Virus record (IMG/VR): IMGVR_UViG_3300045988_069682
Coordinates: 4,222-68,221 of that record
Source of the DNA: a virus
Strand: one strand, 5' to 3'
Length of the DNA: 64,000 nucleotides
Shown: in pieces, positions 1 through 64,000 of the stretch
How the letters are laid out: each line of letters starts with the position of its first letter
Numbering within the stretch: the stretch's first letter is position 1
Translations under genes and position numbers: made by a program
Notes under the pieces: generated by a model
Told to the model about the DNA's origin: nothing
The model's database searches: none
The model's input: only the letters and a program-made list of their open reading frames with translations

Positions 1-184
1 ACAGCAAGTCAATAAGCGCCATGTTAGCAGTTGTATCGAATTCTCTTGGGCCATCGTCAGGGGTTAACCGTAAGCCGTCATTAGCAAATCTATAAGTCAC
101 TCCGTTAAAACCTTTAATCTTAAATTCTTCGCCCAGCTCAACGCCAAGCATTTTACAAATTTCTGGGATTAGATTTTTGCTCAT
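1..184 (-). CDS. hypothetical protein, N-terminal part (ORF runs off the left edge)
   Basis: ATG at 184 with GGAGGA about 7 nt upstream. The frame MSKNLIPEICKMLGVELGEEFKIKGF... stays open to base 1. It is absent from the ORF track because it is truncated. Confidence 0.45.
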   Translation of the reverse strand, partial: MSKNLIPEICKMLGVELGEEFKIKGFNGVTYRFANDGLRLTPDDGPREFDTTANMALIDLL

Positions 185-323
185 CTTCTTTCCTCCATTT
201 CTTTTCGCAGTGTTCGTCGTAAACCCCAAAACCTATATATACTAAAAACGCCATAAACATCGTAAGGCTGATAATGGCGAAAAATTCTTCGTCAGTGCCA
301 GCGGTCAATAATAACTCTGCCAT
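153..323 (-). CDS. small membrane protein
   Basis: Internal ATG (MAELLLTAG...) with an AAAGGAG RBS inside ORF 153..374. Hydrophobic segment FFAIISLTMFMAFLVYIGFGV. Confidence 0.5.
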   Translation of the reverse strand: MAELLLTAGTDEEFFAIISLTMFMAFLVYIGFGVYDEHCEKKWRKEDEQKSNPRNL

Positions 324-327
324 GTTA

Positions 328-564
328 TCACTCCTTTTCTTTGTTGATTCTTTCGGCGAACTCGTCCATTGCATCTAAGGCAGTAAGCCATTTATCATAT
401 TCTTGCGGTAATGTTCCTTCAAAACTCTTGCCCTCGTAATCAATACCGCCAACCACGATAAGATAAGTTTTTTTGTGCGTTTGGGGTTCTTCGTAATCTT
501 CCGTGATTAATGACCGAATACACCTGCTGTCAATCCACCTATTAGCGCAAATTTTTACAAGCAT
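328..564 (-). CDS. hypothetical protein
   Basis: 78-aa ORF tightly packed in the same-strand operon. Its start abuts the stop of the upstream gene. Confidence 0.55.
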   Translation of the reverse strand: MLVKICANRWIDSRCIRSLITEDYEEPQTHKKTYLIVVGGIDYEGKSFEGTLPQEYDKWLTALDAMDEFAERINKEKE

Positions 565-929
565 TACTTCCGCTCCTTTACAGCTTCGCTCACCTTTAAA
601 ATTTTCTCAATCAGCTTATCCACAGCCTTGTCTGCAAATTCGCCTGTAGCTTTGATGTTGGCAGGTGTTATATGTTCCGCAGCATACATAGCGTATATTT
701 CCTTTTCTGTTGGGAGAAATGCCCCCAAAATATCTAAAATTAAAGCAATGCAAACAATTATTTTAGCTGCCTTAGCTGTTTCTTTATCCTTAACATCTGT
801 CACAGACGCTATTGTAACCATCACGGCATATATAGTTACAAAAAGACCTACTATGCAGCAAATCCCTTGTATCATGTCTATTCTTCCCGCCCAGTAAATT
901 AACCAAGGCGAAATAATTGGTTCGTTCAT
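564..929 (-). CDS. membrane protein (2-3 TM)
   Basis: 121-aa ORF with hydrophobic segments ICCIVGLFVTIYAVMVTIASV and IIVCIALILDILGAFL. GGAGGAAG RBS upstream. Confidence 0.6.
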   Translation of the reverse strand: MNEPIISPWLIYWAGRIDMIQGICCIVGLFVTIYAVMVTIASVTDVKDKETAKAAKIIVCIALILDILGAFLPTEKEIYAMYAAEHITPANIKATGEFADKAVDKLIEKILKVSEAVKERK

Positions 930-941
930 TACTCTTCCTCC

Positions 942-1409
942 TTAATGTTTACAGAAAAATGTCCAGCGCGTCTTACCTGTCCTGTCACCAGCAATAGGCT
1001 TATATGGCAATGCGCAACGTAAGACTGCACGATGCGGAATATCTTCCTCGTTCCACTTAAACAACAACATTCCACCCGGCTTTAATACTCTAAAGCATTC
1101 AGCAAAAGCCTTATTCATCCATTCTTCCCACAATAACGGCAGATGTCCGTACTTCTGAGCAAGCCAGCTTTTCTCTCCGACTTGCACTAGATGCGGCGGG
1201 TCAAAAATCACACAGCAAAAAATGTTGTCCTCGATTCCTTTCATGTCGGTTACGTCTATTAATCTGTCTGGCTGGATATGTAGTTCTCGTCCGTCGCAAA
1301 GCTTTGTATGCAGCTCTCGTATGTCACAAAACATAACAGCATCACTATATTTGTCGTAGTAGAACATTTTGCTGCCACAGCACGGGTCTAAGATAATCGG
1401 TTCATTCAT
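942..1409 (-). CDS. small SAM-dependent DNA methyltransferase (DPPH motif; N6-A/N4-C type)
   Basis: Motif I-like ILDPCCGS followed by the catalytic VIFDPPH. The ATG overlaps the upstream stop (TAATG). Confidence 0.6.
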   Translation of the reverse strand: MNEPIILDPCCGSKMFYYDKYSDAVMFCDIRELHTKLCDGRELHIQPDRLIDVTDMKGIEDNIFCCVIFDPPHLVQVGEKSWLAQKYGHLPLLWEEWMNKAFAECFRVLKPGGMLLFKWNEEDIPHRAVLRCALPYKPIAGDRTGKTRWTFFCKH

Positions 1410-1756
1410 TACTTCCACCCCACAATCTTTCTACCACACCAGCAGCAGTACGACTGTTCAAAATTCTCGAACATGTTGCCGCACTTTTCGCAGCGATAAA
1501 TCGGCACTCCCTCTTCGAGGCATCCGACATGCACCGCTACCGTTGTACGGTCAAGCTCATGCTTTAAGGCGGTTAATGTAACCTTTTGTTTTTTTATTCC
1601 GGCGATAATAAGTTTTGTCGCCTTAGGCGTAAAGCAACCAAGTTGAAGACGATGCTTAGCCCATGAGATTTCGCCTTTAATCTCCCAAATTTTTTTGCGT
1701 AACATCTTTTCACGTTTTGGCAGGCTATCCCACCATTTCTTGCGTTCTGGAGTCAT
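1409..1756 (-). CDS. zinc-ribbon protein
   Basis: C-terminal CEKCGN...CCWCGRK four-Cys ribbon. Operon position supports it. Confidence 0.6.
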   Translation of the reverse strand: MTPERKKWWDSLPKREKMLRKKIWEIKGEISWAKHRLQLGCFTPKATKLIIAGIKKQKVTLTALKHELDRTTVAVHVGCLEEGVPIYRCEKCGNMFENFEQSYCCWCGRKIVGWK

Positions 1757-1759
1757 TGG

Positions 1760-2020
1760 CTATTCCTCCTTAATCTTAAAACCTTGCGCTGCATTGAGTT
1801 TTTTCGCAAGCCCATCTCTTACTTTCGCAGCTTCTCTGTAAGTTTTACAACTCCGGCAAAACGCGGAATCCTCTCGGTTGCCTTTTTCATAACCAACGTA
1901 AACATCGAACGACGCATTTGGGCTTGCCTCTTTAAGATTTGGTGCGTAGATAAAAGGGATAACGTATATTCTGGTAATGCGTTCCGAGTTTATCCATTGC
2001 TTGCCTATTTTAATCAGCAT
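1760..2020 (-). CDS. hypothetical protein
   Basis: ORF 1760..2050. I prefer the ATG at 2020 (MLIKIGKQW...), which has an AAAGGTGGAG RBS. Confidence 0.5.
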   Translation of the reverse strand: MLIKIGKQWINSERITRIYVIPFIYAPNLKEASPNASFDVYVGYEKGNREDSAFCRSCKTYREAAKVRDGLAKKLNAAQGFKIKEE

Positions 2021-2420
2021 CTTGCTCCACCTTTCTAATCGCTCTGCCACAATACGGACAAAACCCGTATTTATCAGCCTCTTTCATAACATTGCCGCAC
2101 TCTGAGCATCTATGCCACTCTTGCCCCGCTTCATCGGTTTTCAGCCATTCCATAACGGTTTTAAAGTCGTCTACCTTGAGTTCTGACTTTTTAAACTCCA
2201 GGTTCTGAACGCTCATCGTATATTCGTTATTGTCCCAGCAACCCGCCTTTTCTTTGATAACAATTGCAATGCTGTCTTGATGGCGGCGAATATAATGCTT
2301 TCTCTCGTACGCTGACTGTACAAGTTTTTCTTGTACTTCACGCAAAAACTCATAGCCTTTGTAGTTTTCCGGCTTAATCACCAAGTCAAAACTGACTTCA
2401 AAATGAATCACGTTTTTCAT
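2010..2420 (-). CDS. zinc-ribbon protein
   Basis: Start MKNVIHF with an AAGGAGGAG RBS and an ATGA overlap with the upstream gene. C-terminal CSECGN...CPYCGR. Confidence 0.6.
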   Translation of the reverse strand: MKNVIHFEVSFDLVIKPENYKGYEFLREVQEKLVQSAYERKHYIRRHQDSIAIVIKEKAGCWDNNEYTMSVQNLEFKKSELKVDDFKTVMEWLKTDEAGQEWHRCSECGNVMKEADKYGFCPYCGRAIRKVEQDAD

Positions 2421-2662
2421 TGAACCTTCTCCTCCTTTACAACCACGATAATGTAATTCGCCACACGCACTCTTCTGCCGCCTAGACTGAGCTTCAACCA
2501 GCGGCGGTAGCACAATCCCATGGAATTGATTTTATAACCTTCATTCATCAGAAAGCGCAGTCTTTTGATTGGCGTGCGTCCCAACATATAGCTGCGGCGC
2601 GCCACTCCTGCGCAGCGACGACTCATTCGCCACTCTTTGCGGTTCTTTAGTAGCTCGTTCAT
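2417..2662 (-). CDS. basic (Arg-rich) hypothetical protein
   Basis: Start MNELLKNRKEW overlaps the upstream stop (TGATG). 81 aa. Confidence 0.5.
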   Translation of the reverse strand: MNELLKNRKEWRMSRRCAGVARRSYMLGRTPIKRLRFLMNEGYKINSMGLCYRRWLKLSLGGRRVRVANYIIVVVKEEKVQ

Positions 2663-2835
2663 CACTCTTTCACCTTTCTTTCCCACGCCTGTTCGACGTT
2701 TTCCAACAGCTCTACTTTGGTTTCACGCCCGCATTTTGTGCAGCTAATAGCTGCATATGTCAAATAGTCAGCACCACCATAGCAGTGATGATATTTATAA
2801 AGTTTTGGCATCGCGCCACATTTACATTTTTTCAT
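2662..2835 (-). CDS. Lar-like restriction-alleviation / zinc-ribbon protein
   Basis: MKKCKCGAMP...SCTKCGRE...EQAW matches the CxCG...CxxCG...W pattern of Lar-family proteins. ATGA-coupled start. Confidence 0.4.
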   Translation of the reverse strand: MKKCKCGAMPKLYKYHHCYGGADYLTYAAISCTKCGRETKVELLENVEQAWERKVKE

Positions 2836-2945
2836 CGTTCGCACCACTCCTTAATCCACGCTTGCATTTCAATATTGAACCATCTGTATGCCTTCTTTAA
2901 GCGATGCAGATAGTATTTCAACTTCTGTCTTTCGCGGTTATTCAT
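2832..2945 (-). CDS. 37-aa hypothetical peptide
   Basis: MNNRERQKLKYYLHRLKKAYRWFNIEMQAWIKEWCER. ATGA-coupled at both ends. This is the C-terminal part of track ORF 2832..3041. Confidence 0.4.
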   Translation of the reverse strand: MNNRERQKLKYYLHRLKKAYRWFNIEMQAWIKEWCER

Positions 2946-3070
2946 ATCCCGAGCCACCTCCACAGTATCACCAGCGCAGCTATGCCTATCACAACAGGTA
3001 TGCCAGCAATAAGGATAATCATAATAATTCCAACCATGCAATTGAGGACTTGGAAAATCAGTTTAGTCAT
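2942..3070 (-). CDS. 42-aa hydrophobic membrane peptide (not in ORF track)
   Basis: MTKLIFQVLNCMVGIIMIILIAGIPVVIGIAALVILWRWLGI. Its ATG overlaps the upstream TGA and its stop overlaps the next ATG. Confidence 0.45.
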   Translation of the reverse strand: MTKLIFQVLNCMVGIIMIILIAGIPVVIGIAALVILWRWLGI

Positions 3071-3348
3071 CATTCTTCCTCCCAAAACTTCACACCGTTT
3101 CTGGCCTTTTCGACCAGTTCTTTATGTCTTGCCTTTGCCTCTTCTGCCCAGTAATATCGTTCGCAGTAAAGGTCAATCCAATTTACACGGCCATTTTCAT
3201 CAATACCGAAAAGCATTGTTTCAAATGGTGCAATCGAAAGCAGCATATTGGTAATTTCGTCGCTTATTGGCAAGGCGACTGTTGACAAGATATACTCCTT
3301 GCCGTCTATAGCGAACCTGTCTTTGAGATTTAAGCGTTCCTCAGTCAT
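3070..3348 (-). CDS. hypothetical protein
   Basis: 92-aa ORF with a start overlapping the upstream gene's end. Confidence 0.6.
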   Translation of the reverse strand: MTEERLNLKDRFAIDGKEYILSTVALPISDEITNMLLSIAPFETMLFGIDENGRVNWIDLYCERYYWAEEAKARHKELVEKARNGVKFWEEE

Positions 3349-3566
3349 TGTTCTTCATTCTTTCTCTCAGCCTTATAAATGTCAACCGCTGTTGTGAGCG
3401 GCAGTATAGTCACCGGAAACATGAACCTCAAAGTTTCCACCGCTACCAGCCAGCGTCCATGCTGTCTAAAGATTTCTCCTGTGTACTGTCCTTTGATTTT
3501 CAGAATGTCGTCAGTGTAAATCATGTCACCATGAATATCTCTAACACCAGTAGCCGTTCTTTCCAT
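3345..3566 (-). CDS. hypothetical protein
   Basis: ATG at 3566 (MERTATGVRDIHGDMIYTDDIL...) with an AGGGAGGT RBS. The motif is weakly YopX-like. Confidence 0.5.
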   Translation of the reverse strand: MERTATGVRDIHGDMIYTDDILKIKGQYTGEIFRQHGRWLVAVETLRFMFPVTILPLTTAVDIYKAERKNEEQ

Positions 3567-3612
3567 GTTTACCTCCCTGTTTTTTCTCTCTATTTCATCC
3601 GCTTTTCCAATT

Positions 3613-3921
3613 TTAATAAATTTTATTAAAATCATTTTTGCGGTTTTTGTCGTAGTAACCGTTGTCTCTGCCGAGCATCGTCGCTCCGCAGCATCCGCAC
3701 CTTAGAACGTACAAATTTCCACGCTTTTCGTGTACCGTGTAAGCCTGTACCAGCTTTTTGATTTCGTTGCCGCACTTGCAGCAGTACGGTCTGTTTTTGC
3801 TATCAAACATCACGTTCTCGATTTCCACTTCGCTCACTCCTTGAATTGTATATGCTGCTCTCGCGAACGGAATGTGGGCTAGATTCGCTTCTAGGTGTAT
3901 CACTGGTAACTTTATACCCAT
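3613..3921 (-). CDS. zinc-ribbon protein
   Basis: CCKCGN...RCGCCGAT Cys cluster. 102 aa. Confidence 0.55.
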   Translation of the reverse strand: MGIKLPVIHLEANLAHIPFARAAYTIQGVSEVEIENVMFDSKNRPYCCKCGNEIKKLVQAYTVHEKRGNLYVLRCGCCGATMLGRDNGYYDKNRKNDFNKIY

Positions 3922-3939
3922 CGCTCCCTAAAATTGAAT

Positions 3940-4539
3940 CTAGTGGCATTTCCGTCGCCAGGAGAGCAAATTGTGCATAATGTCGTTTGCACTTGTCAGC
4001 TCGCCGCTACGGTTCTCGATTTTTTCCTTGGGAACCCCGATGATTCCGGCAGGATTTCTGCCCAGCGCGTAGTCACTCTTGGCTTTGGACTTGCTACGCC
4101 TACAAGCGTCCTCGTAAAATCTGCGCATCTGCGCCCTGACCGTCGGCATATCTTCTGCCAGCGAACACTGGAGCGGCAGCCAGCCGAAGCTGTTGACTGC
4201 TTGTGCAATCTCCGGCGTACTAAACTGCGGAGTTTTACCCCACGGTGTCGCCTGCATTGCGCGCTCAATCTCACCCCAAGCCTCGTTCCAAGGCTTCATG
4301 CGTAGTTCTTCGTTCGTCTCGCCAATAATTTCGGCGGCCGCATCGGCGATTTCTGCAATCGTCGGCAGGAAGCGAGCCTCAGCTACCAACTTCTTGCAAG
4401 TTTTCTCAAGAACGACGGCAGGAATCGTCTCTGTGAACTCCATGTAAATCTTCATGCGCTTAACTTCTCCTGCCTGTCCGAAAGCTCCGAACAGAACAGC
4501 TAAGGTCTTTGCTCGTAGCTCTGCATTATCCATTGCCAT
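3940..4539 (-). CDS. replication accessory protein (G39P-like helicase-loader family?)
   Basis: Lies directly downstream of the replisome organiser. LFGAFGQ...VLEKTCKKLVAEARFLPTIAEIADAA resembles the loader/inhibitor-of-G40P pattern. Confidence 0.4.
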   Translation of the reverse strand: MAMDNAELRAKTLAVLFGAFGQAGEVKRMKIYMEFTETIPAVVLEKTCKKLVAEARFLPTIAEIADAAAEIIGETNEELRMKPWNEAWGEIERAMQATPWGKTPQFSTPEIAQAVNSFGWLPLQCSLAEDMPTVRAQMRRFYEDACRRSKSKAKSDYALGRNPAGIIGVPKEKIENRSGELTSANDIMHNLLSWRRKCH

Positions 4540-5329
4540 CCCCTCCGAACGCCGCCATCATCTCGTTGTATGCGCCCTCCACATCGTTTTTCTCTTTGCG
4601 AGGGCTACTGCTCGGTTTTGATTGTTTCGTTTCGCCCCTAGCGATGCCACGAGCCGCCGCTTGCACGTAGTTAAAGTTTCTCACGCCGTTGAGCACCGCA
4701 GACTCAATCGCTTGACACACGGGCAACTCTCCGACTTCCTCGACAAGCGCTTGCAACTTCTCAGACAAAATCGCTGTCATCGGGCAGATATTTGAGTTCC
4801 AGAGAGCGAAGGGATTTGGAACACCCGGAGCAGTGGCAGCTTTATCTAACTCTTGCTCTTTCTCTATCTCTATCTCTTCTCTTACTCTTACTCTATCTCT
4901 ACGTAACGCAGGTGTAACAACATCGTAACCATCGTGTAACAATGTTACGCTTTCGTCTGCTTTTTTACGGTTTCGCATCTCCCGCATACGGCTTGCTGCC
5001 GCGGTTTCAGAGCCTATCGCCTCTGCTGCTTTCGGCAAGGTAATTTCGCTTTCTAGGTCAGTTCCAATCAGTAACCCGTGCTTTTGCAGAAAGGCTACTG
5101 TGACAGCCACGTTCTCTTCGTCTTCGTCAATGTCTAAGGCCAAGTTCTCCACGAACTCGCTTTCCGAACAGTCATATGCGATTCGCCCCTCGCTTTTGAG
5201 CGAGAGCAGCATCATCTTGAGATAAATCACAGTATATGTATCGCCACCAGCAATCTTGCGCAGCTTTTTTATTTCAATTTGACGAAAGAAATCCTCTTGC
5301 AGTTTAAGCCACCAGTATCTTTTACCCAA
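4526..5329 (-). CDS. phage replisome organiser (N-terminal domain) with DnaD-like C-terminal domain
   Basis: N-terminus MGKRYWWLKLQEDFFRQIEIKKLRKIAGGDTYTVIYLKMMLLSL is typical of phage_rep_org_N. The C-terminus NFNYVQAAARGIARGE is DnaD/DnaB_2-like. Confidence 0.75.
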   Translation of the reverse strand: MGKRYWWLKLQEDFFRQIEIKKLRKIAGGDTYTVIYLKMMLLSLKSEGRIAYDCSESEFVENLALDIDEDEENVAVTVAFLQKHGLLIGTDLESEITLPKAAEAIGSETAAASRMREMRNRKKADESVTLLHDGYDVVTPALRRDRVRVREEIEIEKEQELDKAATAPGVPNPFALWNSNICPMTAILSEKLQALVEEVGELPVCQAIESAVLNGVRNFNYVQAAARGIARGETKQSKPSSSPRKEKNDVEGAYNEMMAAFGGDGNG

Positions 5330-5345
5330 AACAGCCGCCTCCTTA

Positions 5346-5693
5346 TTATTGTTTATTCTCTGTCTCCTTAGAACAGATGTTATCTCCTATGAAGGTTGCT
5401 CCGTTAAGGTAAGCAGTCTTCCCGTGAGTCTCTGCCAACTCGTTAGTCAGAAGAAACGTCAGTACCTCCGCTACCATGTTCGTCGACTCGTCGAGGTCTA
5501 AGGAGAGGTATTCAACAAACTCTTCCCGCTTGCAGTCGTATTTGAGATAACCATCATTCTTGCCCGCCAAGAGCATCATTTTGATGTAAATAACGAGATA
5601 TTTATCTCCATAAGGGAGTCTCAACATTTTTTTGACTTTAAGCTGTTTAAAGAAGTCAGGGTGCAACACGAGATGCATTTTTTCGTCTTTCAT
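5346..5693 (-). CDS. second, short replisome-organiser N-terminal-domain protein
   Basis: HLVLHPDFFKQLKVKKMLRLPYGDKYLVIYIKMMLLAGKNDGYLKY is paralogous to the N-terminus of the downstream gene. Confidence 0.7.
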   Translation of the reverse strand: MKDEKMHLVLHPDFFKQLKVKKMLRLPYGDKYLVIYIKMMLLAGKNDGYLKYDCKREEFVEYLSLDLDESTNMVAEVLTFLLTNELAETHGKTAYLNGATFIGDNICSKETENKQ

Positions 5694-5696
5694 GTT

Positions 5697-5963
5697 TTAT
5701 ACCTCCATTCGTTTTGCTAATGTTTTACTCATGATGCTTTCGTAGTCCATGCCAATTTCTTGCATGAGTTTCAAAAGTTCGGCAGCTCTTTTATGGTCAC
5801 GCATTACATCAATCGCAGCCGACAGAACATCAAAAACTTTCTCGGCTTCGTCTTCTGTGATTCTGCCATCACCTTTAGCGTCAAGTACGGCAGCGCCGCA
5901 GACAGTAATAATTTCACCCCATGTAAGTTTGGGAGTTTCGTTGTAAGTTGTGTCAATAATCAT
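5697..5963 (-). CDS. hypothetical protein
   Basis: ATG at 5963 (MIIDTTYNE...) with an AGGAGGA RBS. 88 aa. Confidence 0.55.
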   Translation of the reverse strand: MIIDTTYNETPKLTWGEIITVCGAAVLDAKGDGRITEDEAEKVFDVLSAAIDVMRDHKRAAELLKLMQEIGMDYESIMSKTLAKRMEV

Positions 5964-6079
5964 TCGTATCCTCCTAAATCTATATCTGAATCCGAGCGAG
6001 CTTGCAGCTAAGCCCAAGGAGCGGCTGACGGATAGTCGGAGCTTTCAGTTTGCCCGCTCAGACCAGAGTTATAAAAGGC

Positions 6080-6940
6080 TTATTCGCCTTCTACAGCGGC
6101 TTCAATGTCCTCAGCGGTAAATTCGTTGTCTTGAAGAATTTCGCCGCTCTCAGTATCGACTACGCGCGTCTCAGAGGCATCCTCGGTCTCAATGGTTTCG
6201 ACGCTGTTGTCTTTGGAAAGGTCTAAAGGCTTCTCGTGAGCGTCCACGTCCTCTGCCATTGCTTTCTGCATTTCGATAGACATTGGCCCCCAATGACGCA
6301 GTGTATACGCCAAGACGGTTTTCATTGCCATGGCATCGAAGTCACTCTGCCAAGGGCTAGAAGAAGAATTATAGCTCTTACTGAATCTCTTAGCGTGTTT
6401 GATAACAGCATCCTTAGTCCAATAAACAACCTTACGGAAGCCGTTCAGCAGTTCAAAGGAAGCACAGTAGCCGATAGCAGTGTCGCTTTCCTGCTCGCCA
6501 TAGGTCAATTCCTCGGTGAATTTGTTCCACTTAACAACTTCGCCCTCATAGACGGTGTTTACGTTAATGGATTTATAGAGTCCGCTACGTTGAGCCAGTT
6601 CGACATATCCGAGATAGCCAATCTGGAACTGTGCAACGCCCTTGTAGGGCACAATCCAAGCTCTGCCGAGGGACGGCAGGATTGGCAAGTCGAGGCTTGC
6701 TGCAATGGATGCTGCGCTCAGCACGGTGCGCATATCTACGTTTTGCAGCAATTTATTCTGAGATACTACGGTAAGCACGGAACTGATGAAGCCAGCCGAC
6801 TTCTTGCCGAGCATACGTTGGAATCTGGCTTGTACGCTGTCCTGCTTGAACATTGCATCCAAGAGAGCTACGCCAGCCTTGGGAGCTGACTGTACAGCTT
6901 GCTCTTTTTGTTTTGTGATTAAACCTTTTGCGCTAACCAT
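6080..6940 (-). CDS. recT: RecT-family single-strand annealing recombinase
   Basis: SVLSAASIAASLDLPI...GRAWIVPYKG...QFQIGYLGYVELAQRSG pattern. Paired with the upstream exonuclease. Confidence 0.8.
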   Translation of the reverse strand: MVSAKGLITKQKEQAVQSAPKAGVALLDAMFKQDSVQARFQRMLGKKSAGFISSVLTVVSQNKLLQNVDMRTVLSAASIAASLDLPILPSLGRAWIVPYKGVAQFQIGYLGYVELAQRSGLYKSINVNTVYEGEVVKWNKFTEELTYGEQESDTAIGYCASFELLNGFRKVVYWTKDAVIKHAKRFSKSYNSSSSPWQSDFDAMAMKTVLAYTLRHWGPMSIEMQKAMAEDVDAHEKPLDLSKDNSVETIETEDASETRVVDTESGEILQDNEFTAEDIEAAVEGE

Positions 6941-7947
6941 TATACTTCGTCCTCCACTTCTTTAGCTCTACGTTTTTTTGCTTCTCTTGTAAGATTGACC
7001 TTCAACATACGGTATTGGGTCTGCCGACGGTACTTCTGAGACAGTTCGGGATAATCTTCTGCGAAAGCCTTGTTGTCCCATACAGCACGGTTATAGATGC
7101 CGTAGCTGACAAGGTAGTCACCACATTCGCCCTTCTCTGAATTGCCAAGCTCCAAGCGAAGTTTGTTTTTCTTTTCGTCGATGACCTTTTTGATTTCGGT
7201 AATCTGGGCTTCAAGCTCTTTAATCTGCTCGCATTGCTTCTCCCACTCGCCGCTCATCGGCATAACCTCTTTATCCCCGCCCGGATACATTTTCTCGATA
7301 GCCTTGGTACAGCTATCGGTATAATCTACATCTGGAATTTTATGAGGGACAACGTAGTTTTCCCAAAAGTCCTTCTCCGCTTCGATAAGGGCGTTGATTT
7401 CATCGTCATCACGCTCAAACTCACGGATAACAGCTCGTTGACCGCCGCAAAGGCAGACAAAGTAGCATTTATCGTAGTTTCCTACCGCCATATAGTGCAA
7501 TGCTTGCACCAGATAGGAAGGTGGCACTTTATCGTCAGCCCATTCGTCGTAGTTGTAACCCGCCGTGGTCTTAATCTCCACGATAGAGTTCTCGCCTACA
7601 ACCAAACGGTCAACGTCAGCAATCATAAATGGGTGCTCGTCACTGCGAACCATGCCACAGCGACGGAGTTTCTTGCCTGTCTTGTCTTGAAACCATTGAG
7701 CCAACGGTTCTTCCAAGCGGGTTCCCCACTCCATGCGTTCTTTGACTTCATCCGAGAGGTTAATCTCAGATGCTACGGTCTGGCTAGTTTTCTCTTGCCA
7801 AAGCTGAAACTTTGACTTGTAGGTATTAACACCAACAATAATACCAGCATCGCTACCACCAATGCCTGTGGTGCGCAGCTCTAACCACTTCTCTCTGCCG
7901 CCTTCTGCCTGTATCTCGGCTGCGGTCATCAGCATCGTTGTGCTCAC
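6940..7947 (-). CDS. YqaJ/lambda-Exo-like viral recombinase exonuclease
   Basis: WLELRTTGIGGSDAGIIVG...MEWGTRLEEP...DVDRLV...EIKTT PD-(D/E)xK signature. Its stop overlaps the recT start. Confidence 0.85.
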   Translation of the reverse strand: MSTTMLMTAAEIQAEGGREKWLELRTTGIGGSDAGIIVGVNTYKSKFQLWQEKTSQTVASEINLSDEVKERMEWGTRLEEPLAQWFQDKTGKKLRRCGMVRSDEHPFMIADVDRLVVGENSIVEIKTTAGYNYDEWADDKVPPSYLVQALHYMAVGNYDKCYFVCLCGGQRAVIREFERDDDEINALIEAEKDFWENYVVPHKIPDVDYTDSCTKAIEKMYPGGDKEVMPMSGEWEKQCEQIKELEAQITEIKKVIDEKKNKLRLELGNSEKGECGDYLVSYGIYNRAVWDNKAFAEDYPELSQKYRRQTQYRMLKVNLTREAKKRRAKEVEDEV

Positions 7948-8210
7948 TCTTTATCCTCCTTTACGTCTTTTCGACGATACAGTTTTTCGCCCTTGATGTT
8001 ATCTTGGTAGGTCTTAAAGCCTTGGTCTACGGCCTTTTGGATAATCTCTTGAGCAGCTTCGACAGGCATCCCAGAGTCCTCAAAAAGACCTGTCAGAGAG
8101 TTAACTAAGACAGTCAAGGCTATGAGGCTATCAACCATGTTACTGTTTTTGCTAACAGCAACGGCATAAGCGTTATCGTTGCTGTATACTGCAAGCAACG
8201 GTTCTTTCAT
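7944..8210 (-). CDS. hypothetical protein
   Basis: 88-aa ORF with overlap-coupled ends. Confidence 0.55.
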   Translation of the reverse strand: MKEPLLAVYSNDNAYAVAVSKNSNMVDSLIALTVLVNSLTGLFEDSGMPVEAAQEIIQKAVDQGFKTYQDNIKGEKLYRRKDVKEDKE

Positions 8211-8614
8211 CAGTCTTCACCTCTTTCTTGCTCACGTAATTCTCTAACCAACTCTTTCAGCGCCTTAGCCCACTTATCAGGGATGGCCTCGTCATTTCCG
8301 ATTGCAATGACCGCAATGCCTTCGTCTTTAGACTTCTCGGTTTCGTGTTCATGGTTCATCATCCTTGCGAACCCCTTGTCATATTTCGCAGTTGCAAACG
8401 CTGCATCGAGCAGTCCCCAAGTTGCATCGTTAGCATCTTCGGAATCAAGCCCATTCTCCATAAGACTTTGCTTCATTCCTTGTGCTACTGTGAATACGAG
8501 GCCAGCAAAGACTTTCGCCAAATCCTCGTTTCCTGCTTCCACATTAACCTTAAATTCCAGATGCTTGCCGTCAACAAGAGCGGCATGGATGACTAATTCG
8601 TTAGTTTCTTTCAT
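8210..8614 (-). CDS. acidic hypothetical protein
   Basis: 134-aa ORF, D/E-rich, with an AAGGAGGAAC RBS. Confidence 0.6.
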   Translation of the reverse strand: MKETNELVIHAALVDGKHLEFKVNVEAGNEDLAKVFAGLVFTVAQGMKQSLMENGLDSEDANDATWGLLDAAFATAKYDKGFARMMNHEHETEKSKDEGIAVIAIGNDEAIPDKWAKALKELVRELREQERGED

Positions 8615-9014
8615 TCGTTTGTTCCTCCTTAGATTTTTTATAGTTTTTTCGGCAGCGGCAAACTCTATTGGAGATTATTGCTGCCGGAACGTCCACGAGT
8701 AAACTCAAATCGCACTGGCGTATGCCACATACGATGTTAAGAAAATAATATGATTCACATTCAAGGTCACACAGCGAAGGTACTTTAGGACGCGGTGCTC
8801 TCGGAACCTTTTTGTATTGTGGCTTCATATCCATAAAATCCAATGCGCTGTTAATGCTCACGCTTTTGATTATTGATATATACAACGCATACCAGTTTTC
8901 TCGAAACTGGATGTTGCTGCTTGACTTGTGAATGGCAGCCGCTTCCGGTTGAAAACTGTGAGAACGGGCTTTAACGTAATTCTCTCGGCATACATGATTT
9001 TGCCTTGCTCTCAT
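8601..9014 (-). CDS. doubtful ORF (possibly non-coding spacer)
   Basis: 137-aa ORF with atypical C/R/S/N-rich composition. A GAGGA lies before the ATG, but the region also carries hairpins. Confidence 0.25.
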   Translation of the reverse strand: MRARQNHVCRENYVKARSHSFQPEAAAIHKSSSNIQFRENWYALYISIIKSVSINSALDFMDMKPQYKKVPRAPRPKVPSLCDLECESYYFLNIVCGIRQCDLSLLVDVPAAIISNRVCRCRKNYKKSKEEQTNERN

Positions 9015-9298
9015 TTAACGTCCTCAACCTTCACGATGATTGTTTCACCAACCTGCAAATGCTGTCGCTTGCCGATACCGAAACCGTTACTTTCGCTCAG
9101 CTCGTGCATGAACTCGGCGAACGGCTTGCTGCCATCGTAATACCTTTCGCCAATCCCCCAAAGCGTTTCGCCGCTTTGCACTGTATGGCAAATCTTGCGA
9201 CACATCGGCTTCTCTCTGTCCGCAAGATAGTCGGTATCGAATCCGCTAATCAGCAGCGCCAAGATGCCGACAACTGCAATTTTAAGCAGCGTTTTCAT
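9011..9298 (-). CDS. LysM-domain protein with N-terminal signal/TM
   Basis: MKTLLKIAVVGILALLISG followed by the LysM pattern HTVQSGETLWGIGERYY...LQVGETIIV. Confidence 0.7.
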   Translation of the reverse strand: MKTLLKIAVVGILALLISGFDTDYLADREKPMCRKICHTVQSGETLWGIGERYYDGSKPFAEFMHELSESNGFGIGKRQHLQVGETIIVKVEDVK

Positions 9299-9312
9299 GT
9301 CTCCCCACCCCT

Positions 9313-9561
9313 TCAATCCAATAGCGCTTTAAGTGCGCTCTGATAGCGCCCTTTCCTTATGTTCTGCACCTTGTCCTGCTTTGCAGTTGGTGCGAACATT
9401 TCTTTCAGTTGTTGGTCAACAACGTCCGCTACCAGAAACCACTTTCTGCCATATCTTCCGGCAGAGACTTTGCCTTGCTTAATAAGTTCCCTCAGCATTT
9501 TATCGCTTATATTGCGACTCTCGGAAAATTCCTTGATTCCCATGAGTTCCATTAAGCTCAC
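9313..9561 (-). CDS. excisionase-family/MerR-like HTH DNA-binding protein
   Basis: IKEFSESRNISDKMLRELIKQGKVSAGRYGRKWFLVADVV is typical of Xis-type HTH proteins. It is the second gene of the lytic operon. Confidence 0.55.
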   Translation of the reverse strand: MSLMELMGIKEFSESRNISDKMLRELIKQGKVSAGRYGRKWFLVADVVDQQLKEMFAPTAKQDKVQNIRKGRYQSALKALLD

Positions 9562-9755
9562 TCTCCTTCTTCTTTTTTTAACAGTTCGTCAATCGTGCAG
9601 CCGAGGATTTTGGCCAACATTGGCAATTTATCTGCTCTCGGGAGGAATAAACCGCCCTCCCATTTTGCGATTGTGCTTCTATCCACCCCGCAAGCTTTAG
9701 CCACATCTTCTTGTAGAAGCCCTTTAGCTTTGCGAAATTTTTCTAATTGGGACAT
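9558..9755 (-). CDS. Cro-like XRE-family HTH regulator
   Basis: KGLLQEDVAKACGVDRSTIAKWEGG is an XRE HTH. It is the first gene of the leftward operon, divergent from the repressor. Confidence 0.85.
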   Translation of the reverse strand: MSQLEKFRKAKGLLQEDVAKACGVDRSTIAKWEGGLFLPRADKLPMLAKILGCTIDELLKKEEGE

Positions 9756-9779
9756 AAACGAACATCACCTCACATTTCT

Positions 9780-9869
9780 GTGCGTTAATCGCACTTGATA
9801 TTGATATTATAGTGCGATTAAGTCACCTTGTCAAGCACTTTTTTTGATTGACGTGTGCGCTGGTGTCAC
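9780..9869. promoter_or_regulatory. three operator-like sites GTGCG-N5-(C/G)(G/T)CAC
   Basis: GTGCGTTAATCGCAC (9780-9794), GTGCGATTAAGTCAC (9812-9826) and GTGCGCTGGTGTCAC (9855-9869). Two of them lie between the -35 and -10 of the divergent promoters. Confidence 0.6.
9806..9834 (-). promoter_or_regulatory. leftward (lytic) promoter TTGACA-17-TATAAT
   Basis: On the minus strand, TTGACA (9834-9829), a 17-nt spacer and TATAAT (9811-9806). This is a perfect sigma-A consensus. Confidence 0.7.
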
Positions 9870-9877
9870 ATTATAAT
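9848..9877 (+). promoter_or_regulatory. rightward (repressor) promoter TTGACG-18-TATAAT
   Basis: TTGACG at 9848-9853 and TATAAT at 9872-9877, upstream of RBS GGGAGGTG and the ATG at 9903. Confidence 0.6.
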
Positions 9878-9902
9878 ATAGGTAATTAGGGAGGTGCGTT
9901 AA

Positions 9903-10340
9903 ATGACAATAGGTGGAGCTTTAAAAACGCTTAGAAAAGCTCATGGCTTTACACAAGCGGAAGTCGCTTCTGCGCTGAACTTGTCTAGAACGAGCTACAC
10001 AAAATATGAGAATGACGTTCATATGCCAAACGCAGAGCAAATTCAACTAATAGCGAATCTGTTTGGAGTGTCGCCAGCAGAGATATTGACACCAATCCAA
10101 TCCGATGGTACCAAAAACATAAAACCTCCAAAGCTAACAAAACCCACGCTAAGAAGTGACCATGAGAAACTCCTTGGCGTTTATGATAGCCTTGATGAGC
10201 AGTCGAAAACTCAGCTTATGTCTGTTGCTTACTTGCTTATGTCTCAAAGCCTCAAGGCACAAGGCATTGATGTACAAGAGATGGTAGAGCAGCAGCTCCA
10301 TAAAATTAAAGACGAAGGAGGCGAAAACAATGACGACTGA
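9903..10340 (+). CDS. CI-like XRE-family repressor
   Basis: LRKAHGFTQAEVASALNLSRTSYTKYEND is an XRE HTH. Divergent from the Cro-like gene and on the same strand as the integrase. Confidence 0.8.
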   Translation: MTIGGALKTLRKAHGFTQAEVASALNLSRTSYTKYENDVHMPNAEQIQLIANLFGVSPAEILTPIQSDGTKNIKPPKLTKPTLRSDHEKLLGVYDSLDEQSKTQLMSVAYLLMSQSLKAQGIDVQEMVEQQLHKIKDEGGENNDD

Positions 10341-10461
10341 CGAAGAACTGCATCAAAAGGCTATTGCTCACGAATTGTTTTGTGAACTGTCCTCGAAATC
10401 AAGAATGGTGGCTATCGGTATTTTACGGCTACTGTTGGTCGAGGAAACGCGCCCTTTTTGA
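10330..10461 (+). CDS. 43-aa ORF overlapping the repressor stop (not in track)
   Basis: ATG at 10330 with GAAGGAGG 8 nt upstream. MTTDEELHQKAIAHELFCELSSKSRMVAIGILRLLLVEETRPF. Confidence 0.35.
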   Translation: MTTDEELHQKAIAHELFCELSSKSRMVAIGILRLLLVEETRPF

Positions 10462-10648
10462 CTGTCTACTCACCCGACGGTAGCCGACGTGAGCAAAAGC
10501 CAAACGATGACAATCCGCAATAAAAAAAGACCGCGCTCCATGGCGGAGAACGGTCAATGCTTTTTAGCTGTTTGAAGCGAACTGCTATGAACAAGCGTAT
10601 AAATCAAGCCATTGCGCTCGTGTCGCTGTCATAGAAGTCCAAAACGAG

Positions 10649-10678
10649 TGCAACCGTCTCGGTTTCGAGACGGTTGCA
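10649..10678. other. perfect 13-bp stem-loop immediately upstream of an RBS
   Basis: TGCAACCGTCTCG-gttt-CGAGACGGTTGCA, about 10 nt before GGGAGGA and the ATG at 10700. Confidence 0.6.
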
Positions 10679-10699
10679 GACTGTACGGGAGGAATTTAG

Positions 10700-10909
10700 A
10701 TGGAAGAAGAAATAGGGGTTGTCTATAAAACGCCCGGCAGCCGATGCAGAGTTTCTTTGTTGACGCAACCAGGCGGAGAAAAATACATTGTTATTGCCAA
10801 TCAGTTCAATACAAAGAACACAGACGGTTGGTTTACTAAAAGATTAGTTTATATACCATACGGTTCTGCGGCGCAAGTAGCTGTACTTATAGCCTTAGCC
10901 GTGAAATGA
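10700..10909 (+). CDS. hypothetical moron protein (69 aa, hydrophobic C-terminus)
   Basis: GGGAGGA RBS. Flanked by a stem-loop upstream and an intrinsic terminator downstream. Located in the lysogeny region. Confidence 0.55.
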   Translation: MEEEIGVVYKTPGSRCRVSLLTQPGGEKYIVIANQFNTKNTDGWFTKRLVYIPYGSAAQVAVLIALAVK

Positions 10910-10946
10910 AGGAGGACTGGCAATTATATTGGAACTAAAAGAAAAG

Positions 10947-10979
10947 CAAAAAGGCCTCCGTACACCGGAGGCCTTTTTG
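10947..10979. terminator. bidirectional intrinsic terminator
   Basis: AAAAAGGCCTCCG-tacac-CGGAGGCCTTTTT. Confidence 0.8.
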
Positions 10980-11123
10980 CAAACACTATAAATAAAGAAA
11001 GAAGGGATTGTGACTCCAAATGGAGATATGCCGAATGAACTTCACACTTATATTTTAACAGAACCATAGAGTAAGTAACAAGGGGGGTTTGAGCGCGGTT
11101 TTTGTCAGAAAGGAGAAAAAATT

Positions 11124-12266
11124 ATGACAAAATATCGAGAAGGCTCTATATATTACGAAACAAACAGAGGCAAATGGCACGCTTCCGTCGCCGACCCGCA
11201 AGGTCACAGAACGCACAAAAGGTTCGACACGGAAGTGGAAGCAAACGCTTGGCGCTTGAGCATGGCAGCGAAATACATCAAGGGTAATTATGTTGCGAAA
11301 AGCGACATGACTCTAGGGACATGGATTTTGCAATATCTCAGCATATTCGCTAAATCTAAAGTGAGAGAAAAGACCTTCTTGAACTACGCTAATACCGCTG
11401 CGCATATTAATGAAACATTGGCAGACGTAGAGCTGCAAAAACTTTCACCCATTGCAGTCCAGTCCTATATCAACAACGCAGACATGACAGACGGCATGAA
11501 AGACAGATTGGTAAAACTGCTTTGCCGTGCGTCAAAAAAAGCCATTGCAACAGGGCTGATAGAAAAAGACTTCATGGCTGGGGTAGAAGTGCTCAAACCT
11601 GAGCCGAAAGAAGTAGAGATTTTCTCCCCCGAAGAGCTGAATATAATTATGGAAACCATTGACAGCGACGCAAGACTTCGCAGGCATCATCTGCTTATTT
11701 CCGTTGCAATCGCGTCTGGCTGTCGGATGGGAGAGATATTGGCCCTAACACCACAGGATTTAGATGGAGATGCTATAAAAATCAACAAAAGCCTAGTGGA
11801 AGTTAATGGCGTAGCAAAGCTTCAACCACCAAAGACCAAAGCAGGATACAGGAGGATTCCTTTGCCGAAGAATATAATGGCAGAGCTTTATCAAGCTGCA
11901 TATGCTCTTAAAGACGAGGAAATCATCAGAAACGCCAAAGGCAACCCGTGCTTAACTACTAACATCGACAAGACGTGGAAACGGATATTGAAGAAAGCGG
12001 GAATTCCTTACAGAAAATTTCATTGTCTGCGCCACACTCATGCGTCGATGCTGCTTGCTGCAGGTGTGCCTATATTGGAAGTAGCAAAGCGTCTGGGGCA
12101 TTCTCGCCCTAGCCACACATTAAACCTCTATGGTCATGCTATTCCCGGCTATGACAGCCAAATGCCATCGCTTGTAGAGAAAGTTTTCAGTTTAGGAAAC
12201 GGCAATCATGAAGATATTCTTGCCGCATCTTGCCTTGCTTTGCCCTCAACAACCGAAAAAAGTTGA
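11124..12266 (+). CDS. int: tyrosine integrase
   Basis: Catalytic region ...GCRMGEILAL...HCLRHTHASMLL...LGHSRPSHTLNLYGH (R..HxxR..Y). The attP lies about 90 nt downstream. Confidence 0.95.
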   Translation: MTKYREGSIYYETNRGKWHASVADPQGHRTHKRFDTEVEANAWRLSMAAKYIKGNYVAKSDMTLGTWILQYLSIFAKSKVREKTFLNYANTAAHINETLADVELQKLSPIAVQSYINNADMTDGMKDRLVKLLCRASKKAIATGLIEKDFMAGVEVLKPEPKEVEIFSPEELNIIMETIDSDARLRRHHLLISVAIASGCRMGEILALTPQDLDGDAIKINKSLVEVNGVAKLQPPKTKAGYRRIPLPKNIMAELYQAAYALKDEEIIRNAKGNPCLTTNIDKTWKRILKKAGIPYRKFHCLRHTHASMLLAAGVPILEVAKRLGHSRPSHTLNLYGHAIPGYDSQMPSLVEKVFSLGNGNHEDILAASCLALPSTTEKS

Positions 12267-12353
12267 ACCACATTGCAACCAAAACGCTACCTACTGATTG
12301 ATTTTTGGGTAAAAGAAAACGCCCAGAAATGCCATTCCTAGGCGGTTTTTCAA

Positions 12354-12398
12354 TGGAGCTACTGACAAGGTTTGAACTTGCGACCTACTGATTACGAA
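12354..12398 (-). other. attP core, the 3' half of a tRNA-Thr(CGU) (anticodon loop to CCA)
   Basis: The minus strand reads TTCGTAA (loop, anticodon CGT), TCAGT, AGGTC, GCAAG-TTCAAAC-CTTGT, CAGTAGC, T, CCA. The matching 5' half (GCTACTG, D-arm) is absent upstream. Confidence 0.7.
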
Positions 12399-12541
12399 TA
12401 AATAGTGGTAAATATCACTGACACGGCTCAACCCCTTGTACAGCAAGGCTTTCGAGATTTTCGGGAGCCTTGTTTTATTTGTCTTATTTGCCATATTTTG
12501 CCCTATTTTTTCATACTATCTGCAACCAAATTTGAACCACA

Positions 12542-12575
12542 AAGCAGCCTAGTTTGCAGATTTACTAGGCTGCTT
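12542..12575. terminator. 12-bp stem-loop closing the cargo module / int region
   Basis: AAGCAGCCTAGT-N10-ACTAGGCTGCTT followed by TTAT. The U-tract is weak in either direction. Confidence 0.4.
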
Positions 12576-12591
12576 TTATAGTGGTTTCAAT

Positions 12592-13053
12592 TCATTCTTC
12601 TCTTTTTGCTCTCATGCCCGCTATCCACAGGTCAAACACTTTGCCTTCCGCAGCATCGGGGTCGCACATATAGGCTTTGGCCATTCTGACGTGGTTATTC
12701 ACATCGTTCCCCAGAACTTCCGCAAAATCGCTATGCAGCATATTCATAACGTAGTACCAGTCAGCCTTACATTGAATCCCTTGCTGGTCAGCAAGTTGGC
12801 TAGTTTGCTCATACGTCCAATGTTCACCGCATGTGCCGTCAACATTTTTCATTTTAGATACTGCCTTTTTTGCCAGTTCTTCATCGAAGTGCTGGCCATA
12901 AGCCACACAATGCAGCTTATATGCAGTGTCCCAAAACAATCTCGGACAGCGGCCGCGGATTTCCTCCAACGCTTCACAAACTATTTCTTCCATTTCCTTA
13001 ATCTTTTCCGGGTTGGCGCTTACTTGCTCCCAGTATTTCTCTAGCTTGTGCAT
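12592..13053 (-). CDS. cargo protein 5 (153 aa, Cys/Trp/His-containing, no recognised motif)
   Basis: ORF with a GGAGGCAGACACC RBS. The product is soluble and helical-looking. Confidence 0.65.
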   Translation of the reverse strand: MHKLEKYWEQVSANPEKIKEMEEIVCEALEEIRGRCPRLFWDTAYKLHCVAYGQHFDEELAKKAVSKMKNVDGTCGEHWTYEQTSQLADQQGIQCKADWYYVMNMLHSDFAEVLGNDVNNHVRMAKAYMCDPDAAEGKVFDLWIAGMRAKREE

Positions 13054-13066
13054 GGTGTCTGCCTCC

Positions 13067-13489
13067 TTATGCCATTTTTACAACACTCAGAGAAGCGTTA
13101 GTAATCGTGCCAGCGGCGGTCGCCTGTACTTGCAGCATGGAGTTGTTGTTAATTACGCAACAACTCGGCAAAACGCGAATCAGCGTAGCAAAGCTAACAT
13201 TATATGTATCGCCAGTTGCTCCTGTCACTGTCGCTTCCGCTCCCGGCACAGCCGCGCCATTGCGGACGAGCTGCAAGCCAATGTCGCCAGCGGCAGTCGG
13301 TGTTACATCGGCGTTCAGTGTCACGAGATACAGGCCTCGAATCAAGTTCACGGCGTTGCTGCCAGCGATATGCCCGATTGCCACGCCAGTCAGCAGATTA
13401 TTGGTAGGAAAATTCACGAATCCGTTCGCTGCCACGGCTTGCGCAGCGGTTGCGACGGTTGTTAGTGCGGATTTTTGATTGCAAATCAT
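13067..13489 (-). CDS. cargo protein 4, BclA-C-terminal / C1q-TNF-like beta-sandwich protein (tentative)
   Basis: ATG at 13489 (MICNQ...) with an AAAGGGGTG RBS. The pattern GLYLVTLNADV...LQLVRNGAAVPG...NVSFATLIRV...MLQVQAT...ASLSVVKM resembles BclA_C/C1q domains. Confidence 0.45.
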   Translation of the reverse strand: MICNQKSALTTVATAAQAVAANGFVNFPTNNLLTGVAIGHIAGSNAVNLIRGLYLVTLNADVTPTAAGDIGLQLVRNGAAVPGAEATVTGATGDTYNVSFATLIRVLPSCCVINNNSMLQVQATAAGTITNASLSVVKMA

Positions 13490-13513
13490 TTGTTTCACCC
13501 CTTTTGAAAGCAA

Positions 13514-13537
13514 TAGGGACGGCTTGCACCGTCCCTA
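13514..13537 (-). terminator. intra-module hairpin/attenuator
   Basis: TAGGGACGG-N6-CCGTCCCTA, followed on the minus strand by TTGCTTTC. Confidence 0.4.
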
Positions 13538-13569
13538 AAACACAGTGCAGTTGATGCACATATCTTGTC

Positions 13570-14292
13570 TTAACCTACATTGTAAGCGCAGCCACAAGCG
13601 CCAGCTACGTTAGCAGCGACGCTTTGATACGGACTAGATGTAATGTAAGCGGGCTGCGGGTAAGGTCTCAGCGTACCGATAAGGTTAGCGCTCTGAGCCT
13701 GTTGGGATAACTGGAAGTTAGCGGTCTGCAAATCACGGTCGCGGTCTGCGAGTTTGTCACGCAGGTCTTGAATCTGGTTGGCAATCAGCACTGCTCTGGT
13801 CTTTTCGCCGTCCTCTTTCACTGCGTTAACAATATCACAGGTGTTGCGCGCGTTTTCGTAACGTACTGCGTCAATGTTTCGGTTAGTTTCGCAGCAGCAC
13901 TGTTGCTGTGCAAAGCGATTCTCCGCAAGCTGGTTGCCAAGTTGATAACCTGTCTGCATAAGGTCACGTTGAACGCCGTTAAAGCCATTAAGCATGGTAG
14001 TGTTTTGGGCATAAAAGCCGTCACACAGGCCGTTTTGAACACCGCGGATGCCGTCTTTAATGTCTTGCATTGAAAACTGGTCAGCAATCTGGTCGCGCGT
14101 CATAGAGCCGTTTGCAAAGATTTCAGCGCCCATGTTGCCACGATTGTTCCAGTTGCCTCCCCAACCGCCCATCATTACGAAAATAATGAGAATCCAAGCC
14201 CACCAGCCGCCGCCGAAGCCCATGCAGTCGCCATAGCCGCGGTTCATGTCCATTACAGGTACTACACCTGCGCCACCGTTTTCTAAAGTCAT
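13570..14292 (-). CDS. cargo protein 3, Gly/Trp-rich TM + Cys-containing coiled-coil protein
   Basis: AAAGGAGTG RBS. GFGGGWWAWILIIFVMMGGWGGNW, then QQQCCCETNRNIDAV...NTCDIVNAV..., a coiled coil, and a C-terminal GACGCAYNVG. Confidence 0.7.
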   Translation of the reverse strand: MTLENGGAGVVPVMDMNRGYGDCMGFGGGWWAWILIIFVMMGGWGGNWNNRGNMGAEIFANGSMTRDQIADQFSMQDIKDGIRGVQNGLCDGFYAQNTTMLNGFNGVQRDLMQTGYQLGNQLAENRFAQQQCCCETNRNIDAVRYENARNTCDIVNAVKEDGEKTRAVLIANQIQDLRDKLADRDRDLQTANFQLSQQAQSANLIGTLRPYPQPAYITSSPYQSVAANVAGACGCAYNVG

Positions 14293-14340
14293 TATTGTTC
14301 ACTCCTTTCGGTGAAAATATCTTATAACACCTTGTGCGCA

Positions 14341-14565
14341 TCAAAGTGTTAAGCCAAAATTAGATAGCATCTGGCGAAGCTGTTCGTCGCTCATGCCACG
14401 TTGCTTCGCAAGATTGCGTACAGTTTCTTTCAACTGCATCTCGTTTTTGCCTTGACCCATCTGCATAGCGCGCCCCATCATGGGATTTTGCTGTGCCATT
14501 TGCGTCAGCATCTGCATAGGATTACCACTATTCTGTAACATCGCCATTATTTGCATCGGGTTCAT
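14341..14565 (-). CDS. cargo protein 2, 74-aa Met/Gln-rich peptide
   Basis: AGGAGG RBS 8 nt upstream. MNPMQIMAMLQNSGNPMQMLTQMAQQNPMMGRAMQMGQG... Confidence 0.6.
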   Translation of the reverse strand: MNPMQIMAMLQNSGNPMQMLTQMAQQNPMMGRAMQMGQGKNEMQLKETVRNLAKQRGMSDEQLRQMLSNFGLTL

Positions 14566-14962
14566 GGTTCATGCCTCCTAGCTGTTTCTCTAACTTATCC
14601 ACACGTTGAATCAAGTTATCCACACAACTTCGTTCAGCGTATACAACTTGCTTCTGCTCCTGCGGATTACTTAATTGGTAAACTCTGAATACAGGCAGCC
14701 CGTTGAGGTCAATAGACTTCTCGTAAATCTTTCCCTCCGCCGGGCATGGGAAGAAGGTGCTGCTGCCGTCAAGGTCTATCTGAGCAGCCTTTGCTTCATC
14801 TATACCAGTCACCACTCTGCCTTTTAACGCTTGCGGCATCTGGCTCATAGGCATTTGCGGTTGCTGATACATCTGCATCTGTTGCTGCAAATAATTTAAT
14901 CGCTGTTGCATCTGCGGCGCAGCTCCCACATAAGGATTCGGTGCGTATTGTTGTCCGTACAT
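14528..14962 (-). CDS. cargo protein 1, Q/M/P-rich N-terminus + conserved-looking C-domain
   Basis: ATG at 14962 (MYGQQYAPNPY...) with a GAGGTGATAACA RBS. It follows a strong terminator. Confidence 0.6.
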   Translation of the reverse strand: MYGQQYAPNPYVGAAPQMQQRLNYLQQQMQMYQQPQMPMSQMPQALKGRVVTGIDEAKAAQIDLDGSSTFFPCPAEGKIYEKSIDLNGLPVFRVYQLSNPQEQKQVVYAERSCVDNLIQRVDKLEKQLGGMNHEPDANNGDVTE

Positions 14963-15026
14963 TGTTATCACCTCACACTTATATTTTGCGATATTTTTGT
15001 TAAATCGTTCTATCAATATTCCCTCA

Positions 15027-15356
15027 TCATTCAGACATTTGTTTTTTATTTAACGCATAAAAAAATAAGCCCCTTGAGCATACGACACAAAGTCGTATAC
15101 CCAAGGGGCTTCGTTTTATTCTAGATTTCAAAACACGTAAAACAGACTCATATGCAGCAGCAACATCACGTTCAACAGTCTTATCGGAAATATTCATTTC
15201 CATACCAATCTGGTAATTCATCAGTCCATCGACAAATCGCTTCTCGCAGATAACGTATTGCCGAGGACTGACTTTTGCTTCGTGCAGCACGGCGTAAAAT
15301 TCTTCTCGCGTCGAATTATGCAGCCAGTCCCTTGCACGCTTTTTGAAATCATCCAT
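15027..15356 (-). CDS. small sigma-70 region-4-like / HTH regulator
   Basis: VSPRQYVICEKRFVDGLMNYQIGMEMNISDKTVERDVAAAYESVL resembles sigma r4 / LuxR-type HTH. The last ~30 codons run through the terminator. Confidence 0.45.
   Translation of the reverse strand: MDDFKKRARDWLHNSTREEFYAVLHEAKVSPRQYVICEKRFVDGLMNYQIGMEMNISDKTVERDVAAAYESVLRVLKSRIKRSPLGIRLCVVCSRGLFFYALNKKQMSE
15059..15111 (-). terminator. strong intrinsic terminator (minus strand)
   Basis: Stem AAGCCCCTTG (15067-76) pairs with CAAGGGGCTT (15102-11), with an inner hairpin. A7 on the plus strand (15059-65) gives U7 after the stem on the minus strand. Confidence 0.8.
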
Positions 15357-15357
15357 A

Positions 15358-15789
15358 TTATGTTGCGATTGCCACCGCTAAAGCGCCGCCTAGCAATACC
15401 CACGCTATATTTCGCTGTGCCTTAATTATTTGTTGCTGCTTTTTTACCTCTTTCGCGTATAGTTCTAGTGAGTCGTTGGCAGTCTGCAATAGCAGCTCGT
15501 TGCTGCTCGATTGTTGCTTCAATGCTGTCAGCTCTGCTTGCAGCTTCTCGGTTTGCGCTTGCGCTTCGTTCAAGGCTGCTTGTGACTTCGCCAGCTCTGC
15601 TTTCAGCGCTCTGCAATCCCTCGCTAATTTGATGTTGCTGGCTGATAGCTGCTCCAACCTCGTGTCTAACAGCGTCAATTCGCTCTCCGTTATCGTGTAC
15701 TCGGCTTCCTGCGAAGAAGCAGAGGCAGGCAAAGGCAAGGCCAGCAATAAGCAGAATCCAGTGGCTTTTAATAAATTCTTTAGCTTCAT
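15358..15789 (-). CDS. secreted coiled-coil protein with C-terminal TM anchor
   Basis: Signal-like MKLKNLLKATGFCLLLALPLPASA, heptad coil, and C-terminal IAWVLLGGALAVAIAT. Its stop abuts the next ATG. An alternative frame (15422..15793) is also open. Confidence 0.5.
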   Translation of the reverse strand: MKLKNLLKATGFCLLLALPLPASASSQEAEYTITESELTLLDTRLEQLSASNIKLARDCRALKAELAKSQAALNEAQAQTEKLQAELTALKQQSSSNELLLQTANDSLELYAKEVKKQQQIIKAQRNIAWVLLGGALAVAIAT

Positions 15790-15848
15790 TCATTGTTTAC
15801 CTCATGAGATACAACTGGGGGACAAATTGTCCCCCAGTTAAAAGGAAA

Positions 15849-15959
15849 TTATAAACCAAAATAGTTGTGTAATGCTCCTAACGCAAAGCCCAGCACAAGT
15901 CCAGCCAGAAATTTCTTGTCAGTGACATACTCTAAAAACTTGTCAACTTTCTCCATCAT
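15849..15959 (-). CDS. 36-aa single-TM peptide (holin/antiholin-like; not in track)
   Basis: MMEKVDKFLEYVTDKKFLAGLVLGFALGALHNYFGL, immediately downstream of the endolysin. Confidence 0.45.
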   Translation of the reverse strand: MMEKVDKFLEYVTDKKFLAGLVLGFALGALHNYFGL

Positions 15960-15979
15960 TGTTTATTCACCTACCTTTC

Positions 15980-16486
15980 TTAATGCAGTCTATACCATTC
16001 AGCGTTACCGCGGATGGTCTGCATCTTTTCATAAAGCTTTCTGCCGGGGCAAGCAGTCGCCATAAGGTCTCTGTGGCCTACCACGACGTTTTTCGCCGCC
16101 GTCAGACTGTAGATATTGCACAGCTCACCAATGAGCGCAGAGAGGCTGTTAAGCTGCTCTGGAGTAGGGCGTGCAATCTCAAAGTTTCCGCACACATGGA
16201 TACCGATAGTATCTCTGTTTCTACCGTAAGCATGAGCACCAACAGCCCATCTAGGTCTGCCTCGCTCGATTGTGCCATCCTTGCGGATAACATAATGGTA
16301 GCCGATGCCAGCCCAGCCCTGAGCTTTATGAGAGTCATGAATCTCTGCCGCCGACAGGTCATCATCCGTCGGATTGCCTGTATGATGCACCACAATCATA
16401 TTGGTTTGTTGGCGCTCGTTCAAGCTGTCAAAATTTAAATCTGTTTCAACGATGTCCGTGTTTCTCACCGTCCTTTTCGTCCTCAA
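15980..16486 (-). CDS. N-acetylmuramoyl-L-alanine amidase endolysin (Amidase_2/PGRP)
   Basis: IVVHHTGNP...AQGWAGIGYHYVIRKDGTIERGRP...GAHAYGRNRDTIGIHVCGNF...HRDL..TACPG. Confidence 0.85.
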   Translation of the reverse strand: MRTKRTVRNTDIVETDLNFDSLNERQQTNMIVVHHTGNPTDDDLSAAEIHDSHKAQGWAGIGYHYVIRKDGTIERGRPRWAVGAHAYGRNRDTIGIHVCGNFEIARPTPEQLNSLSALIGELCNIYSLTAAKNVVVGHRDLMATACPGRKLYEKMQTIRGNAEWYRLH

Positions 16487-16778
16487 ACTTGTCGGGTATG
16501 CCGTTGCCGTTTACATCGACAAAACACCCGGCAATAAATGTCACGAAGCCAATCATAGCGGGGCCTATCATTTCTTTTATTATCGCCAGCAAGTCGCTCA
16601 TTATGATTTTGCCGAACCACGCTTGGTAGCACCATGCTGCGTAATACGTCAGCACCAACAGTACCACCAAAGCGAAGTACGACATTATCATCCATTTAAT
16701 AGGCGACTGCATATCGCTGACTTTGTTCTTTGCTACCTCAATATATTTTCCGAGATAGTCCTTGAACTTGCTGAACAT
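16446..16778 (-). CDS. holin-like 2-TM membrane protein with EF-hand-like C-tail
   Basis: TM segments MIMSYFALVVLLVLTYYAAW and IGPAMIGFVTFIAGCFV. The tail is DVNGNGIPDKFE. It overlaps the endolysin start by 41 nt. Confidence 0.55.
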   Translation of the reverse strand: MFSKFKDYLGKYIEVAKNKVSDMQSPIKWMIMSYFALVVLLVLTYYAAWCYQAWFGKIIMSDLLAIIKEMIGPAMIGFVTFIAGCFVDVNGNGIPDKFEDEKDGEKHGHR

Positions 16779-17056
16779 CAGTCATCAACACCTTTTGAAC
16801 AGCAGCACTTGCGAACGTCGTCGACCTCTCTTTTAACCTCTTGATAGCGCAGCAATAAGGAATTTAACTGTTCCTCGGTAGTGGCCTGTGCTACACGAAT
16901 GTCGTTTATAACCTTGGTCAGTTCTTTCACCGCAAGTGTGTTGTTGTCAATGCTCTGATGCAGTGCATCATTCTCAACTCTCTGCGGTTGAACAATCAGC
17001 CAAGCCCCCGCAAACGCCAGCCCGCTAATCAAAAAGCTCAGTAACTCTAAGTCCAT
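16778..17056 (-). CDS. N-terminal-TM coiled-coil protein (lysis-associated?)
   Basis: LLSFLISGLAFAGAWLIV, then a coil, then a C-terminal CCCSKG. It is the first gene after the giant ORF. Confidence 0.55.
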   Translation of the reverse strand: MDLELLSFLISGLAFAGAWLIVQPQRVENDALHQSIDNNTLAVKELTKVINDIRVAQATTEEQLNSLLLRYQEVKREVDDVRKCCCSKGVDD

Positions 17057-17080
17057 TTTTCACCTCTCAGAAAATAGTTT

Positions 17081-17136
17081 GAGCCACCGCGCAAGCAGTG
17101 GCTCTTTTTATATACAGCCGTTCCTAGGTAACGGCT
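17081..17136. terminator. two tandem hairpins between the virion and lysis genes
   Basis: AGCCGTT-N7-AACGGCT and GAGCCAC-N10-GTGGCTC+TTTTT. The U-tract is weak in the minus direction. Confidence 0.35.
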
Positions 17137-17144
17137 CCCCCGAC

Positions 17145-20100
17145 TTAAATGTCAAATTTGTCGCCATATTTTTTCAAGCAAAGCTGTGCGACCTTTTGTT
17201 GCTTTGCTCGGTTTTTATCAACCAGCATCCTCTTTTGCGCTGGGGTGTATTTGGGGTTTGTTGTAATATCCCTAATCTCTTTTTGGAGCTTGGAGATTGT
17301 GTTTGCCGCAGTATTAACGCCAGATACAGCGACGGTAGGTTTACCCTTCTTGCCGTAACCAGCCTGCCATTTCGCAGATGCCTCTTTGAGCTGATAGAAG
17401 TCATTCATGGTTCTGGTAAGGTTCATGTCGTTGACAACGAAGTCACGGACGAACGCCATTTCTGAAAGCTTCTTTTCTGGCAGATTGCGCTTTTCGGCAA
17501 TCAGCAAGTCTGGAGCTTGCCATAAGAACATGCCCATAGTGCCTGTATAACCACGCCAGAGATTGTCAATTTTTACAGGAGACAACTTCATGATTGGGTT
17601 GTCACCCAAAGCCTTACTCATTTCACTGGTGTATGGGCCATATTGCAATTCGTCCGGCAGACGTTCCTGTGACTTGCTCACAATGGGCTTGCCACGGAAA
17701 AAGGAGTAATTTGTAATCCACTCAGCCAGTGGCAGAAACAGAGTAGGAATAACGCCCGGCATCAGTGCGTCTCGTGCTTGGGTGCGCCAGTTTGCCATAG
17801 CCTTCGGGTCTTGACCGTTAGCCGTATCGAGCATAGCTTCCGCGCCAGAGCCAAACAGAATACCAGCTTCTTGCGGTTTGGGGATGCGAATACCATTTGG
17901 CAATATCCAGTTGGTCATCTTGACGTTCGGGTCAAGTTCCTTATACCAATCCTCATCGTGATTCCACAGCCACAGCACTATGGACGGCAGAACTATATAG
18001 GTACCGATGCGGAGTAAAGTTCTTCTCGGGTCAGCCTTAAACATTCTATACAGCTTATCGCCGCCTTGAATACATGCGTTGAAGAACGGTACCATACGGT
18101 TGATTTGCTGACCTGTAGCACCGCTGCGGCCAAAGTTAAGAGTAATCTCTACTGCGTCGTAAGCTGCTTGGTCTACGCTCTTGCCTTTCTCTCTCGCCCG
18201 CATGAACTCGCCCATACGGGTGCCAGCTTCGGCAAGGTTGCTAATCCATTCCAGACCTTCTATCGGTTTGTGGAATATACCTTTGATAATATCTAGCAAG
18301 CCAAGCTTCTGCCATTTTTTACCGCCAGCCATACTTTCAAGGCTACGCATAACTGATTCGCCATCGCCATAGAAGTTGGACGAGATAACGCCACTTGCAT
18401 TAAACTCGCTTCTCAACTGCTGATTATTGAGCAATGCGTTCATGCCGCGAATACTGTCGTAAATTGGAACGAAGCCGTTCTTGGAGGCGATTCCTGCAAA
18501 CAATGTATCGCGAATGAGGTTGCGAAGAATAAAGGACGGAGACATTGTAGAACCAGTTCTCAGCCATTGAGCTGGCTTAGTCAGTAGAGCCATTTCGATT
18601 TCCACTAACGGCTTTACCGCAGCAGTAATAGCTGGGTACATCTCAGGGATTGTCTGATAGGAGTGCTTCTCGCCGTTGAACATTACCGTAAAGATGCAGT
18701 TCTTGGCATCGCCGCTATTGCCCTTAACCTCCTTGATGTAGTCATCGAGCTTGTATTTATTTGCCTGTTTAACGGCATACTGGCCAACTCTGTTACGCTC
18801 TGCCTTCTGTGTCAATGCGTTGATAGATGTAACAATAGTTCTGAGTGGCGGCACTATGTCGCGTTCGGAACCTTCGCTGCTACGATTCTTTAACGGGTCA
18901 GACACGTTCGCTAGACCTTTGCCAGAGTTAATCTGGTCGATGAAACTGTCAACAGCAGCGGTGTCGCTGAAATCACGCATCAACGGGCAATAAGCCTTGT
19001 AACGAGATTTGGTTGCTAAGTATCTGTCCCCGGTAATCAAGCCAGTGTTGTACAGAATATCCAGCATGTTGTCAGTAATGCCTTTGAACATCTTGGCATA
19101 TTCTTTGAAACCAACAGGAGCTTCTTTGATGACCTGCCGAATTTCCTGCTCAGTCATACCGCCCGGAAATTTATAAGGCTCAAAGATAGGCTTATCACCA
19201 TGCGAGCCTTTCTTTTCCCATTCGGCTACACTGCGGTCGTAGTCAAGTCTATGGTTTTGCGCGGACTCCAACAGGCTTCTGGCAACCAAATAATTTTCGA
19301 TTGCGCTGATGTGTTCTTCGAGTTCCGCTTTGCCTTGCGGATTAGTGGATTTAACGTAATTGGTAAATCGGCCAGCCTTCATATCTGTGCCGATTTTCTC
19401 CATGAGCATCTGCAAGGAAACCATGTTCTTGATGCCATATTTGTTTGCCGCCTGTTTCAACTCATCTGCATTGCCTTCCAGCAGAGCCATTGCCATGCCA
19501 GAAGCGCTATTCGCTGCCATGTTCATGCGGCCAAGGATGGTGTTAGCTCCGTCGATTTTCTCGCCGCTCGCCTTTGCGATTGCGTCATCGAGCAGATGCA
19601 AAGCGTCATACTTGTCAACGAAGTGTTTGTAGAATTGGCTCTTGGCATCGACTATCCACTCTTTAACCTTTTGGGTTCTGGTCTTAGGTTCCTCTCTGGC
19701 AATTCTGGAGCCGAGCTTCTGCGCTGCATTTGCGGTTTTTTCACCCTCATGGCGCTTATTGACGTAGGTACGATTCGGCAGTCCGTCGTCAATCTTTTCG
19801 ACAACTTCTTTGCCATCTTTACCCAACCTTACAACAGCTCCAGCTAGAGAGAAGCTTTCAATCTCTTTAGCGTGTAGCTTTTTACGTAAAGAGCGGATTT
19901 CTGCCGCACGCAGTTTCGTGCGCTCTTTTTGCTTCTCCCCTTTGTCTTTAAGGTATTCGGCAAGTTCCTTTTGATGCTCGTTCATAATGGCGGTAATTCT
20001 ATTGTCGCCAGCGCCAGCAGCATAGGCTTCCTCTAACTTACGCTTATAAGCTTCGTTAATACCTGTAATGCCTGGGTCTTGAGAGCGAGGCTTGCTTCGA

Positions 20101-23100
20101 GCAGAATATTTACAGGGATTAGTTTGACGAGCATTGACAAGGTCTTGCTTGTGTAGTATACTTTCGTCAGAAGCCCGCTTGCGGATAAGGCCTGTTAAGG
20201 TGTCGGTTCTGGCATCCTTAGCCGCCTTAGCCCAAGCGAGGCTTTTTTTGCTGTCTAAATATAATAATTCCCCGTTATTTTCAAGAGCGTTTATAAAATA
20301 CTGGTAGCTCGGTTTAGCTCCGCCTACGCCAAACGCAGTTTGCGGCATGTTGACCACAGTACGCTTGCGCTCAACATCGACTTCCAATTTTACTGGAACA
20401 ACAACAGTAGCTCCGTACTCGTTTTTTACTCCTAGCACTAAAACTCTTTTGTTAGGAAATTCTTTCTTAACCCCTTTAACATCCTCAAAATCTTTGAGAA
20501 TCATCAAAGGTTCTGCCATAGCTTTTGGGATTTGTTTAATTACGGCTGGTGTCATTCCCGGATGCTTAGTTTTAGTTGAATGGCCAAAAAACCCAGAAGA
20601 AATTTTCAAAGGATATTGCTTCGCTCCAGTTAAAACCAAAGCCAATGGCGTTTGTCTCATGAAATCCACAGTTTCAAACTTATGTTCTTCAAACCACTTT
20701 TTCGGATTCTTCGACCACTCATCTACCATTGCAGCAAATCTATCTGAATCCTCGTCAATCTTTTTCTGTAACGCCTCATCAAGTTTTGATTTTTTTGCTT
20801 GGTGCTTATCGCCGTCGCTGTTTCTTTTGCTGCCCTCATCTCCCCAAACCTCACCAAGCTCGATTCTACGCGCTAAATCATGGAAGTTATCAACTTTCTC
20901 GAACATCGCTTGAGCTTTCTTGATAAAATCATAAACCTTGCGCATGAGCTTCGCTACCAATCGTTGCAGCTTGTTTTTGGCAAGAATCATTCTACCCCAT
21001 GCGGTCTTTTGCAGTTCGGTTTCATGCAGTTTGGTAAACAGAGCGGCCTTTCCGCCAACGCGATTGGCTCTCAGCATCATTCTGCCCCAAGGTGTTTTTT
21101 GCAGCTTCTCAATTTCGGATTTGGTGAAGTCGGTTATGTAACCATGCTCACGAGCAGACACGAAGTTGCGCACTGCGTCAGCAGCGATTTCCTCTGCGTC
21201 TTTCTCAATACCATACTCTTCGGCAATCTTCTCTGCTCTGTCAAACAGGATTTTCTTCTCCTGCTCGTTGAGTGCCAAATCAATCGCTGCATGAGTAGCT
21301 TCGTGAGCCTCAGTATTCTCTCTGGAGTCCAAGGAAACACTGATGATACCTTCAACGTCAGAACTGTACATCGGGCGGTAGTAACCCTCGATAGTCATAT
21401 CCGCATCGTCAGCTATGCCATGTTCTTTTCTGGCGCGCTCGGCTTCTGCTTCATTTACAAGAAGATTGTTTTGAATATCGAGGGTAAATTTGTTACCACC
21501 TTTAGTAATGATAGTGAACGTGCTATTGTCATTGACTTGAATATCATCAGTACCGAAGAGTTTTTTGCACTTCTCTAAGATTTCATCACGAGAGCGCAGG
21601 ATTTTTTCGCCAAATTCGGATTCACGGACGGAGAACTTAACCTCCGCTTTTTGATTAGCCTTGTGCAAAGCTGTGTCCAATGCCTTTTGACGTACAGCTC
21701 CGATTTTGCTGTCGCTGTCATAAAACTCGATATGAAGCCCCGCATCCATCATAGCTTTTACTTCTTTAGTATCCGCATATTTCTGTGGTACAACTGCGGC
21801 TTTAAAGTCTCCAAGGTTGACGCTTCGTTGACTCTTGGCTTCAAAATATTCGGTTTTGACCAGTTTCTTTACGCTATGGAAAAGATTCAAAGCTCGCTCA
21901 TTAGGCAAAGCGTTAACAAGATTAGGGTTTTCTTTGAACGCCTCTTTGCCAACAAGTTCCTCCATTAAGTGTTTTTCGGACGGGTCATCTGAATTTATGA
22001 CTTTTGCAATAGCAATCAAAGCATCATCCCCAACTTTGTCATAATTACTTCTTATGGTTGGGTTGTCGAAGTCTCTTGAAAGACTACCAGACGCTTTGTG
22101 CATATCATCTACAGACTTAAACTCTCTGGCTACAAACGCCAAAAATTGTCCATAGGTCATTCTTTTTCCTTCAGACCAGTGTGCTCTCGGATATGCTTGT
22201 TTTAACATGTAGCGTTCTAGATTTTCTGTTGTAAAAGGAACATCCTTTCCTTCGGCCGGGTTAAAGAAATAGCTTTCGCCGTCGATTATTTTCTCTTTTG
22301 GAATCGTTGGAGTCCAAGCATCGCGCTCATAAACCTTCGCCGCTCCTGTGCTTGGGTCGATAAGTTCTTTACCCCCAATCAAAGTTATTTCTCCGTAGTT
22401 GCTGTACGGCTCTCCGTCGCGTATAATCGCAAGACTTGGCGACACAAAAGTACCATTTGTTTTGCCAAAGATAACATCGCTAAGAGATTCCATGGTCAAA
22501 TTGTGCAAAGCTACAAGTTTTGACGAATCTCTTGTCTTGTTAACATACCGCTTATTTGAATTATCAGTACCTTCTGGCTTTGAATCATAATCTGCATGTG
22601 ATGCCTTATTTTCAACAGCCACGGCATTGCTAGTTTCTTTCGCTGCTTTTGCGATTTCTTCGACCGCTTCATGCTTGTCATAAAGCTCTTGATACTTTTG
22701 TAAAGCTTGAAGCATTGCATCTGCATATTTTTTTACAGCATCAATGGTTTCGTCGCTCAATTCGTCATCTTTCAGACCTTTTATAAGCGCATCAAAATCT
22801 TCATCGAGTTTGCCGTCAGTCGCGTAATCAGCCGTTACGGCTGCCGCAATACTGTCTCTTCCAATATCGGCAACATCTTCTTTTTCTTGCTCGCTCAGCA
22901 CTGAATCTAAAATATTTAATGCTTCTTTAGGCAGCGTTTCCAGTTCGTCCGGATTACCCTCTATTAAACCACTTGCCGCCCTAGCAACAATATTGGCATC
23001 AGTATTGCCATTTTTTACTTCTGCCAATGCGACGCGCGCATCGTGTTTTGCACGTTTTTCGTCAAATTCCAACCATATAGAATTTCTTGCAGCAGCCAAA

Positions 23101-26100
23101 GAAGTGTTTTGCTCACTTGTATATTCATCATCACTCTTTGAAGCATTTGCAAGATTCATTTGGAAGTCACGCGCTTCCGCAGCCCCAACGTGACTGTCGC
23201 CGCCCAACATGGTGTCAATCTGATTGCGCAAATCATCTAATTCTTTTATGCGCTCGGCAAATGGTTTGCTAACTTCGTCCTTGCCGCTGAATACAACCTC
23301 GTTAATGATTCGCTTAACATCAGCAGGAATCTCAAAATCAAAAGTATAAGCGTTGGCCCACTTCTTAGATTTTTCGGATTCCCTGCCTAATGCTTTTTGT
23401 ATTTTCAGCATAAATTTTTCAATATAAGATTGAATTTCTGCCTTTAAATCTGCAAACAGTTTATTGAGCCACGGAATAGGGGTATCTGCATCGGCTATAT
23501 GTTTTATGATAGCCTGAGAGAAACGCTCTTCGTCAACAGGCCCGCCGTCGCTTTTAGAGCGTTGCTCTGAGTTAAAGTAAGGAGCCTGGGTATACTCTTT
23601 AGACGTTTTATCTGCCCCATTTCCTATCCATTCTCTCAGCCGTTTAAAATCATCTTTGAGTTTTTGAGGTGCAAGCGGAGACTCTGCAACCAAAGCAAAG
23701 TCTGCAAAGAACATGTGCGCCATTTCGTGGAACAATGTGGTTGTACTAGCTTTTCCAGAAAAAGCCAATCTTCCTCTTGCAGTTTTGTCAGCAGTAAATA
23801 TTTGAGTTGTGAGTCCAGCAGTGCCCGCCGAAAAGCGATTATCAATTTTATCATCAAAAAATGCAAATTTATAACGCTGAGCAAACGCCAAAGGGGTATA
23901 GTTTGCGCCGAGATACTTATTGAACAGCCTAGACCACGTTTGCGCTCTAAAAGCCAAAAGCTGTGCGGCAGCTTCAATAGCATTTGTGCTGAACCGTTTC
24001 TTGGAATCATTGGAAAGAGAAGATTTTACCCAATCATAGACCTCTTGGCCTTCTTTGGACAAAGTCTCGTTGCCGTCAGCCATTGCGTCAGTAGTTGCAG
24101 ATTCAAGAATCTTTTTGTCGATTTGCTCCTGCTCCTTTTTGACTGCTGCTACCTGTTTATCATATACGGATTTTCTATCGTCAACTCGCAAAAAGTCGCC
24201 CTTGCCAGCGCTGTCTTTGCTAGCTTCCAGTTTCCTTTCCAATTCACTCTTGATTTTTTCAAGCGAATCAAGAGCCTCTTCCAAAAATATCTTGCCTTCC
24301 TTATGCTGTTTGACAACATTTTCGGCGGCTTCCTTGGCATCTTTAAGTGCCTTTTGGTAAAACTCTTTTCTCGGAGCCTCAGCTTCTTCTCTAGCTCTTT
24401 TATCAGCTTCGAGTTGTTTCCTGTGCTGCTCTTTAGCATCTGCTTCTCGGTCGATGAACATTTGCTTGCGAGTTTCTTCTATTTTCTCGATGCAGTCTTT
24501 TGAAACAGTAGGAACCTGTCGTTCACTACGCGCATAAACACGTTTTAAAGCATTTACCTCCTTGGAAGCCTCGTCTATGCTAGTTTCACCATTACGCCAC
24601 TTATCGCAGATTCCCTTAACTTGTTCCAGCAAGGTCGCCTCGTTGTATTTTTGAATAAGTTCAATGTTATCAACGGGGGTTTTCTTGTTCATTAGATACA
24701 AGCCATTGTTATCTGTGTTCAGTCCTTTAACGATAGCAGAAACATCTGGCTTTGTTTCAATGTCTGCTTGCTGCCTAATTGGCGGTTCGCCTTCGCCGCT
24801 GCCAGAACCAACATCAGCAGTTGATGTATCGGTTGTACCTTCGGTGTTATCAGTATTCGCGTTTTTGAGCTTGTCGAGCACATCCGTAAGAGTAACCTTT
24901 GGAACTGTCGGCAACTCAACGGGCTTGCTTGTGTCAATGCCATTGCTCGCAAAGAAATTTTTAACGCTCGCAGATGCCGCATCTAATCCCGGTGTCCCTT
25001 TATTGCCATTGATATTATCTTTTTGGTGCTTTTCAAGAAAATCTTTAACCTTCGATTGTCCGTAAGGAGCGTAATAAAAGCCACCAGAATCCCAGTGGAA
25101 TCCAGCTTGGCCTAAAGATTTTCTCACATCAAGAGGAAGCTTGTCGGATGGAGCAATCCATACCATGTTGTCTTTTTGGCGCAGGATAGGGTTTAACTCC
25201 TTGCCACCGACTTGAATTGTTGGCAATTTGTCTGCCTTACCAACTTCATTCTTGTTAGTGTTGTCGTCCTGCTTTGGTTTTTTACCTTTCGCCGGGGTTA
25301 CTGTATTACCATTGGCATTGTTATCAGAAGCATCTTGAACAAGATACTTCTTCAAAAATTCGTCTAAAGCTGGCGTATTTTCAGCAATAGAGCCTTCCTC
25401 TTTGCTCTTCCATGCAAAGCCAGCTTTCTTATATGCTTGCTTTTCTTCTTTGGTGAATTTAACACGCTTTTCCATTTTTAAAGAAACTCTGCCATCCGGC
25501 AAAGACCTTACTTCGCCTTTAACACCATTTAAGCGAATAGTGCATAGCAGTTTTCCAACATCAGTAGTCGATGTATCGGTTTTATCATCGGCATTAACAT
25601 CATCTGCGTTTTTGAGCTTATCGAGTACATCCGTGAGATTAACCTTAGGAGCCTTCGGTAGTTCAACGGCCTTGCTTGTGTCAATGCCATTGCTCGCGAA
25701 AATCTCACGAAGCGTCTGGACTTCGGTTTTCGGTTCTACGTCTATTTTTGCCCCAGAGAGTTTCTCCAAAGCGGTTTTCACCTCTGCGTTATAAGGAGCT
25801 TTAATCGCTTTCGCATTGCCGTCATACTTAAAACCAGCTTCGTAGATGATTTTTCGTTGTTCGTCTGTGGTTTCGGTACCTTTAGGCCAAGAAATGGTAA
25901 CTGTTTTGCCATCGTCCGTCAGAATCGGAGTCAACTCTTTTTTGCCGAATTTAATTTTTGGGAGAGTTTTTTGCATCTCTTGTTCGCGTTCCTCCGGCTC
26001 AGCTTTAGGCTCAGTCTTAGGCTCGGCTTTAGGCTCGGCTTTAGGCTCAGCTTTAGGCTCAGTCTTAGGTTCAGCTTTAGGTTCGGCCTTAGGCTCAGCT

Positions 26101-28655
26101 TTAGGTTCAGCTTTAGGTTCAGCCTTAGGTTCAGCCTTAGGTTCAGCGATTCTATTAAGCGCAGCAGGAACCTTTACCCCTAGCTGTTCCGCAAGTTGCA
26201 TTAATCCGTTAATGTTAGCAGTTTCCGCAACTTTTGCAGCAGCGGCCTTTTTCTTTTTGTTAAGAACTCTGCTGTTTTTTATTGCGCTTTTCAAAACGCC
26301 GCGGAAGTTTTGTACTGCATGGTAGTCGTCATCAGCGCCAAGTTCCCATGCCGCAATGCCATTTTCAGCTGCATCCATAACAGCCGCTTTGCGTGGAGCA
26401 GTCAGTTTGCTAAACCATGCCCAAGCTTCTTCGTTTCCGTTCATTGCTGCATTGAATTTTTCAACAGCATCTTGATTGTCGTTTAAAAAGGTGCGCAACG
26501 CAGGAGCCGCTCTCAGTTGTCTAACGTCAAATCCTCCATTAGCGTTCAAAAAACGGTCGGAGCCTTTCCCCTTCTTTAAACCATCTAAGATAGCTCGTTT
26601 AGAACTTTCGTAACGAACTTTGGCCTGTGTGCCGTAGTTTGCAACGGTTTCTGCTACACCTGTGTTGGCTTCTGGAGGCACAGGGTACTGCGCTGCGTTT
26701 TTCTTGCCGTTGTTTTGTAACGAAGAAGGAGCCTTTGCACTATTTTTAATATTTTGTTGAAGCGCTCGTCCACGAGGCGGCAAATTGCTTGTATCGACAG
26801 CTAAGACTGTTCTCAGCCTTGCTACTTCTATATCGTATTGCTCTTTGCTTATTTCGCCGCGAGCGTATCTGCCAGCCAAATCGTTTACTTCTTGTTCATA
26901 TTCTGCTCTAAGTCTGCTCACATCTGCTTGCGAAGGCGTATCGTATCGCAAATTATAGCCTTTAAGTCGAGTGGCTGCTTCGTTCAGACGGGTTAATTGT
27001 TTATCTGCATCCCGACGGCTAACGCTGCCTAATTGTACTCTGTTTTCGATTTTAGCGCGTTTTTCTTCGGTCTTGCGGTCAACATCGCTATTTGCATATA
27101 CACTAGGCTTTTGCGGCATCGGCAAACCCAAAACAGGCTCTTGCTTGTTGATAGCTTTATCGACACTATCCATAGCAGCCTTATAGTTAATGCCAAAATG
27201 CTGTTCTGGCGGTCTGAAATTCATGTTGCCGCCCCGTGCCATCGCGTCAACCAAAGTGCTTGGGCTTGCGCTCATCTCGTCGAGTTTTCGCCTGGTCGCA
27301 AACATGTTTTGAATCGCATCAGAATCAATTTTTTCTTTTTGCTCAGCCCCATCCCAGCCGAATTTCATAGCAGTATTTTTAATCAATTCAGCGTCTCCGC
27401 TAGAATTAACTGCATCTATTTCGTTGCGCTGTTCGTCACTTAGGGATGGATGTTCATAAAGGCTATCGAGATATTCTTGCGCCTGTGCAACATCATCGTT
27501 CGTTGGCTGTACTTCGGGCTGAACCGATTGCTGTGTCTCAGCGGCAGCTATCTGTTCCTGCTCATTCTTGCTGTTGAGGTAGTTGGCACCAGCTCTCATC
27601 GCAGCGTTGCCGCCACCGATAGCCAAGCCGCCTACACCGCCAACGGCAGCCTGTTGCAATGCTTCGTCGCTCCACTGTAAAGGGTTTACCACGCCGAGCA
27701 AATTCTGCTTGCCTTGCGCATATTCATGGGTGGATTGTTGCATACCTTCTTCCCAAGCGTTTTGCAAACCTTCACGGGTAACGCTGCCTAGAATGGCCAT
27801 CATGCCTTCTTTGCCGATTTTTTTGCCGCCAGCTTTCTCTGCTTCCTTCAAGAATAATTTGCCCAAGCCAGCAGATTCAAAGGTGTTGCTTAAACCGAGC
27901 AGAGGCATCTGCAATGCGCCTACGATAAGAGCCTGTTTTCGTGCCTCGTCGATGTTCGCGCCACTTTCCAACGCTTCCGCACCAGCATTACCCATTTCAG
28001 AAGAAACTTCAACGGGGGTTTTCAAAATATTCAAAGCATAGAGCTTGCCCATAGGGCCATCCAACACCTTTGCAAGTTTGGGCATACCTGCTTTGGCGGC
28101 AGCTCTGCTCATGCCTCCGCTGATTTTACCTGCAAGGGCAAGGCCTCTAGCCGCGCCGCCAACACCTGCTGCACCACCAACGCCAAGAGCGCCGAGGGCT
28201 GCGCCGCCAGTTGCTGCAACGGCGGCAGTCTCTGCACCAAGGACGGCCGAAGAGCCGAGCATATTAGCAACGTCATATGCCGCACCATCGCCATTAGTCC
28301 AGTAGTCGCTGGCGAATGGAATCATATCTGCAATAGTATATTCTTTTTTGCGGGCGTTGTTCTGCATAGATTCACCCAACGCATTGGCTGTGGCACCGTC
28401 TCCAATGCCCATCAAGTTGCTCAACTGTGCTTGACCTTGCAGCACGCCCAAGGCACCGGATTTAAAGCCTCTGGTAAAACCCCAACTGTCATCTTGAAGC
28501 GCACCTTGCTGCGCTGTGGGCAGCGCGCTTTCGTCGAGGTTCATTTGTTTCATATAAGAATCGGCGTATTCATGTGCTGGCATGTTGCCTAACTTTCGCA
28601 TACGCTCGGAAAAGTTTTTGTACCCTTCACTTGGGTTTTCGTAATCAAACATCAT
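17145..28655 (-). CDS. giant (~3,836 aa) multidomain virion/ejection ('polyvalent'-type) protein
   Basis: Single open frame of 11.5 kb. ATG at 28655 sits 8 nt after the upstream stop, with an AGGAGGAAC RBS. Contains Gly/Ala-rich hydrophobic N-terminal segments, 13 x (A/T)EPK, triplicated modules, and two HExxH motifs (LFHEMAHMF, EAHEATHAAI). Confidence 0.8.
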   Translation of the reverse strand: MMFDYENPSEGYKNFSERMRKLGNMPAHEYADSYMKQMNLDESALPTAQQGALQDDSWGFTRGFKSGALGVLQGQAQLSNLMGIGDGATANALGESMQNNARKKEYTIADMIPFASDYWTNGDGAAYDVANMLGSSAVLGAETAAVAATGGAALGALGVGGAAGVGGAARGLALAGKISGGMSRAAAKAGMPKLAKVLDGPMGKLYALNILKTPVEVSSEMGNAGAEALESGANIDEARKQALIVGALQMPLLGLSNTFESAGLGKLFLKEAEKAGGKKIGKEGMMAILGSVTREGLQNAWEEGMQQSTHEYAQGKQNLLGVVNPLQWSDEALQQAAVGGVGGLAIGGGNAAMRAGANYLNSKNEQEQIAAAETQQSVQPEVQPTNDDVAQAQEYLDSLYEHPSLSDEQRNEIDAVNSSGDAELIKNTAMKFGWDGAEQKEKIDSDAIQNMFATRRKLDEMSASPSTLVDAMARGGNMNFRPPEQHFGINYKAAMDSVDKAINKQEPVLGLPMPQKPSVYANSDVDRKTEEKRAKIENRVQLGSVSRRDADKQLTRLNEAATRLKGYNLRYDTPSQADVSRLRAEYEQEVNDLAGRYARGEISKEQYDIEVARLRTVLAVDTSNLPPRGRALQQNIKNSAKAPSSLQNNGKKNAAQYPVPPEANTGVAETVANYGTQAKVRYESSKRAILDGLKKGKGSDRFLNANGGFDVRQLRAAPALRTFLNDNQDAVEKFNAAMNGNEEAWAWFSKLTAPRKAAVMDAAENGIAAWELGADDDYHAVQNFRGVLKSAIKNSRVLNKKKKAAAAKVAETANINGLMQLAEQLGVKVPAALNRIAEPKAEPKAEPKAEPKAEPKAEPKAEPKTEPKAEPKAEPKAEPKTEPKAEPEEREQEMQKTLPKIKFGKKELTPILTDDGKTVTISWPKGTETTDEQRKIIYEAGFKYDGNAKAIKAPYNAEVKTALEKLSGAKIDVEPKTEVQTLREIFASNGIDTSKAVELPKAPKVNLTDVLDKLKNADDVNADDKTDTSTTDVGKLLCTIRLNGVKGEVRSLPDGRVSLKMEKRVKFTKEEKQAYKKAGFAWKSKEEGSIAENTPALDEFLKKYLVQDASDNNANGNTVTPAKGKKPKQDDNTNKNEVGKADKLPTIQVGGKELNPILRQKDNMVWIAPSDKLPLDVRKSLGQAGFHWDSGGFYYAPYGQSKVKDFLEKHQKDNINGNKGTPGLDAASASVKNFFASNGIDTSKPVELPTVPKVTLTDVLDKLKNANTDNTEGTTDTSTADVGSGSGEGEPPIRQQADIETKPDVSAIVKGLNTDNNGLYLMNKKTPVDNIELIQKYNEATLLEQVKGICDKWRNGETSIDEASKEVNALKRVYARSERQVPTVSKDCIEKIEETRKQMFIDREADAKEQHRKQLEADKRAREEAEAPRKEFYQKALKDAKEAAENVVKQHKEGKIFLEEALDSLEKIKSELERKLEASKDSAGKGDFLRVDDRKSVYDKQVAAVKKEQEQIDKKILESATTDAMADGNETLSKEGQEVYDWVKSSLSNDSKKRFSTNAIEAAAQLLAFRAQTWSRLFNKYLGANYTPLAFAQRYKFAFFDDKIDNRFSAGTAGLTTQIFTADKTARGRLAFSGKASTTTLFHEMAHMFFADFALVAESPLAPQKLKDDFKRLREWIGNGADKTSKEYTQAPYFNSEQRSKSDGGPVDEERFSQAIIKHIADADTPIPWLNKLFADLKAEIQSYIEKFMLKIQKALGRESEKSKKWANAYTFDFEIPADVKRIINEVVFSGKDEVSKPFAERIKELDDLRNQIDTMLGGDSHVGAAEARDFQMNLANASKSDDEYTSEQNTSLAAARNSIWLEFDEKRAKHDARVALAEVKNGNTDANIVARAASGLIEGNPDELETLPKEALNILDSVLSEQEKEDVADIGRDSIAAAVTADYATDGKLDEDFDALIKGLKDDELSDETIDAVKKYADAMLQALQKYQELYDKHEAVEEIAKAAKETSNAVAVENKASHADYDSKPEGTDNSNKRYVNKTRDSSKLVALHNLTMESLSDVIFGKTNGTFVSPSLAIIRDGEPYSNYGEITLIGGKELIDPSTGAAKVYERDAWTPTIPKEKIIDGESYFFNPAEGKDVPFTTENLERYMLKQAYPRAHWSEGKRMTYGQFLAFVAREFKSVDDMHKASGSLSRDFDNPTIRSNYDKVGDDALIAIAKVINSDDPSEKHLMEELVGKEAFKENPNLVNALPNERALNLFHSVKKLVKTEYFEAKSQRSVNLGDFKAAVVPQKYADTKEVKAMMDAGLHIEFYDSDSKIGAVRQKALDTALHKANQKAEVKFSVRESEFGEKILRSRDEILEKCKKLFGTDDIQVNDNSTFTIITKGGNKFTLDIQNNLLVNEAEAERARKEHGIADDADMTIEGYYRPMYSSDVEGIISVSLDSRENTEAHEATHAAIDLALNEQEKKILFDRAEKIAEEYGIEKDAEEIAADAVRNFVSAREHGYITDFTKSEIEKLQKTPWGRMMLRANRVGGKAALFTKLHETELQKTAWGRMILAKNKLQRLVAKLMRKVYDFIKKAQAMFEKVDNFHDLARRIELGEVWGDEGSKRNSDGDKHQAKKSKLDEALQKKIDEDSDRFAAMVDEWSKNPKKWFEEHKFETVDFMRQTPLALVLTGAKQYPLKISSGFFGHSTKTKHPGMTPAVIKQIPKAMAEPLMILKDFEDVKGVKKEFPNKRVLVLGVKNEYGATVVVPVKLEVDVERKRTVVNMPQTAFGVGGAKPSYQYFINALENNGELLYLDSKKSLAWAKAAKDARTDTLTGLIRKRASDESILHKQDLVNARQTNPCKYSARSKPRSQDPGITGINEAYKRKLEEAYAAGAGDNRITAIMNEHQKELAEYLKDKGEKQKERTKLRAAEIRSLRKKLHAKEIESFSLAGAVVRLGKDGKEVVEKIDDGLPNRTYVNKRHEGEKTANAAQKLGSRIAREEPKTRTQKVKEWIVDAKSQFYKHFVDKYDALHLLDDAIAKASGEKIDGANTILGRMNMAANSASGMAMALLEGNADELKQAANKYGIKNMVSLQMLMEKIGTDMKAGRFTNYVKSTNPQGKAELEEHISAIENYLVARSLLESAQNHRLDYDRSVAEWEKKGSHGDKPIFEPYKFPGGMTEQEIRQVIKEAPVGFKEYAKMFKGITDNMLDILYNTGLITGDRYLATKSRYKAYCPLMRDFSDTAAVDSFIDQINSGKGLANVSDPLKNRSSEGSERDIVPPLRTIVTSINALTQKAERNRVGQYAVKQANKYKLDDYIKEVKGNSGDAKNCIFTVMFNGEKHSYQTIPEMYPAITAAVKPLVEIEMALLTKPAQWLRTGSTMSPSFILRNLIRDTLFAGIASKNGFVPIYDSIRGMNALLNNQQLRSEFNASGVISSNFYGDGESVMRSLESMAGGKKWQKLGLLDIIKGIFHKPIEGLEWISNLAEAGTRMGEFMRAREKGKSVDQAAYDAVEITLNFGRSGATGQQINRMVPFFNACIQGGDKLYRMFKADPRRTLLRIGTYIVLPSIVLWLWNHDEDWYKELDPNVKMTNWILPNGIRIPKPQEAGILFGSGAEAMLDTANGQDPKAMANWRTQARDALMPGVIPTLFLPLAEWITNYSFFRGKPIVSKSQERLPDELQYGPYTSEMSKALGDNPIMKLSPVKIDNLWRGYTGTMGMFLWQAPDLLIAEKRNLPEKKLSEMAFVRDFVVNDMNLTRTMNDFYQLKEASAKWQAGYGKKGKPTVAVSGVNTAANTISKLQKEIRDITTNPKYTPAQKRMLVDKNRAKQQKVAQLCLKKYGDKFDI
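25996..26151. repeat. 12-bp tandem repeat (13 units) encoding (A/T)EPK
   Basis: GG(C/T)TC(A/G)G(C/T)(C/T)TTA units counted directly. In frame within the giant ORF. Confidence 0.9.
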
Positions 28656-28662
28656 GTTCCTC

Positions 28663-30471
28663 CTAGTGCTTTTTAACCCAGTTTGCAACGTCCGTTAGCT
28701 TAAAGTTATTCCACTCATCTCCCAAGGCTTCTAGAGATGCCAATATGCCAGTATGTCCGTTGGCGTTTGGAACTTCCTCTGGCTCTGGAGTAGATGCCGA
28801 AGTATTGTTGCTCAAAACATTGTCAAATTCTTCTCTGGCACCCTCGCCATCAGAGTTTTCCATATCTCCGTATGTATCTCTAAGCCACTTATCTACGGTT
28901 CGTTGCTCATCTTCGCCGAGACCACTATCAAAGTAAATCCAGTTGCGGGCTTCATCATAAGTCAGTTCACCGTTGCCAATAGCTTTTTGGAGTTCAGCCT
29001 TAACCACACTAGCTGGAACAACATAATTATCGCCAGCCATGTAACGGTCGTAAGCCGCCAATGTATTAGTGGCGGATTGTTTCATTTCTGGACTGGCGTT
29101 CGGATTCTCTAAAACGCCTCTAGCCCACTCTACGCGCTTGTCCCATGTTGGGCCTTTGCTCGAAGAACCGCCGCCAGCAGCGCTTCTGCTTCTACCACCG
29201 CCAGAACCGCCGCCATAGCCGCCTCTGCCGCCTCTGCTACCCCCGCCACCACCGCCATAGCTATACGAAGGCGCTTTGCCAGCAATGTAACCCATGCTCT
29301 GCAAATCTTTCTGAGAGTAACGGGTGTCGCCTGTTTCGAGGAAATTCTTAGCTTCCTGTTCAGAATAGCCACGGTTTTTCATCAGCATCTTAACAGATTG
29401 GTCGTATTTATACTGCTCCAAGAAGTCGCTCTGGTTACGTTTGAATTGCCCAGATAAGCCTTCTGCCAGAATCGGGTTCAACTGACGCATCCTTGCATAT
29501 GTCAATGCAGAAGCATCAATCTGCCCACTTTGTACCTGTTGTTTGTAAAGGTCATACAAGGCGTTGAATTGCTGTGCGTTGTTTTGCTCGACCTTGTTTG
29601 CAATGTCCGGTTCAATAATCTTCATTACCTGCTCAATCTGATATGGTGTTCTGCCGTTTTTTAACATTTCCGAACGGGCAATAGCCGAAAGACTTTCTTT
29701 GCTAAGAGGAATGTTGTTCAGATTCGCATTAGCAATCTGACCTTTTGCCGCAAGAGCTGTAATGGTGCGCTTATCTTCTTCGGGATTGTCAGTGCCGCTG
29801 TATTTTTGTACAACATAGTCCTGCTTCTCTGCTTTCAAATCTCGTGGAGCCTCAACCACAGGAGCCGCAACGCCTTGCCCATTAGCGGATGCGTCTGAGG
29901 AAGGGGTTGTCTGTGGCTGAGGCTGAGAAAAATTTGCAGACGGCACCTGCTGACCGTTAACAGTTAAATTCTGCGGCTGATACTGCTGCGGAATACTGCC
30001 TGTTGCACTGATAGCCGCACTTTGTGGCTGAGCAAAATCCATAGAACTGATTGTGCCGCCTTGGGGAGCTGCTACGATGCCTTGACCGAAATTCAGCCCA
30101 TTTGCGCCAGCGCCGATATTGCCAGCGTTTTCATAGCCAGTGCCTTGCTGCTGATGGAAACTTCCTGCACTTCCCGGCATTGCTACCTGTTGACCGTCCA
30201 CAGTTACGTTGCCGCCGCCAAACGCTCCTGTCGCGTCTTGGCCTTGCCCTTCCATCAACGCTTTCATTGCGGCATTTATGGCTTCGGTACTTTCATCAAT
30301 ACCCTTCTGGGTGCCTCTGCGATTATAATTCTGCCCCCAGATTGCTCCCAGCAAGCCGCCAAGGTTATAAAAAATATCATTGCTGCTTGAGCCTGTTGAA
30401 AAACCTGTGCTCGGGTTAATCTTAACTCCGTAGTTAGGGTTCATTTTCATTCCGTATGCGCCATAACTCAT
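28663..30471 (-). CDS. Gly/Gln/Arg-rich low-complexity virion protein (602 aa)
   Basis: SYSYGGGGGGSRGGRGGYGGGSGGGRSRSAAGGGSSS RGG-like tract plus Q/N/P-rich regions. Lies between the Hint protein and the giant ORF. Confidence 0.7.
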   Translation of the reverse strand: MSYGAYGMKMNPNYGVKINPSTGFSTGSSSNDIFYNLGGLLGAIWGQNYNRRGTQKGIDESTEAINAAMKALMEGQGQDATGAFGGGNVTVDGQQVAMPGSAGSFHQQQGTGYENAGNIGAGANGLNFGQGIVAAPQGGTISSMDFAQPQSAAISATGSIPQQYQPQNLTVNGQQVPSANFSQPQPQTTPSSDASANGQGVAAPVVEAPRDLKAEKQDYVVQKYSGTDNPEEDKRTITALAAKGQIANANLNNIPLSKESLSAIARSEMLKNGRTPYQIEQVMKIIEPDIANKVEQNNAQQFNALYDLYKQQVQSGQIDASALTYARMRQLNPILAEGLSGQFKRNQSDFLEQYKYDQSVKMLMKNRGYSEQEAKNFLETGDTRYSQKDLQSMGYIAGKAPSYSYGGGGGGSRGGRGGYGGGSGGGRSRSAAGGGSSSKGPTWDKRVEWARGVLENPNASPEMKQSATNTLAAYDRYMAGDNYVVPASVVKAELQKAIGNGELTYDEARNWIYFDSGLGEDEQRTVDKWLRDTYGDMENSDGEGAREEFDNVLSNNTSASTPEPEEVPNANGHTGILASLEALGDEWNNFKLTDVANWVKKH

Positions 30472-30486
30472 TCCGTATCACGCTCC

Positions 30487-31602
30487 TTACCATTCGTTTG
30501 TTGCGCCTTTGGCGATAAAGCCGTTGGCGTAATATGCGTTAGTTCCTGTCAACTTCATGTCGTAAACTTTTCTTGTGCCATTGAAGATGACACTTTTGAC
30601 TTTGCCGACATTCTTCAAGTTATCGCCAATTCTCAGCATCGCTACATCGCGCCATGTGCCGTCAGCTTTCATTAAAGGCTGAGTCAGTGTTGTGATTACG
30701 TCGTGCATGTCGCCGCCCTCGTCTTGGCAGATAACCATATAAACTTCGCTATCCAGCGGTTCCATAATCTCGACAACTTCTTCGACCTGCTTCTTATCAC
30801 GAACATGGTCGTATGCCAAAACTTTGTCACCGGAAACGATTTCTCTGATAGCCTTAGTCCCTTTGGTTGTTTTAATGGGAGTTTCACCAACAAAGCAAGC
30901 GATAGCAGACGCACCGAGGTTGAGAGCACCGCCAAGGAAGCTACCCCAGCCGCTGCCGCCGCTTTGGCTTGATGTGCTGGTTGTGGTGCCAGTGCCCTTC
31001 ATGGCATCCAGTGCACCCAATGTACCTCCGCTGTTCAAGCCAAGGGATGCGTTCCACAGATTCAGAGCTGGCTGCTGAGCCGCCTGTTGTGCCGCAGCAG
31101 AAGTAGTAATGTTCTGACCAGCCAAAGAAGCCTGCTGGCCATACAAGCCGTTCAATGTGCCGATATTGCTCTGATACTGTTGAGCCATGGCATCGGCAGC
31201 GTTCTTGGAAATATCGTTCAGAGCTGTGTTTGTCACGCTGCTGTTAAGGATGCCTCTGGAACCAAGGCTGTTAAGAGTGCTGCCCATAGTGTTGTTTACG
31301 CCGCTTCGGATAGCGTTCTCCATGTTCTGCTGATATGCAGACGGCAAAATGCCTTGTGTCAGATTGGCTACACCTTGTTGCGCCGCAGAGGTCTGCTGAT
31401 TGGCGTTGTTTAATAACTGGTTGTAGTCAACTTGGATTGTACCCAAGCTGTCTTGCAGTAAACCTCTCGCTACGCCGTTCAGCCACAGTGCGTTAGGTGC
31501 AATAGCCTCGGAATAATCAGCGGCCGCTTTTTGCAGTCGAATTTCCTGCTCTGTTGGTTTGTAGGATTGTACAGTTGTCGAACTGCCGCCTTTTTTACCC
31601 AT
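30487..31602 (-). CDS. virion protein with C-terminal Hint (Hedgehog/intein-like) domain
   Basis: Start MGKKGGSS with an AAGAGGGTG RBS. The last 136 aa are CFVGETPIKTTKGTKAIREIVSGDKVLAYD...VYDMKLTGTNAYYANGFIAKG. Confidence 0.7.
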   Translation of the reverse strand: MGKKGGSSTTVQSYKPTEQEIRLQKAAADYSEAIAPNALWLNGVARGLLQDSLGTIQVDYNQLLNNANQQTSAAQQGVANLTQGILPSAYQQNMENAIRSGVNNTMGSTLNSLGSRGILNSSVTNTALNDISKNAADAMAQQYQSNIGTLNGLYGQQASLAGQNITTSAAAQQAAQQPALNLWNASLGLNSGGTLGALDAMKGTGTTTSTSSQSGGSGWGSFLGGALNLGASAIACFVGETPIKTTKGTKAIREIVSGDKVLAYDHVRDKKQVEEVVEIMEPLDSEVYMVICQDEGGDMHDVITTLTQPLMKADGTWRDVAMLRIGDNLKNVGKVKSVIFNGTRKVYDMKLTGTNAYYANGFIAKGATNEW

Positions 31603-32089
31603 TAAGCACACCCTCTTTCCGTAATTTCTCTTTCATTTTTTCAATTAGCGGGCTGGTTGCTTTGGTGTTGAAATAATGAGTTACCCAATAAACTGGCTCG
31701 CCTGTCTTTTCGTCGTTGTGTTTGTGTGTGATGATAACCAATCTGCCGATGCTGTCTTGGCACCAATAACGGAAGCGCCCGTCAACATCTTCCTTTTCGA
31801 TTGTCTCCCAGCCAAAGCCGCGGATGTACGGTTCGATGTGTCGGGTGCAAATGCTGGCTACACACTCAAAACCAGCCGTGCAGCTTACGAGTTCAGCATA
31901 ATCACGCCAAAATTTAGCGTCGCCGCATACTTGGTAAATAATCATCATTTTGCCTTCAAAGTCGGGCTTCATGCTCGCGAAACCTCTTTCCGGCATATAC
32001 AAAAGGCGATAGCCCGGTAATAAATCAAAGCTATCGCCTGTTTTGATTTCATAAATTTCAATCCATTCTTTAAGGCTTTTAGCCTTCAT
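31595..32089 (-). CDS. hypothetical virion-module protein
   Basis: 164-aa ORF, overlap-coupled to the downstream gene. Confidence 0.6.
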   Translation of the reverse strand: MKAKSLKEWIEIYEIKTGDSFDLLPGYRLLYMPERGFASMKPDFEGKMMIIYQVCGDAKFWRDYAELVSCTAGFECVASICTRHIEPYIRGFGWETIEKEDVDGRFRYWCQDSIGRLVIITHKHNDEKTGEPVYWVTHYFNTKATSPLIEKMKEKLRKEGVLNG

Positions 32090-32115
32090 ATTACATTACC
32101 GCCTTTCTGTTCTAA

Positions 32116-33495
32116 TCACTCGTCAATGCCGTACAGGCAGAAATTGTTTATTCTGTGCGGCGATGTGCTGGTCACAATAACCTGCATCGCCCGCAAAGAA
32201 TTGTAAAAATGCTTCACTCTGCGTTTGGTTGTCAAACTGTAATCAAAGCCACGGTCGGCAACCTGTACGTGAATTTTGCCACTCTCATCGCCTTCTCTGC
32301 CCTCGACAAAAATATCAAAGTATCTGGTGATGATGCGGTTGGGGGTGATATACATTTTCGAGATAATTTTGCTGTGTATCGGCTCTCCGTTGTCGGTAGT
32401 ATACTCGTCATTCATGCGGCAGACACCCTTGTCGGTAGCCAGCATGATGCCGCTATCTGTCTGTGCAACGTCGTGAATATCATCGTGGAAGGTGTATTTG
32501 TACGCTGCGCCAGTATCATACTGATATATATAAAAGGTCTTTTCATCCTTGGCATTAGGGCGTATCCAGAGTTGCTTCATAGTCAACATGTTCCAGATTC
32601 TTGGCTTGTAGCACTCTTTTTGCAGCAACCTGTTTATCTTATACGCAACTTCGGTTGTATCGAAGTTGCCGTAAGTTGTTGTTGTCTGCAAGCTGCGGAT
32701 GCCTAAATCCGTCGCAAACACAATGGTATTGCCCAGCAAAGCGAACGATTCCCTGTCGTCTTGTGCGTGGGTGTTGTTCAGAATCTGCTGGCTCTGTAAG
32801 TCTGGTACGGTGCCGCTTATCTGATAACCCAAATCATTGGTCTTGAATACAATCAAGTCACCGGAGAGAGGCAGCGTAGTGATAATGTCGCCACCGTCAA
32901 GCTCGCCTATGCCATACCATTGGGCTTGGCTCGCCACGTTAGTGTCCTCCTTCCATGCCTCGTCGGAAGTGCAGTCGCCAGTGCTGCTGTAATGGAAGTT
33001 GTCATCACCGCGTTTGGAAGTACCCAATCTGCTGTCGCGCACCCATAAATTGTCGCAAAGGAAACTGCCTTCAACGGTAGTCAAGTTGTTCTCGTAATCA
33101 TAGTATTGTAGCTTATCACCGCTGCCTATGGTGACTTTGGCTCCGAACCGCTGGCAGACAGGGCGCTCTTCGCCTGTCAGTTTGCCAATCTGCTTCGGCG
33201 GTTCTTTGACATAGCCGTAATAAGCGTTGGCCGTTCCCTTTGCTGGTGCTTTGCCAAACAGCAGAAAGCCATCCGTGCTTTGGTCATACCAAATTTTATC
33301 CACTGGCTCACCAATGTCGATAAGAGGCTCGGAATAACCGCACCTTGTACGCAAAACGCCCTGCTCAAACATATAGTTTTCAAGCAGGACGGCTTCGTTT
33401 TCACCTATCATGTTGTCTGGAACAGAAGCGTTCATGCCGCCCACTAAACTGCTTAGGCAACACGATACACTCTGCGGTTCTCTTTCTATCGGCAT
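32116..33495 (-). CDS. structural protein (tail/nozzle-like, beta-rich)
   Basis: 459-aa ORF in the virion module. No specific motif recognised. Confidence 0.55.
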   Translation of the reverse strand: MPIEREPQSVSCCLSSLVGGMNASVPDNMIGENEAVLLENYMFEQGVLRTRCGYSEPLIDIGEPVDKIWYDQSTDGFLLFGKAPAKGTANAYYGYVKEPPKQIGKLTGEERPVCQRFGAKVTIGSGDKLQYYDYENNLTTVEGSFLCDNLWVRDSRLGTSKRGDDNFHYSSTGDCTSDEAWKEDTNVASQAQWYGIGELDGGDIITTLPLSGDLIVFKTNDLGYQISGTVPDLQSQQILNNTHAQDDRESFALLGNTIVFATDLGIRSLQTTTTYGNFDTTEVAYKINRLLQKECYKPRIWNMLTMKQLWIRPNAKDEKTFYIYQYDTGAAYKYTFHDDIHDVAQTDSGIMLATDKGVCRMNDEYTTDNGEPIHSKIISKMYITPNRIITRYFDIFVEGREGDESGKIHVQVADRGFDYSLTTKRRVKHFYNSLRAMQVIVTSTSPHRINNFCLYGIDE

Positions 33496-33503
33496 AATCT
33501 CAC

Positions 33504-33998
33504 CTACATTGTAATCTTCTCAATATCAGCCTTGTTCTGTGCCGCTTCTATTTTTTCTTTTGCTGCACGGTAGGCAGTATGCAAAGCATTACTACGCACC
33601 GCAACAGCGGCGATAACCATGCGCAAGTCATTAGCTGTCACTTTAACATCTTGATTATCCGCCGTAGTCCAGTCAATGGACGCATCCTCGCCTTGTAACG
33701 ATAAGGCAATGATAGCTGCATTGATGCGGTCTCTCGCTTTGTCGTCATAGTCGAAGCTATGACCGCCATATTCAATCGGTTCAACCTCGGCAGTGTCACG
33801 CTGACGCTTTAACATCAAGATTTTACGCTGTTTTACGTTTTCAATAGGTTCTTCCTCATGCGTAACGGTTACGCCTAATTCTGTTAAAGCCTCGTCACCG
33901 ATTGACAGAGGGATGAAAATGCCGTCTTTGCCTAGTGCTTCTGAAAGTTCGTATAAGCTAGGGTAGGCCTCTGCTTTATATGTATAAGTTGTATTCAT
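33504..33998 (-). CDS. DUF4376-like fibre-associated protein
   Basis: ATG at 33998 with an AGAGGTG RBS. ...EYGGHSFDYDDKARDRINAAIIAL...IDWTTADNQDVKVTANDLRMVIAAVAVR... Confidence 0.5.
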   Translation of the reverse strand: MNTTYTYKAEAYPSLYELSEALGKDGIFIPLSIGDEALTELGVTVTHEEEPIENVKQRKILMLKRQRDTAEVEPIEYGGHSFDYDDKARDRINAAIIALSLQGEDASIDWTTADNQDVKVTANDLRMVIAAVAVRSNALHTAYRAAKEKIEAAQNKADIEKITM

Positions 33999-34008
33999 CA
34001 AATCACCT

Positions 34009-34443
34009 CTAGTTAAACACAATTTCGACTTTAAATTTCTTACCGACGTTGGCGGTAGTAAACATACTAGAGATACTGGACGGCACACGTTGCACATAGG
34101 TGTAAAAGCCTGTTGCAGCACTTTGATATGATATTTTACCAACAGCAAGGGGTACGGTAACACCTGTTTCCATAGGCGTGATATTTAACGCAATATTACG
34201 ACTACCACTCGTCACACCTTCCTCTTTAAAGGCAACGTCAAGCCAACCGCCGTAATAAGACAATATAACAAGAGTAACGGCTCTGCCATCGTGTGTAACA
34301 TTGCCTGTAACTTCACCATAGTAACCACTGTTGGCATTATATCCATATTGACCACTTTTAGTTCCCATAGTCATAATGAATACATTCTCATCAACATCAC
34401 CGCCACCAGTGCGCTTTACCATAAATAAACGATTAAGTCCCAT
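34009..34443 (-). CDS. hypothetical fibre-module protein
   Basis: 144-aa beta-rich ORF. Confidence 0.55.
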   Translation of the reverse strand: MGLNRLFMVKRTGGGDVDENVFIMTMGTKSGQYGYNANSGYYGEVTGNVTHDGRAVTLVILSYYGGWLDVAFKEEGVTSGSRNIALNITPMETGVTVPLAVGKISYQSAATGFYTYVQRVPSSISSMFTTANVGKKFKVEIVFN

Positions 34444-34455
34444 ATTACACCACCT

Positions 34456-35262
34456 CTACGATAACTTAGATGCTTGTACGATGCTTGTTTTGTTACCACT
34501 ATCATCTAATGTTATAAAGATATTAAGTAATAAACCTGCACTCGTAATCGCTAAATCAGATGAGTTACCAGTGTATTTTAGTGTGCCACCATTAGTTATA
34601 GTTAGAGGATAATCAGCATTAGCTTTGATATATGCAGTAAAGACTAATGATTGTCCTATGTTTAATAGAGATGAGAAGTTTGCTAAGTCTAAAGCGAAAC
34701 TACCTGTTGCATTGTACACAGCCGTAACGCTAGAAGGTTTTACAGAATTTCCATTAGCGTAAGTAGTTTTATATTTTTCTACACCCAGCAAGGCTAAATT
34801 AAACGACTGCTGAGCCGTCCACACATTCTGTGTAGACGTGCTTACTCCACCACCACCGCTGATTGCAATAGTTACGTTACCATTGCTGTCGGGTTTTGTA
34901 CCATTAACACTTTTGACATAGCCGTCCAACGATTGATGCTGTGTCAAATAACCTGCATCGTTAGTAAATGCTGACACATTACTCGGCACAATCGGTATTG
35001 TTGGCTTGTCGCTAAGGTCATTATAGCTGCCCGACGTTGCAACGTTAGCCAATCCAGTAATCATACTTGCCGGGTGCGTTAACGGATGCTCGTAAACCGT
35101 ATCCGTAAATTTAGCGTTTTTAGGCACGGCTGTTTCCACTGTCAGTCCGTTTACCTTAGCGGCGTTTACTGCCGTGTCATTTTTACCCAACTTCTCGACA
35201 AGCATTGCCTTGATTTTGCTGTAAAAATAAGCAAGGCCGTCTAAATCTACCAATTTTGCCAT
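34456..35262 (-). CDS. tail-fibre protein
   Basis: MAKLVDLDGLAYFYSKIK... and VATSGSYNDLSDKPTIP are motifs common in Firmicutes phage fibres. GGAGGTG RBS. Confidence 0.6.
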   Translation of the reverse strand: MAKLVDLDGLAYFYSKIKAMLVEKLGKNDTAVNAAKVNGLTVETAVPKNAKFTDTVYEHPLTHPASMITGLANVATSGSYNDLSDKPTIPIVPSNVSAFTNDAGYLTQHQSLDGYVKSVNGTKPDSNGNVTIAISGGGGVSTSTQNVWTAQQSFNLALLGVEKYKTTYANGNSVKPSSVTAVYNATGSFALDLANFSSLLNIGQSLVFTAYIKANADYPLTITNGGTLKYTGNSSDLAITSAGLLLNIFITLDDSGNKTSIVQASKLS

Positions 35263-35263
35263 A

Positions 35264-35932
35264 TCAAATATCACCTCCGTAGGCTATCAGGACAAAACCG
35301 CCTGTACCGTTCATACCGCCAGCACCGCCTACAGTTATAGCATAGCTTTGCCCAGCGGTAACGCTGACATACTGCGAGTCATAGCCGCCAGAGCCGCCAT
35401 ATTGTCCACCTCTGCCGTATGTACCCTTGTTTATGTCAAACGACATTAAAAAGCCGTCTGTTATGCTGTTGCCTTTAGACGCATGACCATTAGGAGTGCC
35501 GCCGTCACCTTTGCTCCATGCCACGCCAGCTCCATAACCACCTGTTACAGTAACGCCGAACGCTGACGTATTGCCGCCGTCTTTGCCGTTGCCGCCTAAG
35601 CCACCTTTACCAGCTCCACCGCCACATACAGCGACACGCATACGAGATACGCCGCTAGGGACAGTAAACGTATAATCGCCAGCATCAGTCCAATATTTTT
35701 CGGTGTACGGCATGTTGACAGCCGCTGTGTGCTGTGTAGCGATTGCATACGTCACGCCGTTTATGCTGACACGTCCTGCTGTAGCGTTTGCATCAGTAAC
35801 GTCTTTTAAAGCAACATAGCCGTTACCGACTCTTAACGCTTTGTCACCTGCTTCCGCAGCCGTAGAGTAAATATTGCAGGCAGCCGTTGAGCTGCCTTTT
35901 TTTATGTATAATTTCTGAGATAAAATACTCAT
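35264..35932 (-). CDS. glycine-rich fibre-associated protein
   Basis: VCGGGAGKGGLGGNGKDGGN...GGQYGGSGGYDS...GGAGGMNGTGG. Confidence 0.6.
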   Translation of the reverse strand: MSILSQKLYIKKGSSTAACNIYSTAAEAGDKALRVGNGYVALKDVTDANATAGRVSINGVTYAIATQHTAAVNMPYTEKYWTDAGDYTFTVPSGVSRMRVAVCGGGAGKGGLGGNGKDGGNTSAFGVTVTGGYGAGVAWSKGDGGTPNGHASKGNSITDGFLMSFDINKGTYGRGGQYGGSGGYDSQYVSVTAGQSYAITVGGAGGMNGTGGFVLIAYGGDI

Positions 35933-37849
35933 TTAAGCCACCCAAATTGTGCCACCGGGAATGTTCAATGTGTCGGTTACAGTAAGCGTTTTTACTGTAA
36001 CGCTATCGCCGCTGGGGATTGTGCCTGTACCTGCTAATGCAAGCGCATTGTCAATCTCGCTGTTCGTAGCAACCTCTACATTAACAGTGTTTCCTGTACC
36101 CTGTTCACCTTTGTCACCTTTCGCACCTTGCGGAATGGTGAAATCAAGCACCGCCGCCGATGCAGTACCGCTGTTGGTAACTGTTGCCGCTGTTCCTGCC
36201 GCACCCGTGGTAACAGTGCCGACTTTGATTGTAGCTGCCGTACCCGCTGCACCTGTTGCACCTTGGATACCCTGTGGGCCTTGAATGCCTTGCAAACCTT
36301 GTTCGCCCTGTTGGCCTTGGTCGCCTTTGTCGCCTTTGGGAATTACGAAATTCAAGATGACCTCTGATGCTGTGCCGCTATTGGTAACAGATACTGCCGA
36401 ACCAGCATTGCCTGTGCTGACAGTACCCACCTTGATTGTGGCGGCTGTGCCAACTGCACCCGTCGCGCCCGTCGCACCCTGTAAACCTTGCGGCCCTCTT
36501 TCGCCTGTATCGCCTTTAGGGCCAGTATCGCCCTTTGGGCCTTTCAGTGCGGCTAACTGCTCCTGCGTGAAGTCGGCATAAGTGAAAGCATCGCCCTTCT
36601 CACCTTTAGCTCCTTGTGGGCCTGTTGCACCTCTTTCGCCTGTCGCACCCTTCTCACCTTGGATGCCACGTAAGCCTTGTGGGCCTGTGTCACCTTTATC
36701 ACCCTTCGGGCCTTGGATGTTGCCGCAGTCAATCCATTCTGTGCCAGACCACGCATAGAGGTTAACGCCAACCATATATGCGTCACCTTCGTTGCCTTTA
36801 GGATGTGCAGCAATTAAAGCGGACAACGAATCATATCTGCCTTTGATTGTAACGCCTGTACCCTGTTCGCCTTTATCACCCTTCGGGCCTTGCGGGCCTG
36901 TTGCGCCCTGCGGGCCTCTCTCGCCTTGCGGGCCTGTCGCTCCTGTTGCGCCTTGCAAACCACGCAGACCACGTTCGCCTTGTGGGCCTTGTAAACCTGT
37001 GTCACCTTTAGGCCCTTGCTCGCCTCGTGGGCCTTGCAAACCAGTATCGCCTTTAGGCCCTTTTAAAGCAGCAAGCTGTGCCGCAGTGAAGTCGGTGTAT
37101 TTGAAAGCATCGCCCTTCTCACCTTTCTCGCCACGCAGACCTTGCAAGCCTTGCGGCCCTTGCTCGCCACGTTCACCTCTGGCACCAGTTGCACCTGCCT
37201 CGCCTTTAGCACCCTGTTCGCCCTTTTCGCCACGCTCGCCTTTGACATTTACCGGGGCAGGATTTGCAAGACCTGCTTTGTTCGTCCATGTCATTACGCC
37301 GTCAGCATCTACGGACGGGATAAAGACATTTACAGACTCGCTATACTCTTTAGCCTTATCAGCATACCCCTTGGCGTTTTTCTCGCTCACAGCGGCGTTC
37401 TGTGCGCTCTCAACAGCCTTGTCTACTTCTACGCCTGCGTTCTCTACCTTGTCTGCGTACTCTTTTACCTTTGCCAACGTGTCGACAAGAAATGTGTTAG
37501 TCAGTCTTGTTTCTGAGCCTGTTGGGTTTTCTTCAAACTCGTTGCTACTGACCCGCACCGCCTTATCACTCGTTGTTGCGATAACCTCGCCTTCGTTTGC
37601 CTTGCCTACTACTGTAAGTTGAAACTGTCCTTGCGTTCTCGCGCACTCATAAGGCACGATGCACTTGCCGTCTACGATTGCAACTTCGTATGTCTTGTTG
37701 TCCCTCGCAAACAACGCCCATTTGTCGATGTTGTTCCAATCGTCGGAGAACGTGAACAACAACTGTACAAAGTTCTTGCTTCCCTCTGTTACATATGCGT
37801 CTGACGTTCTTGTAAGCCGCATACCGTCAATTTCAAATTCTATCTGCAT
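35933..37849 (-). CDS. collagen-like tail fibre
   Basis: Long G-X-Y tracts ([43 protein letters not shown]...). ATG at 37849 with a GAGGTG RBS. Confidence 0.85.
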
Positions 37850-37863
37850 TGTTTCACCTCGCT

Positions 37864-38670
37864 TTAACAAATAGTCCCTATTAACCAGCCGTAATTATAC
37901 CAAGCGTCAAATTCGTAAAACCCTCCGTACTCTGGCCCTCCGTTATCTGGATACGTCCATTCCCCTGTATCTGGGTTATATTCTGGAGCTTGACTGTCGC
38001 CTGTCCAAAATGTGTTGAAAAATCTAGGCACAATACTTACTACTTGATTTTTTAAAATATATGTTGGCCTTTTATGGCTTTCTACGCCTTGCGGTGATAT
38101 ATGAGCGGCTTGTTGGTAAAGCTCATAGTAATAATCTTCTCCTAAATTGCACGCAATTATTGGCTTTTCGCTCGCAGTAGAAATGTTATCTTTTTCTTCG
38201 CTTCCACATTTCAAGACGTTTATATAGGGCCGTTCAGAAGAAAAGACTATTTCGTTCTTATCGTTTATTATTTCAAGCCCAGTGCCGTGTTCGCTAGGTG
38301 TTCTCGTGGCATGGTTAAAGATATACAGTGTCGACGTTGCTATAATATCATCTCTTTCGATAGCAACTATGCCAACTTGTGCTACTGCACTTCCGTCACC
38401 AAAAAAACGAATAGTGTTTCCGATAGCTAAATAGGAAAACGGCACTTCGCTAGTTATTCCATTTAAACTTATCCCAACCAACGCATTGTCCGGTATCGAA
38501 TGGCCAGTTGGAAATTCATAATAATAATTGTGCCATCCCGCCGTGTTACCAGACATATCTTTCTTCTTGCACTGTGATAACGGAAAACTGTCAACTACTT
38601 CCATGCAAGCAAATTTATCGTCGATAACGACTCTTTTATCATCGCCTATAACTTCAAGATAAGTGCTCAT
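37864..38670 (-). CDS. hypothetical fibre-module protein
   Basis: Start MSTYLEV is ATGA-coupled to the upstream stop. 268 aa. Confidence 0.55.
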   Translation of the reverse strand: MSTYLEVIGDDKRVVIDDKFACMEVVDSFPLSQCKKKDMSGNTAGWHNYYYEFPTGHSIPDNALVGISLNGITSEVPFSYLAIGNTIRFFGDGSAVAQVGIVAIERDDIIATSTLYIFNHATRTPSEHGTGLEIINDKNEIVFSSERPYINVLKCGSEEKDNISTASEKPIIACNLGEDYYYELYQQAAHISPQGVESHKRPTYILKNQVVSIVPRFFNTFWTGDSQAPEYNPDTGEWTYPDNGGPEYGGFYEFDAWYNYGWLIGTIC

Positions 38671-38954
38671 ATTATTCCATACCTTATCTTTGTGCCAAGT
38701 TGATTTTTCCAAAATATCCTATACCCGGTATCATCTATGCGCAAAATAGGATATGCGTCATTACTAGGTTTGTATACTGGAGATACGTTGCTGAGAATTA
38801 TGTACCACAGCTTATTGTTAGGATAGCCTATGCCAGCACTTGTGATTTCTCCGCTACCTTGCAGAGTAGCTTGTCCTAATGTCCTTGTGATATTGCTGTT
38901 AGTATCTAACTTTACGCTTCCGTCTGCATTGTTTATTACTAAACCTTGAGCCAT
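38667..38954 (-). CDS. hypothetical protein
   Basis: ATG at 38954 overlaps the upstream TGA (TGATG). 95 aa. Confidence 0.5.
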   Translation of the reverse strand: MAQGLVINNADGSVKLDTNSNITRTLGQATLQGSGEITSAGIGYPNNKLWYIILSNVSPVYKPSNDAYPILRIDDTGYRIFWKNQLGTKIRYGII

Positions 38955-41329
38955 CACCACACCCCCATTTTTACGCGCAGTACATTATTTTCGTCATATA
39001 TGCGTATCAAATTATCTTTGAGTTCCATTCTTGCTCCTGTATCGGCAGTTTTCAATTCGCCAATCCTAGCAGTTATCGCAGATAACGTGTTAACGTCAAT
39101 CTTATCAGCCGTCACAGCTCCTGCTTGAATTTGGAAAGAAGTGACTGCATTAGAATCAATCTTACTAGAAGTTATCGTGTTCGCCGCTATCTTGTCACCG
39201 ATAACGCTTCCTGCCTGTATAGCGTCAGAAGTTACACTGTCAGCGGCTAACTTCTCTGCGGTAATAGCTCCTGCTTCGATTTTGTCAGCGGTTACTGCTC
39301 CTGCGGCAATTTTAGTCGACGTGATAGCATTGGCCTGTATCTTTGCAGACGATACGGAGTTAGCCTTTAAGTGCTCCAGTGCGATACTTTCGGCAGCTAT
39401 CATGCCGCCTACGATAACATTTTTGTCAAACACTGTATCGCCTGTGATATGCACTTTGTTGCCGTCGATTACAATACCTTCCGTTGATACGTTGATAGCA
39501 TTGATAACGCCGTCTTTCTTGACGCAAAGCAGAATATCATCTTGCAGTTGGTTGATAGATGAGTAATTGCAGTCGGCAGGTTTTTTGTTCAGTTCCGTAA
39601 CCACGCTTGTAATACTGTTAGCGTTCTGTACGATTGCTGAGCCTTGCTTATCAATCGTTGCACCTTGCTTATCAACCTTTGTAACGATGCTGGTAATATT
39701 GTCAGCGTTGGCTTGGATAGATGCCTTGTTTCCTTTCACGTCCTCTACAATAGCGGTAATACTCTTGGCGTTCTGCTCTATGGCAGAAGCGTTGCCTTTA
39801 ACGTCCATAGCGATTGTAGATATGCTGTTGGCGTTCTGTTGAATAGCCGTGCCGTGGGTTTTTAAAGTACCCTCTGCATCGTCTACACGCTTAACCACGC
39901 TTGTAATAGAGTCGGCGTTCTGCTGAATAGAAGAAGTGTTAGTGCTGATTGTACCCTCGTTGACTGTTACTCTTTTGGCTAGTGCCGTAATATCAGCAGC
40001 GGTCTGCACGATAGCAGTACCCTGTGTGGTTACTGTACCCTCTATGCCCTCCACTTTCTCATTCAAGCCGTTTACTTTAGTCATAACGCTTGAAATACTG
40101 TCAGCGTTTTGATGTATGCCGTTGGCGTTAGCGTCAATCAGCTTGTTAGCCTCGTTGATAGCCGTGGTATTATCAGTAATCAGCTTTTTCAGTGCATCGT
40201 TGATGCTAGGCTGATTGTTAGCCTTGTCGATAGCATCCTGCGTAAATTTATCAAACTTGGTATAGTCAATAGTCGGCACTTGCCCTATATCAATGCCAGC
40301 CTTGCAGTCCGCTTCGCTCGTATCGCTCCATTCGCCGTCACCCAATGGGTCGACAAAGCAATACTTAACAGTGATATGCCCGATGAAGAAGAAGTAGATA
40401 TACTCGCTGTTGACAGTATAGAAATCATCCTCAACGGTTTCTTTGCTATCCTTAGTCTTGATGTGAATCTTGTAGCCTGTTGCGCCCAGCGGTAAGCCTT
40501 GCATTTTGATACGAACGCCGTCAATCGTGCTTGTTAACTGCGGGGCAGTCGGCTTTTGCGGCAATGCTTTACTGAACTCATGGACTGCGGGTTCGCTATA
40601 CTCACCGAAGATGTTACGGATATACAGATATGCCGTACCGCTTCTGACACCGGGATTGGCTCTGCTCCACGTTTCTCGTGTGCTGTCTAATCTCTTGTCA
40701 TTCCAGACACCGGGGTTCTGGTCTAAACGCAGCTCAAAGAAATCTATGTATTCGTTAGGCTCAAACTGCCACTTCCATAACGGGCCTTTCTCGTCCCACG
40801 TCAGTACAAACTGTGTCGGCGGGTTAGGGATATACTGACTGCCTTGGATTTTGATGCTGGCTTGCGGAGCTGTGTCAAAGTCGGCTGTGTTGCCCTTGGT
40901 GTTTACCGCTACTACTTTGATATAGTACGTCAAGCCTGTTGTAGCGCCGCTATAAACAAACTGTGTGCCGCTGCTCTCTCCTGCCTTCTCCCACGCCTTG
41001 TCCGTAGCCGTTCTGAACCACACCTCGGCTTTAGCATAGTTGGTTACAGTAGTCTTTACCCACGACACCTGTATAGAGTTGATGCGAACGCCGTCAGTTA
41101 TCGAATGTAGCTCTAATAACTGTACACTGCTGACGTGTCCGGGTTTTTCGCCTGTTCCGGATGTGCTGTCGTCAATCTTTTTGTTCGTCAGCAAGCCAGA
41201 TTTAACGAGATAGTTTTTCAACGCAGCTACAAAAACCTTGCCGTCGCCGCTGACGTTGTTGGGGATATTGGTCAATATTTGTTTTATTTGCGCCTCGTCA
41301 AGCGCGTTGTTGTTTTCTTTATCAGCCAT
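38954..41329 (-). CDS. large fibre/spike protein with FN3-like domain and internal repeats
   Basis: FN3-like VQLLELHS...IQVSWVKT...YYIKVVAVN. Four I(Q/V/E)(Q/A)NA(D/K/N)SITS(V/I)V repeats, followed by many xAITxxKIxAG repeats. The start is ambiguous (ATG 41329 or GTG 41338). Confidence 0.7.
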   Translation of the reverse strand: MADKENNNALDEAQIKQILTNIPNNVSGDGKVFVAALKNYLVKSGLLTNKKIDDSTSGTGEKPGHVSSVQLLELHSITDGVRINSIQVSWVKTTVTNYAKAEVWFRTATDKAWEKAGESSGTQFVYSGATTGLTYYIKVVAVNTKGNTADFDTAPQASIKIQGSQYIPNPPTQFVLTWDEKGPLWKWQFEPNEYIDFFELRLDQNPGVWNDKRLDSTRETWSRANPGVRSGTAYLYIRNIFGEYSEPAVHEFSKALPQKPTAPQLTSTIDGVRIKMQGLPLGATGYKIHIKTKDSKETVEDDFYTVNSEYIYFFFIGHITVKYCFVDPLGDGEWSDTSEADCKAGIDIGQVPTIDYTKFDKFTQDAIDKANNQPSINDALKKLITDNTTAINEANKLIDANANGIHQNADSISSVMTKVNGLNEKVEGIEGTVTTQGTAIVQTAADITALAKRVTVNEGTISTNTSSIQQNADSITSVVKRVDDAEGTLKTHGTAIQQNANSISTIAMDVKGNASAIEQNAKSITAIVEDVKGNKASIQANADNITSIVTKVDKQGATIDKQGSAIVQNANSITSVVTELNKKPADCNYSSINQLQDDILLCVKKDGVINAINVSTEGIVIDGNKVHITGDTVFDKNVIVGGMIAAESIALEHLKANSVSSAKIQANAITSTKIAAGAVTADKIEAGAITAEKLAADSVTSDAIQAGSVIGDKIAANTITSSKIDSNAVTSFQIQAGAVTADKIDVNTLSAITARIGELKTADTGARMELKDNLIRIYDENNVLRVKMGVW

Positions 41330-41346
41330 ATCCTTCACCGCCTAAA

Positions 41347-41832
41347 CTACGCTCTCGCACTGTATGCTGATTCTATAATATCCATCAAAGAACTGTTCAA
41401 ACCTTGGTCTTGAGACACATTCAGTCGCTGCTGATTCATAAGCAGAATCACAGTCAAAGTTACAATGACGTTGTTTGTTACTGTGTCGTCGTAAGGCATT
41501 TCTTCGTTCTCTGCACCCGTAATATTGGGTGCTTTATAAAAATACTTCATGGTGTAATCTTTGACATTGGTATCGAGAAACTTGATTGTTTTGCCAGTAA
41601 TCTTGATGGGTAAAATGCCACACGCCTTAATATAATCATTTGGCAACGTATCGCCGTTTCTGATTACAACGTCCTTGATGGCAATAGGATTGCCAGAACC
41701 AACAAAGTAAAGTCCGATGTAGTTTATGGCTTGGTTGATGTAGCTGACAATCTCGTCATCGTCGAAATCACCAACACCTTCTTTATCGTTAATGCGATTG
41801 CGAATATCTTGAATAATTGCTTTAACTAACAT
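41347..41832 (-). CDS. head-tail adaptor-like protein (paralog B)
   Basis: IIQDIRNRI...DDEIVSYINQAINYI...TLPNDYI shares a pattern with the upstream gene. Confidence 0.45.
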   Translation of the reverse strand: MLVKAIIQDIRNRINDKEGVGDFDDDEIVSYINQAINYIGLYFVGSGNPIAIKDVVIRNGDTLPNDYIKACGILPIKITGKTIKFLDTNVKDYTMKYFYKAPNITGAENEEMPYDDTVTNNVIVTLTVILLMNQQRLNVSQDQGLNSSLMDIIESAYSARA

Positions 41833-41843
41833 GCTTCCTCCTT

Positions 41844-42413
41844 CTATACCATAAACGGCATCTTGATGCGAGCATGAGAATAGCGACGCATCGGCACGAT
41901 ATTCTGAATCGCTTCCTCGATGCCGCTCAGCATTTCTTCGTTGCTGTTGCTTAACGCAGCAAAAGCAAAGTTGCGCACCAATGATTCAAAAACAAGCGGC
42001 AAATCAATTTCATCGTTAGCGCTCTCCACTTCTTCGAGGCGCTTGCGATAATGCACCGTAAAATCTGGTACGCCACTGTAAATCTTGCTCCCGACGATTT
42101 TGTACTCATCAAACTTTGGGGTTTCGGTGGATGGTACTACCGCAAGCGGTCTGCCGCATTGCAAGTCGTTCATACCTACCAGTGTCACAAAATCATATGG
42201 TAAGGTTGCACCCTTCTGCATCTGCTCCGAGGTAAGGTGATACTCTTTGACCTTTTCCAGAAAATCGCTGTTGCGTAAAGCATAAGACGCATTTAAATAT
42301 TCGATAACATCGTTTATAGCATTGATAATCTGATAATCACTATATTTAATTTCGTCAAAGTCCATAGCCTTTAGACGGATTTTACGGATTAGTTTGGAAA
42401 CCTCGATTGCCAT
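41844..42413 (-). CDS. head-tail adaptor-like protein (paralog A)
   Basis: LIRKIRLKA...SDYQIINAINDVIEYL...TLPYDFV. Position is downstream of the capsid gene. Confidence 0.45.
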   Translation of the reverse strand: MAIEVSKLIRKIRLKAMDFDEIKYSDYQIINAINDVIEYLNASYALRNSDFLEKVKEYHLTSEQMQKGATLPYDFVTLVGMNDLQCGRPLAVVPSTETPKFDEYKIVGSKIYSGVPDFTVHYRKRLEEVESANDEIDLPLVFESLVRNFAFAALSNSNEEMLSGIEEAIQNIVPMRRYSHARIKMPFMV

Positions 42414-42424
42414 GTTGCTTCACC

Positions 42425-42739
42425 TCAAAAATATTTCTTTGGAATCAACGGAGCATACTCGCGATGCACCTCAAAAAACTTCTGCACATACTTCGTGTAC
42501 TCGCCGTTATCTCCGGCAGCCAAAGCTCTTTTAGCGGTAACAAGCCACGGGTCGTAGTTCCACATTTCGGGTGGGATGTAACCCATAACCCTGACCTCAA
42601 AACCGTCCTTGCCTACCGCTCTGCCGCCGCCTTCGCGTTCGGTCATGCGGGCTACCTCGGCGGCAACACTATGGTCAAATTTGTTGACAACGTGAATTTT
42701 CTTTTCGCCGTCAATATATACTTTCTGGTCTACTAACAT
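42425..42739 (-). CDS. hypothetical head-associated protein
   Basis: 104-aa ORF after the capsid gene and the tRNA. Confidence 0.55.
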   Translation of the reverse strand: MLVDQKVYIDGEKKIHVVNKFDHSVAAEVARMTEREGGGRAVGKDGFEVRVMGYIPPEMWNYDPWLVTAKRALAAGDNGEYTKYVQKFFEVHREYAPLIPKKYF

Positions 42740-42762
42740 TGTTTCGCCCTCCGTGTTTTAGT

Positions 42763-42838
42763 TGGAGCTGGTGACAGGAATCGAACCCGCAACCTAGTGC
42801 TTACAAGGCACTTGCACTACCAGTTGTGCTACACCAGC
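42763..42838 (-). tRNA. tRNA-Thr (anticodon UGU), CCA encoded
   Basis: The minus strand reads GCTGGTG-TA-GCAC-AACTGGTA-GTGC-A-AGTGC-CTTGTAA-GCACT-AGGTT-GCGGG-TTCGATT-CCTGT-CACCAGC-T-CCA. The acceptor, D and anticodon stems are perfect. The T stem has two G-U pairs. Confidence 0.8.
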
Positions 42839-42846
42839 ATATTAAA

Positions 42847-42872
42847 TAACCGCCCCGAAACCGAGGCGGTTA
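42847..42872 (-). terminator. hairpin after the capsid gene
   Basis: TAACCGCC-N10-GGCGGTTA, followed by TTTAAT on the minus strand. Confidence 0.4.
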
Positions 42873-42898
42873 AAGTGGTCGAAATCGACTAGGTTAGA

Positions 42899-44101
42899 TT
42901 AGCGCTTGATACCGATGATTGCAGCGGAAGCCTTCGGAGCTGCGCATTTGAGGCCCAGCCAAGATTCCAGCATACGCTCATCATAAGAGCCTTTCTTCGG
43001 AATGGGTACGTCGTGGGTGTGTTCAAACCACTTAATACCCCAATAGCCCATATCCATGCAGTAGATGCGGCTATCCGGCAGCATACGATGTGCTTCGGCA
43101 GTCAGTACGCCGTAGTCAGTTTGGATAACGTCGGCAACAAGATTCAGCTTGTTCTTCTTCGCCATATCGCGGTAAGAAGTAGCCTGTGCGATTACCAACT
43201 GGCTGAAAGCGCGTTTCTTGGCGGGGGACATGAACGCATGGGTAGGATTACCGCCGCGGTTGTACGCCATTTCCATTACCGCGTTGAGGTCATCCAGAGT
43301 GTAGTCGACAGTGCCGCCTAAATCCAGTACGTTGTTTTTGATGATTTTAGCGGAAGTGCCAGCAGCACTCGGTTTGACCTGTTCAGCGGCAATGTTCTCA
43401 ACAGCACCTTTTTGGGTGTTGAAGATAGTGAATTTGGTTTTTGGAGTAGCAGCATCGGTGCGGATGTAATAAATGGTCTTAGCGGACAGGCCAGTCGGCA
43501 TGGTTTTGGCAGTGAAATACACAAAATCACCAGTTTCCAAGCCATGCGGTTTGGTGGTAGTGATAGAACCGTCGGTAGTGCCGACAGTTACATCCAACTC
43601 TTGAGTAGCCATGAAGAACGGAACGCCGCCAGTTTTAGCCGGAGTAGTCTTGTTCTGTTCTGCGTTGGTGGTCTCATTGTTTACGAGAGCGTACTCAATG
43701 TCAGCAGCATGTTTGCGGGAGCACTGTTCCAACAGGCGAGCCAGCTCATCCTCGGGGCGGTAAACTTTAGCAACTTTGCGCTGTGCCTCAGTTACATAGT
43801 AGCTGTTTACAAAGCGTTGGCAGTTGTTTTCCAAACCTTCCAGATGGCCGATTTCCTTGGAGGAATAATCCTCTTTTTCCAAGTGGGCGTTCTCACCGGG
43901 CGGCTGCAAACCTTCGGTTAACCAGCTAAATTTCAGAGTGGTTGCATCTTCCTCGGAGCCGAAGCGGTTGAGGAACAGAGTAACCTCGGGGTCGATGTTG
44001 GTAATTACGCTGCTCATATCCTCAGCATGGCCAATCGCATCAGAGGTATGGGATTGGGAAGTGCTGTAGGAAAGAGAACGTGTTACGTCGTTAATTGCCA
44101 T
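42899..44101 (-). CDS. major capsid protein (HK97-fold, DUF5309/SU10-like pattern)
   Basis: 400 aa, downstream of the scaffold. N-terminal ...VITNIDPEVTLFLNRFGSEEDATTLKFSWLTEGL is typical of this capsid family. Confidence 0.7.
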   Translation of the reverse strand: MAINDVTRSLSYSTSQSHTSDAIGHAEDMSSVITNIDPEVTLFLNRFGSEEDATTLKFSWLTEGLQPPGENAHLEKEDYSSKEIGHLEGLENNCQRFVNSYYVTEAQRKVAKVYRPEDELARLLEQCSRKHAADIEYALVNNETTNAEQNKTTPAKTGGVPFFMATQELDVTVGTTDGSITTTKPHGLETGDFVYFTAKTMPTGLSAKTIYYIRTDAATPKTKFTIFNTQKGAVENIAAEQVKPSAAGTSAKIIKNNVLDLGGTVDYTLDDLNAVMEMAYNRGGNPTHAFMSPAKKRAFSQLVIAQATSYRDMAKKNKLNLVADVIQTDYGVLTAEAHRMLPDSRIYCMDMGYWGIKWFEHTHDVPIPKKGSYDERMLESWLGLKCAAPKASAAIIGIKR

Positions 44102-44160
44102 TAATTTTTCACCTCATTAAAAAATTTTATTTAACAAAACCGCATAGCCTCGGGGGTAGC

Positions 44161-45414
44161 TTATTGGTTTCTGTTACGGATAAACTCGGCCAGCCATGCG
44201 CGGCGGCCTCTTACATCAGATTTTGCCAGAGCACTGTAGTCCGGCACATATACACTGTTAACATCTCTGCCGTCGCCAGCTCGTTCAACAGTCGGCGGGC
44301 GATTGACAGCTCTCGGGGTTGCGCCCAAGCCGTTCTTCTGCATATAGAACATTTTGCGTGTATCTTCATAATAGTTGCGAAGAACCTCTGTCTGGGCTTC
44401 GTTGATAGTGCCGTTCTGCAAAGCTTGCAGCACAGGCACAATCACTTGCGCCTGTTTATAGGTCAAATCATTCACACGAGTCAGCAACATGCGGTCGATA
44501 GCGTCGAAGTTCGGCTCTTTTGCGCGTTGCTCTTCTGTAAACTGGTTGATGCCAGCATAGACAGCTTCCTGCCTCTGGCGCTGTGCCTGTTCGTCTGCAT
44601 AGCGGTTCTGCATCTTGGCCATAAGGTCTTGGCGATGCCACTCCTTAGCCAGTTTGTAGTTGATGAGCTTCGGGTCGTCATCGTCCATGAGGTCGAGGTT
44701 TTCAATATCCTCTTCACTCAGACCAGCATCCTGTTGAGCGCGCGCATCAGCCTCTTTGTCGAGGCCTGTCAGAAACTCTCTCATCTGCTCTTGGCGGGTT
44801 TCCGGATTCATCTGCGCTTCAATCTCAGCGCGACGTGCTGCTTCCTGCTGGGCGATAGCTCTTTGCTGTGCATTGTGAGCTTGAACAGCTTGGCCGATTT
44901 TCCAATCAGCATATTGACGTTGGTATTCCTGCGGAACACGTTTCTCGTCAACATAGCCTGTTGCGATTGCGTTGGAAAATTCGTCAAGAGTATAAGCAGG
45001 AAGCTGTTGGTTGAACTGTTGGCCAATCTGCTGCGGAGCATCTGTCAGCTTCGGCTGATTGGTATCAGCACCAAATATGTTAGGTTCTTGGGCAACTTCT
45101 TCGTTTTTTGGCGGTTCAGTCAACGGACTGGGCTTCAAATGTGTTTTTCCGTCCTCACCTTTGACTAAAACATAGCCTTGAGTACCTTCTGAGTTCTTTG
45201 CAGCAGCGATAATTTGCTGATTGCCGCTCTCGCGCGTTTGCAGCCCTTCTGAGCGATTTTCCGTGTTTGCGCTAGTGTTTGTATTCACTGGTGTATTTGG
45301 AACGCTCTGAGAGGATTCTACGCTGTCAACATTTGGTTGACTTGTAGAAATTGTGTTTGTTTGTGGTGTGGAAGCAGAAAAATCGCTTCCAGCACCGCCA
45401 AATTCGTCAGCCAT
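44161..45414 (-). CDS. scaffolding protein
   Basis: 417-aa Q/E/A-rich coiled-coil protein between the portal and the capsid. Confidence 0.6.
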   Translation of the reverse strand: MADEFGGAGSDFSASTPQTNTISTSQPNVDSVESSQSVPNTPVNTNTSANTENRSEGLQTRESGNQQIIAAAKNSEGTQGYVLVKGEDGKTHLKPSPLTEPPKNEEVAQEPNIFGADTNQPKLTDAPQQIGQQFNQQLPAYTLDEFSNAIATGYVDEKRVPQEYQRQYADWKIGQAVQAHNAQQRAIAQQEAARRAEIEAQMNPETRQEQMREFLTGLDKEADARAQQDAGLSEEDIENLDLMDDDDPKLINYKLAKEWHRQDLMAKMQNRYADEQAQRQRQEAVYAGINQFTEEQRAKEPNFDAIDRMLLTRVNDLTYKQAQVIVPVLQALQNGTINEAQTEVLRNYYEDTRKMFYMQKNGLGATPRAVNRPPTVERAGDGRDVNSVYVPDYSALAKSDVRGRRAWLAEFIRNRNQ

Positions 45415-45435
45415 TGGTTTTACCTCCTAAAAAAA

Positions 45436-45726
45436 TCAGCCTTGTGTCTGTAATTGAACCAAGGCTTTCTCTTTCTGCTTGCCAGTGGCCGCTGCGTGTT
45501 GCAACATTTCAACCAAACGACAGACTGCTCTGTAGTCGCTTCGGTGTCTTTCAATGTCTCCGTAGCTTAACGCCGCTTCAAGCATTTTTTCATCCGCTTC
45601 TTTTTTTAAGCGGAACGCATATTTATACACCGCCTCAGCATCTTCTCCGTCGACGATGAAGTCGCGGAGAAGGTCGATGCGAGATTCGGCAGCTTTAATA
45701 ACTTTAGAGTTATTGCGCTTAATCAT
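45436..45726 (-). CDS. hypothetical protein (96 aa)
   Basis: Its ATG overlaps the portal stop (ATGATTAA). It is the C-terminal part of track ORF 45436..46044. Confidence 0.5.
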   Translation of the reverse strand: MIKRNNSKVIKAAESRIDLLRDFIVDGEDAEAVYKYAFRLKKEADEKMLEAALSYGDIERHRSDYRAVCRLVEMLQHAAATGKQKEKALVQLQTQG

Positions 45727-47953
45727 TATTGAGCACCTCATGTTCTGCGATTGCTCGCTCGGTTGTACTAATGCCAAGTTTATCTTTAAGATACTGACGC
45801 TGCACATCGGGCGGCAAATCTGTAAGATTGATATTGAGACGCGGAATGGAGTATTTTGCGATAGACAGTTGCAAGCTGTTCTGCAATGCTTCGGCCTGTG
45901 CCTGTGCCTGTGCCTGTGCTTGAGCCTGTGCCTGTGCCTGTGCTTCTTCGCTCTCGGGGTCGAGCAGATATTGGGAAACATCTCGCAAGCCCAATGCTTC
46001 CAGAAGTTTGCATACAAGGTTGTACCAGCTCTTCGCATTCGCAATACCGAAGTTTGCGAGCTGCGGATAAATCTGGTTGAGCACCAGCATCAGATACTGA
46101 ATCTGTGCTTCTCTTGTGCCAGCGCCCTGTCCGACGTTGACAATCAAATCATAATCTACATCCAAATCCTCTTTCTTAATAGAAAGCGTCTTGTTGGTCA
46201 ATCGAATCATCTGCTCATCTTCCAGATACTTTTGATTCAACAGGATGATGAACTTGTAAATCGGAATAAAAAATTTCTCTGCAATGCTTCGCGCAACCAT
46301 TTTGTTGCGCTTCTCTGCCATACCAAGAATAGCGGTAATGCCAGTTGCAGTAGAGTTCAGAGAGTTGCTGTCAAGGCCTTGGTTGTATCTGGTGCTGCCG
46401 CTCTGGCTCTCAATCTCAGTCTGAGCGTAGTTGATAACATCCATAGAAACGCTGGACAACGGCAGCGACGGCGGAATAAAGACAGATTCTGTCGGGGCGT
46501 TCTGCGTCGGGATGATTTCCTCGCCATTGAACAGTGCATCTACGTCTACCTTGCGTTCATCGACAAAAACACGCGGAGCGTTGTTTTTCGCCACGTTAGT
46601 GATAATCTGACGCATAACAGCAGTCTTTAAATCCTGCTGCTGTTCCAGCATATCAGTAAAAGAATCACGGTTAAACACAGCGTTCGGGTCGTAGACCGCA
46701 CTGCAAACAAAGAATGGTGGGAATCCGTAGTCGTTTTCTACGATGCGGATTGGTTGGTCGCCTACAGCATGAACGATGATGTTCTCGTAGATGCCGTCAT
46801 TATTCCAATCCACTTGCATGTAGGCCTCGTAAAGCTCAACCTCTTTGGATGCCAAGTCATTATCTGTCGGACGTTTAGCCCTGTCAGCTCTGTCTCTGTC
46901 ATTGACATAATCCAGAGTGGTAGGCTCGGTATTGCCCGAGGTGTATTCCTTGAGCGCTTTGTCGATGTTCTGATAAATGCCGTCTTTTTCACGCTGCTTC
47001 AAATAGCTGCCGCGTACGACCTTGCGATGTGCAACGAACTTACAGTCCTGCAAATCTGGAGCATCTGGAGTGTAGCGCAGCTCTGATGTAGGGACATACT
47101 CTACAACAGGATGGTTGCTCTTGACCTTCACAAGGTCGTAAGTAACTTTGGTAAGGTCTGGCGCGCCTTCAATATCCTCGAATTTCATATTCTCGATATT
47201 GCCGCCGCCGACACCTTCCATAAGTCCCAGAATCTGCGTCATATCGTTCAAGTCAAGCATGAACTGCATCTGCTTGCGTTCTTCTTCGCGCTTCCACCAT
47301 ACCTTAGCAATACAGAAGTTCTGGCTTAAAGCGAAATTCAGCTCAGTCTGGCAGAAATGATACCAGTCATTCTTCTTTTCAAGCTGATAACGTACAAGTT
47401 CCTGCACCTTGGATGCAACCTCATCGTCATCGACATTCACGCCTTTGACGGAAAGCGGTGCATCTGTACCGCAGAACGCTTCCATAAGGCCTGTCAGAAT
47501 CCACTGGCAAGAGGTCTTTACATCCTTGGAAACCCAGTTACTTGTTTCCGAAAGTCTTGGAAAACGCTTTTTGTAATATTCCTCGTCAGCTTCGTAAATA
47601 TCTCTGCGATGCAGGATTTTCGGCTCGATAATCTGCTTGTACTGCGAATCCGCAATATCACGGCAGCTCTCGAACGCTCGCATGATTTTTTCTTTCTGAG
47701 ATTTTGTCAAAGTATCGAGCGACAAGGCTTTATCCTTTGCCTCACTCTGTGCTTTGAGCATTTCCAGTGGGGACGGCGGTTGCTCTGTTCCCGGCTGGAT
47801 TACGCCAGTCTGCGGCTGCTCCGGCAATGTACCACCCGTCATCATGTCGACCGCCCCTTGGTTTAAACCGAATTGAGGGTTGGTCGCTTGCCATGCGCTT
47901 CGATGGACTTCGCTGTTTGCAGCAGCAGCCAGCTTATCGTTTAAGTCTGGCAT
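45719..47953 (-). CDS. portal protein
   Basis: 744 aa, located between the terminase and the scaffold. C-terminal (AQ)8 tract. Confidence 0.7.
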   Translation of the reverse strand: MPDLNDKLAAAANSEVHRSAWQATNPQFGLNQGAVDMMTGGTLPEQPQTGVIQPGTEQPPSPLEMLKAQSEAKDKALSLDTLTKSQKEKIMRAFESCRDIADSQYKQIIEPKILHRRDIYEADEEYYKKRFPRLSETSNWVSKDVKTSCQWILTGLMEAFCGTDAPLSVKGVNVDDDEVASKVQELVRYQLEKKNDWYHFCQTELNFALSQNFCIAKVWWKREEERKQMQFMLDLNDMTQILGLMEGVGGGNIENMKFEDIEGAPDLTKVTYDLVKVKSNHPVVEYVPTSELRYTPDAPDLQDCKFVAHRKVVRGSYLKQREKDGIYQNIDKALKEYTSGNTEPTTLDYVNDRDRADRAKRPTDNDLASKEVELYEAYMQVDWNNDGIYENIIVHAVGDQPIRIVENDYGFPPFFVCSAVYDPNAVFNRDSFTDMLEQQQDLKTAVMRQIITNVAKNNAPRVFVDERKVDVDALFNGEEIIPTQNAPTESVFIPPSLPLSSVSMDVINYAQTEIESQSGSTRYNQGLDSNSLNSTATGITAILGMAEKRNKMVARSIAEKFFIPIYKFIILLNQKYLEDEQMIRLTNKTLSIKKEDLDVDYDLIVNVGQGAGTREAQIQYLMLVLNQIYPQLANFGIANAKSWYNLVCKLLEALGLRDVSQYLLDPESEEAQAQAQAQAQAQAQAQAEALQNSLQLSIAKYSIPRLNINLTDLPPDVQRQYLKDKLGISTTERAIAEHEVLNND
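45896..45943. repeat. hexanucleotide tandem repeat (8 units) encoding (AQ)8 in the portal
   Basis: CTGTGC x4, TTGAGC, CTGTGC x3 on the plus strand. Confidence 0.9.
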
Positions 47954-47967
47954 GAATTATCACCGCC

Positions 47968-48252
47968 TTAACCAAAGAACTCTGTCAGCACGCAGTCGCC
48001 GCCAATAACATAAAAGTTTTGACGTGCGGTTGGCAGCACTGGCAAAGTATAGGTTGTGCCAGCCTTAATCAGCAAGCCTTCGCCAGCCTTGACACTCTTG
48101 TCGCCAAGATAAATGTCAGCCTCGCCAGCGGTAATTGCCAAGCCGATGCGACCGCCGCGCATATTGGTGAAAACCTCAGTGCTTGCAGCAGGAGTTGCAC
48201 TGCTGGCGCTCAGTTTAGTAGTTTTGATTTCCTTTGCTGGACATAAAAGCAT
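47968..48252 (-). CDS. hypothetical small beta-rich protein
   Basis: 94-aa ORF between the terminase region and the portal. Confidence 0.5.
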   Translation of the reverse strand: MLLCPAKEIKTTKLSASSATPAASTEVFTNMRGGRIGLAITAGEADIYLGDKSVKAGEGLLIKAGTTYTLPVLPTARQNFYVIGGDCVLTEFFG

Positions 48253-48266
48253 ATGTTATTCCTCCG

Positions 48267-48734
48267 TCAATCATACTTCATGCGCTCACGCATCATGTTG
48301 TAGAGCCATTCCTCACGTCTGCGGCGGTCGTAATAATCATCCGTATAGCCTTGGCTCTGATAGTCAAACGGCACACGGGCTGCTTTGTCGCTCAGCCTTG
48401 TAGCAGGAATACCCATACGTCTTGCATAACCCGTAGGCTGCGGATAGCCTTGCTCATCGCGGACAGCCTCTGGATGGTAATAAGGCCCACCAAGGCTCTC
48501 AGCATACACAGGCATACCTCTATTAGCATACTGGCTGTCATCTGCATAATAGCGAGAGTATGTCGGGTCTTGCGGCACGTGCTTATCATAATTAAACCGT
48601 TCTCCTAATCTTGGAATATCCTTATATTGCGGAGCTGCCCCGTATGCTGCATAAGAAGCATATTCATCAGGTGCAAGTTCTACTCCAAAGGCTTCTCCGA
48701 ACTCGCCTCTTGCTCTGTTTTTTTCTTTGGTCAT
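48267..48734 (-). CDS. Tyr-rich hypothetical protein
   Basis: Start MTKEKNRARGEF just after the TerL stop. Contains many Y/P/G residues. Confidence 0.5.
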   Translation of the reverse strand: MTKEKNRARGEFGEAFGVELAPDEYASYAAYGAAPQYKDIPRLGERFNYDKHVPQDPTYSRYYADDSQYANRGMPVYAESLGGPYYHPEAVRDEQGYPQPTGYARRMGIPATRLSDKAARVPFDYQSQGYTDDYYDRRRREEWLYNMMRERMKYD

Positions 48735-48745
48735 TAGCTTTTTCC

Positions 48746-50092
48746 TCACAATCTGCCGTATTTTCTTACCTGTCCCAGCTTCTTTGCCCGCTGGTACAGG
48801 TTTTTTCTTGCGAAAGACACAGGATAAGCAAAGGTCAGACACAGCGCGTCAGCCATATCTGGCGAACGTCCTGTCTTATCTTTGATGCTTTCCTTGCTTT
48901 CAAGTTTGATTCTGTTCATGCCGTCAAAGGTATATTCGGGCATCGACAGCTCAGTGCGCAGGTTCGGGTCATACGGCAATGAACCGCCCTGTTCAAGCCA
49001 CTGTCGGCAACCATCCCACATTTCGGCACGTTTATTCATATAGCGCGTGTCCTCGATAGCCTTGCCGCCAAAGGGAACTTCTACGACTCCCTTGTAGCCA
49101 ATCTGACGCAAGCGGTCGATAACACCCTCGCCACGGCCAGCATCAATAAACACCGTATCTGGCCCCCAATCGTCAATCTCTCTGGCGATGATTCCGGCAA
49201 AGGTCATGTTGTCGACTTCTTTGCAGACAATCGGCTCAAAGGTCATCAGACCTTGGCGTTTGAAGATTACGCAGCTATCGTCACCGAAACGGGCAACGTC
49301 GACACCCATAACCTTGGGCATATCCTTGTAATCCTCTTCCTGCAAATCTCTTTCCATTGCCGCGTTGATAGAATCCAGCGAGATAAGGCGGTTATAAGCG
49401 TTCGCAGCAAAGTCACAGTACAGCTCCTGCCGTATCTCCGTCTTTGTCATTTCACGCTTCATGTCCTCAAGTTCTTCCGGAGGAATAATACCTGTTTCAT
49501 CTACCGTGTACAGGCAGGAGAACCAGTTGTTGTTCTTCTGTGCCTGTAAGTAAATGTCGTAGAACTGATTCTGCCCTTTGGGAGTACCAATAAAAACAGC
49601 CCAGCCGTGTCGGTCTGATAAGGCTGGTCGGATGACCTCGCCCCACAGCTCTTTACGTATCTGGGCATATTCGTCTATTACTACACCGTCCCAGTACGTA
49701 CCACGAAGGCCGTCCGGTCGGTCAGCACCAATGATATAAATTCTCGCTCCACGAGCATCTTTATGGTAGCTCGGGAACTCTACATACAGCTCGCTCTCGT
49801 TGACTTTTCTGTCGGGAATCCCCGCAGTATACCGCTTCAAGTAGTCCCATGCAATCATCTTCGCCTGTTTCAAGAACGGCGCAAGATATGCGTAGTTCGG
49901 TGAAGGGTATTTCGTCATCGTCAGAGCCTTCTTGATGAGGTGGTTGACACTGCCCACGCTCTTTCCGAAACGGCGGTGCGCTACAATTACCGCAAACCTG
50001 TACTGTTCAAGATTAGGATGCAGAACATCCCTCCAGAACGGTCTGGGAGTGTACGGAATTGTAATGACCTTGGCATCAGCAGCAACCGTCAT
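48746..50092 (-). CDS. terL: terminase large subunit
   Basis: Walker A-like VAHRRFGKS and Walker B-like VVIDEYA, plus a C-terminal nuclease-like region. Follows TerS. Confidence 0.85.
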   Translation of the reverse strand: MTVAADAKVITIPYTPRPFWRDVLHPNLEQYRFAVIVAHRRFGKSVGSVNHLIKKALTMTKYPSPNYAYLAPFLKQAKMIAWDYLKRYTAGIPDRKVNESELYVEFPSYHKDARGARIYIIGADRPDGLRGTYWDGVVIDEYAQIRKELWGEVIRPALSDRHGWAVFIGTPKGQNQFYDIYLQAQKNNNWFSCLYTVDETGIIPPEELEDMKREMTKTEIRQELYCDFAANAYNRLISLDSINAAMERDLQEEDYKDMPKVMGVDVARFGDDSCVIFKRQGLMTFEPIVCKEVDNMTFAGIIAREIDDWGPDTVFIDAGRGEGVIDRLRQIGYKGVVEVPFGGKAIEDTRYMNKRAEMWDGCRQWLEQGGSLPYDPNLRTELSMPEYTFDGMNRIKLESKESIKDKTGRSPDMADALCLTFAYPVSFARKNLYQRAKKLGQVRKYGRL

Positions 50093-50603
50093 CAGAGGTG
50101 CTTTCTACCGTCTCGGGTGCCGGGGGCAATACCCCCTCTTTCTCCACGGGTGACGCTTTAGTGTCAATCACATCACCAGCGTTCTCAGCCCAGCCAAATA
50201 CCAATGGCTGACCATCGCCGCTTGTAAGCTGACGTGTGCTCTTTTCTTCCCATCCGGCATTGTTCTTCAACGCAAACATAATACCAGTAGGAGCCTTCGA
50301 GTACACCAGCTTGCCCTCAAGATAGTCCTCAAGCCTCAGCTTTGCATCAGCCAAAATGGTGTTGTAGGCTTCGTCCCTCTTGTTCACATAGTCCAGCATC
50401 TGACCACGGCTCTGGAATCCCAAATATCTGGCAAGACCGCTGTATGTGGGCGGTTTTCGCTCTTTAATCTTCAGCTCCCCAGTCCTCGGGTCAATCACTT
50501 CCGGCAAGCAGTAGTCGAAATACTCTCTGACTTTGTTTGCCATGCTCTGAGGTGTGGGGTACATCGTTACAATGCTGCCACCAGCACCAAACAAATCACT
50601 CAT
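50076..50603 (-). CDS. terS: terminase small subunit
   Basis: Start MSDLFG with an AAGGAGGAAT RBS. KPPTYSGLARYLGF...AKLRLEDYLEGKL...GIMFALKNNAGWEE pattern. Confidence 0.7.
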   Translation of the reverse strand: MSDLFGAGGSIVTMYPTPQSMANKVREYFDYCLPEVIDPRTGELKIKERKPPTYSGLARYLGFQSRGQMLDYVNKRDEAYNTILADAKLRLEDYLEGKLVYSKAPTGIMFALKNNAGWEEKSTRQLTSGDGQPLVFGWAENAGDVIDTKASPVEKEGVLPPAPETVESTSDDGCC

Positions 50604-50795
50604 AACCAATTCCTCCTTGTTGTTGTCGTTGTTGTTGTTGTATTTTAAAAGCCTCGTACACACTATACGGAGGCTGATACAGTGCTAATCGTACAAGGCT
50701 CTTAAAAGCATTAAAAAAGCACTGTAATTTCTTACAGTGCTAATAATAAACAGTGCTATGTAGGTACTGTGTAAGTCTAGGTACTTATTGTTTTA

Positions 50796-50818
50796 CCCCT
50801 ACCCCTATACCCTACCCC
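50796..50818 (-). other. G-quadruplex-type motif (G-rich on the minus strand)
   Basis: The minus strand reads GGGG-TA-GGG-TATA-GGGG-TA-GGGG in an otherwise AT-rich spacer. Confidence 0.5.
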
Positions 50819-51163
50819 TTGTTTTGTAGAGAATTAAAACGTAGAGTGTTGAATTAAACTCTTGTATCTAAGTGTTTAATAATTAAGCTTTAGTTTTAAC
50901 CTGACTAGATATACCATGTAACCTAAACCCCAACCAGCAAGAGGTACTTACTCACCTCGGGGGCGGGGGCGTGCCCAGGCGAAAAGCTTATAGAATTTAC
51001 GTCCGATAATACACGTTATGTTATATTTCGTATAACTTTAGCATTACTGTCCTTCTGTAAAGAACTTTAGTGGTTAACAGTGAGAGTTTAGTTAATACTA
51101 ACTATATACCGTATTCTCCTAAATAGCGGCACAACTTACATACTCTAATCTACTAACCATTTA

Positions 51164-51265
51164 TGTAGAACTCTAGAGTACAATATAACTGAGTAAGTTA
51201 GCCGAGTTTGCTAACTTACTCTATACTAGATTGTACTTAATCAGTAGTTCTCTTACAGTTCTACA
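51164..51265. other. ~100-nt extended imperfect hairpin
   Basis: Nested pairings: TGTAGAACT with AGTTCTACA, AGTACAAT with ATTGTACT, and GAGTAAGTTAGC-N7-GCTAACTTACTC. Confidence 0.6.
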
Positions 51266-51400
51266 AGCTGCTTCCCGTTGTGATTATTATACCACACAAT
51301 CGAAGTGCTTATTCTCAAAATAAGCAAAAATTTTATATCGAACTACTATTGCAGTGTAGCTGTAAATACCAGGCTAAACTACAGAGAAACGCCGAATGGC

Positions 51401-51470
51401 GGCGAAAATCCGCCAAAAACGGCGAAAATCCGTCAAATTTGCGTTTTTCCTGCCGTCGTGGCATGATATG
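51401..51470 (+). promoter_or_regulatory. candidate early promoter with two GGCGAAAATCCG repeats
   Basis: 12-mers at 51401-12 and 51421-32 (20-bp phasing). TTGCGT at 51439-44, a 17-nt spacer, then TG-n-CATGAT at 51459-67. Confidence 0.4.
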
Positions 51471-51543
51471 GGCAACGGCAACGAAGCCAGCTGATTGAGA
51501 GCTGGTAAGTTAGCTAGAGAGTTTATAAGAAAGAGTGATAATT

Positions 51544-51891
51544 ATGATTAGTGTTAAGAAAATGGGTTTGGTCGTTCCTGAAGTTGAGAAGAAGGAGAAA
51601 GCACCTTCTAAGGCTATTTATAATCGCAAAGTCTTGGCAGATGTCCCCAACTGCATGAAATCCCAATACTGGGAGCAGGTTGGCTGTGATGTATATGCAG
51701 CCGGTGGCATTCTTGGTTTTAAGACTAGCAGCAAAGACGGTATCGTCTTTGCTGGCTATGATACCGAACAGCAGGCTTTCGAGCTTATTCAGAAGATGGC
51801 TAAGCTTGAGATTTATGGCTGCTGGAATATTGTCCAGCATATTGAGACTGGCAAGTTCATGGTTGTTCCGGCTATGAAATATAGCAAATAA
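51544..51891 (+). CDS. early hypothetical protein
   Basis: First ORF of the rightward operon. The start is ambiguous (GTG 51535, ATG 51544 or ATG 51562). Confidence 0.5.
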   Translation: MISVKKMGLVVPEVEKKEKAPSKAIYNRKVLADVPNCMKSQYWEQVGCDVYAAGGILGFKTSSKDGIVFAGYDTEQQAFELIQKMAKLEIYGCWNIVQHIETGKFMVVPAMKYSK

Positions 51892-51902
51892 CCCGACCAG
51901 GC

Positions 51903-51945
51903 AAGGCGCAGGGATATACTCCCTGCGCCTTAATTATTTTTTTAT
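51903..51945 (+). terminator. intrinsic terminator
   Basis: AAGGCGCAGGG-N7-CCCTGCGCCTT followed by a T-rich run. Confidence 0.75.
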
Positions 51946-51974
51946 TTTTTTATTTTTTTAGGAGGTATTTAATT

Positions 51975-52277
51975 ATGACTAAGCAGGAAATTGAGAACGA
52001 AATTAAACGTTCTCTTAGTGTTGATGTATGTGAACAGATTCTCTCTGAGGATTCTGTAAGTGAAGATATTAAACTTAAAGTAGACCGTATTCTTTGGTTT
52101 ATTGATGAGGGAGAAAGAATTCTCATTGGTTATCCTAACGAGAAACTTAGAGAGGCTTATGAAAAAGACCTTGAAGAGTGCTACAAAACGCTTGTAGACC
52201 TCGCTATGGAAGAACTGCGTAAGCAAGGCAAAATAGACCTTGCTTTAGAGGAGTGGCGTAAACACGTCGAACTCTAA
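51975..52277 (+). CDS. early hypothetical protein (acidic)
   Basis: GGAGGT RBS. 100 aa. Confidence 0.6.
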   Translation: MTKQEIENEIKRSLSVDVCEQILSEDSVSEDIKLKVDRILWFIDEGERILIGYPNEKLREAYEKDLEECYKTLVDLAMEELRKQGKIDLALEEWRKHVEL

Positions 52278-52290
52278 GGCGAATGACCAT

Positions 52291-52324
52291 GAGGCTGAGA
52301 TAAAACTCAGCCTCTGATTTTTTT
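52291..52324 (+). terminator. intrinsic terminator
   Basis: GAGGCTGAG-N6-CTCAGCCTC followed by TGATTTTTTT. Confidence 0.75.
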
Positions 52325-52403
52325 ATGCCGTGTTTTAAACAGCCGTTAAATGCGACTGCTTAAAACGCTGCATAAGCGTAATTTTAATTAAGGAGGTGTG
52401 ACT

Positions 52404-52646
52404 ATGCAAAAAATAACCGTGTCGAAAGTAGAAATTAGGCATCAGTATGTAGACGAACTGATGCTGTTTTGCTCTAAAAGCGAACCGCTTGATAGACGTT
52501 GCAAGCATTTCGGGAAAATGAAAGTGTATGGGGAATTGCTCAATAGAGTTCCATACAGAGATATAAAAAGAATGTGCAAAGTTTGCGGCGTTCCGCAAAC
52601 GGATGTAGACGATATATTAAAGCTTTTCAAAAGCTTGGGATGTTAA
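52404..52646 (+). CDS. early hypothetical protein
   Basis: AGGAGGTG RBS with ATG at 52404. Confidence 0.6.
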   Translation: MQKITVSKVEIRHQYVDELMLFCSKSEPLDRRCKHFGKMKVYGELLNRVPYRDIKRMCKVCGVPQTDVDDILKLFKSLGC

Positions 52647-52658
52647 GGAGGTGCAATC

Positions 52659-52880
52659 ATGTTGCTTTTGGAAGATTTTTTGAACAGTCTCCCCAAAACT
52701 AAGAAGAAACCGCCTAAAGACACTACTAAGGCGGTTTATCTTGATATTGGTCGTGAATCAAGTCGAGCTTATATTGTGTCCGACCAGGTATCTTATTACG
52801 GCAAGGGTAACTCTTGGGTTGAAAAAGTTGCCCTTAAAAAAGGCGGTGTCACTTTTAAGTGGCATCATAAGGAGGTGTAA
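52659..52880 (+). CDS. early hypothetical protein
   Basis: AAGGAGGTG RBS. 73 aa. Confidence 0.6.
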   Translation: MLLLEDFLNSLPKTKKKPPKDTTKAVYLDIGRESSRAYIVSDQVSYYGKGNSWVEKVALKKGGVTFKWHHKEV

Positions 52881-52882
52881 TC

Positions 52883-53056
52883 ATGGAAGAAAAAATCGTA
52901 TTTGTAGGCGGAGCTATTACCTTTCTTAGCTTTGCTGTTGGCGGTGTAACAGTGCTTACACCGTTATACAAGTATGCTGTTTACGGTATGCTTGTAGGCT
53001 TTGCGATTATTGTATTGGGACTCTTGGTAGATGCTTTTAAAGGAGGTGAAAAGTAA
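52883..53056 (+). CDS. 57-aa two-TM membrane peptide (not in track)
   Basis: AAGGAGGTG RBS. MEEKIVFVGGAITFLSFAVGGVTVLTPLYKYAVYGMLVGFAIIVLGLLVDAFKGGEK. Confidence 0.55.
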   Translation: MEEKIVFVGGAITFLSFAVGGVTVLTPLYKYAVYGMLVGFAIIVLGLLVDAFKGGEK

Positions 53057-53307
53057 TGAAAAAGCATGATGAATGGGCAGCAGCAGCATGGTGGGGCTAT
53101 AATAGCGGCATTGCTATTCTTGACCCAACGGCTGAGAACTATGAGGATGCCTTCGCTGACGGCTATGTAAAGTGCATTGCCTTTGATGGCGATACACAGA
53201 CTCGCCCAACATGGCATAAGGTTTGCTACAATCGCAATGGAGAACCGTATTTTACGAAATACGGCAGACGCTACTATCTGGACGAAATGCAGCGTTGCAA
53301 CTACTAA
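53056..53307 (+). CDS. early hypothetical protein
   Basis: Its ATG overlaps the upstream TAA. AAAGGAGGTG RBS. Confidence 0.6.
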   Translation: MKKHDEWAAAAWWGYNSGIAILDPTAENYEDAFADGYVKCIAFDGDTQTRPTWHKVCYNRNGEPYFTKYGRRYYLDEMQRCNY

Positions 53308-53336
53308 TAATTAATTATTCTAAGGAGGATTTTATT

Positions 53337-53513
53337 ATGAAAAACAACTTTCGCTTCAAACAAATCATTAAACTTCAATCTCTTTTGGTTAAAAGTGGTA
53401 AAGGCTCTAAGCCCAGCAGCAATTTGCTGATTACTTGGTTAAAGGTATATGCGATTGTAGACCCATGGGAGTTTGCATATCGTATTCCAGCATCTGCGGA
53501 ACAACTGTTCTAA
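53337..53513 (+). CDS. early hypothetical protein (58 aa)
   Basis: AAGGAGGA RBS. MKNNFRFKQIIKLQSLL... Confidence 0.5.
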   Translation: MKNNFRFKQIIKLQSLLVKSGKGSKPSSNLLITWLKVYAIVDPWEFAYRIPASAEQLF

Positions 53514-53601
53514 GCTTTCGGCCTATTTGCAGTATATCGGCTTATGTCGGTATATTGCAGGAGTGGTCGAACACTCAGATATTAGAAAGGAGGTTCTGAA
53601 T

Positions 53602-53808
53602 ATGGGAAAAGAATGGAATATTGAAGTCCCTAAGGAATTAGCTCAAGTAGCTAAAATCTATCTCAATGTCGTTGGCGTTAAATGGCATTGCCACGAGTAT
53701 TCTGATACTCATCATTTGCTTTATTACACAGAACCAGCAGATATTGATTTGCAATCTCAAGTGCAATATGTCCTTGAAACCATTAGTTCTGTGCGTGTCA
53801 AACATTAA
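53602..53808 (+). CDS. early hypothetical protein
   Basis: AAGGAGG RBS. MGKEWNIEVPKEL... Confidence 0.55.
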   Translation: MGKEWNIEVPKELAQVAKIYLNVVGVKWHCHEYSDTHHLLYYTEPADIDLQSQVQYVLETISSVRVKH

Positions 53809-53822
53809 AGGAGTGACTGATT

Positions 53823-54056
53823 ATGACAAACAAAGCGCGGTTTAAACAAATTGCTAAGTTGGAAAATTTGATGTGGATTGCAATGCAAAGCAATCTGGAG
53901 GCTATGAAAGGCAAAAAAGAGGAATCCGATAAAAAAGCCCTCTTTTTTAAAGCCCTTCGCAACTGCTCTGTTGTAAATAAAACTAGAGCTATCTTGTGTC
54001 TTGAACTTGACAACCTCGCCTCCACAGACGGCTATTACTATCGTAAGGAGGTGTAA
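53823..54056 (+). CDS. early hypothetical protein
   Basis: AAAGGAGTG RBS. MTNKARFKQIAKLENL... shares an N-terminal motif with 53337..53513. Confidence 0.55.
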   Translation: MTNKARFKQIAKLENLMWIAMQSNLEAMKGKKEESDKKALFFKALRNCSVVNKTRAILCLELDNLASTDGYYYRKEV

Positions 54057-54058
54057 AT

Positions 54059-54946
54059 ATGGACTACGAGCAGTTAATTTATAAATGGATTCAAAAGCAT
54101 TATCCAGAGGGCATTGACATTTACGCTGATTATCGTGATGAAATCAATGCAGAAACAGTTCAAGAACTCTTGAACGCTCCCTATGATTCTTATACGGCGT
54201 TCTGGGAATGGCTTGATGAAGCCTATTGGGAAACTATGGACGACGCTCAACACGATGCCTTTGGGGACATGATGGACGATTTAGAAATCGACGATGAAGC
54301 ACAGTATGATTTCAAAGACGAGTTTTTCGACTACTTTAGAGATAACTGCCCTTGCAATGAACCAACTGACCACTTTTTAAATCAGTCTTTTTGCTGTGAT
54401 ATTTTTATTGATTCCGGTAACTGGAATTACGATTGCAGCTGCGAGGATTATGGTAGCAATTATTACGCTTCCTTGTACAAAAATGATAGAATCAGCGATA
54501 TTCAAGCTGAAAGTTCTATCCTCTGGCTCGCTAGAAAACAAGGTTATAGCAAGCTCAAGCTTTACAACTACCTCTACAAGAGAAGCTACGCTAAGAAGCA
54601 TCCTAGCAAGTTCTTACGTAGTGTAGACCAAGAGCTTGCTAATATAACCAGCAATATGAATGTGCTGACATTTGCTACAACATTCACTCTGGAAGAGCTT
54701 TTAAGATTACACACCGACGATAAAAATGAGCCGTTAAGAATATCTAAAGCCACATCTTGCGGATTATTTGACCCATTCAACGGTGGCGGTTCAGTTCTTG
54801 AAATAGAGCTTGAAAAGGATATTGTAATCGACCGCAAGTGGGTTGGAGGTATTTATTTGGATGATGCTATAAGAAGAGCAAGCCCACTCTGCTATGGCAT
54901 TGATGATGTATATGGCATGTTGGATAGTTTTTGGGAAAGAGGTTAA
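54059..54946 (+). CDS. highly acidic 295-aa early protein
   Basis: AAGGAGGTG RBS. D/E/Y/W-rich N-terminal half (...DEAYWETMDDAQHDAFGDMMDDLEIDDEAQYDFKDEFFDYF...). Confidence 0.65.
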   Translation: MDYEQLIYKWIQKHYPEGIDIYADYRDEINAETVQELLNAPYDSYTAFWEWLDEAYWETMDDAQHDAFGDMMDDLEIDDEAQYDFKDEFFDYFRDNCPCNEPTDHFLNQSFCCDIFIDSGNWNYDCSCEDYGSNYYASLYKNDRISDIQAESSILWLARKQGYSKLKLYNYLYKRSYAKKHPSKFLRSVDQELANITSNMNVLTFATTFTLEELLRLHTDDKNEPLRISKATSCGLFDPFNGGGSVLEIELEKDIVIDRKWVGGIYLDDAIRRASPLCYGIDDVYGMLDSFWERG

Positions 54947-54951
54947 CTATA

Positions 54952-55230
54952 ATGCTTAAATTCAGAATTATCATAAACTTTAAGAGTTCAGCTACTCTTG
55001 ACGATGTAAAGTTGAATCGTCATGTAATCAACGAGTTGCAGGAAAAATGCTTGGCTTTTGCTTCAAGCAGTATGTTTGAAATGTTTAACGACATGCAATG
55101 TCGAGTTGACATTAACGCGTACAATGTAGCAATCGCGGGTAATTTAACCCGGTATTTGTTGGGCTGCGACAACGTAGACACTTACTACATAACTAGAATT
55201 AACGATTATCTGCCCAAAACTAACGATTAA
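54952..55230 (+). CDS. early hypothetical protein
   Basis: ATG at 54952 (MLKFRII...) with an AAGAGG RBS. Confidence 0.5.
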   Translation: MLKFRIIINFKSSATLDDVKLNRHVINELQEKCLAFASSSMFEMFNDMQCRVDINAYNVAIAGNLTRYLLGCDNVDTYYITRINDYLPKTND

Positions 55231-55295
55231 GCGCAAACCCAGCGTCCTACAAGTTAGGGCGTTGGAGGGGTTGCTTAACCCAAGAAAGGAGGTGC
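55222..55295 (+). repeat. conserved structured intergenic element, copy 1
   Basis: AACGATTAAGCGCAAACC, then a variable hairpin, then AGGGGTTGCTTAACCCAAGAAAGGAGGTG. Confidence 0.7.
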
Positions 55296-55300
55296 TGAAC

Positions 55301-55885
55301 ATGGTTAACAGTGAGTTATACTTTAAAATTCTGGGCAAAGCCGCTAATAAAATAGCAGATTTGCCGCTGGCTGAGCTTTATGGAGCAGACAACGCTCTTG
55401 AGTTTAGCCAATACGGATTGACTGAAAAAGAGTCAGAGAAACTCTTTGCAAGTGTAAAGCTGGCGAAAGAGCTTCTTAACGCCAAAAGGGAAGAAAAACC
55501 TTATTTGGCTAACGCAGGAGAAGCAGCAAAATACCTTATGCCGCTTTTGCGGTATGAAAAAAGGGAGCAGTTCTGGGTTTTGACCTTAAATGCTCGAAAT
55601 CATGTCACTGATGCAAAAGCAGTGGCGCAAGGCAATTTAAACAACTCCCTTGTACACCCAAGGGACGTTTTTAAATTCGCATGTTTGAGAGATGCAGCCA
55701 GTATTATTGTAGCGCATAATCATCCGTCAGGTGAGGTATCACCTAGTCTGGATGACCAAAAGCTTACTAAATGTCTTGTTGCCGCTGGTTCTTTTATGGG
55801 CATCCCGGTATTAGACCACATAATCATCGGAGACGGTATTTATTACAGTTTCCAAGAAGATGGAGCATTGCCAAAGGAGGATTAG
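55301..55885 (+). CDS. radC: RadC-like JAB/MPN domain protein
   Basis: ...SIIVAHNHPSGEVSPSLDDQKLTKCL...GIPVLDHIIIGDGIYYSF. Confidence 0.85.
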   Translation: MVNSELYFKILGKAANKIADLPLAELYGADNALEFSQYGLTEKESEKLFASVKLAKELLNAKREEKPYLANAGEAAKYLMPLLRYEKREQFWVLTLNARNHVTDAKAVAQGNLNNSLVHPRDVFKFACLRDAASIIVAHNHPSGEVSPSLDDQKLTKCLVAAGSFMGIPVLDHIIIGDGIYYSFQEDGALPKED

Positions 55886-55887
55886 TT

Positions 55888-56196
55888 ATGTATAAGTTTA
55901 GAATATGCTATGAAGGTCAAGGGCAAGGTTGCGGTTTTGATAGTTTTATACCTGCCTACAATGCGTATTTAGCATTATTGAGCCAGTTCCGAGACACAGC
56001 TCTTTTAATTGACAAAGACTTTTGCAAGGCACGCGTTATTTTTCCCTGTGCATACGTTAAGTTCTGGTTAGAGATTTGGAGCGAGGAGAGAAACCAGTAT
56101 AGCACCGTTTTCAACGACGATATTTATTCTTATATCTGCGATGACATTGAAAATGTTTTGATTGAAAACGGCGGCAAAAACTTGAAGGGGGAGTAA
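55888..56196 (+). CDS. early hypothetical protein
   Basis: AAAGGAGGA RBS. MYKFRICYEGQGQG... Confidence 0.55.
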   Translation: MYKFRICYEGQGQGCGFDSFIPAYNAYLALLSQFRDTALLIDKDFCKARVIFPCAYVKFWLEIWSEERNQYSTVFNDDIYSYICDDIENVLIENGGKNLKGE

Positions 56197-56200
56197 AAAA

Positions 56201-56395
56201 ATGCCTAGCAAAGTTACGGTCTGTGTCAATGGTCAAGAAGTCACTTTAAGCTTGCACACTACTACGCAAGGTACTTTCGTGAGTCTGCAAAACTGTTATT
56301 CCATGTGTTATGTCGGCTATGAGTTCGACGAAATGATAGATGCTTATATTGAGCATCTGAGAAAAATTGCTCAAGAAATGAAAGGCGGTGAATAA
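56201..56395 (+). CDS. early hypothetical protein
   Basis: 64-aa ORF with a GGGGGAG RBS. Confidence 0.5.
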   Translation: MPSKVTVCVNGQEVTLSLHTTTQGTFVSLQNCYSMCYVGYEFDEMIDAYIEHLRKIAQEMKGGE

Positions 56396-56396
56396 T

Positions 56397-56783
56397 ATGA
56401 CAGCTAAATTGAGTCACAGTTCAATTATTGACGCTCTGGAAGAGTTAAGCCGTAATGATTTAATCTCCATCCACAATGATTATTGTCAGGCAAACAGCTA
56501 TTACGATGAGTTTATTTATCAAAATTGTGAATACGAGCTTGGAGTTTATTTGGGGTTCACCCAAGATTACCTAGAGGCATTCAAGGCGGGCTACGATGCT
56601 TATAAGAGCGGCTACAGACTCGTCGACGATTATTTCCATGATGACCGCTTAGGTAGCATGGAAAGTTGCAATAGACCAGAAGATGACTGGATTGACACTG
56701 ATGATATAGCCGAATGGTTAGAACGCAACTTCACTGACGAAGAAATTGCCCAAAAATTAGATATTGATTTAGAGGAGGAATAA
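56397..56783 (+). CDS. acidic early protein
   Basis: ATG at 56397. D/E/Y-rich, ending in DIDLEEE. Confidence 0.55.
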   Translation: MTAKLSHSSIIDALEELSRNDLISIHNDYCQANSYYDEFIYQNCEYELGVYLGFTQDYLEAFKAGYDAYKSGYRLVDDYFHDDRLGSMESCNRPEDDWIDTDDIAEWLERNFTDEEIAQKLDIDLEEE

Positions 56784-56871
56784 TCATGTTAGAACCCGGT
56801 GATATTATTTTTTGCGACAACGTAAATTACAAATCTGCAAGGAGAAAACATTAACAAGGAGGTAGTATTTT

Positions 56872-57168
56872 ATGGATTATTTAGAAATTGTATCTTATGA
56901 ACGCCAATCAAAATACGATACAAAAGTTATTTTGAAAATAAATCGCGGCAGTGACAAGTTGCTTTTTAGAGTTGAACACCCATACGTTCCCGACGACGCA
57001 AAATATTTCACCTGTTATGTAGACTATGTTTTCAACTACAGAGTCTACGCTATTGGAGAAAAATATAAAGAGCCTTTTTCTTCGAGTTATCGGTTCGATG
57101 ACCGAAACGACAGAATTATCGCCGACATAAGGAAAGTAGTAACTCCATTCGTTAGGAAAGTTCGCTAA
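56872..57168 (+). CDS. early hypothetical protein
   Basis: AAGGAGGT RBS. 98 aa. Confidence 0.6.
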   Translation: MDYLEIVSYERQSKYDTKVILKINRGSDKLLFRVEHPYVPDDAKYFTCYVDYVFNYRVYAIGEKYKEPFSSSYRFDDRNDRIIADIRKVVTPFVRKVR

Positions 57169-57184
57169 TTTCATTGCTCGAATA

Positions 57185-57259
57185 AACGATTAAGCGCAAA
57201 CCTAGCACATCAGCTTCGTTGGTGTGCTAGAGGGGTTGCTTAACCCAAGAAAGGAGGTG
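57185..57259 (+). repeat. conserved structured intergenic element, copy 2
   Basis: Same 18-nt 5' block and 29-nt 3' block as copy 1. The central hairpin has a different sequence but the stem is preserved. Confidence 0.7.
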
Positions 57260-57265
57260 TCAATT

Positions 57266-57520
57266 ATGGAACGCAGGTACAAGTATCTTGTTAAGGCGAT
57301 TGCTAAAATGCCAAAGCACGATATGGGCAACGGATATTATGTGCAAGTGTCGTATGACACAAGTGACGATACCGTATTGTCAGACTGGCACGTTTCTCTT
57401 GGATTTAACGAGTGGTGTCAGTATCACAACCCCAGTATCATTTTTGTTGGCAATTATACCAAAAAGATAAGCAAAAAAGAGCTTATCGAACACATTGAAG
57501 CTGCTATAAGGAGGGATTAA
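57266..57520 (+). CDS. early hypothetical protein
   Basis: AAGGAGGTG RBS. MERRYKYLVKAIAKMPKHD... Confidence 0.6.
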   Translation: MERRYKYLVKAIAKMPKHDMGNGYYVQVSYDTSDDTVLSDWHVSLGFNEWCQYHNPSIIFVGNYTKKISKKELIEHIEAAIRRD

Positions 57521-57521
57521 C

Positions 57522-58070
57522 ATGGAATTACGAATCAAAGGACACTTAAACACAATAACCACCTACAACAATGGTCATACAACGCTGACTCTGAAAGAAG
57601 AGGATTTACTCAAGTTGCAGGAAGCCATAGACTTCCATTATTTCGACCAGGATTTTCACAACTTTCTGGAGTTGGAACATGAACCAACATGCTTTTCAGA
57701 TGGTTGTGAACTGTCAACGCTCAAAAGATTCTGGGAATTGTACAAGGATGCGCAAGATGTGAATATCGCTGAATGGGACACATTTAAAAGTGCTTACGAA
57801 GCGGCAAAAGGCATAGATGGTTTTTGGTGGCCTTGTTCTAATTGCGGCTGTGATGTATTTGGGGAGTGGCCCGAAGTAGACGCTAACGGCAATGTATATT
57901 GTGACGCTTGCGCAGAAGAAGTTCTCGGTTACTGTGATTACTGTGATGAAAAGGTGTTGCTCAACAAGCTTTACCCTTTCAACCAGAACGACAAATTCAT
58001 TTGTCAAGAATGCTTGCTGCAAGGTATTGAGAACGGCACCTTTGAGATTAAAGAAACGGAGGAAGAGTAA
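57522..58070 (+). CDS. early protein with C-terminal multi-Cys zinc-ribbon cluster
   Basis: WWPCSNCGCDVF...VYCDACAEEVLGYCDYCDEKV...FICQECLLQG. Confidence 0.6.
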   Translation: MELRIKGHLNTITTYNNGHTTLTLKEEDLLKLQEAIDFHYFDQDFHNFLELEHEPTCFSDGCELSTLKRFWELYKDAQDVNIAEWDTFKSAYEAAKGIDGFWWPCSNCGCDVFGEWPEVDANGNVYCDACAEEVLGYCDYCDEKVLLNKLYPFNQNDKFICQECLLQGIENGTFEIKETEEE

Positions 58071-58072
58071 TT

Positions 58073-58702
58073 ATGGGAAACAGAGCAGTTATTATCAGCA
58101 AAAAGGATATGAAGAACGGGAGAATCTCCCCTAACCAAATCGGAGTTTACTTGCACTGGAATGGCGGTCGTGATAGCGTGGAAGCTTTCTTGAGATATTG
58201 CGAATACAAAAACTACCGTACTCCAGATACCGACTGCTATGGCTGGGCAAGACTCTGCCAAGTAATCGGCAATTTCTTCGGCGGTAACACAAGCCTTGGC
58301 ATCGATGTTGCAAAGAACCTTGATTGCGACAATGGAGATAACGGCGTTTACATCATCGAAGGTTGGGAAATTGTCGGACGCAAATATTTTAACAGCAAGG
58401 AGCAAGACCACTATAGCATGTTTGATATGTTGTATGAAATTGATTCCGCCCAGCCTAAAGCGGAACAGCTTGGTAAAAAGTTTTGGGCTGCTGAAGAACT
58501 GCCACCAGAAGCAATGGATGTTGGCGATGAAGTTTTTATCAGAAACTGGGACGGAACATACTCGCTAGAAAAAATAGTGGGTTACAGCAATGATTTTCAA
58601 TCTACTCCCTGTTACGAGCGAAACGGTAAGCAAATCCCGATTATGTCCTCTCTAGGCGGAAGTTATACGGATGATGTTTTCAGAGTATTGAAACAACTTT
58701 AA
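58073..58702 (+). CDS. early hypothetical protein (209 aa)
   Basis: GGAGGAAG RBS. MGNRAVIISKKD...IGVYLHWNGGRDSVEAFL... No function recognised. Confidence 0.65.
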   Translation: MGNRAVIISKKDMKNGRISPNQIGVYLHWNGGRDSVEAFLRYCEYKNYRTPDTDCYGWARLCQVIGNFFGGNTSLGIDVAKNLDCDNGDNGVYIIEGWEIVGRKYFNSKEQDHYSMFDMLYEIDSAQPKAEQLGKKFWAAEELPPEAMDVGDEVFIRNWDGTYSLEKIVGYSNDFQSTPCYERNGKQIPIMSSLGGSYTDDVFRVLKQL

Positions 58703-58786
58703 TATGATTTAGTCTATTCACAGCCTACAAAATTAGATTTGTAGGTTGTGGCAGTGATTAAATCACTGGGAAAGAAGGAATAAAAA

Positions 58787-59119
58787 ATGAATATTCAAAT
58801 CATCAACCTGTGTCCGCACGAAATTAATATTAAGGACGCTAATGGTAAGCTGTGGAATCTGCCACCTAACGAGACTCCGGCAAGAGTGCTGACAGACTTT
58901 TGCCCTTCATTTTACGTCGGTGCAATAGGCGTGTTTACTAGACGTTTCATTGATAACGTCGACTTGCCACCAGTAACAGACGGCACAATGTATATCGTTT
59001 CGCGGCAAGTTGCCACCTTCAACCCCAACAGAAGAGATTTAATGGTTCCCGGAGCCACTTATACGGAAAACGGCACCACTTATTGCGTAGGTTTAGAGAT
59101 TATCGAAGGGAGGCGCTAA
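58787..59119 (+). CDS. early hypothetical protein
   Basis: 110-aa ORF. NLCPHEINI...GTMYIVSRQVA...RRDLMVPG pattern. Confidence 0.6.
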   Translation: MNIQIINLCPHEINIKDANGKLWNLPPNETPARVLTDFCPSFYVGAIGVFTRRFIDNVDLPPVTDGTMYIVSRQVATFNPNRRDLMVPGATYTENGTTYCVGLEIIEGRR

Positions 59120-59121
59120 TT

Positions 59122-59490
59122 TTGGAACGTGAATATGAATTTGATTATGGTTTTTGGGGAATGTATCCGAATGTTTTGGCATGTGGTGAGAAAGCGTTTG
59201 AGCTGCTTGGAGAGCACTTTGAAGTAAGCTCTTTAGAGCTTTCTGATATTGAAGATGCTGCCAAGTGGGATGTTCTCTCTGCTTTAGCAGAAGCTGAACG
59301 CCAAGGTAAAAATCCTTTTTATGATTCAGAACCGTTTATATTGTCTAATTTAATAAACCAGTATAAATTAGACCACTTAATTGCCTATATTTGCAGAACC
59401 CAAGGATTGGATGAAGATGACTTCGAGCACGATGCCTACAATGACGGCACGCTAGTTGATGTGCGCTATAAAGGCGAAGTTATTGCATAA
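59122..59490 (+). CDS. acidic early protein (TTG start proposed)
   Basis: TTG at 59122 sits 8 nt after GGGAGG. The first in-frame ATG is further downstream. Confidence 0.45.
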   Translation: MEREYEFDYGFWGMYPNVLACGEKAFELLGEHFEVSSLELSDIEDAAKWDVLSALAEAERQGKNPFYDSEPFILSNLINQYKLDHLIAYICRTQGLDEDDFEHDAYNDGTLVDVRYKGEVIA

Positions 59491-59506
59491 AAGGAGGCGG
59501 AAACTG

Positions 59507-59980
59507 ATGAAAACTTATAAAACTTACAAAGATTTATACGATTATATTGAAATTGACAAGAACACCAACAGACACTCACACTACAGAAAGGGTGTGCTTA
59601 CTATTGCCATGATGATGTTGGAACCTATTATATCTAGCAAGCCAGATTCTCCATTGCCCACCAGTTGGGATGTATTAAAAGACGATTTGTTGAACGGCGC
59701 TGACAATTTTCGCCAGTACGCTTTCACAGGTAATCCCTATGCGTATGACGAGGATATAGCGAAGCTGCTTCTTTCTCCGTCGCTCTACAAACGCTGGAAC
59801 GGAGGTCATTATATTCCGGGCCACCAAAAGGCTCAAGACATGACGTTTCTCGATATGCAATATTTCGCCATTCGCCGTGCGTTTAACGTCATCAAACAAA
59901 TATATAAGATTCTCAACGCGAAACAAAGAAGAGTGCATATTTATCTCCCCTGTAACTTGAAAAACCCCGAGATTGTGTAA
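59507..59980 (+). CDS. early hypothetical protein
   Basis: AAGGAGGCGG RBS. MKTYKTYKDLYDYIEID... Confidence 0.6.
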   Translation: MKTYKTYKDLYDYIEIDKNTNRHSHYRKGVLTIAMMMLEPIISSKPDSPLPTSWDVLKDDLLNGADNFRQYAFTGNPYAYDEDIAKLLLSPSLYKRWNGGHYIPGHQKAQDMTFLDMQYFAIRRAFNVIKQIYKILNAKQRRVHIYLPCNLKNPEIV

Positions 59981-60058
59981 ACTTTTAGGGCATCACTTCA
60001 TTGTGATGCCCTAAGGGAGCTACACAAGCTCAAAAAAATATTTAAGGAGGAACTTATT

Positions 60059-60643
60059 ATGAGAGAGTTCAACGTATGTGTATCAAACTACTCCGAGTAT
60101 TTGAGAAGCGGAGTAAACCAATCCATCTTTATTAAGCTGCCTTGCGACAACATTAAGGGAGAGATTGCAAAAATCGGAGTGTATCTTGAAGATGTTGTTC
60201 CAGATGCCGTAGAAGTTGACACTGTAGCATACGCCTGCGACCTTAATTTATTCAAGGAATATATTATTGACGCAACCGTAAGAGGCAAAGCTGATATTTT
60301 CGAGATTAATTCTATCGCAAGGAAACTTGCGGTATTATCCGACGAAGATGTTGACAAACTGGAGCTGTTTATGAGCGCCAACACTATTCTGATTGCAGAT
60401 TTAGACCTTGCTCTTAATGATTTTCGTAACGCTCAATACTACGAGGCTCTAGGATACCAAAGTCTTGCCGAAATACTTTTGGAAGAAGGGTATTTTGACG
60501 ATATTTTTGGAATTAAATACAGCGAACTGCCAGAGAAGCTCGCTCAGTACATCGACTTAGATTCACTTGCAGATGACTTTTTATGGGACGATTTTCAGAA
60601 GAGTCCATCTGGTGAACTCTTTTTAAAGCGAGGCGAAAAATGA
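60059..60643 (+). CDS. ardA: ArdA-like antirestriction protein
   Basis: N-terminal VCVSNYSEYLRSGVNQSIFIKLPCD compares with Tn916 ArdA VYIANLGKYNEGELVGAWFTFPID. Acidic C-terminal ...LPEKLAQYIDLDSLADDFLWDDF. Confidence 0.6.
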   Translation: MREFNVCVSNYSEYLRSGVNQSIFIKLPCDNIKGEIAKIGVYLEDVVPDAVEVDTVAYACDLNLFKEYIIDATVRGKADIFEINSIARKLAVLSDEDVDKLELFMSANTILIADLDLALNDFRNAQYYEALGYQSLAEILLEEGYFDDIFGIKYSELPEKLAQYIDLDSLADDFLWDDFQKSPSGELFLKRGEK

Positions 60644-61134
60644 TTACATACAAACTATTTAGGTTGAGACGAGGGAAGCTCTATCCGCTTTATGTCAACG
60701 CCAACAAGCCTACTCCTTTAGGTATTTGGCTTGATGCAGAAGCCGGAGAAAGAACTCCCGACGGCAAAGTTAAGAGTCGCTTGGGCAAATTGGCTTATCG
60801 ACCAGGGTGGCACTCTGGAGATATGCCTGTGGCTTTACATATTGGTGAAAAAAGAAAGCCTAGCGATGCTAAGCCAAGCTATCGCCCATCTGAACAGGTA
60901 TGGTGTGAATGCGAAGTTAGAACCGATAACGATTACACAAAGGAGGCTGGGAAATATGGTTTAAAAAGCATCCCTAAAGGCGGAGGCTATTGGTTTAAGA
61001 CCAATCCCAATATGATTGGACGTTGGTACATCAGCGGCGAAATTAAAGTAAACAAAATATTGACTGACGAAGAAGTAAACGCCATTAATAAACGTGATGG
61101 CGTTTTTGATTTACCAAGGAGGAAAAATTCATGA
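60640..61134 (+). CDS. early hypothetical protein (164 aa)
   Basis: ATGA-coupled to the ardA-like gene. YKLFRLRRGKLYPLYVNANK...LAYRPGWHSGD. Confidence 0.6.
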   Translation: MITYKLFRLRRGKLYPLYVNANKPTPLGIWLDAEAGERTPDGKVKSRLGKLAYRPGWHSGDMPVALHIGEKRKPSDAKPSYRPSEQVWCECEVRTDNDYTKEAGKYGLKSIPKGGGYWFKTNPNMIGRWYISGEIKVNKILTDEEVNAINKRDGVFDLPRRKNS

Positions 61135-61445
61135 ACGAAAGAGATGAACTTTACAACGCTATTCAAGAGTTAGTGTGTATGGGAACAGCGTTTGAAGGTT
61201 CTTTTGGTAGCGACGTAATAATTCGAGGCTTTATAGGTTACAGTGGCACATGTTACTTTGCTTTAAAAATAGAGGGCAAAACCACCCTTCCCTTTATGAT
61301 TTATAACGAGGACGAAAGCATCCTATACCTCGATACAGAGTGGGCTGACTACAGTATAGCCGAATATGCGGTCGGATTGCTCGTTAAACAGTTAGCCTAT
61401 GGTTGCAAAATAACCATAAAAGATTTGCCATTCACTAAATTGTAA
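61131..61445 (+). CDS. early hypothetical protein
   Basis: AAGGAGGA RBS with an overlap-coupled start. Confidence 0.6.
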   Translation: MNERDELYNAIQELVCMGTAFEGSFGSDVIIRGFIGYSGTCYFALKIEGKTTLPFMIYNEDESILYLDTEWADYSIAEYAVGLLVKQLAYGCKITIKDLPFTKL

Positions 61446-61513
61446 TTTCCTTAAAGATGTTGTAGAATGTCTATAAGGGAACTACATAAGAAACACAGAA
61501 AGTAGGTGCTATT

Positions 61514-61816
61514 ATGTTGTTACGCGATTATATTGAAAGCTGTATAAAATTCGCCGCTGACACAAAGGATTGGGCGCAAGTGGATTACTACAAGTATTAT
61601 ACCGCTACGCAGAACGGCAACTGGGAAGAATCTTGCGACAATGCTCACGGAGGACTAGGTGTAGATTGGGCGTTCTTGCTTTCTGAAAGCAATGTTATGC
61701 GGTTTGCCCCAGAATTTTTTGTTAGAGAATGCCGTGATAAACTCATTTCTCTTATCGACAATAATGTTGATTATGATACTCTGCGCAAAGCTATCGACGA
61801 AACAATGGAGGGATAA
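61514..61816 (+). CDS. early hypothetical protein
   Basis: 100-aa ORF. Confidence 0.55.
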   Translation: MLLRDYIESCIKFAADTKDWAQVDYYKYYTATQNGNWEESCDNAHGGLGVDWAFLLSESNVMRFAPEFFVRECRDKLISLIDNNVDYDTLRKAIDETMEG

Positions 61817-62190
61817 TGATGGACGATTTAGAATTTGCAGAAATGACGAAAATGCAACGAATCAGATACCGTAACGAGGCCAAGGCTTTAGTTAAAAGCG
61901 GCAAAGGTGAGCTGTATCATACAAGCTCAGACATAGCCGGAGTCAAAATTTATAACTCCGACATGAGTATAATTCTGAACGGAAACGGAAGCGACGGACA
62001 GCAATCAGTAGTTATAGTTTCTGATGAACATGAATTTTTTAACATGCCGTTAACCATTCTGCTCTCACTTCAAAACGATGCCTATTTGTCGGCAGACGAT
62101 TGCAGCGAAGAACCTATTGCTACACTTAAAGCTGGCGGCTATTACGTTTTCGACGGCGGCGGCTGGGTTGTTATTCAGAAAAACTATTAA
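61816..62190 (+). CDS. early hypothetical protein
   Basis: Its ATG overlaps the upstream TAA. 124 aa. Confidence 0.55.
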   Translation: MMDDLEFAEMTKMQRIRYRNEAKALVKSGKGELYHTSSDIAGVKIYNSDMSIILNGNGSDGQQSVVIVSDEHEFFNMPLTILLSLQNDAYLSADDCSEEPIATLKAGGYYVFDGGGWVVIQKNY

Positions 62191-62202
62191 GGAGGCGAAG
62201 TC

Positions 62203-62400
62203 TTGGACTTAGTTAGAATTTCCAAAATTGACTCAAAAACAGGAGAAGAAACATTACTTGTCGAAGAAAACGGAACAAGGGCTACTGCTATTGCAGAAAA
62301 ACTTATTGAACGTAGCAAAAATGTTCAGTTAGAAAAAAACTTTAACGACTTCATGTCTGAACTCCGAAAGCTCAAAAACTCAGAGGGCGAAGATATTTAA
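62203..62400 (+). CDS. early hypothetical protein (TTG start)
   Basis: AAGGAGGCG RBS. 65 aa. Last gene before the terminator. Confidence 0.5.
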   Translation: MDLVRISKIDSKTGEETLLVEENGTRATAIAEKLIERSKNVQLEKNFNDFMSELRKLKNSEGEDI

Positions 62401-62417
62401 CTACCCCTACTAAACCA

Positions 62418-62456
62418 AATATCCCCTACGGAAAATCCGTAGGGGATATTTTTTTG
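62418..62456 (+). terminator. intrinsic terminator at the convergence point
   Basis: AATATCCCCTACGG-aaaat-CCGTAGGGGATATT followed by TTTTT. Confidence 0.8.
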
Positions 62457-62492
62457 CCTATTTTTACTTTCAGTATTCGCGCGTCGCGCGCT

Positions 62493-63008
62493 TTATCCGA
62501 ATACCTTAATTAAACCAAGCTGTATAGCGCACTTTAAGGCATAGTCTATGCCTACATCACGAAGCCTATAGTATTTATTGTAATCAATCTCAAGGTCTAT
62601 ACAGGTCGTAGCCATAGGCTCGTTTTCTAAGAAGCGCCTTCTTAAAAGCTCTTTTACCAGCTCGTCGTCGTTAAAATGTATAAAGCTTTGTTCAACAACT
62701 GTCAGCCACTTCTCTGGATGAACTATCACCTCTTCGTCTAAACGCTCTGCGTTAATAATAACCTTTTTAAGCGGTTCGTAATGCTTAATAGCTAAAATTG
62801 CAGTCGGGTCTGATACAAAAGCGTGGTTGCTGCTGCCTCCACCGCTCTTAGTGCCGCCTTGATAATAACCTTGCTCCGCTCTAACTATCGCTACCGCTTC
62901 TTTAATTTTTTTATAATAATAAAACATCTTTTCTACAAAGGCAAATCCTTGTTGCGGCTTGCGGCTCTGCCGCCAATTACGCCTTTTGCTATGCGTTTCT
63001 AAGGTCAT
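62493..63008 (-). CDS. RinA/ArpU-like late transcriptional activator (sigma-related)
   Basis: ...SNHAFVSDPTAILAIK...W.TVVEQSF... and a C-terminal HTH-like RLRDVGIDYALKCAIQLGL. The pattern is typical of phage late activators. Confidence 0.4.
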   Translation of the reverse strand: MTLETHSKRRNWRQSRKPQQGFAFVEKMFYYYKKIKEAVAIVRAEQGYYQGGTKSGGGSSNHAFVSDPTAILAIKHYEPLKKVIINAERLDEEVIVHPEKWLTVVEQSFIHFNDDELVKELLRRRFLENEPMATTCIDLEIDYNKYYRLRDVGIDYALKCAIQLGLIKVFG

Positions 63009-63486
63009 TGTTTAATTCTCTCCAATTCTTTGGATTCCCGATTAAAACCTCGACACTTTGCCTGGTCTTATTATATTTTTTCGCTACTAAAAGCCCGACG
63101 ACCTGTGCTTTTCTGTCCCATGTGATTCCGAGCAAGGCTTCCATGACATATGTAGCTATGTTGTCCACTCTAGGTTCTCTGACAGGCAAGATTTTGCCTT
63201 TATACATATCACTCTCTACACTTTTGAGCACACGTCCTTCTGGCCCAACGTAAATCGTTATTACAACATAAAAAGCAGACTTTGGAGTATACTCCCACCC
63301 GCCACGCGCTGCTATAGCTGCCTTAGCACACATTCTGATAAGCGACTTATAGCCATTAGCCGTTGTTGCACCGCCTTCGTCCAAGCCTGATGCAATACGC
63401 CTAGAATTTCTTGTGCCTTTGCAAACTGGTCTGCCCGGTATTACGAACTCCAATGTCTGCTCACTACAGATTCGCTTTAAGCCCAT
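62989..63486 (-). CDS. rusA: RusA-like Holliday junction resolvase
   Basis: EFVIPGRPV.KG... and PRVDNIATYVMEALLGITWDRKAQVV resemble the RusA D-x-DN...D-a-l...DD motif. Confidence 0.5.
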   Translation of the reverse strand: MGLKRICSEQTLEFVIPGRPVCKGTRNSRRIASGLDEGGATTANGYKSLIRMCAKAAIAARGGWEYTPKSAFYVVITIYVGPEGRVLKSVESDMYKGKILPVREPRVDNIATYVMEALLGITWDRKAQVVGLLVAKKYNKTRQSVEVLIGNPKNWRELNNDLRNA

Positions 63487-63501
63487 GCCAAATCACCTCG
63501 C

Positions 63502-63894
63502 TTAGAAGTTGAAGTTGTCGTCCAGTTCCTGCTGTGCTCCCATGTTTGCGAAGCCACCGCCGTTATTAGTGGGAGCGCTGTTCTTGCTGTCAATGAAGTC
63601 AAAACCATTGACCATGATAGCAGCGCTTTGCTTCTTGTTGCCGTCCTTGCCTGTGTAGCTACTGATTTGCAGACTGCCATTGACAAGGATGCGGCTACCC
63701 TTATGGAAGTAGTTGCCAATAGCCTCGCCAGTCTTGCCGAAGGCAGTGCAGTTAATAAAGTCAGCTTCTTTCGGCTGGTCTTTGCGGAACGGTCTGTCAA
63801 TAGCAACAGTAAACTTGCAGTATACCTTGCCGTTCTGAGTGTAACTTACCTCCGGTTCTCTAGTTAAACGACCTAAGCCAACAAAATGATTCAT
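63502..63894 (-). CDS. ssb: single-stranded DNA-binding protein
   Basis: MNHFVGLGRLTREPEVSYTQNGKVYCKFTVAIDRPF...FINCTAFGKTGE is an OB fold. Gly-rich linker and acidic tail DDNFNF. Confidence 0.9.
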   Translation of the reverse strand: MNHFVGLGRLTREPEVSYTQNGKVYCKFTVAIDRPFRKDQPKEADFINCTAFGKTGEAIGNYFHKGSRILVNGSLQISSYTGKDGNKKQSAAIMVNGFDFIDSKNSAPTNNGGGFANMGAQQELDDNFNF

Positions 63895-64000
63895 GTTTGT
63901 ATTCCCCTTTCGTTATGTCGAACGCATATATCCCCCGATAAATATGCGAATGTGTTGAGGCAAGCGACTTGTGCCCGCCCCAACAGTTATGAAAAAAAAT

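Follow-up and report, generated by a model that had tools for sequence, protein, structure and literature searches.

Six adjacent genes within a viral DNA stretch of 64,000 nt (the window) form a real, tightly conserved cassette: five genes, A–E, with their own small regulator gene, reg, and with flanking terminators. It is found in thousands of gut phages, whose hosts are unrelated, and appears to be undescribed, as a literature search found no paper mentioning these families; an earlier note on this DNA had likewise proposed an undescribed multi-gene system. It is very probably not a spore-surface conversion module, the role that the note had favoured. We tentatively read A–E, with a probability of about one in three, as a late, activator-gated envelope complex; the architecture of the cassette and its late coupling were deduced from sequence comparison, whereas the molecular roles of A–E and their function we infer.

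Layout and conservation of the cassette

All six open reading frames, described earlier as a run of same-strand genes, were present on the minus strand in an ORF check of the window (Table 1). A Shine–Dalgarno sequence precedes each of A–E (GAGGTG for A, AGGAGG for B, AAGGAG for C, AGGGGTG for D and AAGGAGG for E), bearing out the strong ribosome-binding-site restarts noticed before, and the end of A overlaps the start of B by 38 nt. The minus-strand terminator that had been called very strong deserves the description: the element at 15111-15067, with its T-run, has a 20-bp stem with 10 GC pairs and folds at -38.4 kcal/mol versus -12.0 ± 2.7 for shuffles (z = -9.7). A terminator was found at the matching place in 22 of the 27 loci in which reg and A lie ≤400 nt apart. 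Of the two hairpins thought to punctuate the module, the one behind E was upheld (-28.4 kcal/mol, z = -6.0), while that at 13537-13514 is real but moderate (-26.3 for the 70-nt stretch, z = -3.6), with a weak T-tail, and is possibly a partial terminator or processing site. The convergent integrase gene occupies 11124-12266 on the plus strand; in integrated relatives the first host genes begin about 370-390 nt beyond E.

Table 1. Features of the cassette in the window
Feature	Coordinates	Strand	Description
reg	15027..15356	-	stand-alone sigma-70 region-4 / LuxR-type HTH protein
Intrinsic terminator	15057..15111	-	predicted to close the ~35-kb late operon; directly behind the functional part of reg
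Direct repeats GAATGAT / GAATATT / GAACGAT	15004..15032	-	three short repeats, 11 + 11 bp spacing, in the terminator-to-A interval
TATAAG	14978..14983	-	-10-like hexamer upstream of A; putative promoter element
A	14528..14962	-	144 aa; Q/M/P-rich N-terminus
B	14341..14565	-	74 aa; M/Q-rich
C	13570..14292	-	240 aa; signature protein
Hairpin	13514..13537	-	between C and D; 10-bp, GC-rich
D	13067..13489	-	140 aa; stand-alone C1q/TNF-like (BclA_C-type) domain
E	12592..13053	-	153 aa; DUF7841 protein
Hairpin terminator	~12541..12576	-	behind E; ends the cassette, facing the convergent integrase

Judged by gene order, A–E behind the terminator were shown to be one conserved block. The order reg..A-B-C-(D)-(E) recurred on one strand across 68 fetched loci, with reg in 49, A (directly upstream of B or C) in 62, B (between A and C) in 42, C in all 68, D (behind C) in 40 and E (as the final cassette gene) in 22. 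Because the same families stand in the same order at dozens of independent loci, the grouping is far beyond chance; co-occurrence as a cluster elsewhere was the test that the earlier note had set for itself. Family C comprises 6650 homologue clusters at 90% identity and 2114 50% clusters at E ≤ 1e-3.

The carriers include podo-, myo- and siphovirus-type phages, with named hosts among the Negativicutes, Clostridia, Bacilli, Bacteroidota and Melainabacteria, and family C extends to crAss-like phages and to viruses whose records name Methanomassiliicoccales as host. The closest relatives come from Phascolarctobacterium and Megasphaera and others from Prevotella/Alloprevotella and Gastranaerophilales; none of these, nor the crAss-like hosts and Methanomassiliicoccales, are known to be spore formers. 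Two unrelated prophages, one from Phascolarctobacterium and one with a baseplate, end in reg-A-B-C-(D)-E just before host DNA. The cassette is not confined to lysogeny, however, as phages that have no integrase or repressor, such as the C. perfringens phage XP41-N3, carry it too, and so do crAss-like phages. A tblastn search with C matched six Clostridium phage records, among which phiCP13O, a close relative of vB_CpeS-17DYC (PMC10353432), did not appear. The comparison argues that the cassette is a self-contained accessory operon transferred between phages as a unit.

The late operon, reg and a candidate promoter

The late operon of the window runs on the minus strand from the terminase (50092) through the portal, an SU10-type capsid, a collagen fibre, a 3847-aa protein and an amidase to reg. 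Gene order and folding predictions show reg as the final gene of this ~35-kb unit (terminase, portal, capsid, fibre, polyvalent protein and lysis genes), the transcript of which would end at the strong terminator. The reg start codon lies 2 nt past the stop of the preceding late gene, and in 23 of 39 non-redundant loci reg follows the upstream same-strand ORF at a gap of ≤30 nt. A terminator scan before reg flagged 8 of these 39 loci, of which ~2-3 were judged convincing. Of 44 loci, roughly 16-18 had endolysin or holin domains in the genes ≤4.5 kb upstream, and annotated phages showed the same. Since reg is usually joined to the end of a late/lysis operon with no terminator before it, these data, which are comparative and drawn from sequence, point to late lytic expression and not to expression in the lysogen; the cassette is most likely switched on very late in infection. 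Expression only with the late virion genes, which the earlier note had named as speaking against its favoured reading, thus lies nearer to the evidence than that reading appears to do.

In Dulem virus 35 the cassette separates the minor from the major capsid gene, and in Dulem virus 36 it comes right behind the receptor-binding protein. In crAss-like phages it stands within the tail genes or between those for lysis and capsid, and in cr52_1 the gene directly before it is annotated as LysB/FtsL-like. Its neighbours are recombination/early genes in XP41-N3 and in Bacteroides phage C3_41T2LP. Separate spanin-like candidates lie at 15358-15793 in the window phage.

The suggestion that reg is a small sigma-r4-like regulator held for the family, though not for the end of the ORF. 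The window protein matched Pfam GerE (8.4e-5), Sigma70_ECF (1.3e-4) and NCBIfam sigma70-ECF (3.4e-5); among 41 family members, Sigma70_r4_2 was found in 29, Sigma70_r4 in 25 and DUF1492 in 2. Matches to antiterminators were weak (Phage_antitermQ in 4/41, at 2.7e-4 or weaker; for the window protein, Phage_antitermQ at 0.077 and phrog_79 at 0.015). The last 28 codons of the ORF are translated terminator hairpin, leaving a functional part of about residues 1-81, and the family members stop near residue 81. About a dozen genes intervene between A and reg in XP41-N3, where reg sits 2.6 kb upstream, so that reg is not always dedicated to A–E.

The three direct repeats between the terminator and A are candidate binding sites of reg. 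Those of the window are weak and fail a strict 6-mer test; clear 11 + 11 bp triplets stand at the equivalent place in five or six other loci. Triple 6-mer repeats were detected in 8 of 58 loci versus 1% of shuffles, 7 of the 8 at exactly 11 + 11 bp, and six of the latter lie 16-42 nt behind the reg stop codon. The repeat motif varies by locus (TAGGGA, GAGTAT, TGGCAC, GGCA). TATAAG/TATAAT-type hexamers also occur upstream of A in loci L008, L014, L016, L021, L024, L025 and L031, and a consensus sigma-70 scan found no full promoter between the terminator and A. With TATAAG merely 16 nt from the A start codon, the transcript would have almost no leader.

Proteins of the cassette

The compositions given earlier for A–E, the membrane segment of C and the BclA-like match of D were all recovered. 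Protein A contains 15% Gln; its central domain is conserved (V..EA..DG..F..IY.K..G..Y) and its C-terminus is a heptad-like helix. It matched phrog_21718 (4.1e-11), and a Pfam search returned no match. Protein B (19% Met, 16% Gln) repeats the motifs NPM/NPxQ and ends in a small helical part, with a sub-threshold SurA_N match (6.7e-4) that recurs in 5 B homologues. By hydropathy, residues 23-41 of protein C are the sole TM-like segment of the cassette, in a single Gly/Trp-rich hydrophobic segment placed at about residues 23-45. The protein also has a Gly/Asn-rich region, a single helix of ~90 residues, the Pro-rich motif RPxPxPAY and, at its C-terminus, CGC. Its invariant residues are W33, C132-134 (the CCC motif), C152, P212, P221 and C233, and it matched phrog_16490 (6.1e-26). 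The AF2 model of C, at low confidence (pLDDT 48), contains just helices 31-40 and 119-208. In deposited records, C homologues carry the label 'spike protein/glycoprotein' or 'outer capsid protein/viral fiber', both being predictions.

Protein D matched BclA_C at E = 1.1e-5 (25.7 bits, under the Pfam gathering cutoff of 38), and aligned over 125 residues with the crystal structure of the C1q-like head at the F-BclA C-terminus (PDB 9H38; E = 3e-5), phrog_20016 and phrog_30509 ('collagen like minor tail') being further matches. It lacks collagen repeats, an NCBIfam search gave no exosporium-leader match for C or D, and in some loci an alternative Cys-rich beta protein takes the place of D. Protein E belongs to DUF7841 (PF25223, E = 5.6e-25) and is predicted to be all-alpha with 8 helices (AF2 pLDDT 93.4); N70, W79, D98, N104, S108 and D109 are invariant polar residues and D131-P-D133 is nearly invariant. 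The predicted fold of E had no neighbour in the PDB (best E = 1.6, TM < 0.3), and the only neighbours in BFVD were other members of DUF7841, many of them encoded by crAss-like phages. Conserved cysteines were found in all five proteins and signal peptides in none, inspection of A, B, D and E revealing no signal-peptide-like N-terminus. As had been remarked before, nothing recognisable as a defence, nuclease or NTPase component emerged: no PADLOC defence-system model scored above noise for the cassette, and domain searches of its proteins found no enzymatic, nuclease, NTPase or nucleotide-binding domain.

Candidate functions and known systems

In the envelope-complex reading, reg would bind the short direct repeats, one helical turn apart, just behind the terminator and there activate a promoter without a -35 element, so that A–E would form a 'late-late' class made only once the late operon is expressed. 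The insulation of A–E suggests products that are harmful if produced earlier. C would enter the cytoplasmic membrane via its Gly/Trp-rich segment and oligomerise via the ~90-residue helix, with Met-rich B possibly a holdase for the hydrophobic segment and A possibly joining as a soluble partner by way of its C-terminal helix. The complex would be completed by D, probably as a trimer, and/or by the alpha-helical E, and the conserved cysteines would lock the assembly through disulfides or metal. C1q/TNF-like heads are usually trimers. In the last moments of the lytic cycle the complex would act on the infected-cell envelope, with membrane disruption, egress and lysis timing as conceivable roles, and would not remodel the surface of lysogen or spore. 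Several observations run against a late, activator-gated envelope complex: the scan gave no full promoter behind the terminator, TATAAG would leave hardly any leader, the strict repeat pattern occurs in a minority of loci and weakly in the window, reg stands apart from A in XP41-N3, and the C model is of low confidence. A function shared in monoderm and diderm bacteria and archaea is also hard to picture, and the carriers are already equipped with genes for holin, endolysin and spanin-like proteins. For B, the chaperone reading is based on the sub-threshold SurA_N matches. Lacking signal peptides, C1q-like heads and Cys-rich beta proteins would suit particles or released structures no less well than a membrane complex.

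A virion-associated accessory module is a possible, if doubtful, explanation, in which A–E would join or decorate the particle and hence be made late and without signal peptides. Either a coiled-coil stalk (C) with a C1q-like head (D), disulfide-stabilised outside the anaerobic cell, would serve adhesion or particle stability in the gut, or C would be a membrane-active protein delivered to the next host. The resemblance of D to fibre heads (phrog_30509 and the F-BclA tip head) fits this, as do the cassette's place in or at the edge of structural blocks in the Dulem viruses and crAss-like phages, the conserved cysteines without signal peptides, and a host range independent of envelope type; the spike- and fiber-type labels agree, but they are predictions, and the literature search found no virion proteomics. 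The same cassette also sits on three tail types, so no common docking surface is available, is patchy among close relatives (as with phiCP13O), has a regulator and insulation unlike ordinary structural genes, and occurs among early genes in XP41-N3 and C3_41T2LP. It is unlikely that A–E act in exclusion or inter-phage competition, as a membrane complex that would block entry or abort infection of other phages, or in anti-defence, from a prophage or during infection. Many superinfection-exclusion proteins are single-pass membrane proteins, as C is predicted to be, the prophage-end position is typical for accessory genes, and the cassette, like defence or counter-defence cargo, is mobile, with a patchy spread over phage lineages. 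Against this stand the empty PADLOC and domain searches, the coupling of reg to the late operon and the five conserved structural-looking proteins, which would be unusual; hosts with unrelated envelopes, and so unrelated incoming phages, disfavour a receptor- or injection-specific block.

We consider it quite improbable that, as a regulatory variant within the envelope-complex reading, reg is a Q-like antiterminator letting late transcription read through the strong terminator into A–E instead of turning on a promoter of their own. The arrangement of a small regulator gene, then at once a strong terminator, then target genes would suit it, together with the weak Phage_antitermQ and phrog_79 matches and the lack of a consensus promoter behind the terminator; however, the reg family is plainly sigma-70 region 4 (29/41) rather than a Q fold, the direct repeats stand behind the terminator and not at a promoter ahead of it, and -10-like hexamers recur upstream of A. 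Lysogenic conversion is very improbable. Prophage-expressed BclA-like and Cys-rich coat-type proteins would here remodel the cell or spore surface under a GerE-like regulator, consistent with the putative att-proximal, terminator-insulated site, the BclA_C-like D, the GerE/LuxR HTH match of reg, the replacement of D by another Cys-rich beta protein, and the lack of signal peptides, as expected for mother-cell assembly. The nearest and many other relatives, however, are recorded in non-sporulating lineages or their phages, some carriers lack both integrase and repressor, reg is joined to late lytic genes, and D has neither a collagen stalk nor, like C, an exosporium-leader match.

Phage morons are one parallel among known systems, together with late accessory operons that a phage-encoded activator controls, such as the mom operon at the right end of phage Mu, which C activates. 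Like these, the cassette adds genes to the end of the prophage map, lies between terminators and is patchy between related phages, and it is apparently gated by an activator from the preceding temporal class, which suits products harmful if made early. Unlike these, it comprises five conserved genes plus a regulator instead of one or two, includes no enzyme and crosses host phyla, and its timing is deduced. RinA, ArpU and DUF1492-type proteins are small sigma-like late activators of Gram-positive phages, encoded just upstream of the small terminase, that turn on packaging, morphogenesis and lysis. Similarly, reg is a small, phage-encoded, stand-alone sigma-70 region-4-like HTH protein with a terminator and a putative target promoter behind it, but it is shorter (~80 residues) and lies behind the lysis genes at the operon end, before an accessory cassette.

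BclA and F-BclA bear C1q-like C-terminal heads in the Bacillus exosporium and F-ENA appendages (PMC12357932; PDB 9H38). D aligns with such a head over ~125 residues and is also made without a signal peptide; in contrast, it is a free-standing protein of 140 residues without collagen-like stalk, exosporium leader or N-terminal docking peptide, and is encoded by phages of mostly non-sporulating hosts. Rz-type i-spanins, FtsL and P2 LysB are bitopic coiled-coil proteins, and C shares with these one N-terminal hydrophobic segment, then a long helix with conserved cysteines, and a usual place near lysis genes. It differs in being larger, with its Gly/Asn-rich region, Pro-rich motif and CGC tail, and the cassette lacks a lipoprotein partner and also occurs in phages of monoderm bacteria and viruses recorded for archaea. 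TNF-family ligands, BclA, reovirus sigma1 and collagen-like phage tail fibres are trimeric anchor-stalk-head fibres. C would supply the N-terminal anchor and long helical stalk and D the C1q/TNF-like head, as predicted from sequence, with the difference that stalk and head are separate polypeptides in the cassette.

The cassette, its regulator and the late operon

The cassette, which consists of the regulator gene reg and genes A to E, lies on the minus strand behind a late operon of about 35 kb that runs on the same strand from the terminase down to the Amidase_2 endolysin. The start of reg is 2 nt past the last gene of this operon. The genes and the terminators were as the earlier note had described them. 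Each of the genes A to E is preceded by a good Shine-Dalgarno sequence, and the cassette is flanked by its own terminators, as morons are.

Features of the cassette, of the late operon and of D'. Coordinates are those of the window, except where a handle (L001 and so on) marks another fetched locus carrying cassette or C homologues.
Feature	Coordinates	Strand	Description
terminase	50092-48746	-	late operon
SU10-type portal	47953-45719	-	late operon
SU10-type capsid protein	44101-42899	-	late operon
tRNA-Thr(TGT) gene	42763-42838	-	inside the structural operon of an SU10-type (podovirus-like) phage
collagen-repeat fibre	37870-35933	-	inside the structural operon; 645 aa, six GXY-repeat stretches
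PT-HINT protein	30487-31611	-	inside the structural operon; pretoxin Hint domain
3847-aa ORF	28688-17145	-	late operon
Amidase_2 endolysin	16486-15980	-	late operon
reg	15356-15027	-	stand-alone sigma-70 region-4 / LuxR-type HTH protein
terminator after the functional part of reg	15111-15067 + T-run	-	20-bp stem
A	14962-14528	-	144 aa; phrog_21718; Q/M/P-rich N-terminus, conserved central domain, heptad-like C-terminal helix
B	14565-14341	-	74 aa; overlaps A; 19% Met, 16% Gln; repeated NPM/NPxQ motifs
C	14292-13570	-	240 aa; phrog_16490; C-terminal CGC
D	13489-13067	-	140 aa; free-standing C1q/TNF-like domain
E	13053-12592	-	153 aa; DUF7841; eight helices
closing terminator after E	about 12576-12541	-	strong hairpin
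tyrosine integrase	11124-12266	+	opposite strand, convergent on the cassette
D' after C	L001:6706-7083, L003:6735-7118, L005:6674-7033, L006:6944-7363, L011:9697-10086		

Small membrane proteins are also encoded within the late operon of the window. Its 3847-aa ORF contains PKAEPKAE tandem repeats and HEMAH/HEATH metalloprotease-like motifs. Because a relative at another locus (L008) has SLT, PBECR1, ResIII/helicase, methyltransferase and LPD38 domains, we regard this ORF as a 'polyvalent' protein, which is probably injected. Just upstream of reg, two long ORFs at 15358-15793 (minus strand) overlap almost completely in different frames. The longer one (143 aa) combines a signal-like N-terminus with a coiled coil and a hydrophobic C-terminus, and the shorter one (123 aa) combines a coiled coil with a TM segment at its N-terminus. 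The two may form a spanin-like pair serving a diderm Negativicutes host, unless one of the ORFs is spurious. An 11-kb block on the opposite strand (51000-62200, +) has a G+C content of about 0.40, compared with 0.44-0.50, and a positive GC skew. Some of its ORFs match the phage families phrog_23767, phrog_10276 (DNA repair) and phrog_30118, and the block is probably the phage's other early arm.

The HTH of reg is of the region 4.2 type; among 41 aligned relatives, 29 matched Sigma70_r4_2, 25 Sigma70_r4 and 14 GerE. Matches to the Q family were weak (0.077 for the window reg; 2.7e-4 or weaker for 4 of the 41 members), and a lambda Q-type antiterminator fold was rejected since the region-4 matches were far stronger. 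Proteins of the reg family stop near residue 81. The window ORF has no stop codon at this usual end and is 28 codons longer only because it reads through the terminator hairpin (15027-15111, minus strand), whose translation gives the extra 28 residues (KSRIKRSPLGIRLCVVCSRGLFFYALNKKQMSE).

In 23 of 39 non-redundant loci, at most 30 nt separate reg from the same-strand ORF upstream of it; a terminator before reg was flagged by the scan in 8 of the 39, with only two or three judged convincing. The window reg comes last in the late operon, with the terminase 35 kb upstream of it, and is not in the Ltr-type position directly upstream of the small terminase gene. In the phage XP41-N3, A follows reg at a distance of 2.6 kb and other small genes lie between them, so the pairing of reg with A is frequent and not absolute.

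The terminator behind the functional part of reg folds at -38.4 kcal/mol, compared with -12.0 ± 2.7 for shuffled sequences, and a moderate hairpin lies between C and D. A terminator stands between reg and A in 22 of the 27 loci in which the two genes are at most 400 nt apart. Between this terminator and A, a three-copy 6-mer was found in 8 of 58 loci, compared with 1% of shuffled sequences, and its spacing was exactly 11 + 11 bp in seven of the eight; six 11 + 11 bp triplets lie 16-42 nt behind the reg stop. The motif varies by locus (TAGGGA, GAGTAT, TGGCAC, GGCA), and such locus-specific triplets could reveal the DNA-recognition code of reg's sigma-r4 family through co-variation. Perfect or near-perfect 6-mers in three copies exactly 11 bp apart were noted between reg and A at L010:9250-9290 and at the loci L030, L031, L046 and L028. 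The window has a triplet with 11 + 11 bp spacing (GAATGAT / GAATATT / GAACGAT at 15032-15004), which is weaker and failed the strict test. A -10-like hexamer resembling TATAAG/TATAAT recurs upstream of A, and a consensus scan of the region between the terminator and A found no complete sigma-70 promoter.

The simplest regulatory reading, drawn from the sequence, is a relay in which the late operon leads to reg and reg to A-E. The late operon would make reg, and transcription would then stop; reg would bind the helically phased repeats and activate a promoter lacking a -35 element, and A-E would be the last temporal class. The arrangement suggests that A-E are expressed late in the lytic cycle rather than from a repressed prophage. 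A variant in which reg acts as a Q-like antiterminator instead of a promoter activator fits less well, because the reg family belongs to region 4 and not to Q and because the repeats lie behind the terminator. As read here, the regulator-terminator-repeat layout amounts to a compact, portable late-timing switch.

Proteins encoded by genes A to E

Protein A had no Pfam match. Protein B gave a sub-threshold SurA_N match that recurs in five homologues, and an STI1/DP-like assignment was rejected as having no Pfam support. Fusion of a B-like Met-rich motif to the N-terminus of C in the crAss-like, Bacteroides and archaeal-virus homologues was a visual impression, for which the HMM of the B N-terminus scored 3-4 bits, and was likewise set aside.

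Protein C carries the only hydrophobic segment of the cassette (residues 23-41, Gly/Trp-rich), and its residues W33, C132-C134, C152, P212, P221 and C233 are invariant. An AlphaFold2 model built from 88 sequences (pLDDT 48, used for secondary structure only) has a short helix at 31-40 and a long helix at 119-208. A Pro-rich tail of C resembling an exosporium leader was an impression that gained no NCBIfam match. Neither a signal-peptide-like N-terminus nor a lipobox was found in A, B, D or E.

Protein D matched the Pfam family BclA_C at 1.1e-5 over profile positions 12-127 of 128, with 25.7 bits, under the 38-bit cutoff. It also matched PDB 9H38 (3e-5 over 125 residues), the C-terminal head of F-BclA, a collagen-like tip protein (PMC12357932). 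The 140 residues of D contain no GXY collagen repeats, and NCBIfam gave no family match. D shows no similarity to the collagen-like fibre of the phage, and the idea that it is a spare head for this fibre was rejected. Loci without D often have D' instead, a Cys-rich beta protein with a length of about 120-139 aa. D' has a Cys-rich N-terminus (e.g. MTCNRRCNCCNR) and the conserved core ...AQSIP...GN.L.ADQIRSR..Y, and it matched nothing in Pfam, PDB or the functionally annotated PHROG entries.

Protein E matched PF25223 with 88.3 bits (gathering cutoff 25.2), and its AlphaFold2 model reached a pLDDT of 93.4. Foldseek with this model found no similar solved structure (best E = 1.6, TM < 0.3), and the neighbours among the predicted viral structures of BFVD were all DUF7841 proteins, many of them from crAss-like phages. 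N70, D98, N104, S108 and D109 are invariant and D131-P-D133 nearly so; these polar residues suggest a predicted ligand or metal site. PDB sequence and profile searches with A, C and E returned nothing meaningful, and PADLOC with all six proteins gave only noise-level matches to the reg HTH and nothing for A, C, D or E.

Distribution among phages and hosts

Family C comprises 6650 homologous clusters at 90% identity and 2114 at 50% identity (E <= 1e-3), nearly all derived from gut metagenomes. A scan with the C alignment, one genome per species, gave 56 loci. When 68 loci were scanned with iterated HMMs, C was detected in all 68, A in 62, reg in 49, B in 42, D in 40 and E in 22, and wherever present the genes lay on a single strand in the order reg..A-B-C-D-E. 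Conservation is at the protein level: a nucleotide search of the module against phage records gave one 71-nt match only. Literature searches on DUF7841, PF25223 and the PHROG numbers found no paper mentioning the cassette families, and those on C. perfringens phages and crAss lysis modules found nothing relevant. The earlier note had seen here a candidate for an undescribed multi-gene system, and this view is supported more strongly than could be known from the window.

One prophage, on a 545-kb contig of Phascolarctobacterium, shares the giant protein and the amidase with the window and ends in reg, A, B, C, D and E, directly followed by host ABC-transporter and TonB/ExbBD genes. A second metagenomic contig carries a different prophage (Baseplate_J, wedge proteins) with the same ending, beside host HSP20 and Mnh antiporter genes. 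The named hosts include Phascolarctobacterium, Megasphaera, Ruminococcus, Oscillospiraceae, Lachnospiraceae, Anaerotruncus colihominis (complete genome) and Bacilli, as well as Prevotella (557-kb scaffold), Alloprevotella, Gastranaerophilales, Spirochaetaceae and Enterousia; the breadth is firm and the individual assignments are soft, as MAG binning can misplace phage contigs.

Among annotated records, the A-B-C core occurs in the C. perfringens phages XP41-N3 and vB_CpeS-17DYC and in lemur and rodent gut phages; none of the 65 genes of XP41-N3 encodes an integrase or a repressor. C homologues in rearranged gene sets were found in the crAss-like phages cr116_1 and cr52_1, in Bacteroides phage C3_41T2LP and in two viruses with Methanomassiliicoccales, an archaeal order, as recorded host. 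The archaeal-virus homologues are clear and have QCCC motifs (NC_092586.1, Caudoviricetes sp. vir215, locus L072, 4878-5759; also BK063680.1 / NC_134205.1), and A, B, D and E were not detected by the HMMs in these viruses. Immediately upstream of the cassette, two unrelated viruses carry a pair of genes for a tail protein and a reverse transcriptase (crAss-like cr52_1, locus L070, 1182-3713; L072, 1052-4186). The pair suggests a diversity-generating retroelement, and the position at the end of the tail genes may be coincidence.

The map position of the cassette varies: it follows lysis genes, an integrase or a receptor-binding protein, or lies between capsid genes or among recombination genes. 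In roughly 16-18 of 44 loci, and likewise in most annotated phages, the 4.5 kb upstream include genes for lysis enzymes or holins. The cassette is patchy among related phages, again in the manner of a moron, and tblastn with C found only six Clostridium phage records.

These data do not support the earlier proposal of lysogenic conversion of the spore or cell surface, which conflicts with the host range, the integrase-less phages and the late coupling. A spore-coat or exosporium module was rejected, as the carriers include viruses of Phascolarctobacterium, Megasphaera, Prevotella, Alloprevotella, Gastranaerophilales and Methanomassiliicoccales, and family C occurs in crAss-like phages; none of these hosts, those of crAss-like phages included, is known to sporulate.

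Proposed function and comparison with known systems

Because late-gene coupling and strong insulation are combined with a single-pass membrane protein, C, that has a long helix and invariant cysteines, and with soluble partners lacking signal peptides, we propose a function late in the lytic cycle that would do harm if exercised too early. C would serve as oligomeric membrane anchor and stalk, B as a holdase and A as a helical partner, with D and/or E bound to the membrane-anchored complex, which would act on the envelope of the infected cell at the end of the cycle. We favour this late-late envelope complex as a working hypothesis, with low confidence (a probability of about one in three).

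Its strongest rival is that the A-E proteins become part of the particle or decorate it. C1q-like heads typically form fibre tips, cytoplasmically made Cys-rich proteins are suited to structures at work outside the anaerobic cell, and in several phages the cassette lies within structural blocks; the patchy distribution, the lack of dependence on tail type and the presence of a dedicated regulator speak against this rival. An exclusion or anti-defence role, the former raised in the earlier note, is a possible but less likely reading. PADLOC found no relative of a defence system among the six proteins. A unit of five conserved genes that brings its own regulator is very unlikely to be dispensable baggage.

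In broader terms, it is quite possible, if short of even odds, that the cassette represents a new virus machine in tailed viruses infecting five or more bacterial phyla and possibly gut archaea as well: a Cys-locked complex of membrane anchor, coiled coil, C1q-like head and new-fold DUF7841 protein, whose assembly a sigma-r4 activator encoded in the late operon would trigger at the very end of infection and which would serve a step in egress, particle finishing or post-lysis persistence that no known system performs. The partners travel with C across phage morphotypes and host phyla, including crAss-like phages, which are among the most abundant human gut viruses. If the function were solved, a general step in the life of gut viruses that does not depend on the envelope might come to light, be it release, particle stability or adhesion, or competition, and thousands of 'hypothetical' genes would be annotated at once. 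What makes the cassette interesting is chiefly how prevalent it is, that its conservation crosses phyla, that its regulatory switch is compact and that no analogue is known.

No known system combines the parts of the cassette, and several share single traits with it. C has the outline of an i-spanin or an FtsL-like bitopic coiled-coil protein; the outer-membrane lipoprotein partner of two-component spanins is absent from the cassette, and C is not restricted to diderm hosts. D resembles a BclA_C/C1q-type head but has neither the collagen-like GXY stalk nor the N-terminal exosporium leader of BclA-type exosporium glycoproteins. The regulator is like the small sigma-like late activators of Gram-positive phages (RinA/ArpU/DUF1492), but is placed at the opposite end of the late operon. 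In its genetic logic, the cassette is most like a moron or a late accessory operon such as mom of phage Mu, which is activated by the Mu protein C.

Follow-up and report, generated by a model that had tools for sequence, protein, structure and literature searches.

In many short-tailed phages ~15-22% of the coding capacity is taken up by giant proteins of the LPD38 class. These proteins are found in virions, one of them is needed for efficient infection, and they share a conserved C-terminal module. The giant protein gp47 of the Stx phage phi24B (2,807 aa in the HM208303 annotation, 2,811 aa in the preprint) is an abundant protein that proteomics found in purified virions but that is not seen in the external cryo-EM density; the phi24B authors proposed ejection and counted its arrangement inside the capsid among the open questions. 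In the genus Lessievirus, mass spectrometry found JC1 gp69 (4,515 aa), which is orthologous to Bcep22 gp75 (4,602 aa), in virions. Both are encoded by the last virion gene, followed by a terminator and then by the lysis genes, and both are annotated as 'DarB-like', with methylase (COG0827/YtxK) and helicase-like (HepA) regions reported for JC1 gp69. PTXU04_00025 of an E. coli phage (2,198 aa), for which the LPD38 signature is the sole confident annotation, is needed for efficient infection. The LPD38 module of ~650-860 aa also forms the very C-terminus of Pony gp20 from a Bacillus Pagevirus (1,679 aa), and podophages of Pelagibacter and Vibrio encode giant proteins that likewise carry it C-terminally. 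In all these relatives the gene lies at or near the end of a podovirus virion module, and the N-terminal and central effector domains are variable.

Two further systems offer themselves for comparison. The N4 virion RNA polymerase gp50 (~3,500 aa) is a giant single chain that is packaged in a podovirus capsid and ejected. It is organised as beads-on-a-string with long linkers, and its hydrophobic N-terminal domain was proposed as inner-membrane anchor (PMC13434306); the channel is made of two other proteins, gp51 and gp52, and gp50 is the cargo. T7 gp14/gp15/gp16 and P22 gp7/gp16/gp20 are internal proteins of short-tailed phages which, once expelled, bridge the envelope, in these cases several separate proteins and Gram-negative envelopes.

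The window analysed here, a stretch of 64,000 nucleotides of viral DNA, encodes a protein of 3,836 aa which is larger than those of phi24B, PTXU04 and Pony. We consider it reasonably likely that this protein belongs to the phage-type polyvalent proteins, LPD38 class, and acts by the packaging, ejection and cargo mechanism proposed below. It is probably a packaged and ejected multi-effector protein. As such it is a well-documented further example of an already known protein type and leaves existing beliefs about such proteins unchanged. It contributes a large and intact member from a Bacillota phage of gut or rumen type, shows clearly how variable cargo lies between two conserved ends, and brings in three conserved domains, one N-terminal without Pfam or PHROG model and two HExxH families without Pfam model. 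It may be of use for studying how phages pass very large proteins along a narrow tail channel and in the search for early-acting anti-defence RNases.

The giant gene at the end of the virion module

The gene and its flanking signals are as follows.

17145..28655, minus strand: giant ORF, 3,836 aa plus stop, 425 kDa, pI 7.5
28659..28664, minus strand: AGGAGG ribosome-binding site, 4 nt upstream of the ATG at 28655, overlapping the stop codon of the 602-aa gene
17081..17104, minus strand: terminator-like hairpin, 10-bp stem with 7 GC pairs and a T-run, 40 nt past the stop

The original prediction of one frame running from a start codon close to a ribosome-binding site down to 17145 was borne out, and its placement as the last gene of the virion operon is supported by the hairpin with its T-run at 17104-17081 (-). 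The gene closes a module of TerS, TerL, portal, major capsid protein, SU10-like adaptors, tail and fibre genes and stands directly ahead of the lysis cassette, with the endolysin located downstream. This is the position of the Pony gp20 and Bcep22 gp75 genes, and it recurs in many podoviruses. Portal, major capsid protein and the SU10-type adaptors all belong to podovirus types, and the portal is distantly related to those of N4-like phages. Separate collagen-like fibre and tail genes are present beside the giant gene. Just upstream, still in the virion module, products of 602 aa and 374 aa are encoded, both conserved and without assigned function. The phage is probably short-tailed and temperate, and its host a Ruminococcus-like member of the Bacillota. 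Such a Gram-positive host would present no outer membrane or periplasm to span, unlike those of some of the LPD38 relatives.

Searching 50,697 phage records with megablast, no match to the giant gene and no DNA-level match to the window was found. A first scan of GTDB genomes yielded no locus, a second one yielded 11, the closest in a Ruminococcus MAG with 50% identity, where the four genes upstream of the giant gene are syntenic.

Conserved ends and variable centre

The following features were assigned outside the predicted effector domains.

27396..28538, minus strand: conserved N-terminal domain, aa 40-420, Gly/Ala-rich, 380 aa, no Pfam or PHROG model
28128..28226, minus strand: Gly/Ala-rich hydrophobic stretch inside the N-terminal domain, aa ~144-176, Kyte-Doolittle 19-residue peak 1.44
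25992..26147, minus strand: (A/T)EPK linker, aa 837-888, 12 exact units and one AEPE
25554..26009, minus strand: tandem-duplicated ~150-aa unit, copy A, aa 883-1034, holding the first of the originally predicted ~65-aa modules
25404..25529, minus strand: middle copy of the ~65-aa module, degenerate and weak (16% identity to copy 1), aa 1043-1084
24807..25277, minus strand: second unit of the tandem duplication (copy B), aa 1127-1283, sharing 45-68% identity with copy A, E 2e-20
17148..19733, minus strand: conserved C-terminal module, aa 2975-3836, 862 aa, PHROG 9854
17448..17954, minus strand: Pfam LPD38 core, aa 3568-3736, E 8e-40
17964..18020, minus strand: family-conserved hydrophobic helix, YIVLPSxxLW, aa 3546-3564, immediately before the LPD38 core

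Three domains of the polyvalent inventory of Iyer et al. (2017), PBECR5, MuF_C and LPD38, were detected by Pfam, each above its curated cut-off, which upheld the predicted polyvalent-type identity. Together with two HExxH domains, they give the single polypeptide at least two predicted, disparate activities, and its gene stands among the virion structural genes as their last member; both are traits by which polyvalent proteins were described (Iyer et al., 2017). LPD1, LPD5, methylase, RelA/SpoT and lysozyme domains are absent from its cargo set. A sequence search of the whole protein against the PDB retrieved only low-complexity circumsporozoite protein matches via the AEPK repeat, and NCBIfam returned a TonB proline-rich spacer alone. 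Two known giant proteins were considered as models and rejected: for DarB-like antirestriction (LPD36-methylase-SWI2/SNF2), whole-protein and segment-wise Pfam scans gave no methylase or helicase, so that the domains behind the annotation of gp75 and gp69 are not detected here; for an N4-like virion RNA polymerase, no RNA polymerase domain was matched in Pfam or, by sequence, in the PDB.

The C-terminal module is the conserved core. The original prediction of a conserved C-terminal region was correct, while its length of ~1,200 aa had to be reduced to 862 aa (2975-3836); PHROG 9854 covers aa 2975-3828 with E 2e-86. Using a module profile, matches were obtained to Pony gp20 (1.6e-142), Vibrio 1.211.A gp14 (8e-116), Bcep22 gp75 (5e-53; ~24% identity, confined to this module) and phi24B gp47 (1.5e-45; MuF-C is shared as well), while by tblastn only ~650 aa match distant phages. 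Across proteins of 21-75% identity ~15 positions are invariant and ~40 nearly invariant, and in 42 of 53 proteins the module ends 10 aa or less from the C-terminus. As in the LPD38 class generally, a module of ~650-860 aa occupies the extreme C-terminus among podovirus genes without tube, sheath or tape measure. The AF2 model is all-helical (pLDDT 77.6, pTM 0.73), and its matches in BFVD are the C-terminal parts of polyvalent proteins from viruses, among them that of PTXU04_00025 (TMq 0.73). In a Foldseek search of the PDB no fold match was obtained (best E 1.1, TM 0.10 or less), and the N4 mini-vRNAP appeared in the fold search, done for this module, as noise with E 4.4. The T7 ejectosome structures, which are presumably contained in the PDB, were not among the matches either (best E 1.1). 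Without a PDB relative, the module receives no support from known ejectosome or channel folds. The helix at aa 3546-3564 shows Kyte-Doolittle values of 1.2-1.8 in 21 of 23 homologs. It is the single segment of the protein that nears transmembrane hydrophobicity (1.5), a borderline value, and could equally well be a buried core helix. Taking this helix and the Gly/Ala-rich stretches together, a channel-forming role may be suspected.

At least 12 other proteins of 2.8-4.3k aa, each ending in the LPD38 module, carry the N-terminal domain in the corresponding place. It is N-terminal in every full-length protein that has it, and the C-terminal module is also present in 12 of those. Because of this recurrence in other giant LPD38 proteins, the architecture is described as a central cargo region that varies, enclosed by two ends that are conserved. 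A profile of the N-terminal domain gave no match to phi24B gp47, Bcep22 gp75, Pony gp20 or the Vibrio protein. Such a two-ended layout is therefore specific to a lineage, and the domain is not a universal handling device; phi24B gp47 and Pony gp20, in contrast to the protein studied here, are without a Gly/Ala-rich N-terminal domain. The Gly/Ala-rich stretch itself had been predicted correctly, with a slightly mis-transcribed string that should read ...GGAALGALGVGGAAGVGGAARGLALAG (aa ~150-176).

Word-indexed searches gave 3 matches for the N-terminal domain and 1 for the central region, and tblastn against phages practically none for both. An exhaustive HMMER search with the central region matched 1,107 cluster representatives, and most of the 150 listed are 2,000-4,700 aa long. 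The cargo varies even among close relatives, including the insertion of a 1.2-kb module in a relative that is 88-97% identical in DNA. The (A/T)EPK array corresponds to a 12-nt tandem repeat of 12.7 copies (25996-26147); the 13 units once counted are 12 exact ones plus one AEPE (aa 837-888), and the likeness to TonB and procyclin proline-rich spacers is that of low-complexity sequence only. Similarly, the ~65-aa module predicted three times is well supported for copies 1 and 3, which sit in the ~150-aa duplication (45-68% identity), and weak for the middle copy (16%). Aligning all three, 10 columns are invariant, among them the AGF motif. Comparison with PDB and Pfam gave no identity for these modules; a PDZ_4 match (E 1e-4) was discarded, as it is below the Pfam cut-off and falls between the modules.

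Predicted RNase and hydrolase domains

Four domains of the central region are candidate effectors.

23277..23975, minus strand: HExxH domain 1, aa 1561-1793, HEMAH 1643-1647 at nt 23715-23729
21627..22526, minus strand: PBECR5 predicted RNase domain, Pfam aa 2044-2120, E 2e-18, homology to ~2343
20793..21617, minus strand: HExxH domain 2, aa 2347-2621, HEATH 2451-2455 at nt 21291-21305
20241..20576, minus strand: MuF_C (PBECR-type) domain, aa 2694-2805, E 2e-11 (Pfam)

The PBECR5 domain keeps the invariant His2051, Pro-Ser 2073-74, Asp2112 and the TxYFExK motif at 2268-2274. In the family His2051 is found in 123 of 123 sequences, Thr2268 in 52 of 57, and Phe2271 and Glu2272 in 57 of 57. The segment formerly likened to PBECR modules, FFGHSTKTKHPG (aa 2689-2720), was recognised rightly, as it falls at the start of the Pfam MuF_C match (2694-2805, E 2e-11); His2698 is retained there, in a comparison of only 7 sequences. 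Judged by the residue criterion for BECR-fold RNases (PBECR5, MuF-C; PMC5512222), an RNase role is predicted for both domains.

Both predicted HExxH motifs, HEMAH (1643) and HEATH (2451), were found again and are invariant across homologs, in 26 homologous segments for domain 1 and in 34 for domain 2. By composition 0.04 such motifs are expected per protein. Downstream of the motif, a Glu, an Asp and two Pro are invariant in domain 1 (8-sequence alignment), and a Glu is nearly invariant in domain 2, whose AF2 model (pLDDT 66) shows a beta-sheet followed by the HExxH helix. Neither domain matched a peptidase family in Pfam, with nothing even at E 5, nor gave anything significant in sequence and profile searches of the PDB, and Foldseek with the domain 2 model found no PDB match. 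Comparing the two domains with each other by hhalign gave 6.5% probability. From these null results it follows that the HExxH domains show no detectable relationship, either with one another or with solved zincins. The zincin-like MPTase is the central hub of the polyvalent domain network, common but not obligatory. Both domains are predicted to be metal-dependent hydrolases. In its cargo of two unclassified HExxH domains plus PBECR5 and MuF_C the protein differs from its LPD38 relatives.

Proposed mode of action and alternatives

The giant protein is made late, as the final product of the virion operon, to judge from gene position, ribosome-binding site and terminator. It would then be packed inside the capsid of a temperate short-tailed Bacillota phage. 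That it is a virion protein, as predicted, is supported by the homology of its C-terminal module to the virion-detected phi24B gp47 (E 1.5e-45) and to Bcep22 gp75 (E 5e-53), orthologue of JC1 gp69. Ejection, as distinct from packaging, is a proposal for LPD38 proteins. At infection the chain might leave through the portal-tail channel, before or with the DNA, in a loosely folded 'beads-on-a-string' state like that of the N4 virion RNA polymerase. This is an analogy of mechanism and not family membership: unlike for gp50, no RNA polymerase domain was matched by sequence in the protein or by fold in its C-terminal module, and its cargo would be nucleases and hydrolases. The Gly/Ala-rich N-terminal domain and the 862-aa LPD38 module may serve encapsidation, exit, and anchoring in or passage of the cytoplasmic membrane, a role which T7 and P22 distribute over several proteins and which would here fall to the ends of one chain. 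The variable centre would be the cargo, two predicted metal-dependent HExxH hydrolases and two BECR-fold RNases. The former may release active pieces from the chain by cleavage or else target proteins of the host. For the latter, RNAs of the host or of defence systems may be the targets, during the first minutes of infection.

Among the alternatives the one that we take most seriously, even though we regard it as unlikely, also sees the protein as packaged cargo. The LPD38 module would merely be a capsid- or portal-docking and encapsidation signal, and other small virion proteins would form the conduit through the envelope without any contribution from the giant protein, the 602-aa and 374-aa products being candidates. 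The location of the module at the extreme C-terminus is that of a targeting or docking tag, its model has no membrane-protein or channel fold match in the PDB (Foldseek), the two conserved genes directly upstream are syntenic in the 50%-identity relative, and N4 with its gp51/gp52 channel and gp50 cargo is a precedent. On the other hand, 862 aa with this number of invariant and nearly invariant positions far exceed the usual needs of a tag, the hydrophobic helix is conserved in the family, and the PTXU04 protein, with LPD38 as its sole confident annotation, is needed for efficient infection. A more far-reaching version of the preferred packaging and ejection reading, that in Gram-positive Bacillota podophages one giant chain replaces the multi-protein ejectosome, with ends that form or gate a DNA conduit across wall and membrane and HExxH domains that represent new zincin families freeing the RNases after entry, is in our view more doubtful still.

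Much less probable is a late-expressed intracellular protein that stays unpackaged and serves, for example, in taking over the host, in superinfection exclusion or in defence against competing elements. According to Iyer et al. (2017), polyvalent proteins may be captured for a defensive role, and shortened copies persist in apparent prophage remnants beside bacterial genes (L002, L003). Nevertheless, the ribosome-binding site overlapping the preceding stop codon links the giant gene to the virion genes, the terminator follows only after it, the same gene position is kept in many podoviruses, and homologs are present in purified virions of two unrelated phage groups.

An external structural protein, either a tape measure or a giant tail fibre, needle or adhesin on the particle surface, is highly improbable. 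The very large size would fit, and Gly/Ala-rich hydrophobic stretches occur in tape measures too. The proline-rich spacer and the duplicated small modules recall surface proteins. Against this, no tape-measure, fibre, tube, sheath or chaperone family was matched by the protein, nor were tape-measure, tube, sheath or chaperone genes found among its neighbours, in agreement with the original rejection of a tape measure. Collagen-like fibre and tail genes exist separately, the domains are predicted nuclease- and hydrolase-type effectors, and phi24B gp47 is unseen in the outer cryo-EM density in spite of its abundance.

Equally remote is an assembly chimera or a decaying pseudogene with an artefactual unbroken frame: the exact protein is not on record elsewhere in the assembly index and the gene calls are split in two relatives (L017 and L002), but both splits coincide with runs of N, i.e. 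scaffold gaps or masking, and not with frameshifts, 3,836 stop-free codons are beyond chance (~e^-200 by our own calculation with ~5% stop codons expected at the base composition), both end domains occur together in proteins of 3,154-4,131 aa, an independent assembly aligns in three blocks to most of gene nt 3632-11511 (88-98% identity), and a protein of 2,644 aa (P0032) is 89% identical over the searched region, with phmmer blocks from aa 894 to the C-terminus.

A polyvalent protein and its conserved C-terminal module

The giant gene at 17145–28655 (minus strand) was assigned to a polyvalent protein of 3,836 aa, which is probably packaged in the virion and ejected. This class of proteins is already known, and the gene had been placed correctly by the original prediction. 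New in detail only are the size of the protein, the Bacillota host, an N-terminal domain without a library model, two conserved HExxH families outside Pfam and without fold placement, and the whole 862-aa C-terminal module (C-module, aa 2975–3836) as one conserved unit. By definition, polyvalent proteins have several domains and are predicted to enter the host along with the injected DNA (Iyer et al., 2017). The conserved ends of the giant protein would serve packaging, exit and anchoring, and the centre would carry the cargo, with two domains predicted as RNases and two as metal-dependent hydrolases.

[quoted passage not shown] An alignment of 23 homologs (21–75% identity) had 15 positions that were invariant and about 40 that were nearly so. 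The AF2 model was almost wholly helical (pLDDT 77.6, pTM 0.73). A Foldseek search of this model against the PDB yielded nothing (best E 1.1, TM ≤ 0.10), and the search against predicted viral structures yielded 83 matches at E < 1e-3. The latter were C-terminal pieces of long viral proteins, with other pieces annotated as methylase, RelA/SpoT, lytic transglycosylase or zeta toxin; E. coli phage PTXU04 was among them (TMq 0.73). The entire module, beyond the 189-residue Pfam core, was found to be conserved as a single unit, with no relative among solved structures. It ended at most 10 residues from the C-terminus in 42 of 53 proteins. Its profile matched four annotated phage proteins:

Pony gp20, 720–1678, E 1.6e-142
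Vibrio 1.211.A gp14, 1712–2703, E 8e-116
Bcep22 gp75, 3781–4601, E 5e-53
phi24B gp47, 1905–2725, E 1.5e-45

The strongest rival explanation, a refinement of the main model, holds that the C-module is a docking or encapsidation tag only and that the conduit is made by other proteins. A hydrophobic helix at aa 3546–3564 (YIVLPSxxLW) was conserved family-wide, with KD values of 1.2–1.8, which are borderline for a membrane span.

The reading as a late protein that stays unpackaged meets specific evidence against it. Among the phage relatives sharing the C-module, phi24B gp47 was detected in abundance by virion proteomics but is invisible by cryo-EM, and its authors propose an encapsidated ejection protein. 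JC1 gp69, the orthologue of Bcep22 gp75, closes its virion module, and 51 peptides unique to it were recovered from purified virions. PTXU04 no longer infects efficiently when its LPD38 protein is knocked down.

Proposed cargo and linkers, and the N-terminal domain

The two HExxH motifs of the original prediction were recovered at aa 1643 and 2451, compared to 0.04 expected from composition. The motif of the first domain (aa 1561–1793) was invariant in 26 homologous segments, and an 8-sequence alignment showed H1643, E1644, H1647, P1663, D1669, E1710 and P1726 as invariant. That of the second domain (aa 2347–2621) was invariant in 34 segments; its AF2 model (pLDDT ~85 for the first 130 residues) showed the HExxH helix after a small sheet, and a further helix with the conserved Glu. 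Neither family was captured by Pfam or placeable in a known fold by profile searches of both against the PDB and a Foldseek search with the model of the second. Towards its C-terminal end, the second domain contains a short internal direct repeat, LQKTPWGRMMLRAN / LQKTAWGRMILAKN (aa ~2517–2563, window ~20970–21110, minus strand), which was kept in homologs.

PBECR5 spans aa 2044–2343, with the Pfam match at aa 2044–2120 (E 2e-18). Its His2051 was invariant in all 123 homologs (123/123), and the TxYFExK motif was kept in the giant protein; these residues fit the His plus Thr/Ser active-site pattern of PBECR RNases (Iyer et al.). The segment FFGHSTKTKHPG, originally called PBECR-like, sits at the start of a Pfam MuF_C match (aa 2694–2805, E 2e-11). 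As MuF-C is a PBECR domain in the classification of Iyer et al., this guess was right.

The central 1,130 aa, used as query in an exhaustive HMMER search, gave 1,107 cluster representatives. Most of the 150 matches listed were 2,000–4,700 aa long, each with one block or another in common, which supports a modular cargo. Pfam cargo varied in close relatives (LPD3, LPD23 or none). A relative with 88–98% DNA identity (L017, ENA ERZ28637117 scaffold_1872) carried an extra module of ~1.2 kb (~405 aa, at 3401–4617) without Pfam match. It sits exactly at the boundary of PBECR5 and the second HExxH domain (giant-gene nt 7037–7052, window ~21604–21619), indicating whole-domain gain or loss among close relatives.

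The Gly/Ala-rich N-terminal domain (aa ~40–420, window 27396–28538, minus strand) contained, among others, the motifs GVLQGQAQL..GIGDG, NARKKEYT, YWTNxxGxAYD, ESAGLGKL, NAWEEGMQQS and VNPxxWSDEA. The Gly/Ala-rich string predicted here was present, with its letters slightly mis-copied. It matched no PHROG and, even at E 5, no Pfam family. The domain also heads at least 12 further proteins (2,820–4,257 aa) that likewise terminate in the C-module. It was absent from phi24B gp47, Bcep22 gp75, Pony gp20 and Vibrio gp14, and is a candidate for a new domain family.

Four stretches of high charge (aa 421–836, 1300–1560, 1800–2040 and ~2810–2975) were read as linkers. The first three had only near-identical sequences as relatives; the fourth was common to several C-module relatives. 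An AEPK spacer (aa 837–888) was encoded by a 12-nt repeat (12.7 copies, 25996–26147), with 12 exact (A/T)EPK units and one AEPE in place of the 13 repeats claimed. The unit following it (aa 883–1283) was assigned to no known fold. Of the ~65-aa module reported there in three copies, copies one and three are part of a tandem duplication of ~150 aa (aa 883–1034 versus 1127–1283, 45–68% identity, E 2e-20), and the middle copy was weak (16% identity). Overall, the details predicted for the protein were largely correct. N4 vRNAP (~3,500 residues) offers an analogy: for that protein, an arrangement in the capsid as flexibly linked beads of ~250–300 aa has been proposed, as have its passage via a ~35 Å channel and its continued anchoring by a hydrophobic N-terminal domain.

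Genomic setting

The same-strand neighbours of the giant gene, from TerS to the giant gene itself, all belong to the head-and-tail module; the lysis, integration and early genes beyond it complete the list:

50076–50663 (−), TerS
48746–50092 (−), TerL
45719–47953 (−), portal
42899–44101 (−), major capsid protein
(−), two SU10-adaptor-like genes
(−), 794-aa tail protein, collagen-like fibre and second fibre
(−), amidase-like 459-aa protein
(−), three proteins without PHROG match (one with Pfam Hint), then the giant gene
15980–16486, Amidase_2 endolysin, with two small genes, after the giant gene
11124–12266 (+), integrase, between lysis genes and early block
9903–10340 (+), HTH repressor, between lysis genes and early block
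1–9800 / 62493–63894 (−), early block with RecT, YqaJ and replisome organiser; RusA near the other window end

The capsid protein was distantly LUZ24-like, and the portal distantly related to those of N4-like, LUZ24-like and SU10-like phages, which are short-tailed groups. Specific evidence speaks against the readings as a tape measure or a fibre. Nothing in the module matched a family of tubes, sheaths, tape measures or chaperones. This gene order is typical of a temperate phage genome in circular or vegetative form, as opposed to a prophage integrated between host genes. The closest relatives of the giant gene were metagenomic; in GTDB, a Ruminococcus MAG came closest (50% identity in the C-module, four upstream genes syntenic), followed by other Bacillota.

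Two genes upstream of the giant gene, a 374-aa protein (30487–31611, minus strand) is Q/N/G/S-rich in its N-terminal half and ends in a Hint/pretoxin-HINT domain (PF07591, E 3e-8) with Cys as first residue (CFVGETPI) and no toxin downstream. It was conserved in the Ruminococcus MAG (58% identity, synteny kept) and may be a self-cleaving virion protein. Within the head module, the major capsid gene is separated from the adaptor genes by a tRNA-Thr (anticodon TGT, 42763–42838, minus strand). A plus-strand block of small genes (~51200–62200), in which GC is lower (~0.40) and the GC skew is opposite, contained a RadC-like JAB protein (55262–55885) and a weak ArdA-like antirestriction match (60059–60643, E 1.6e-4, short of the Pfam cut-off); the block may represent an accessory or anti-defence module.

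Integrity of the frame and truncated copies

As predicted, one uninterrupted frame of 3,836 codons plus stop was found, encoding a protein of 425 kDa (pI 7.5). The longest formal ORF begins at a TTG (28688). The credible start is the ATG at 28655, given the AGGAGG (28659–28664) found 4 nt before it. This site overlaps the TAG that ends the preceding gene, which suggests tight operon coupling. A terminator-like hairpin (17104–17081; 10-bp stem, 7 GC pairs, T-run) follows 40 nt past the stop. Chance cannot produce an open frame of this length, and specific evidence speaks against an assembly artefact, since apparent gene splits in database relatives were runs of N and not frameshifts. Split calls in L017 (~4995–5008) and in the metagenomic contig L002 (~9770–9965) were rejected as frameshifts, both breaks being runs of N (scaffold gaps or masking). 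Such splits are a trap when counting "split" polyvalent genes.

In two metagenomic contigs (L002, 3156–13285; L003, 9494–12265), truncated copies of the giant gene plus lysis cassette adjoin bacterial genes (LarA, HTH, SmpB, RNase R, serine recombinase); gene calls in the 10-kb flanks included none for head or tail proteins. One copy lacks ~80 N-terminal residues and the other consists of the C-module only (923 aa). Both look like prophage remnants retaining the giant gene.

Follow-up and report, generated by a model that had tools for sequence, protein, structure and literature searches.

The locus raises the question of why a predicted phage virion protein should end in a Hint (Hedgehog/intein-like) domain, and what this domain may do to the protein that carries it. 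We analysed a window of 64,000 nucleotides, which is nearly all of a complete 68-kb virus record (IMG/VR IMGVR_UViG_3300045988_069682) with direct terminal repeats. The Hint-bearing gene is located on the minus strand at 30487..31602 and encodes 371 aa from an ATG at 31602, with its stop codon at 30487-30489. The open frame (30487..31611, minus strand) extends to a GTG at 31611, which gives 374 aa. The ATG at 31602 is likely the true start because a ribosome-binding site (AAAGAGGG) lies 8 nt upstream, homologs begin with MGKKGG, and the gene overlaps the upstream 164-aa gene by 8 nt. Residues are numbered from this ATG; numbering from the GTG adds three (Cys236 becomes C239). A preliminary description of this DNA had assigned positions 30490-30897 to the Hint domain. 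These positions run exactly from Cys1 of the domain through the last codon, with the Cys1 codon (TGC) at 30895-30897, and the strings quoted in that description (..ASAIA|CFVGETPIKTTKG.., TTLTQPL, and VYDMKLTGTNAYYANGFIAKG-ATNEW) were all found in the translation of 30487..31611 on the minus strand.

The C-terminal 136 aa are a genuine Hint domain, with a match far past chance. An HMM search with Hint profiles had been proposed in the preliminary description, and Pfam PT-HINT (PF07591) reached 34.3 bits, where 27.7 is the gathering cut-off (E 3.4e-8 for the whole protein and 3e-9 for the 136-aa piece alone). PT-HINT was the sole Pfam model above its gathering cut-off; the models Hint_2, Hint, and Intein_splicing matched below theirs. 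When the family profile was searched against the PDB, the best sequence match was the BIL domain of C. thermocellum (2LWY, E 5e-9). AlphaFold2 gave a pLDDT of 86-94 across aa 241-370 (about 90 for the Hint), with the N-part below 50 in the same model. In a Foldseek search of the PDB, 60 matches had E <= 1e-3 and the best 50 of these 60 were all Hint-fold proteins, with TM scores of 0.72-0.85 to BIL domains, mini-inteins, and Hedgehog Hh-C. The best match was Tetrahymena BIL2 (E 1.7e-10, TM 0.78, identity 18%). The TM score was 0.84-0.85 for gp41-1, 0.80 for 2LWY, and 0.72 for Hedgehog Hh-C (1AT0), and DnaB mini-inteins were also among the top matches. The earlier assignment of the last 136 aa is thus borne out by the Pfam score, the 2LWY profile match, the predicted model, and its structural neighbours. 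The domain itself is a mini Hint without endonuclease insert (aa 236-366; 30505..30897, minus strand), and only five residues, ATNEW, follow it, as had been described.

We inspected whether the catalytic residues are retained across the family. Word-indexed search and exhaustive HMMER search each found more than 600 relatives, nearly all of which are unnamed metagenomic proteins; BFVD holds two, labelled only 'Hint'. Half-protein HMMs were built, and 195 complete family Hint domains, with a mean pairwise identity of about 33%, were aligned for residue counts. The Cys1 position (aa 236, the predicted nucleophile) is Cys in 193 of the 195 domains and gapped in the other two. The residue after it is always Phe or Val (Phe in 193/195), and 149 of 193 proteins have Ala, Phe, or Trp directly before Cys1. 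In the window protein, block B reads T-L-T-Q (30679..30690, minus strand), and T-T-L-T-Q-P aligns on T-T-F-D-H-P within the TTFDHPF of 2LWY, with Gln in place of His, so the absence of His from the TxxH block was noted correctly in the preliminary description. The Thr at B:7 is kept in 192/195 domains. Position B:10 is Gln in 189 and Glu in 6 of the domains, and His in none. The Asp of block F (F:4; 30559..30561, minus strand) lies inside KVYDMK, aligned to block F of BIL2 and 2LWY, and this position is Asp in 182 and Glu in 10 of the 195 (together 192). The block-F His position is occupied by Asn in 168/195.

The end of the domain departs further from inteins. The Hint ends with ..AKG, where inteins have ..HN, and this end together with the conserved five-residue tail ATNEW spans 30490..30510 (minus strand). 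The earlier reading of KG for HN holds in the HMM alignment to 2LWY, in which G-F-I-A-K-G occupies the place of ..H-N. Neither a terminal His-Asn nor a Cys, Ser, or Thr at +1 was found at the end of the Hint (Lys-Gly and then Ala), and none of the 195 domains has the terminal His-Asn. The terminal Asn position is Gly in 171 and Ala in 17 of the domains, and never Asn. Post-Hint tails in the family are mostly 2-16 residues long, and the Hint is terminal in nearly all members. The conserved ATNEW tail hints that the Hint part may have a role of its own.

Due to the missing terminal His-Asn and +1 nucleophile, the first step alone, an N-S acyl shift at Ala|Cys, would be possible. The preliminary description had likewise deduced N-terminal cleavage only, and the residue losses behind this prediction extend to all 195 family members. 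According to PMC4031507, Thr B:7, His B:10, and F:4 take part in the reaction at the N-terminal scissile bond. The same source describes His B:10 as 'the most conserved intein residue' and notes a single functional exception; inteins with a substituted block-B His remain functional (PMC4031507; PMC7664689). Across the 195 domains, the family keeps the nucleophile and two of these three helpers, and the third is swapped for a fixed polar residue. This pattern indicates a putatively active, N-cleavage-only Hint and not a decayed domain. Since His B:10 is missing from the entire family, the N-S shift could also be slow, conditional, or abolished.

The part in front of the Hint consists of two regions. 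The N-terminal domain (aa 1-205; 30988..31602, minus strand) is Q/N/A/S-rich, conserved, and predicted to be all-helical with low pLDDT. The composition of the N-terminal 235 aa, earlier described as Q/N/A/S/G-rich, was seen again, and the region is predicted helical as well. AlphaFold2 on the N-part alone, using an 18-sequence alignment, returned helices only, at a pLDDT of 38. The N-domain family had no match in Pfam, PHROGs, or NCBIfam when the whole protein, the N-part, and 16 Hint-less homologs were searched, and the profile of the Hint-less homologs found chance matches only among PDB sequences. Relatives carry one to four copies of the N-domain. The second region (aa 206-235; 30898..30987, minus strand) begins with a Thr-rich GTGTTTSTSS, continues as an uncharged, Gly-zipper-like hydrophobic tail (GGSGWGSFLGGALNLGASAIA), and ends at the predicted scissile Ala|Cys. 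Charged residues are few or absent among the 25 residues ahead of Cys1 in most family members. Compared with one 83%-identical relative, pN/pS was 0.05 for the N-domain, 0.18 for the Hint, and 0.45 for the Gly-rich linker. As judged from the value of 0.18, the Hint is under purifying selection. The Gly-rich linker before Cys1 is fast-evolving.

Orthologs with and without the Hint provide a direct comparison. The IMG/VR loci with the family gene number 52, of which 40 are Hint-bearing and 12 Hint-less. The Hint-less orthologs are 225-264 aa long and have the same kind of uncharged Gly-rich end (GGLFGGLLGG..-type) that is found before Cys1, stopping within 0-5 residues of the Cys1 site. For example, one protein ends with ..SYYGAK where its Hint-bearing counterpart reads ..SYYGA|CF, and another ends with ..GNSGLFGR against ..GNSGLF|CF. 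Hint-less proteins usually bear one to a few additional, often basic, residues at their terminus. At the extreme C-terminus they tend toward basic residues instead of a cap.

The indel can be placed to the base in one pair of loci, L034 (no Hint) and L037 (Hint), whose flanking DNA is about 80% identical on both sides. Their collinear homology stops at nt 6692, the final base ahead of the Cys1 codon, and restarts past 465 nt of Hint and stop codon. Truncated calls or split genes were rejected as the origin of the Hint-less orthologs, since the stop codons lie within contigs and there is no separate Hint. One Hint-less gene was seen to be complete inside its contig. No Hint was found in any frame of the Hint-less loci L005-L009 (six-frame search), or in the remaining Hint-less loci, where the gene strand was searched.

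We built a maximum-likelihood tree of the N-part from 57 representatives by quick search, with multi-copy N-domain proteins, incomplete proteins, and the divergent member P0252 set aside. Hint presence changes 12 times on this tree, and at least five of the changes are forced by branches with SH-aLRT >= 95. By this tree, the Hint is gained or lost at least five times, and the N-part would therefore function without a covalently attached Hint. The Hint is retained in about three quarters of the lineages, and Hint and N-part co-diverge (Mantel r 0.53, reached by 0 of 2000 permutations). The comparative evidence fits release of the N-terminal part by a predicted cleavage. The working protein would be the N-part with a free Gly-zipper C-terminus, and the Hint appears to be kept by selection where it is present. 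Removal at Ala|Cys would recreate what the Hint-less orthologs encode directly.

The gene neighbourhood points to the kind of protein that may be processed. The packaging and structural module, on the minus strand, includes the large terminase (48746-50092), an SU10-type portal (45719-47953; PF23899, E 8.5e-123), and an SU10-type major capsid protein (42899-44101). The genes for the tail and fibres, one of them a collagen-like fibre, are also on the minus strand. The virus is a short-tailed phage, since the window has no tube, sheath, or tape-measure gene. After the fibres come, all on the minus strand, a 459-aa beta-rich protein (32116-33495), a 164-aa protein (31595-32089), the 371-aa Hint gene, a 602-aa Q/N/G-rich protein with an RGG tract (28663..30471), and a 3,847-aa polyvalent protein (LPD38, PBECR5, MuF_C; 17145..28688). 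The first two form a conserved upstream pair (31595..33495), and in most related loci the family gene comes after a pair of about 450 aa and about 140-164 aa. Most related loci also have a 440-940-aa gene in the place of the 602-aa protein, the middle member of the trio, and a giant ORF in that of the large member. In most of the 52 loci, the slot order is thus about 455 aa, about 140-164 aa, the family gene, sometimes a gene of about 190 aa, 440-940 aa, and the giant ORF. Polyvalent proteins whose genes lie among those for virion components are probably packaged into the particle and injected, as argued by Iyer et al. (2017; PMC5512222). By gene order and size only, we infer that the 371-aa gene product is a virion or ejection-type protein.

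The resulting trio resembles P22 gp7/gp20/gp16 and T7 gp14/gp15/gp16, in which a small, a medium, and a giant protein likewise follow the tail genes. The sizes of P22 gp7 (229 aa) and T7 gp14 (196 aa) compare with about 235 aa for the predicted mature protein. The gp7 and gp14 records have no annotated Hint domain, and hhalign found no similarity of either protein to the N-part (probability 0.4% for gp7 and 0.1% for gp14).

The best explanation as a whole, with a probability of about 0.62, is that the gene encodes the precursor of a small ejection-type virion protein with a self-removing Hint cap, using step-1 chemistry only. The 371-aa protein would be the precursor of a small helical virion protein. 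Most likely, this protein exits the capsid along with the DNA and the 602-aa and 3,847-aa products, and it is the smallest of the three. From the chemistry of Hint domains, Cys236 would attack the Ala235-Cys236 peptide bond, and the N-S acyl shift would produce a thioester. Thr305 (B:7), Gln308 (at B:10, normally His), and Asp348 (F:4) would assist. The simplest way to resolve the thioester would be attack by a small thiol or water. The predicted products are a mature protein of about 235 aa ending in the uncharged Gly-zipper tail and a free 136-aa Hint. C-terminal cleavage and splicing would be excluded by the missing terminal Asn and +1 nucleophile. A true splicing intein is ruled out by these two absences and by the orthologs that end at the site. 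As a speculation on its role, the cap may mask or solubilise a putatively membrane-active tail, or time its exposure, until assembly.

The thioester may have other fates. An unlikely reading is coupling, in which the thioester is resolved by a specific nucleophile, namely an amine or hydroxyl group on a lipid, the cell wall, or a partner virion protein, and the Gly-zipper tail becomes covalently attached to it. The residue set for cleavage would equally serve transfer, and the best structural match is BIL2 of the Tetrahymena BUBL1 locus. A Gln or Glu at B:10 could yield a long-lived or triggered thioester, and a membrane-type segment flanks the site. Comparable couplings are known: Hedgehog forms an ester with cholesterol, and Hint domains of the BUBL type conjugate ubiquitin-like domains. 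However, the Hint-less orthologs have a plain carboxyl end in the same slot, which argues that an adduct is not required for function. Also, only five residues and no acceptor-recognition region lie past the Hint, unlike the sterol-recognition region of Hedgehog. In a rather improbable variant, the thioester would stay latent inside the particle and, at ejection, be discharged onto a partner ejection protein or a molecule of the host envelope. The invariant Gln or Glu replacing the block-B His could permit such a kept thioester. In this variant the Gly-zipper tail would gain a covalent anchor, in Hedgehog-style lipidation or in cross-linking that builds the DNA conduit.

We doubt that an inactive Hint is retained as a compact knob at the C-terminus, where it might dock inside the capsid or at the portal, for instance. 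In favour of this reading, no member has the catalytic His that is otherwise most conserved, the block-G residues are lost too, and the short conserved tail (..GATNEW) could be a docking motif. However, near-universal conservation of Cys1, Thr B:7, and Asp F:4 at about 33% mean identity is unexpected for a purely structural domain, inteins with a substituted block-B His function, as cited above, and, since the whole domain has been lost cleanly and precisely at Cys1 more than once, it does not seem to belong to the working protein. It is very improbable that the Hint is a selfish remnant, persisting at the 3' end of the gene as a degenerate mini-intein or BIL element that does not benefit the phage, since its patchy family distribution and the coincidence of indel and domain boundaries are set against the lack of a homing endonuclease, purifying selection on a Hint that co-diverges with its host protein, its retention in most lineages, and family-specific invariant features (TxxQ, no Asn).

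Cleavage at the N-terminal junction has precedents among known Hint proteins. With BIL domains, the phage Hint shares the mini Hint fold, the Cys1 nucleophile, and the lack of a +1 nucleophile. According to the summary of Amitai 2003 and Dassa 2004 in PMC4031507, BILs process by cleavage, not splicing. As in type B BILs, the His-Asn of intein block G is missing in the phage Hint, whereas type A BILs (2LWY) have the C-terminal His-Asn and TxxH in place of its Lys-Gly and TxxQ. BILs are flanked on both sides inside secreted or variable bacterial proteins, whereas the phage Hint is terminal, in a protein of the structural block. The arrangement of a cargo domain followed by a C-terminal Hint is that of Hedgehog/Hog Hh-C (1AT0), and the residue inventory would fit processing at the N-terminal junction only. 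The Cys1 thioester releases the upstream domain in Hedgehog, as is predicted for the phage Hint. The phage Hint differs by its lack of a sterol-recognition region (only ATNEW follows), its block-B Gln, and its setting in a prokaryotic virus.

The other comparisons differ mainly in what surrounds the domain. The phage Hint passes the PF07591 gathering cut-off, but PT-HINT domains of polymorphic toxins precede a C-terminal toxin that is thought to be released, whereas the part released by the phage Hint would be upstream. BIL2 of Tetrahymena BUBL1 (6Y75, 6TMM), a Hint too, acts on the domain that precedes it, as is predicted for the phage Hint; it differs in having the terminal Asn (Ala in the crystal construct) and in following ubiquitin-like domains. 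Unlike a class 1 intein, the phage Hint has no flanks to be re-ligated, with five residues after it and Hint-less orthologs that end at the insertion point. The Peptidase_S74-type chaperone domains of tailspikes and fibres are C-terminal modules that are needed before or during assembly and then remove themselves. Their fold is unrelated to that of the Hint, and they use a Ser-Lys dyad, in contrast to the Hint thioester.

The family is one of gut podophages. Among isolate genomes, copies occur in Megasphaera massiliensis, M. intestinihominis, and Selenomonas sp., and one MAG copy is labelled Phascolarctobacterium; all are Negativicutes. Negativicutes are diderm Firmicutes, whose envelope would suit a trans-envelope conduit made of three proteins. 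The MAG labels Prevotella, Collinsella, Legionellaceae, and Ruminococcus probably arose through misbinning of phage contigs. In tblastn searches of 50,697 phage records, the 371-aa protein and a Hint-less homolog had no match. The portal matched only podophages, at about 25% identity.

Many relatives carry a leader of the form M..FDLQLF-GG(K)GGSS.. or ..DLQMF-KGKGGS.., which matches the Prp cleavage motif of ribosomal protein L27, MLxx(D/N)LQ(F/L)F'A(S/H)KK. Capsid and scaffold proteins of phage 80alpha bear the Prp motif too (PMC9405229; PMC5744158). Intermediate forms have degenerate leaders (..ILQLHKKGSS). A six-frame search found no Prp-type leader, (D/N)LQxF at a gene start, in the window, and the window protein begins with M-GKKGGSS, exactly at the predicted post-cleavage residue of such a leader. 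The leader in relatives would be a second processing site, as predicted from its motif. P22 gp7 has a 20-aa N-terminal leader that, by the record annotation, is removed by a host protease, as compared with the Prp-type leader in relatives of the phage Hint protein.

Hint chemistry is known in inteins, Hedgehog proteins, BIL domains, and polymorphic toxins. In the literature searched, we found no account of a Hint-capped phage virion or ejection protein, or of Hint maturation of phage particle proteins. The predicted autoprocessing would bring Hint chemistry into a new setting and would use a block B that lacks His. The Hint marks a large unannotated family of more than 600 relatives. Its orthologs with and without the cap, which differ by an indel beginning exactly at Cys1, are a natural experiment, and the family is also a natural test of a Hint working with Gln or Glu for the block-B His. 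If cleavage is true, it would be a new route of virion protein processing beside prohead proteases, host proteases (Prp, OpdA), and S74 chaperone domains. A small, His-free, N-cleavage-only Hint would also be usable as a self-cleaving tag. For the phages themselves, cleavage of the cap would give a handle on how hydrophobic, membrane-active ejection proteins stay harmless before assembly.

Many relatives of the window's protein (371 aa; gene at 30487-31602, minus strand) carry an N-terminal leader of the form M..FDLQLF/GG(K)GGSS, the slash marking the predicted cut; the corresponding region lies at 31590-31611 in the window, and the leader occurs in the relatives P0159, P0205, P0214, P0222, P0207, and P0262 and at the related loci L006, L009, and L026. 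By sequence match, the leader of the relatives fits the site in ribosomal protein L27 that is cut by the host protease Prp, and the same type of site is present in the capsid and scaffold proteins of phage 80alpha. The window's protein starts with MGKKGGSS, exactly the start expected of a leader-cleaved product, and its close relatives have degenerate leaders. The start at the predicted cut and these degenerate leaders together suggest that in some lineages N-terminal trimming by a host protease was replaced by a shorter gene.

The helical N-domain of the family occurs in one to four tandem copies, so the family protein differs widely in length from one related phage to another. Proteins of 245-880 aa, with the Hint domain present or absent, occupy one syntenic slot. 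Loci with variable copy numbers are L031-L033, L038-L043, and L047-L057, with the family gene at about position 6001 in each.

In the near clade, the residues after the Hint domain (30490-30504 in the window) are conserved as a short tail, ..KG(A/G)T(N/D)EW, with Trp at the very end. No similar C-terminus was seen among the other window proteins inspected. In a distant branch (P0222, P0225, P0207, and P0262), block B reads T-x-x-Q/E and the Hint domain is followed by a charged, Lys-rich tail of 15-55 aa. The tail of P0222 gave weak, sub-threshold matches (E 1e-3 and 2e-3) to nucleic-acid-binding motifs of the HeH/Rho_N type. In the distant branch, the released Hint fragment may have its own job.

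An exhaustive search also returned P0259, an unrelated metagenomic protein of 662 aa with three canonical BIL-type Hint domains in tandem. Each opens with Cys-Phe, has a block-B His, and ends in ..AHNKPHIC or ..VHNGKGGGGC, whereas the window's Hint domain is His-free and Asn-free, making P0259 a useful contrast.

Among the neighboring genes, the giant downstream ORF (17145-28688, minus strand) contains an HExxH zincin-like motif (TLFHEMAHMFF) in addition to its Pfam matches LPD38, PBECR5, and MuF_C. Its relatives at other loci have differing domain sets (SNF2/ResIII helicase, LPD23). Two genes upstream of the Hint-capped gene, a conserved 459-aa protein (32116-33495, minus strand) partially matches phrog_5107 (E 8e-10, residues 228-380), annotated in PHROG as amidase/lysis, and may be a cell-wall hydrolase associated with the virion.

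The Hint-capped gene is also found, at 42-48% identity, in prophages of cultured Negativicutes isolates: L061 (Megasphaera massiliensis NP3, 1.38-Mb scaffold), L062, and L063. These isolates are practical for induction and virion mass spectrometry.
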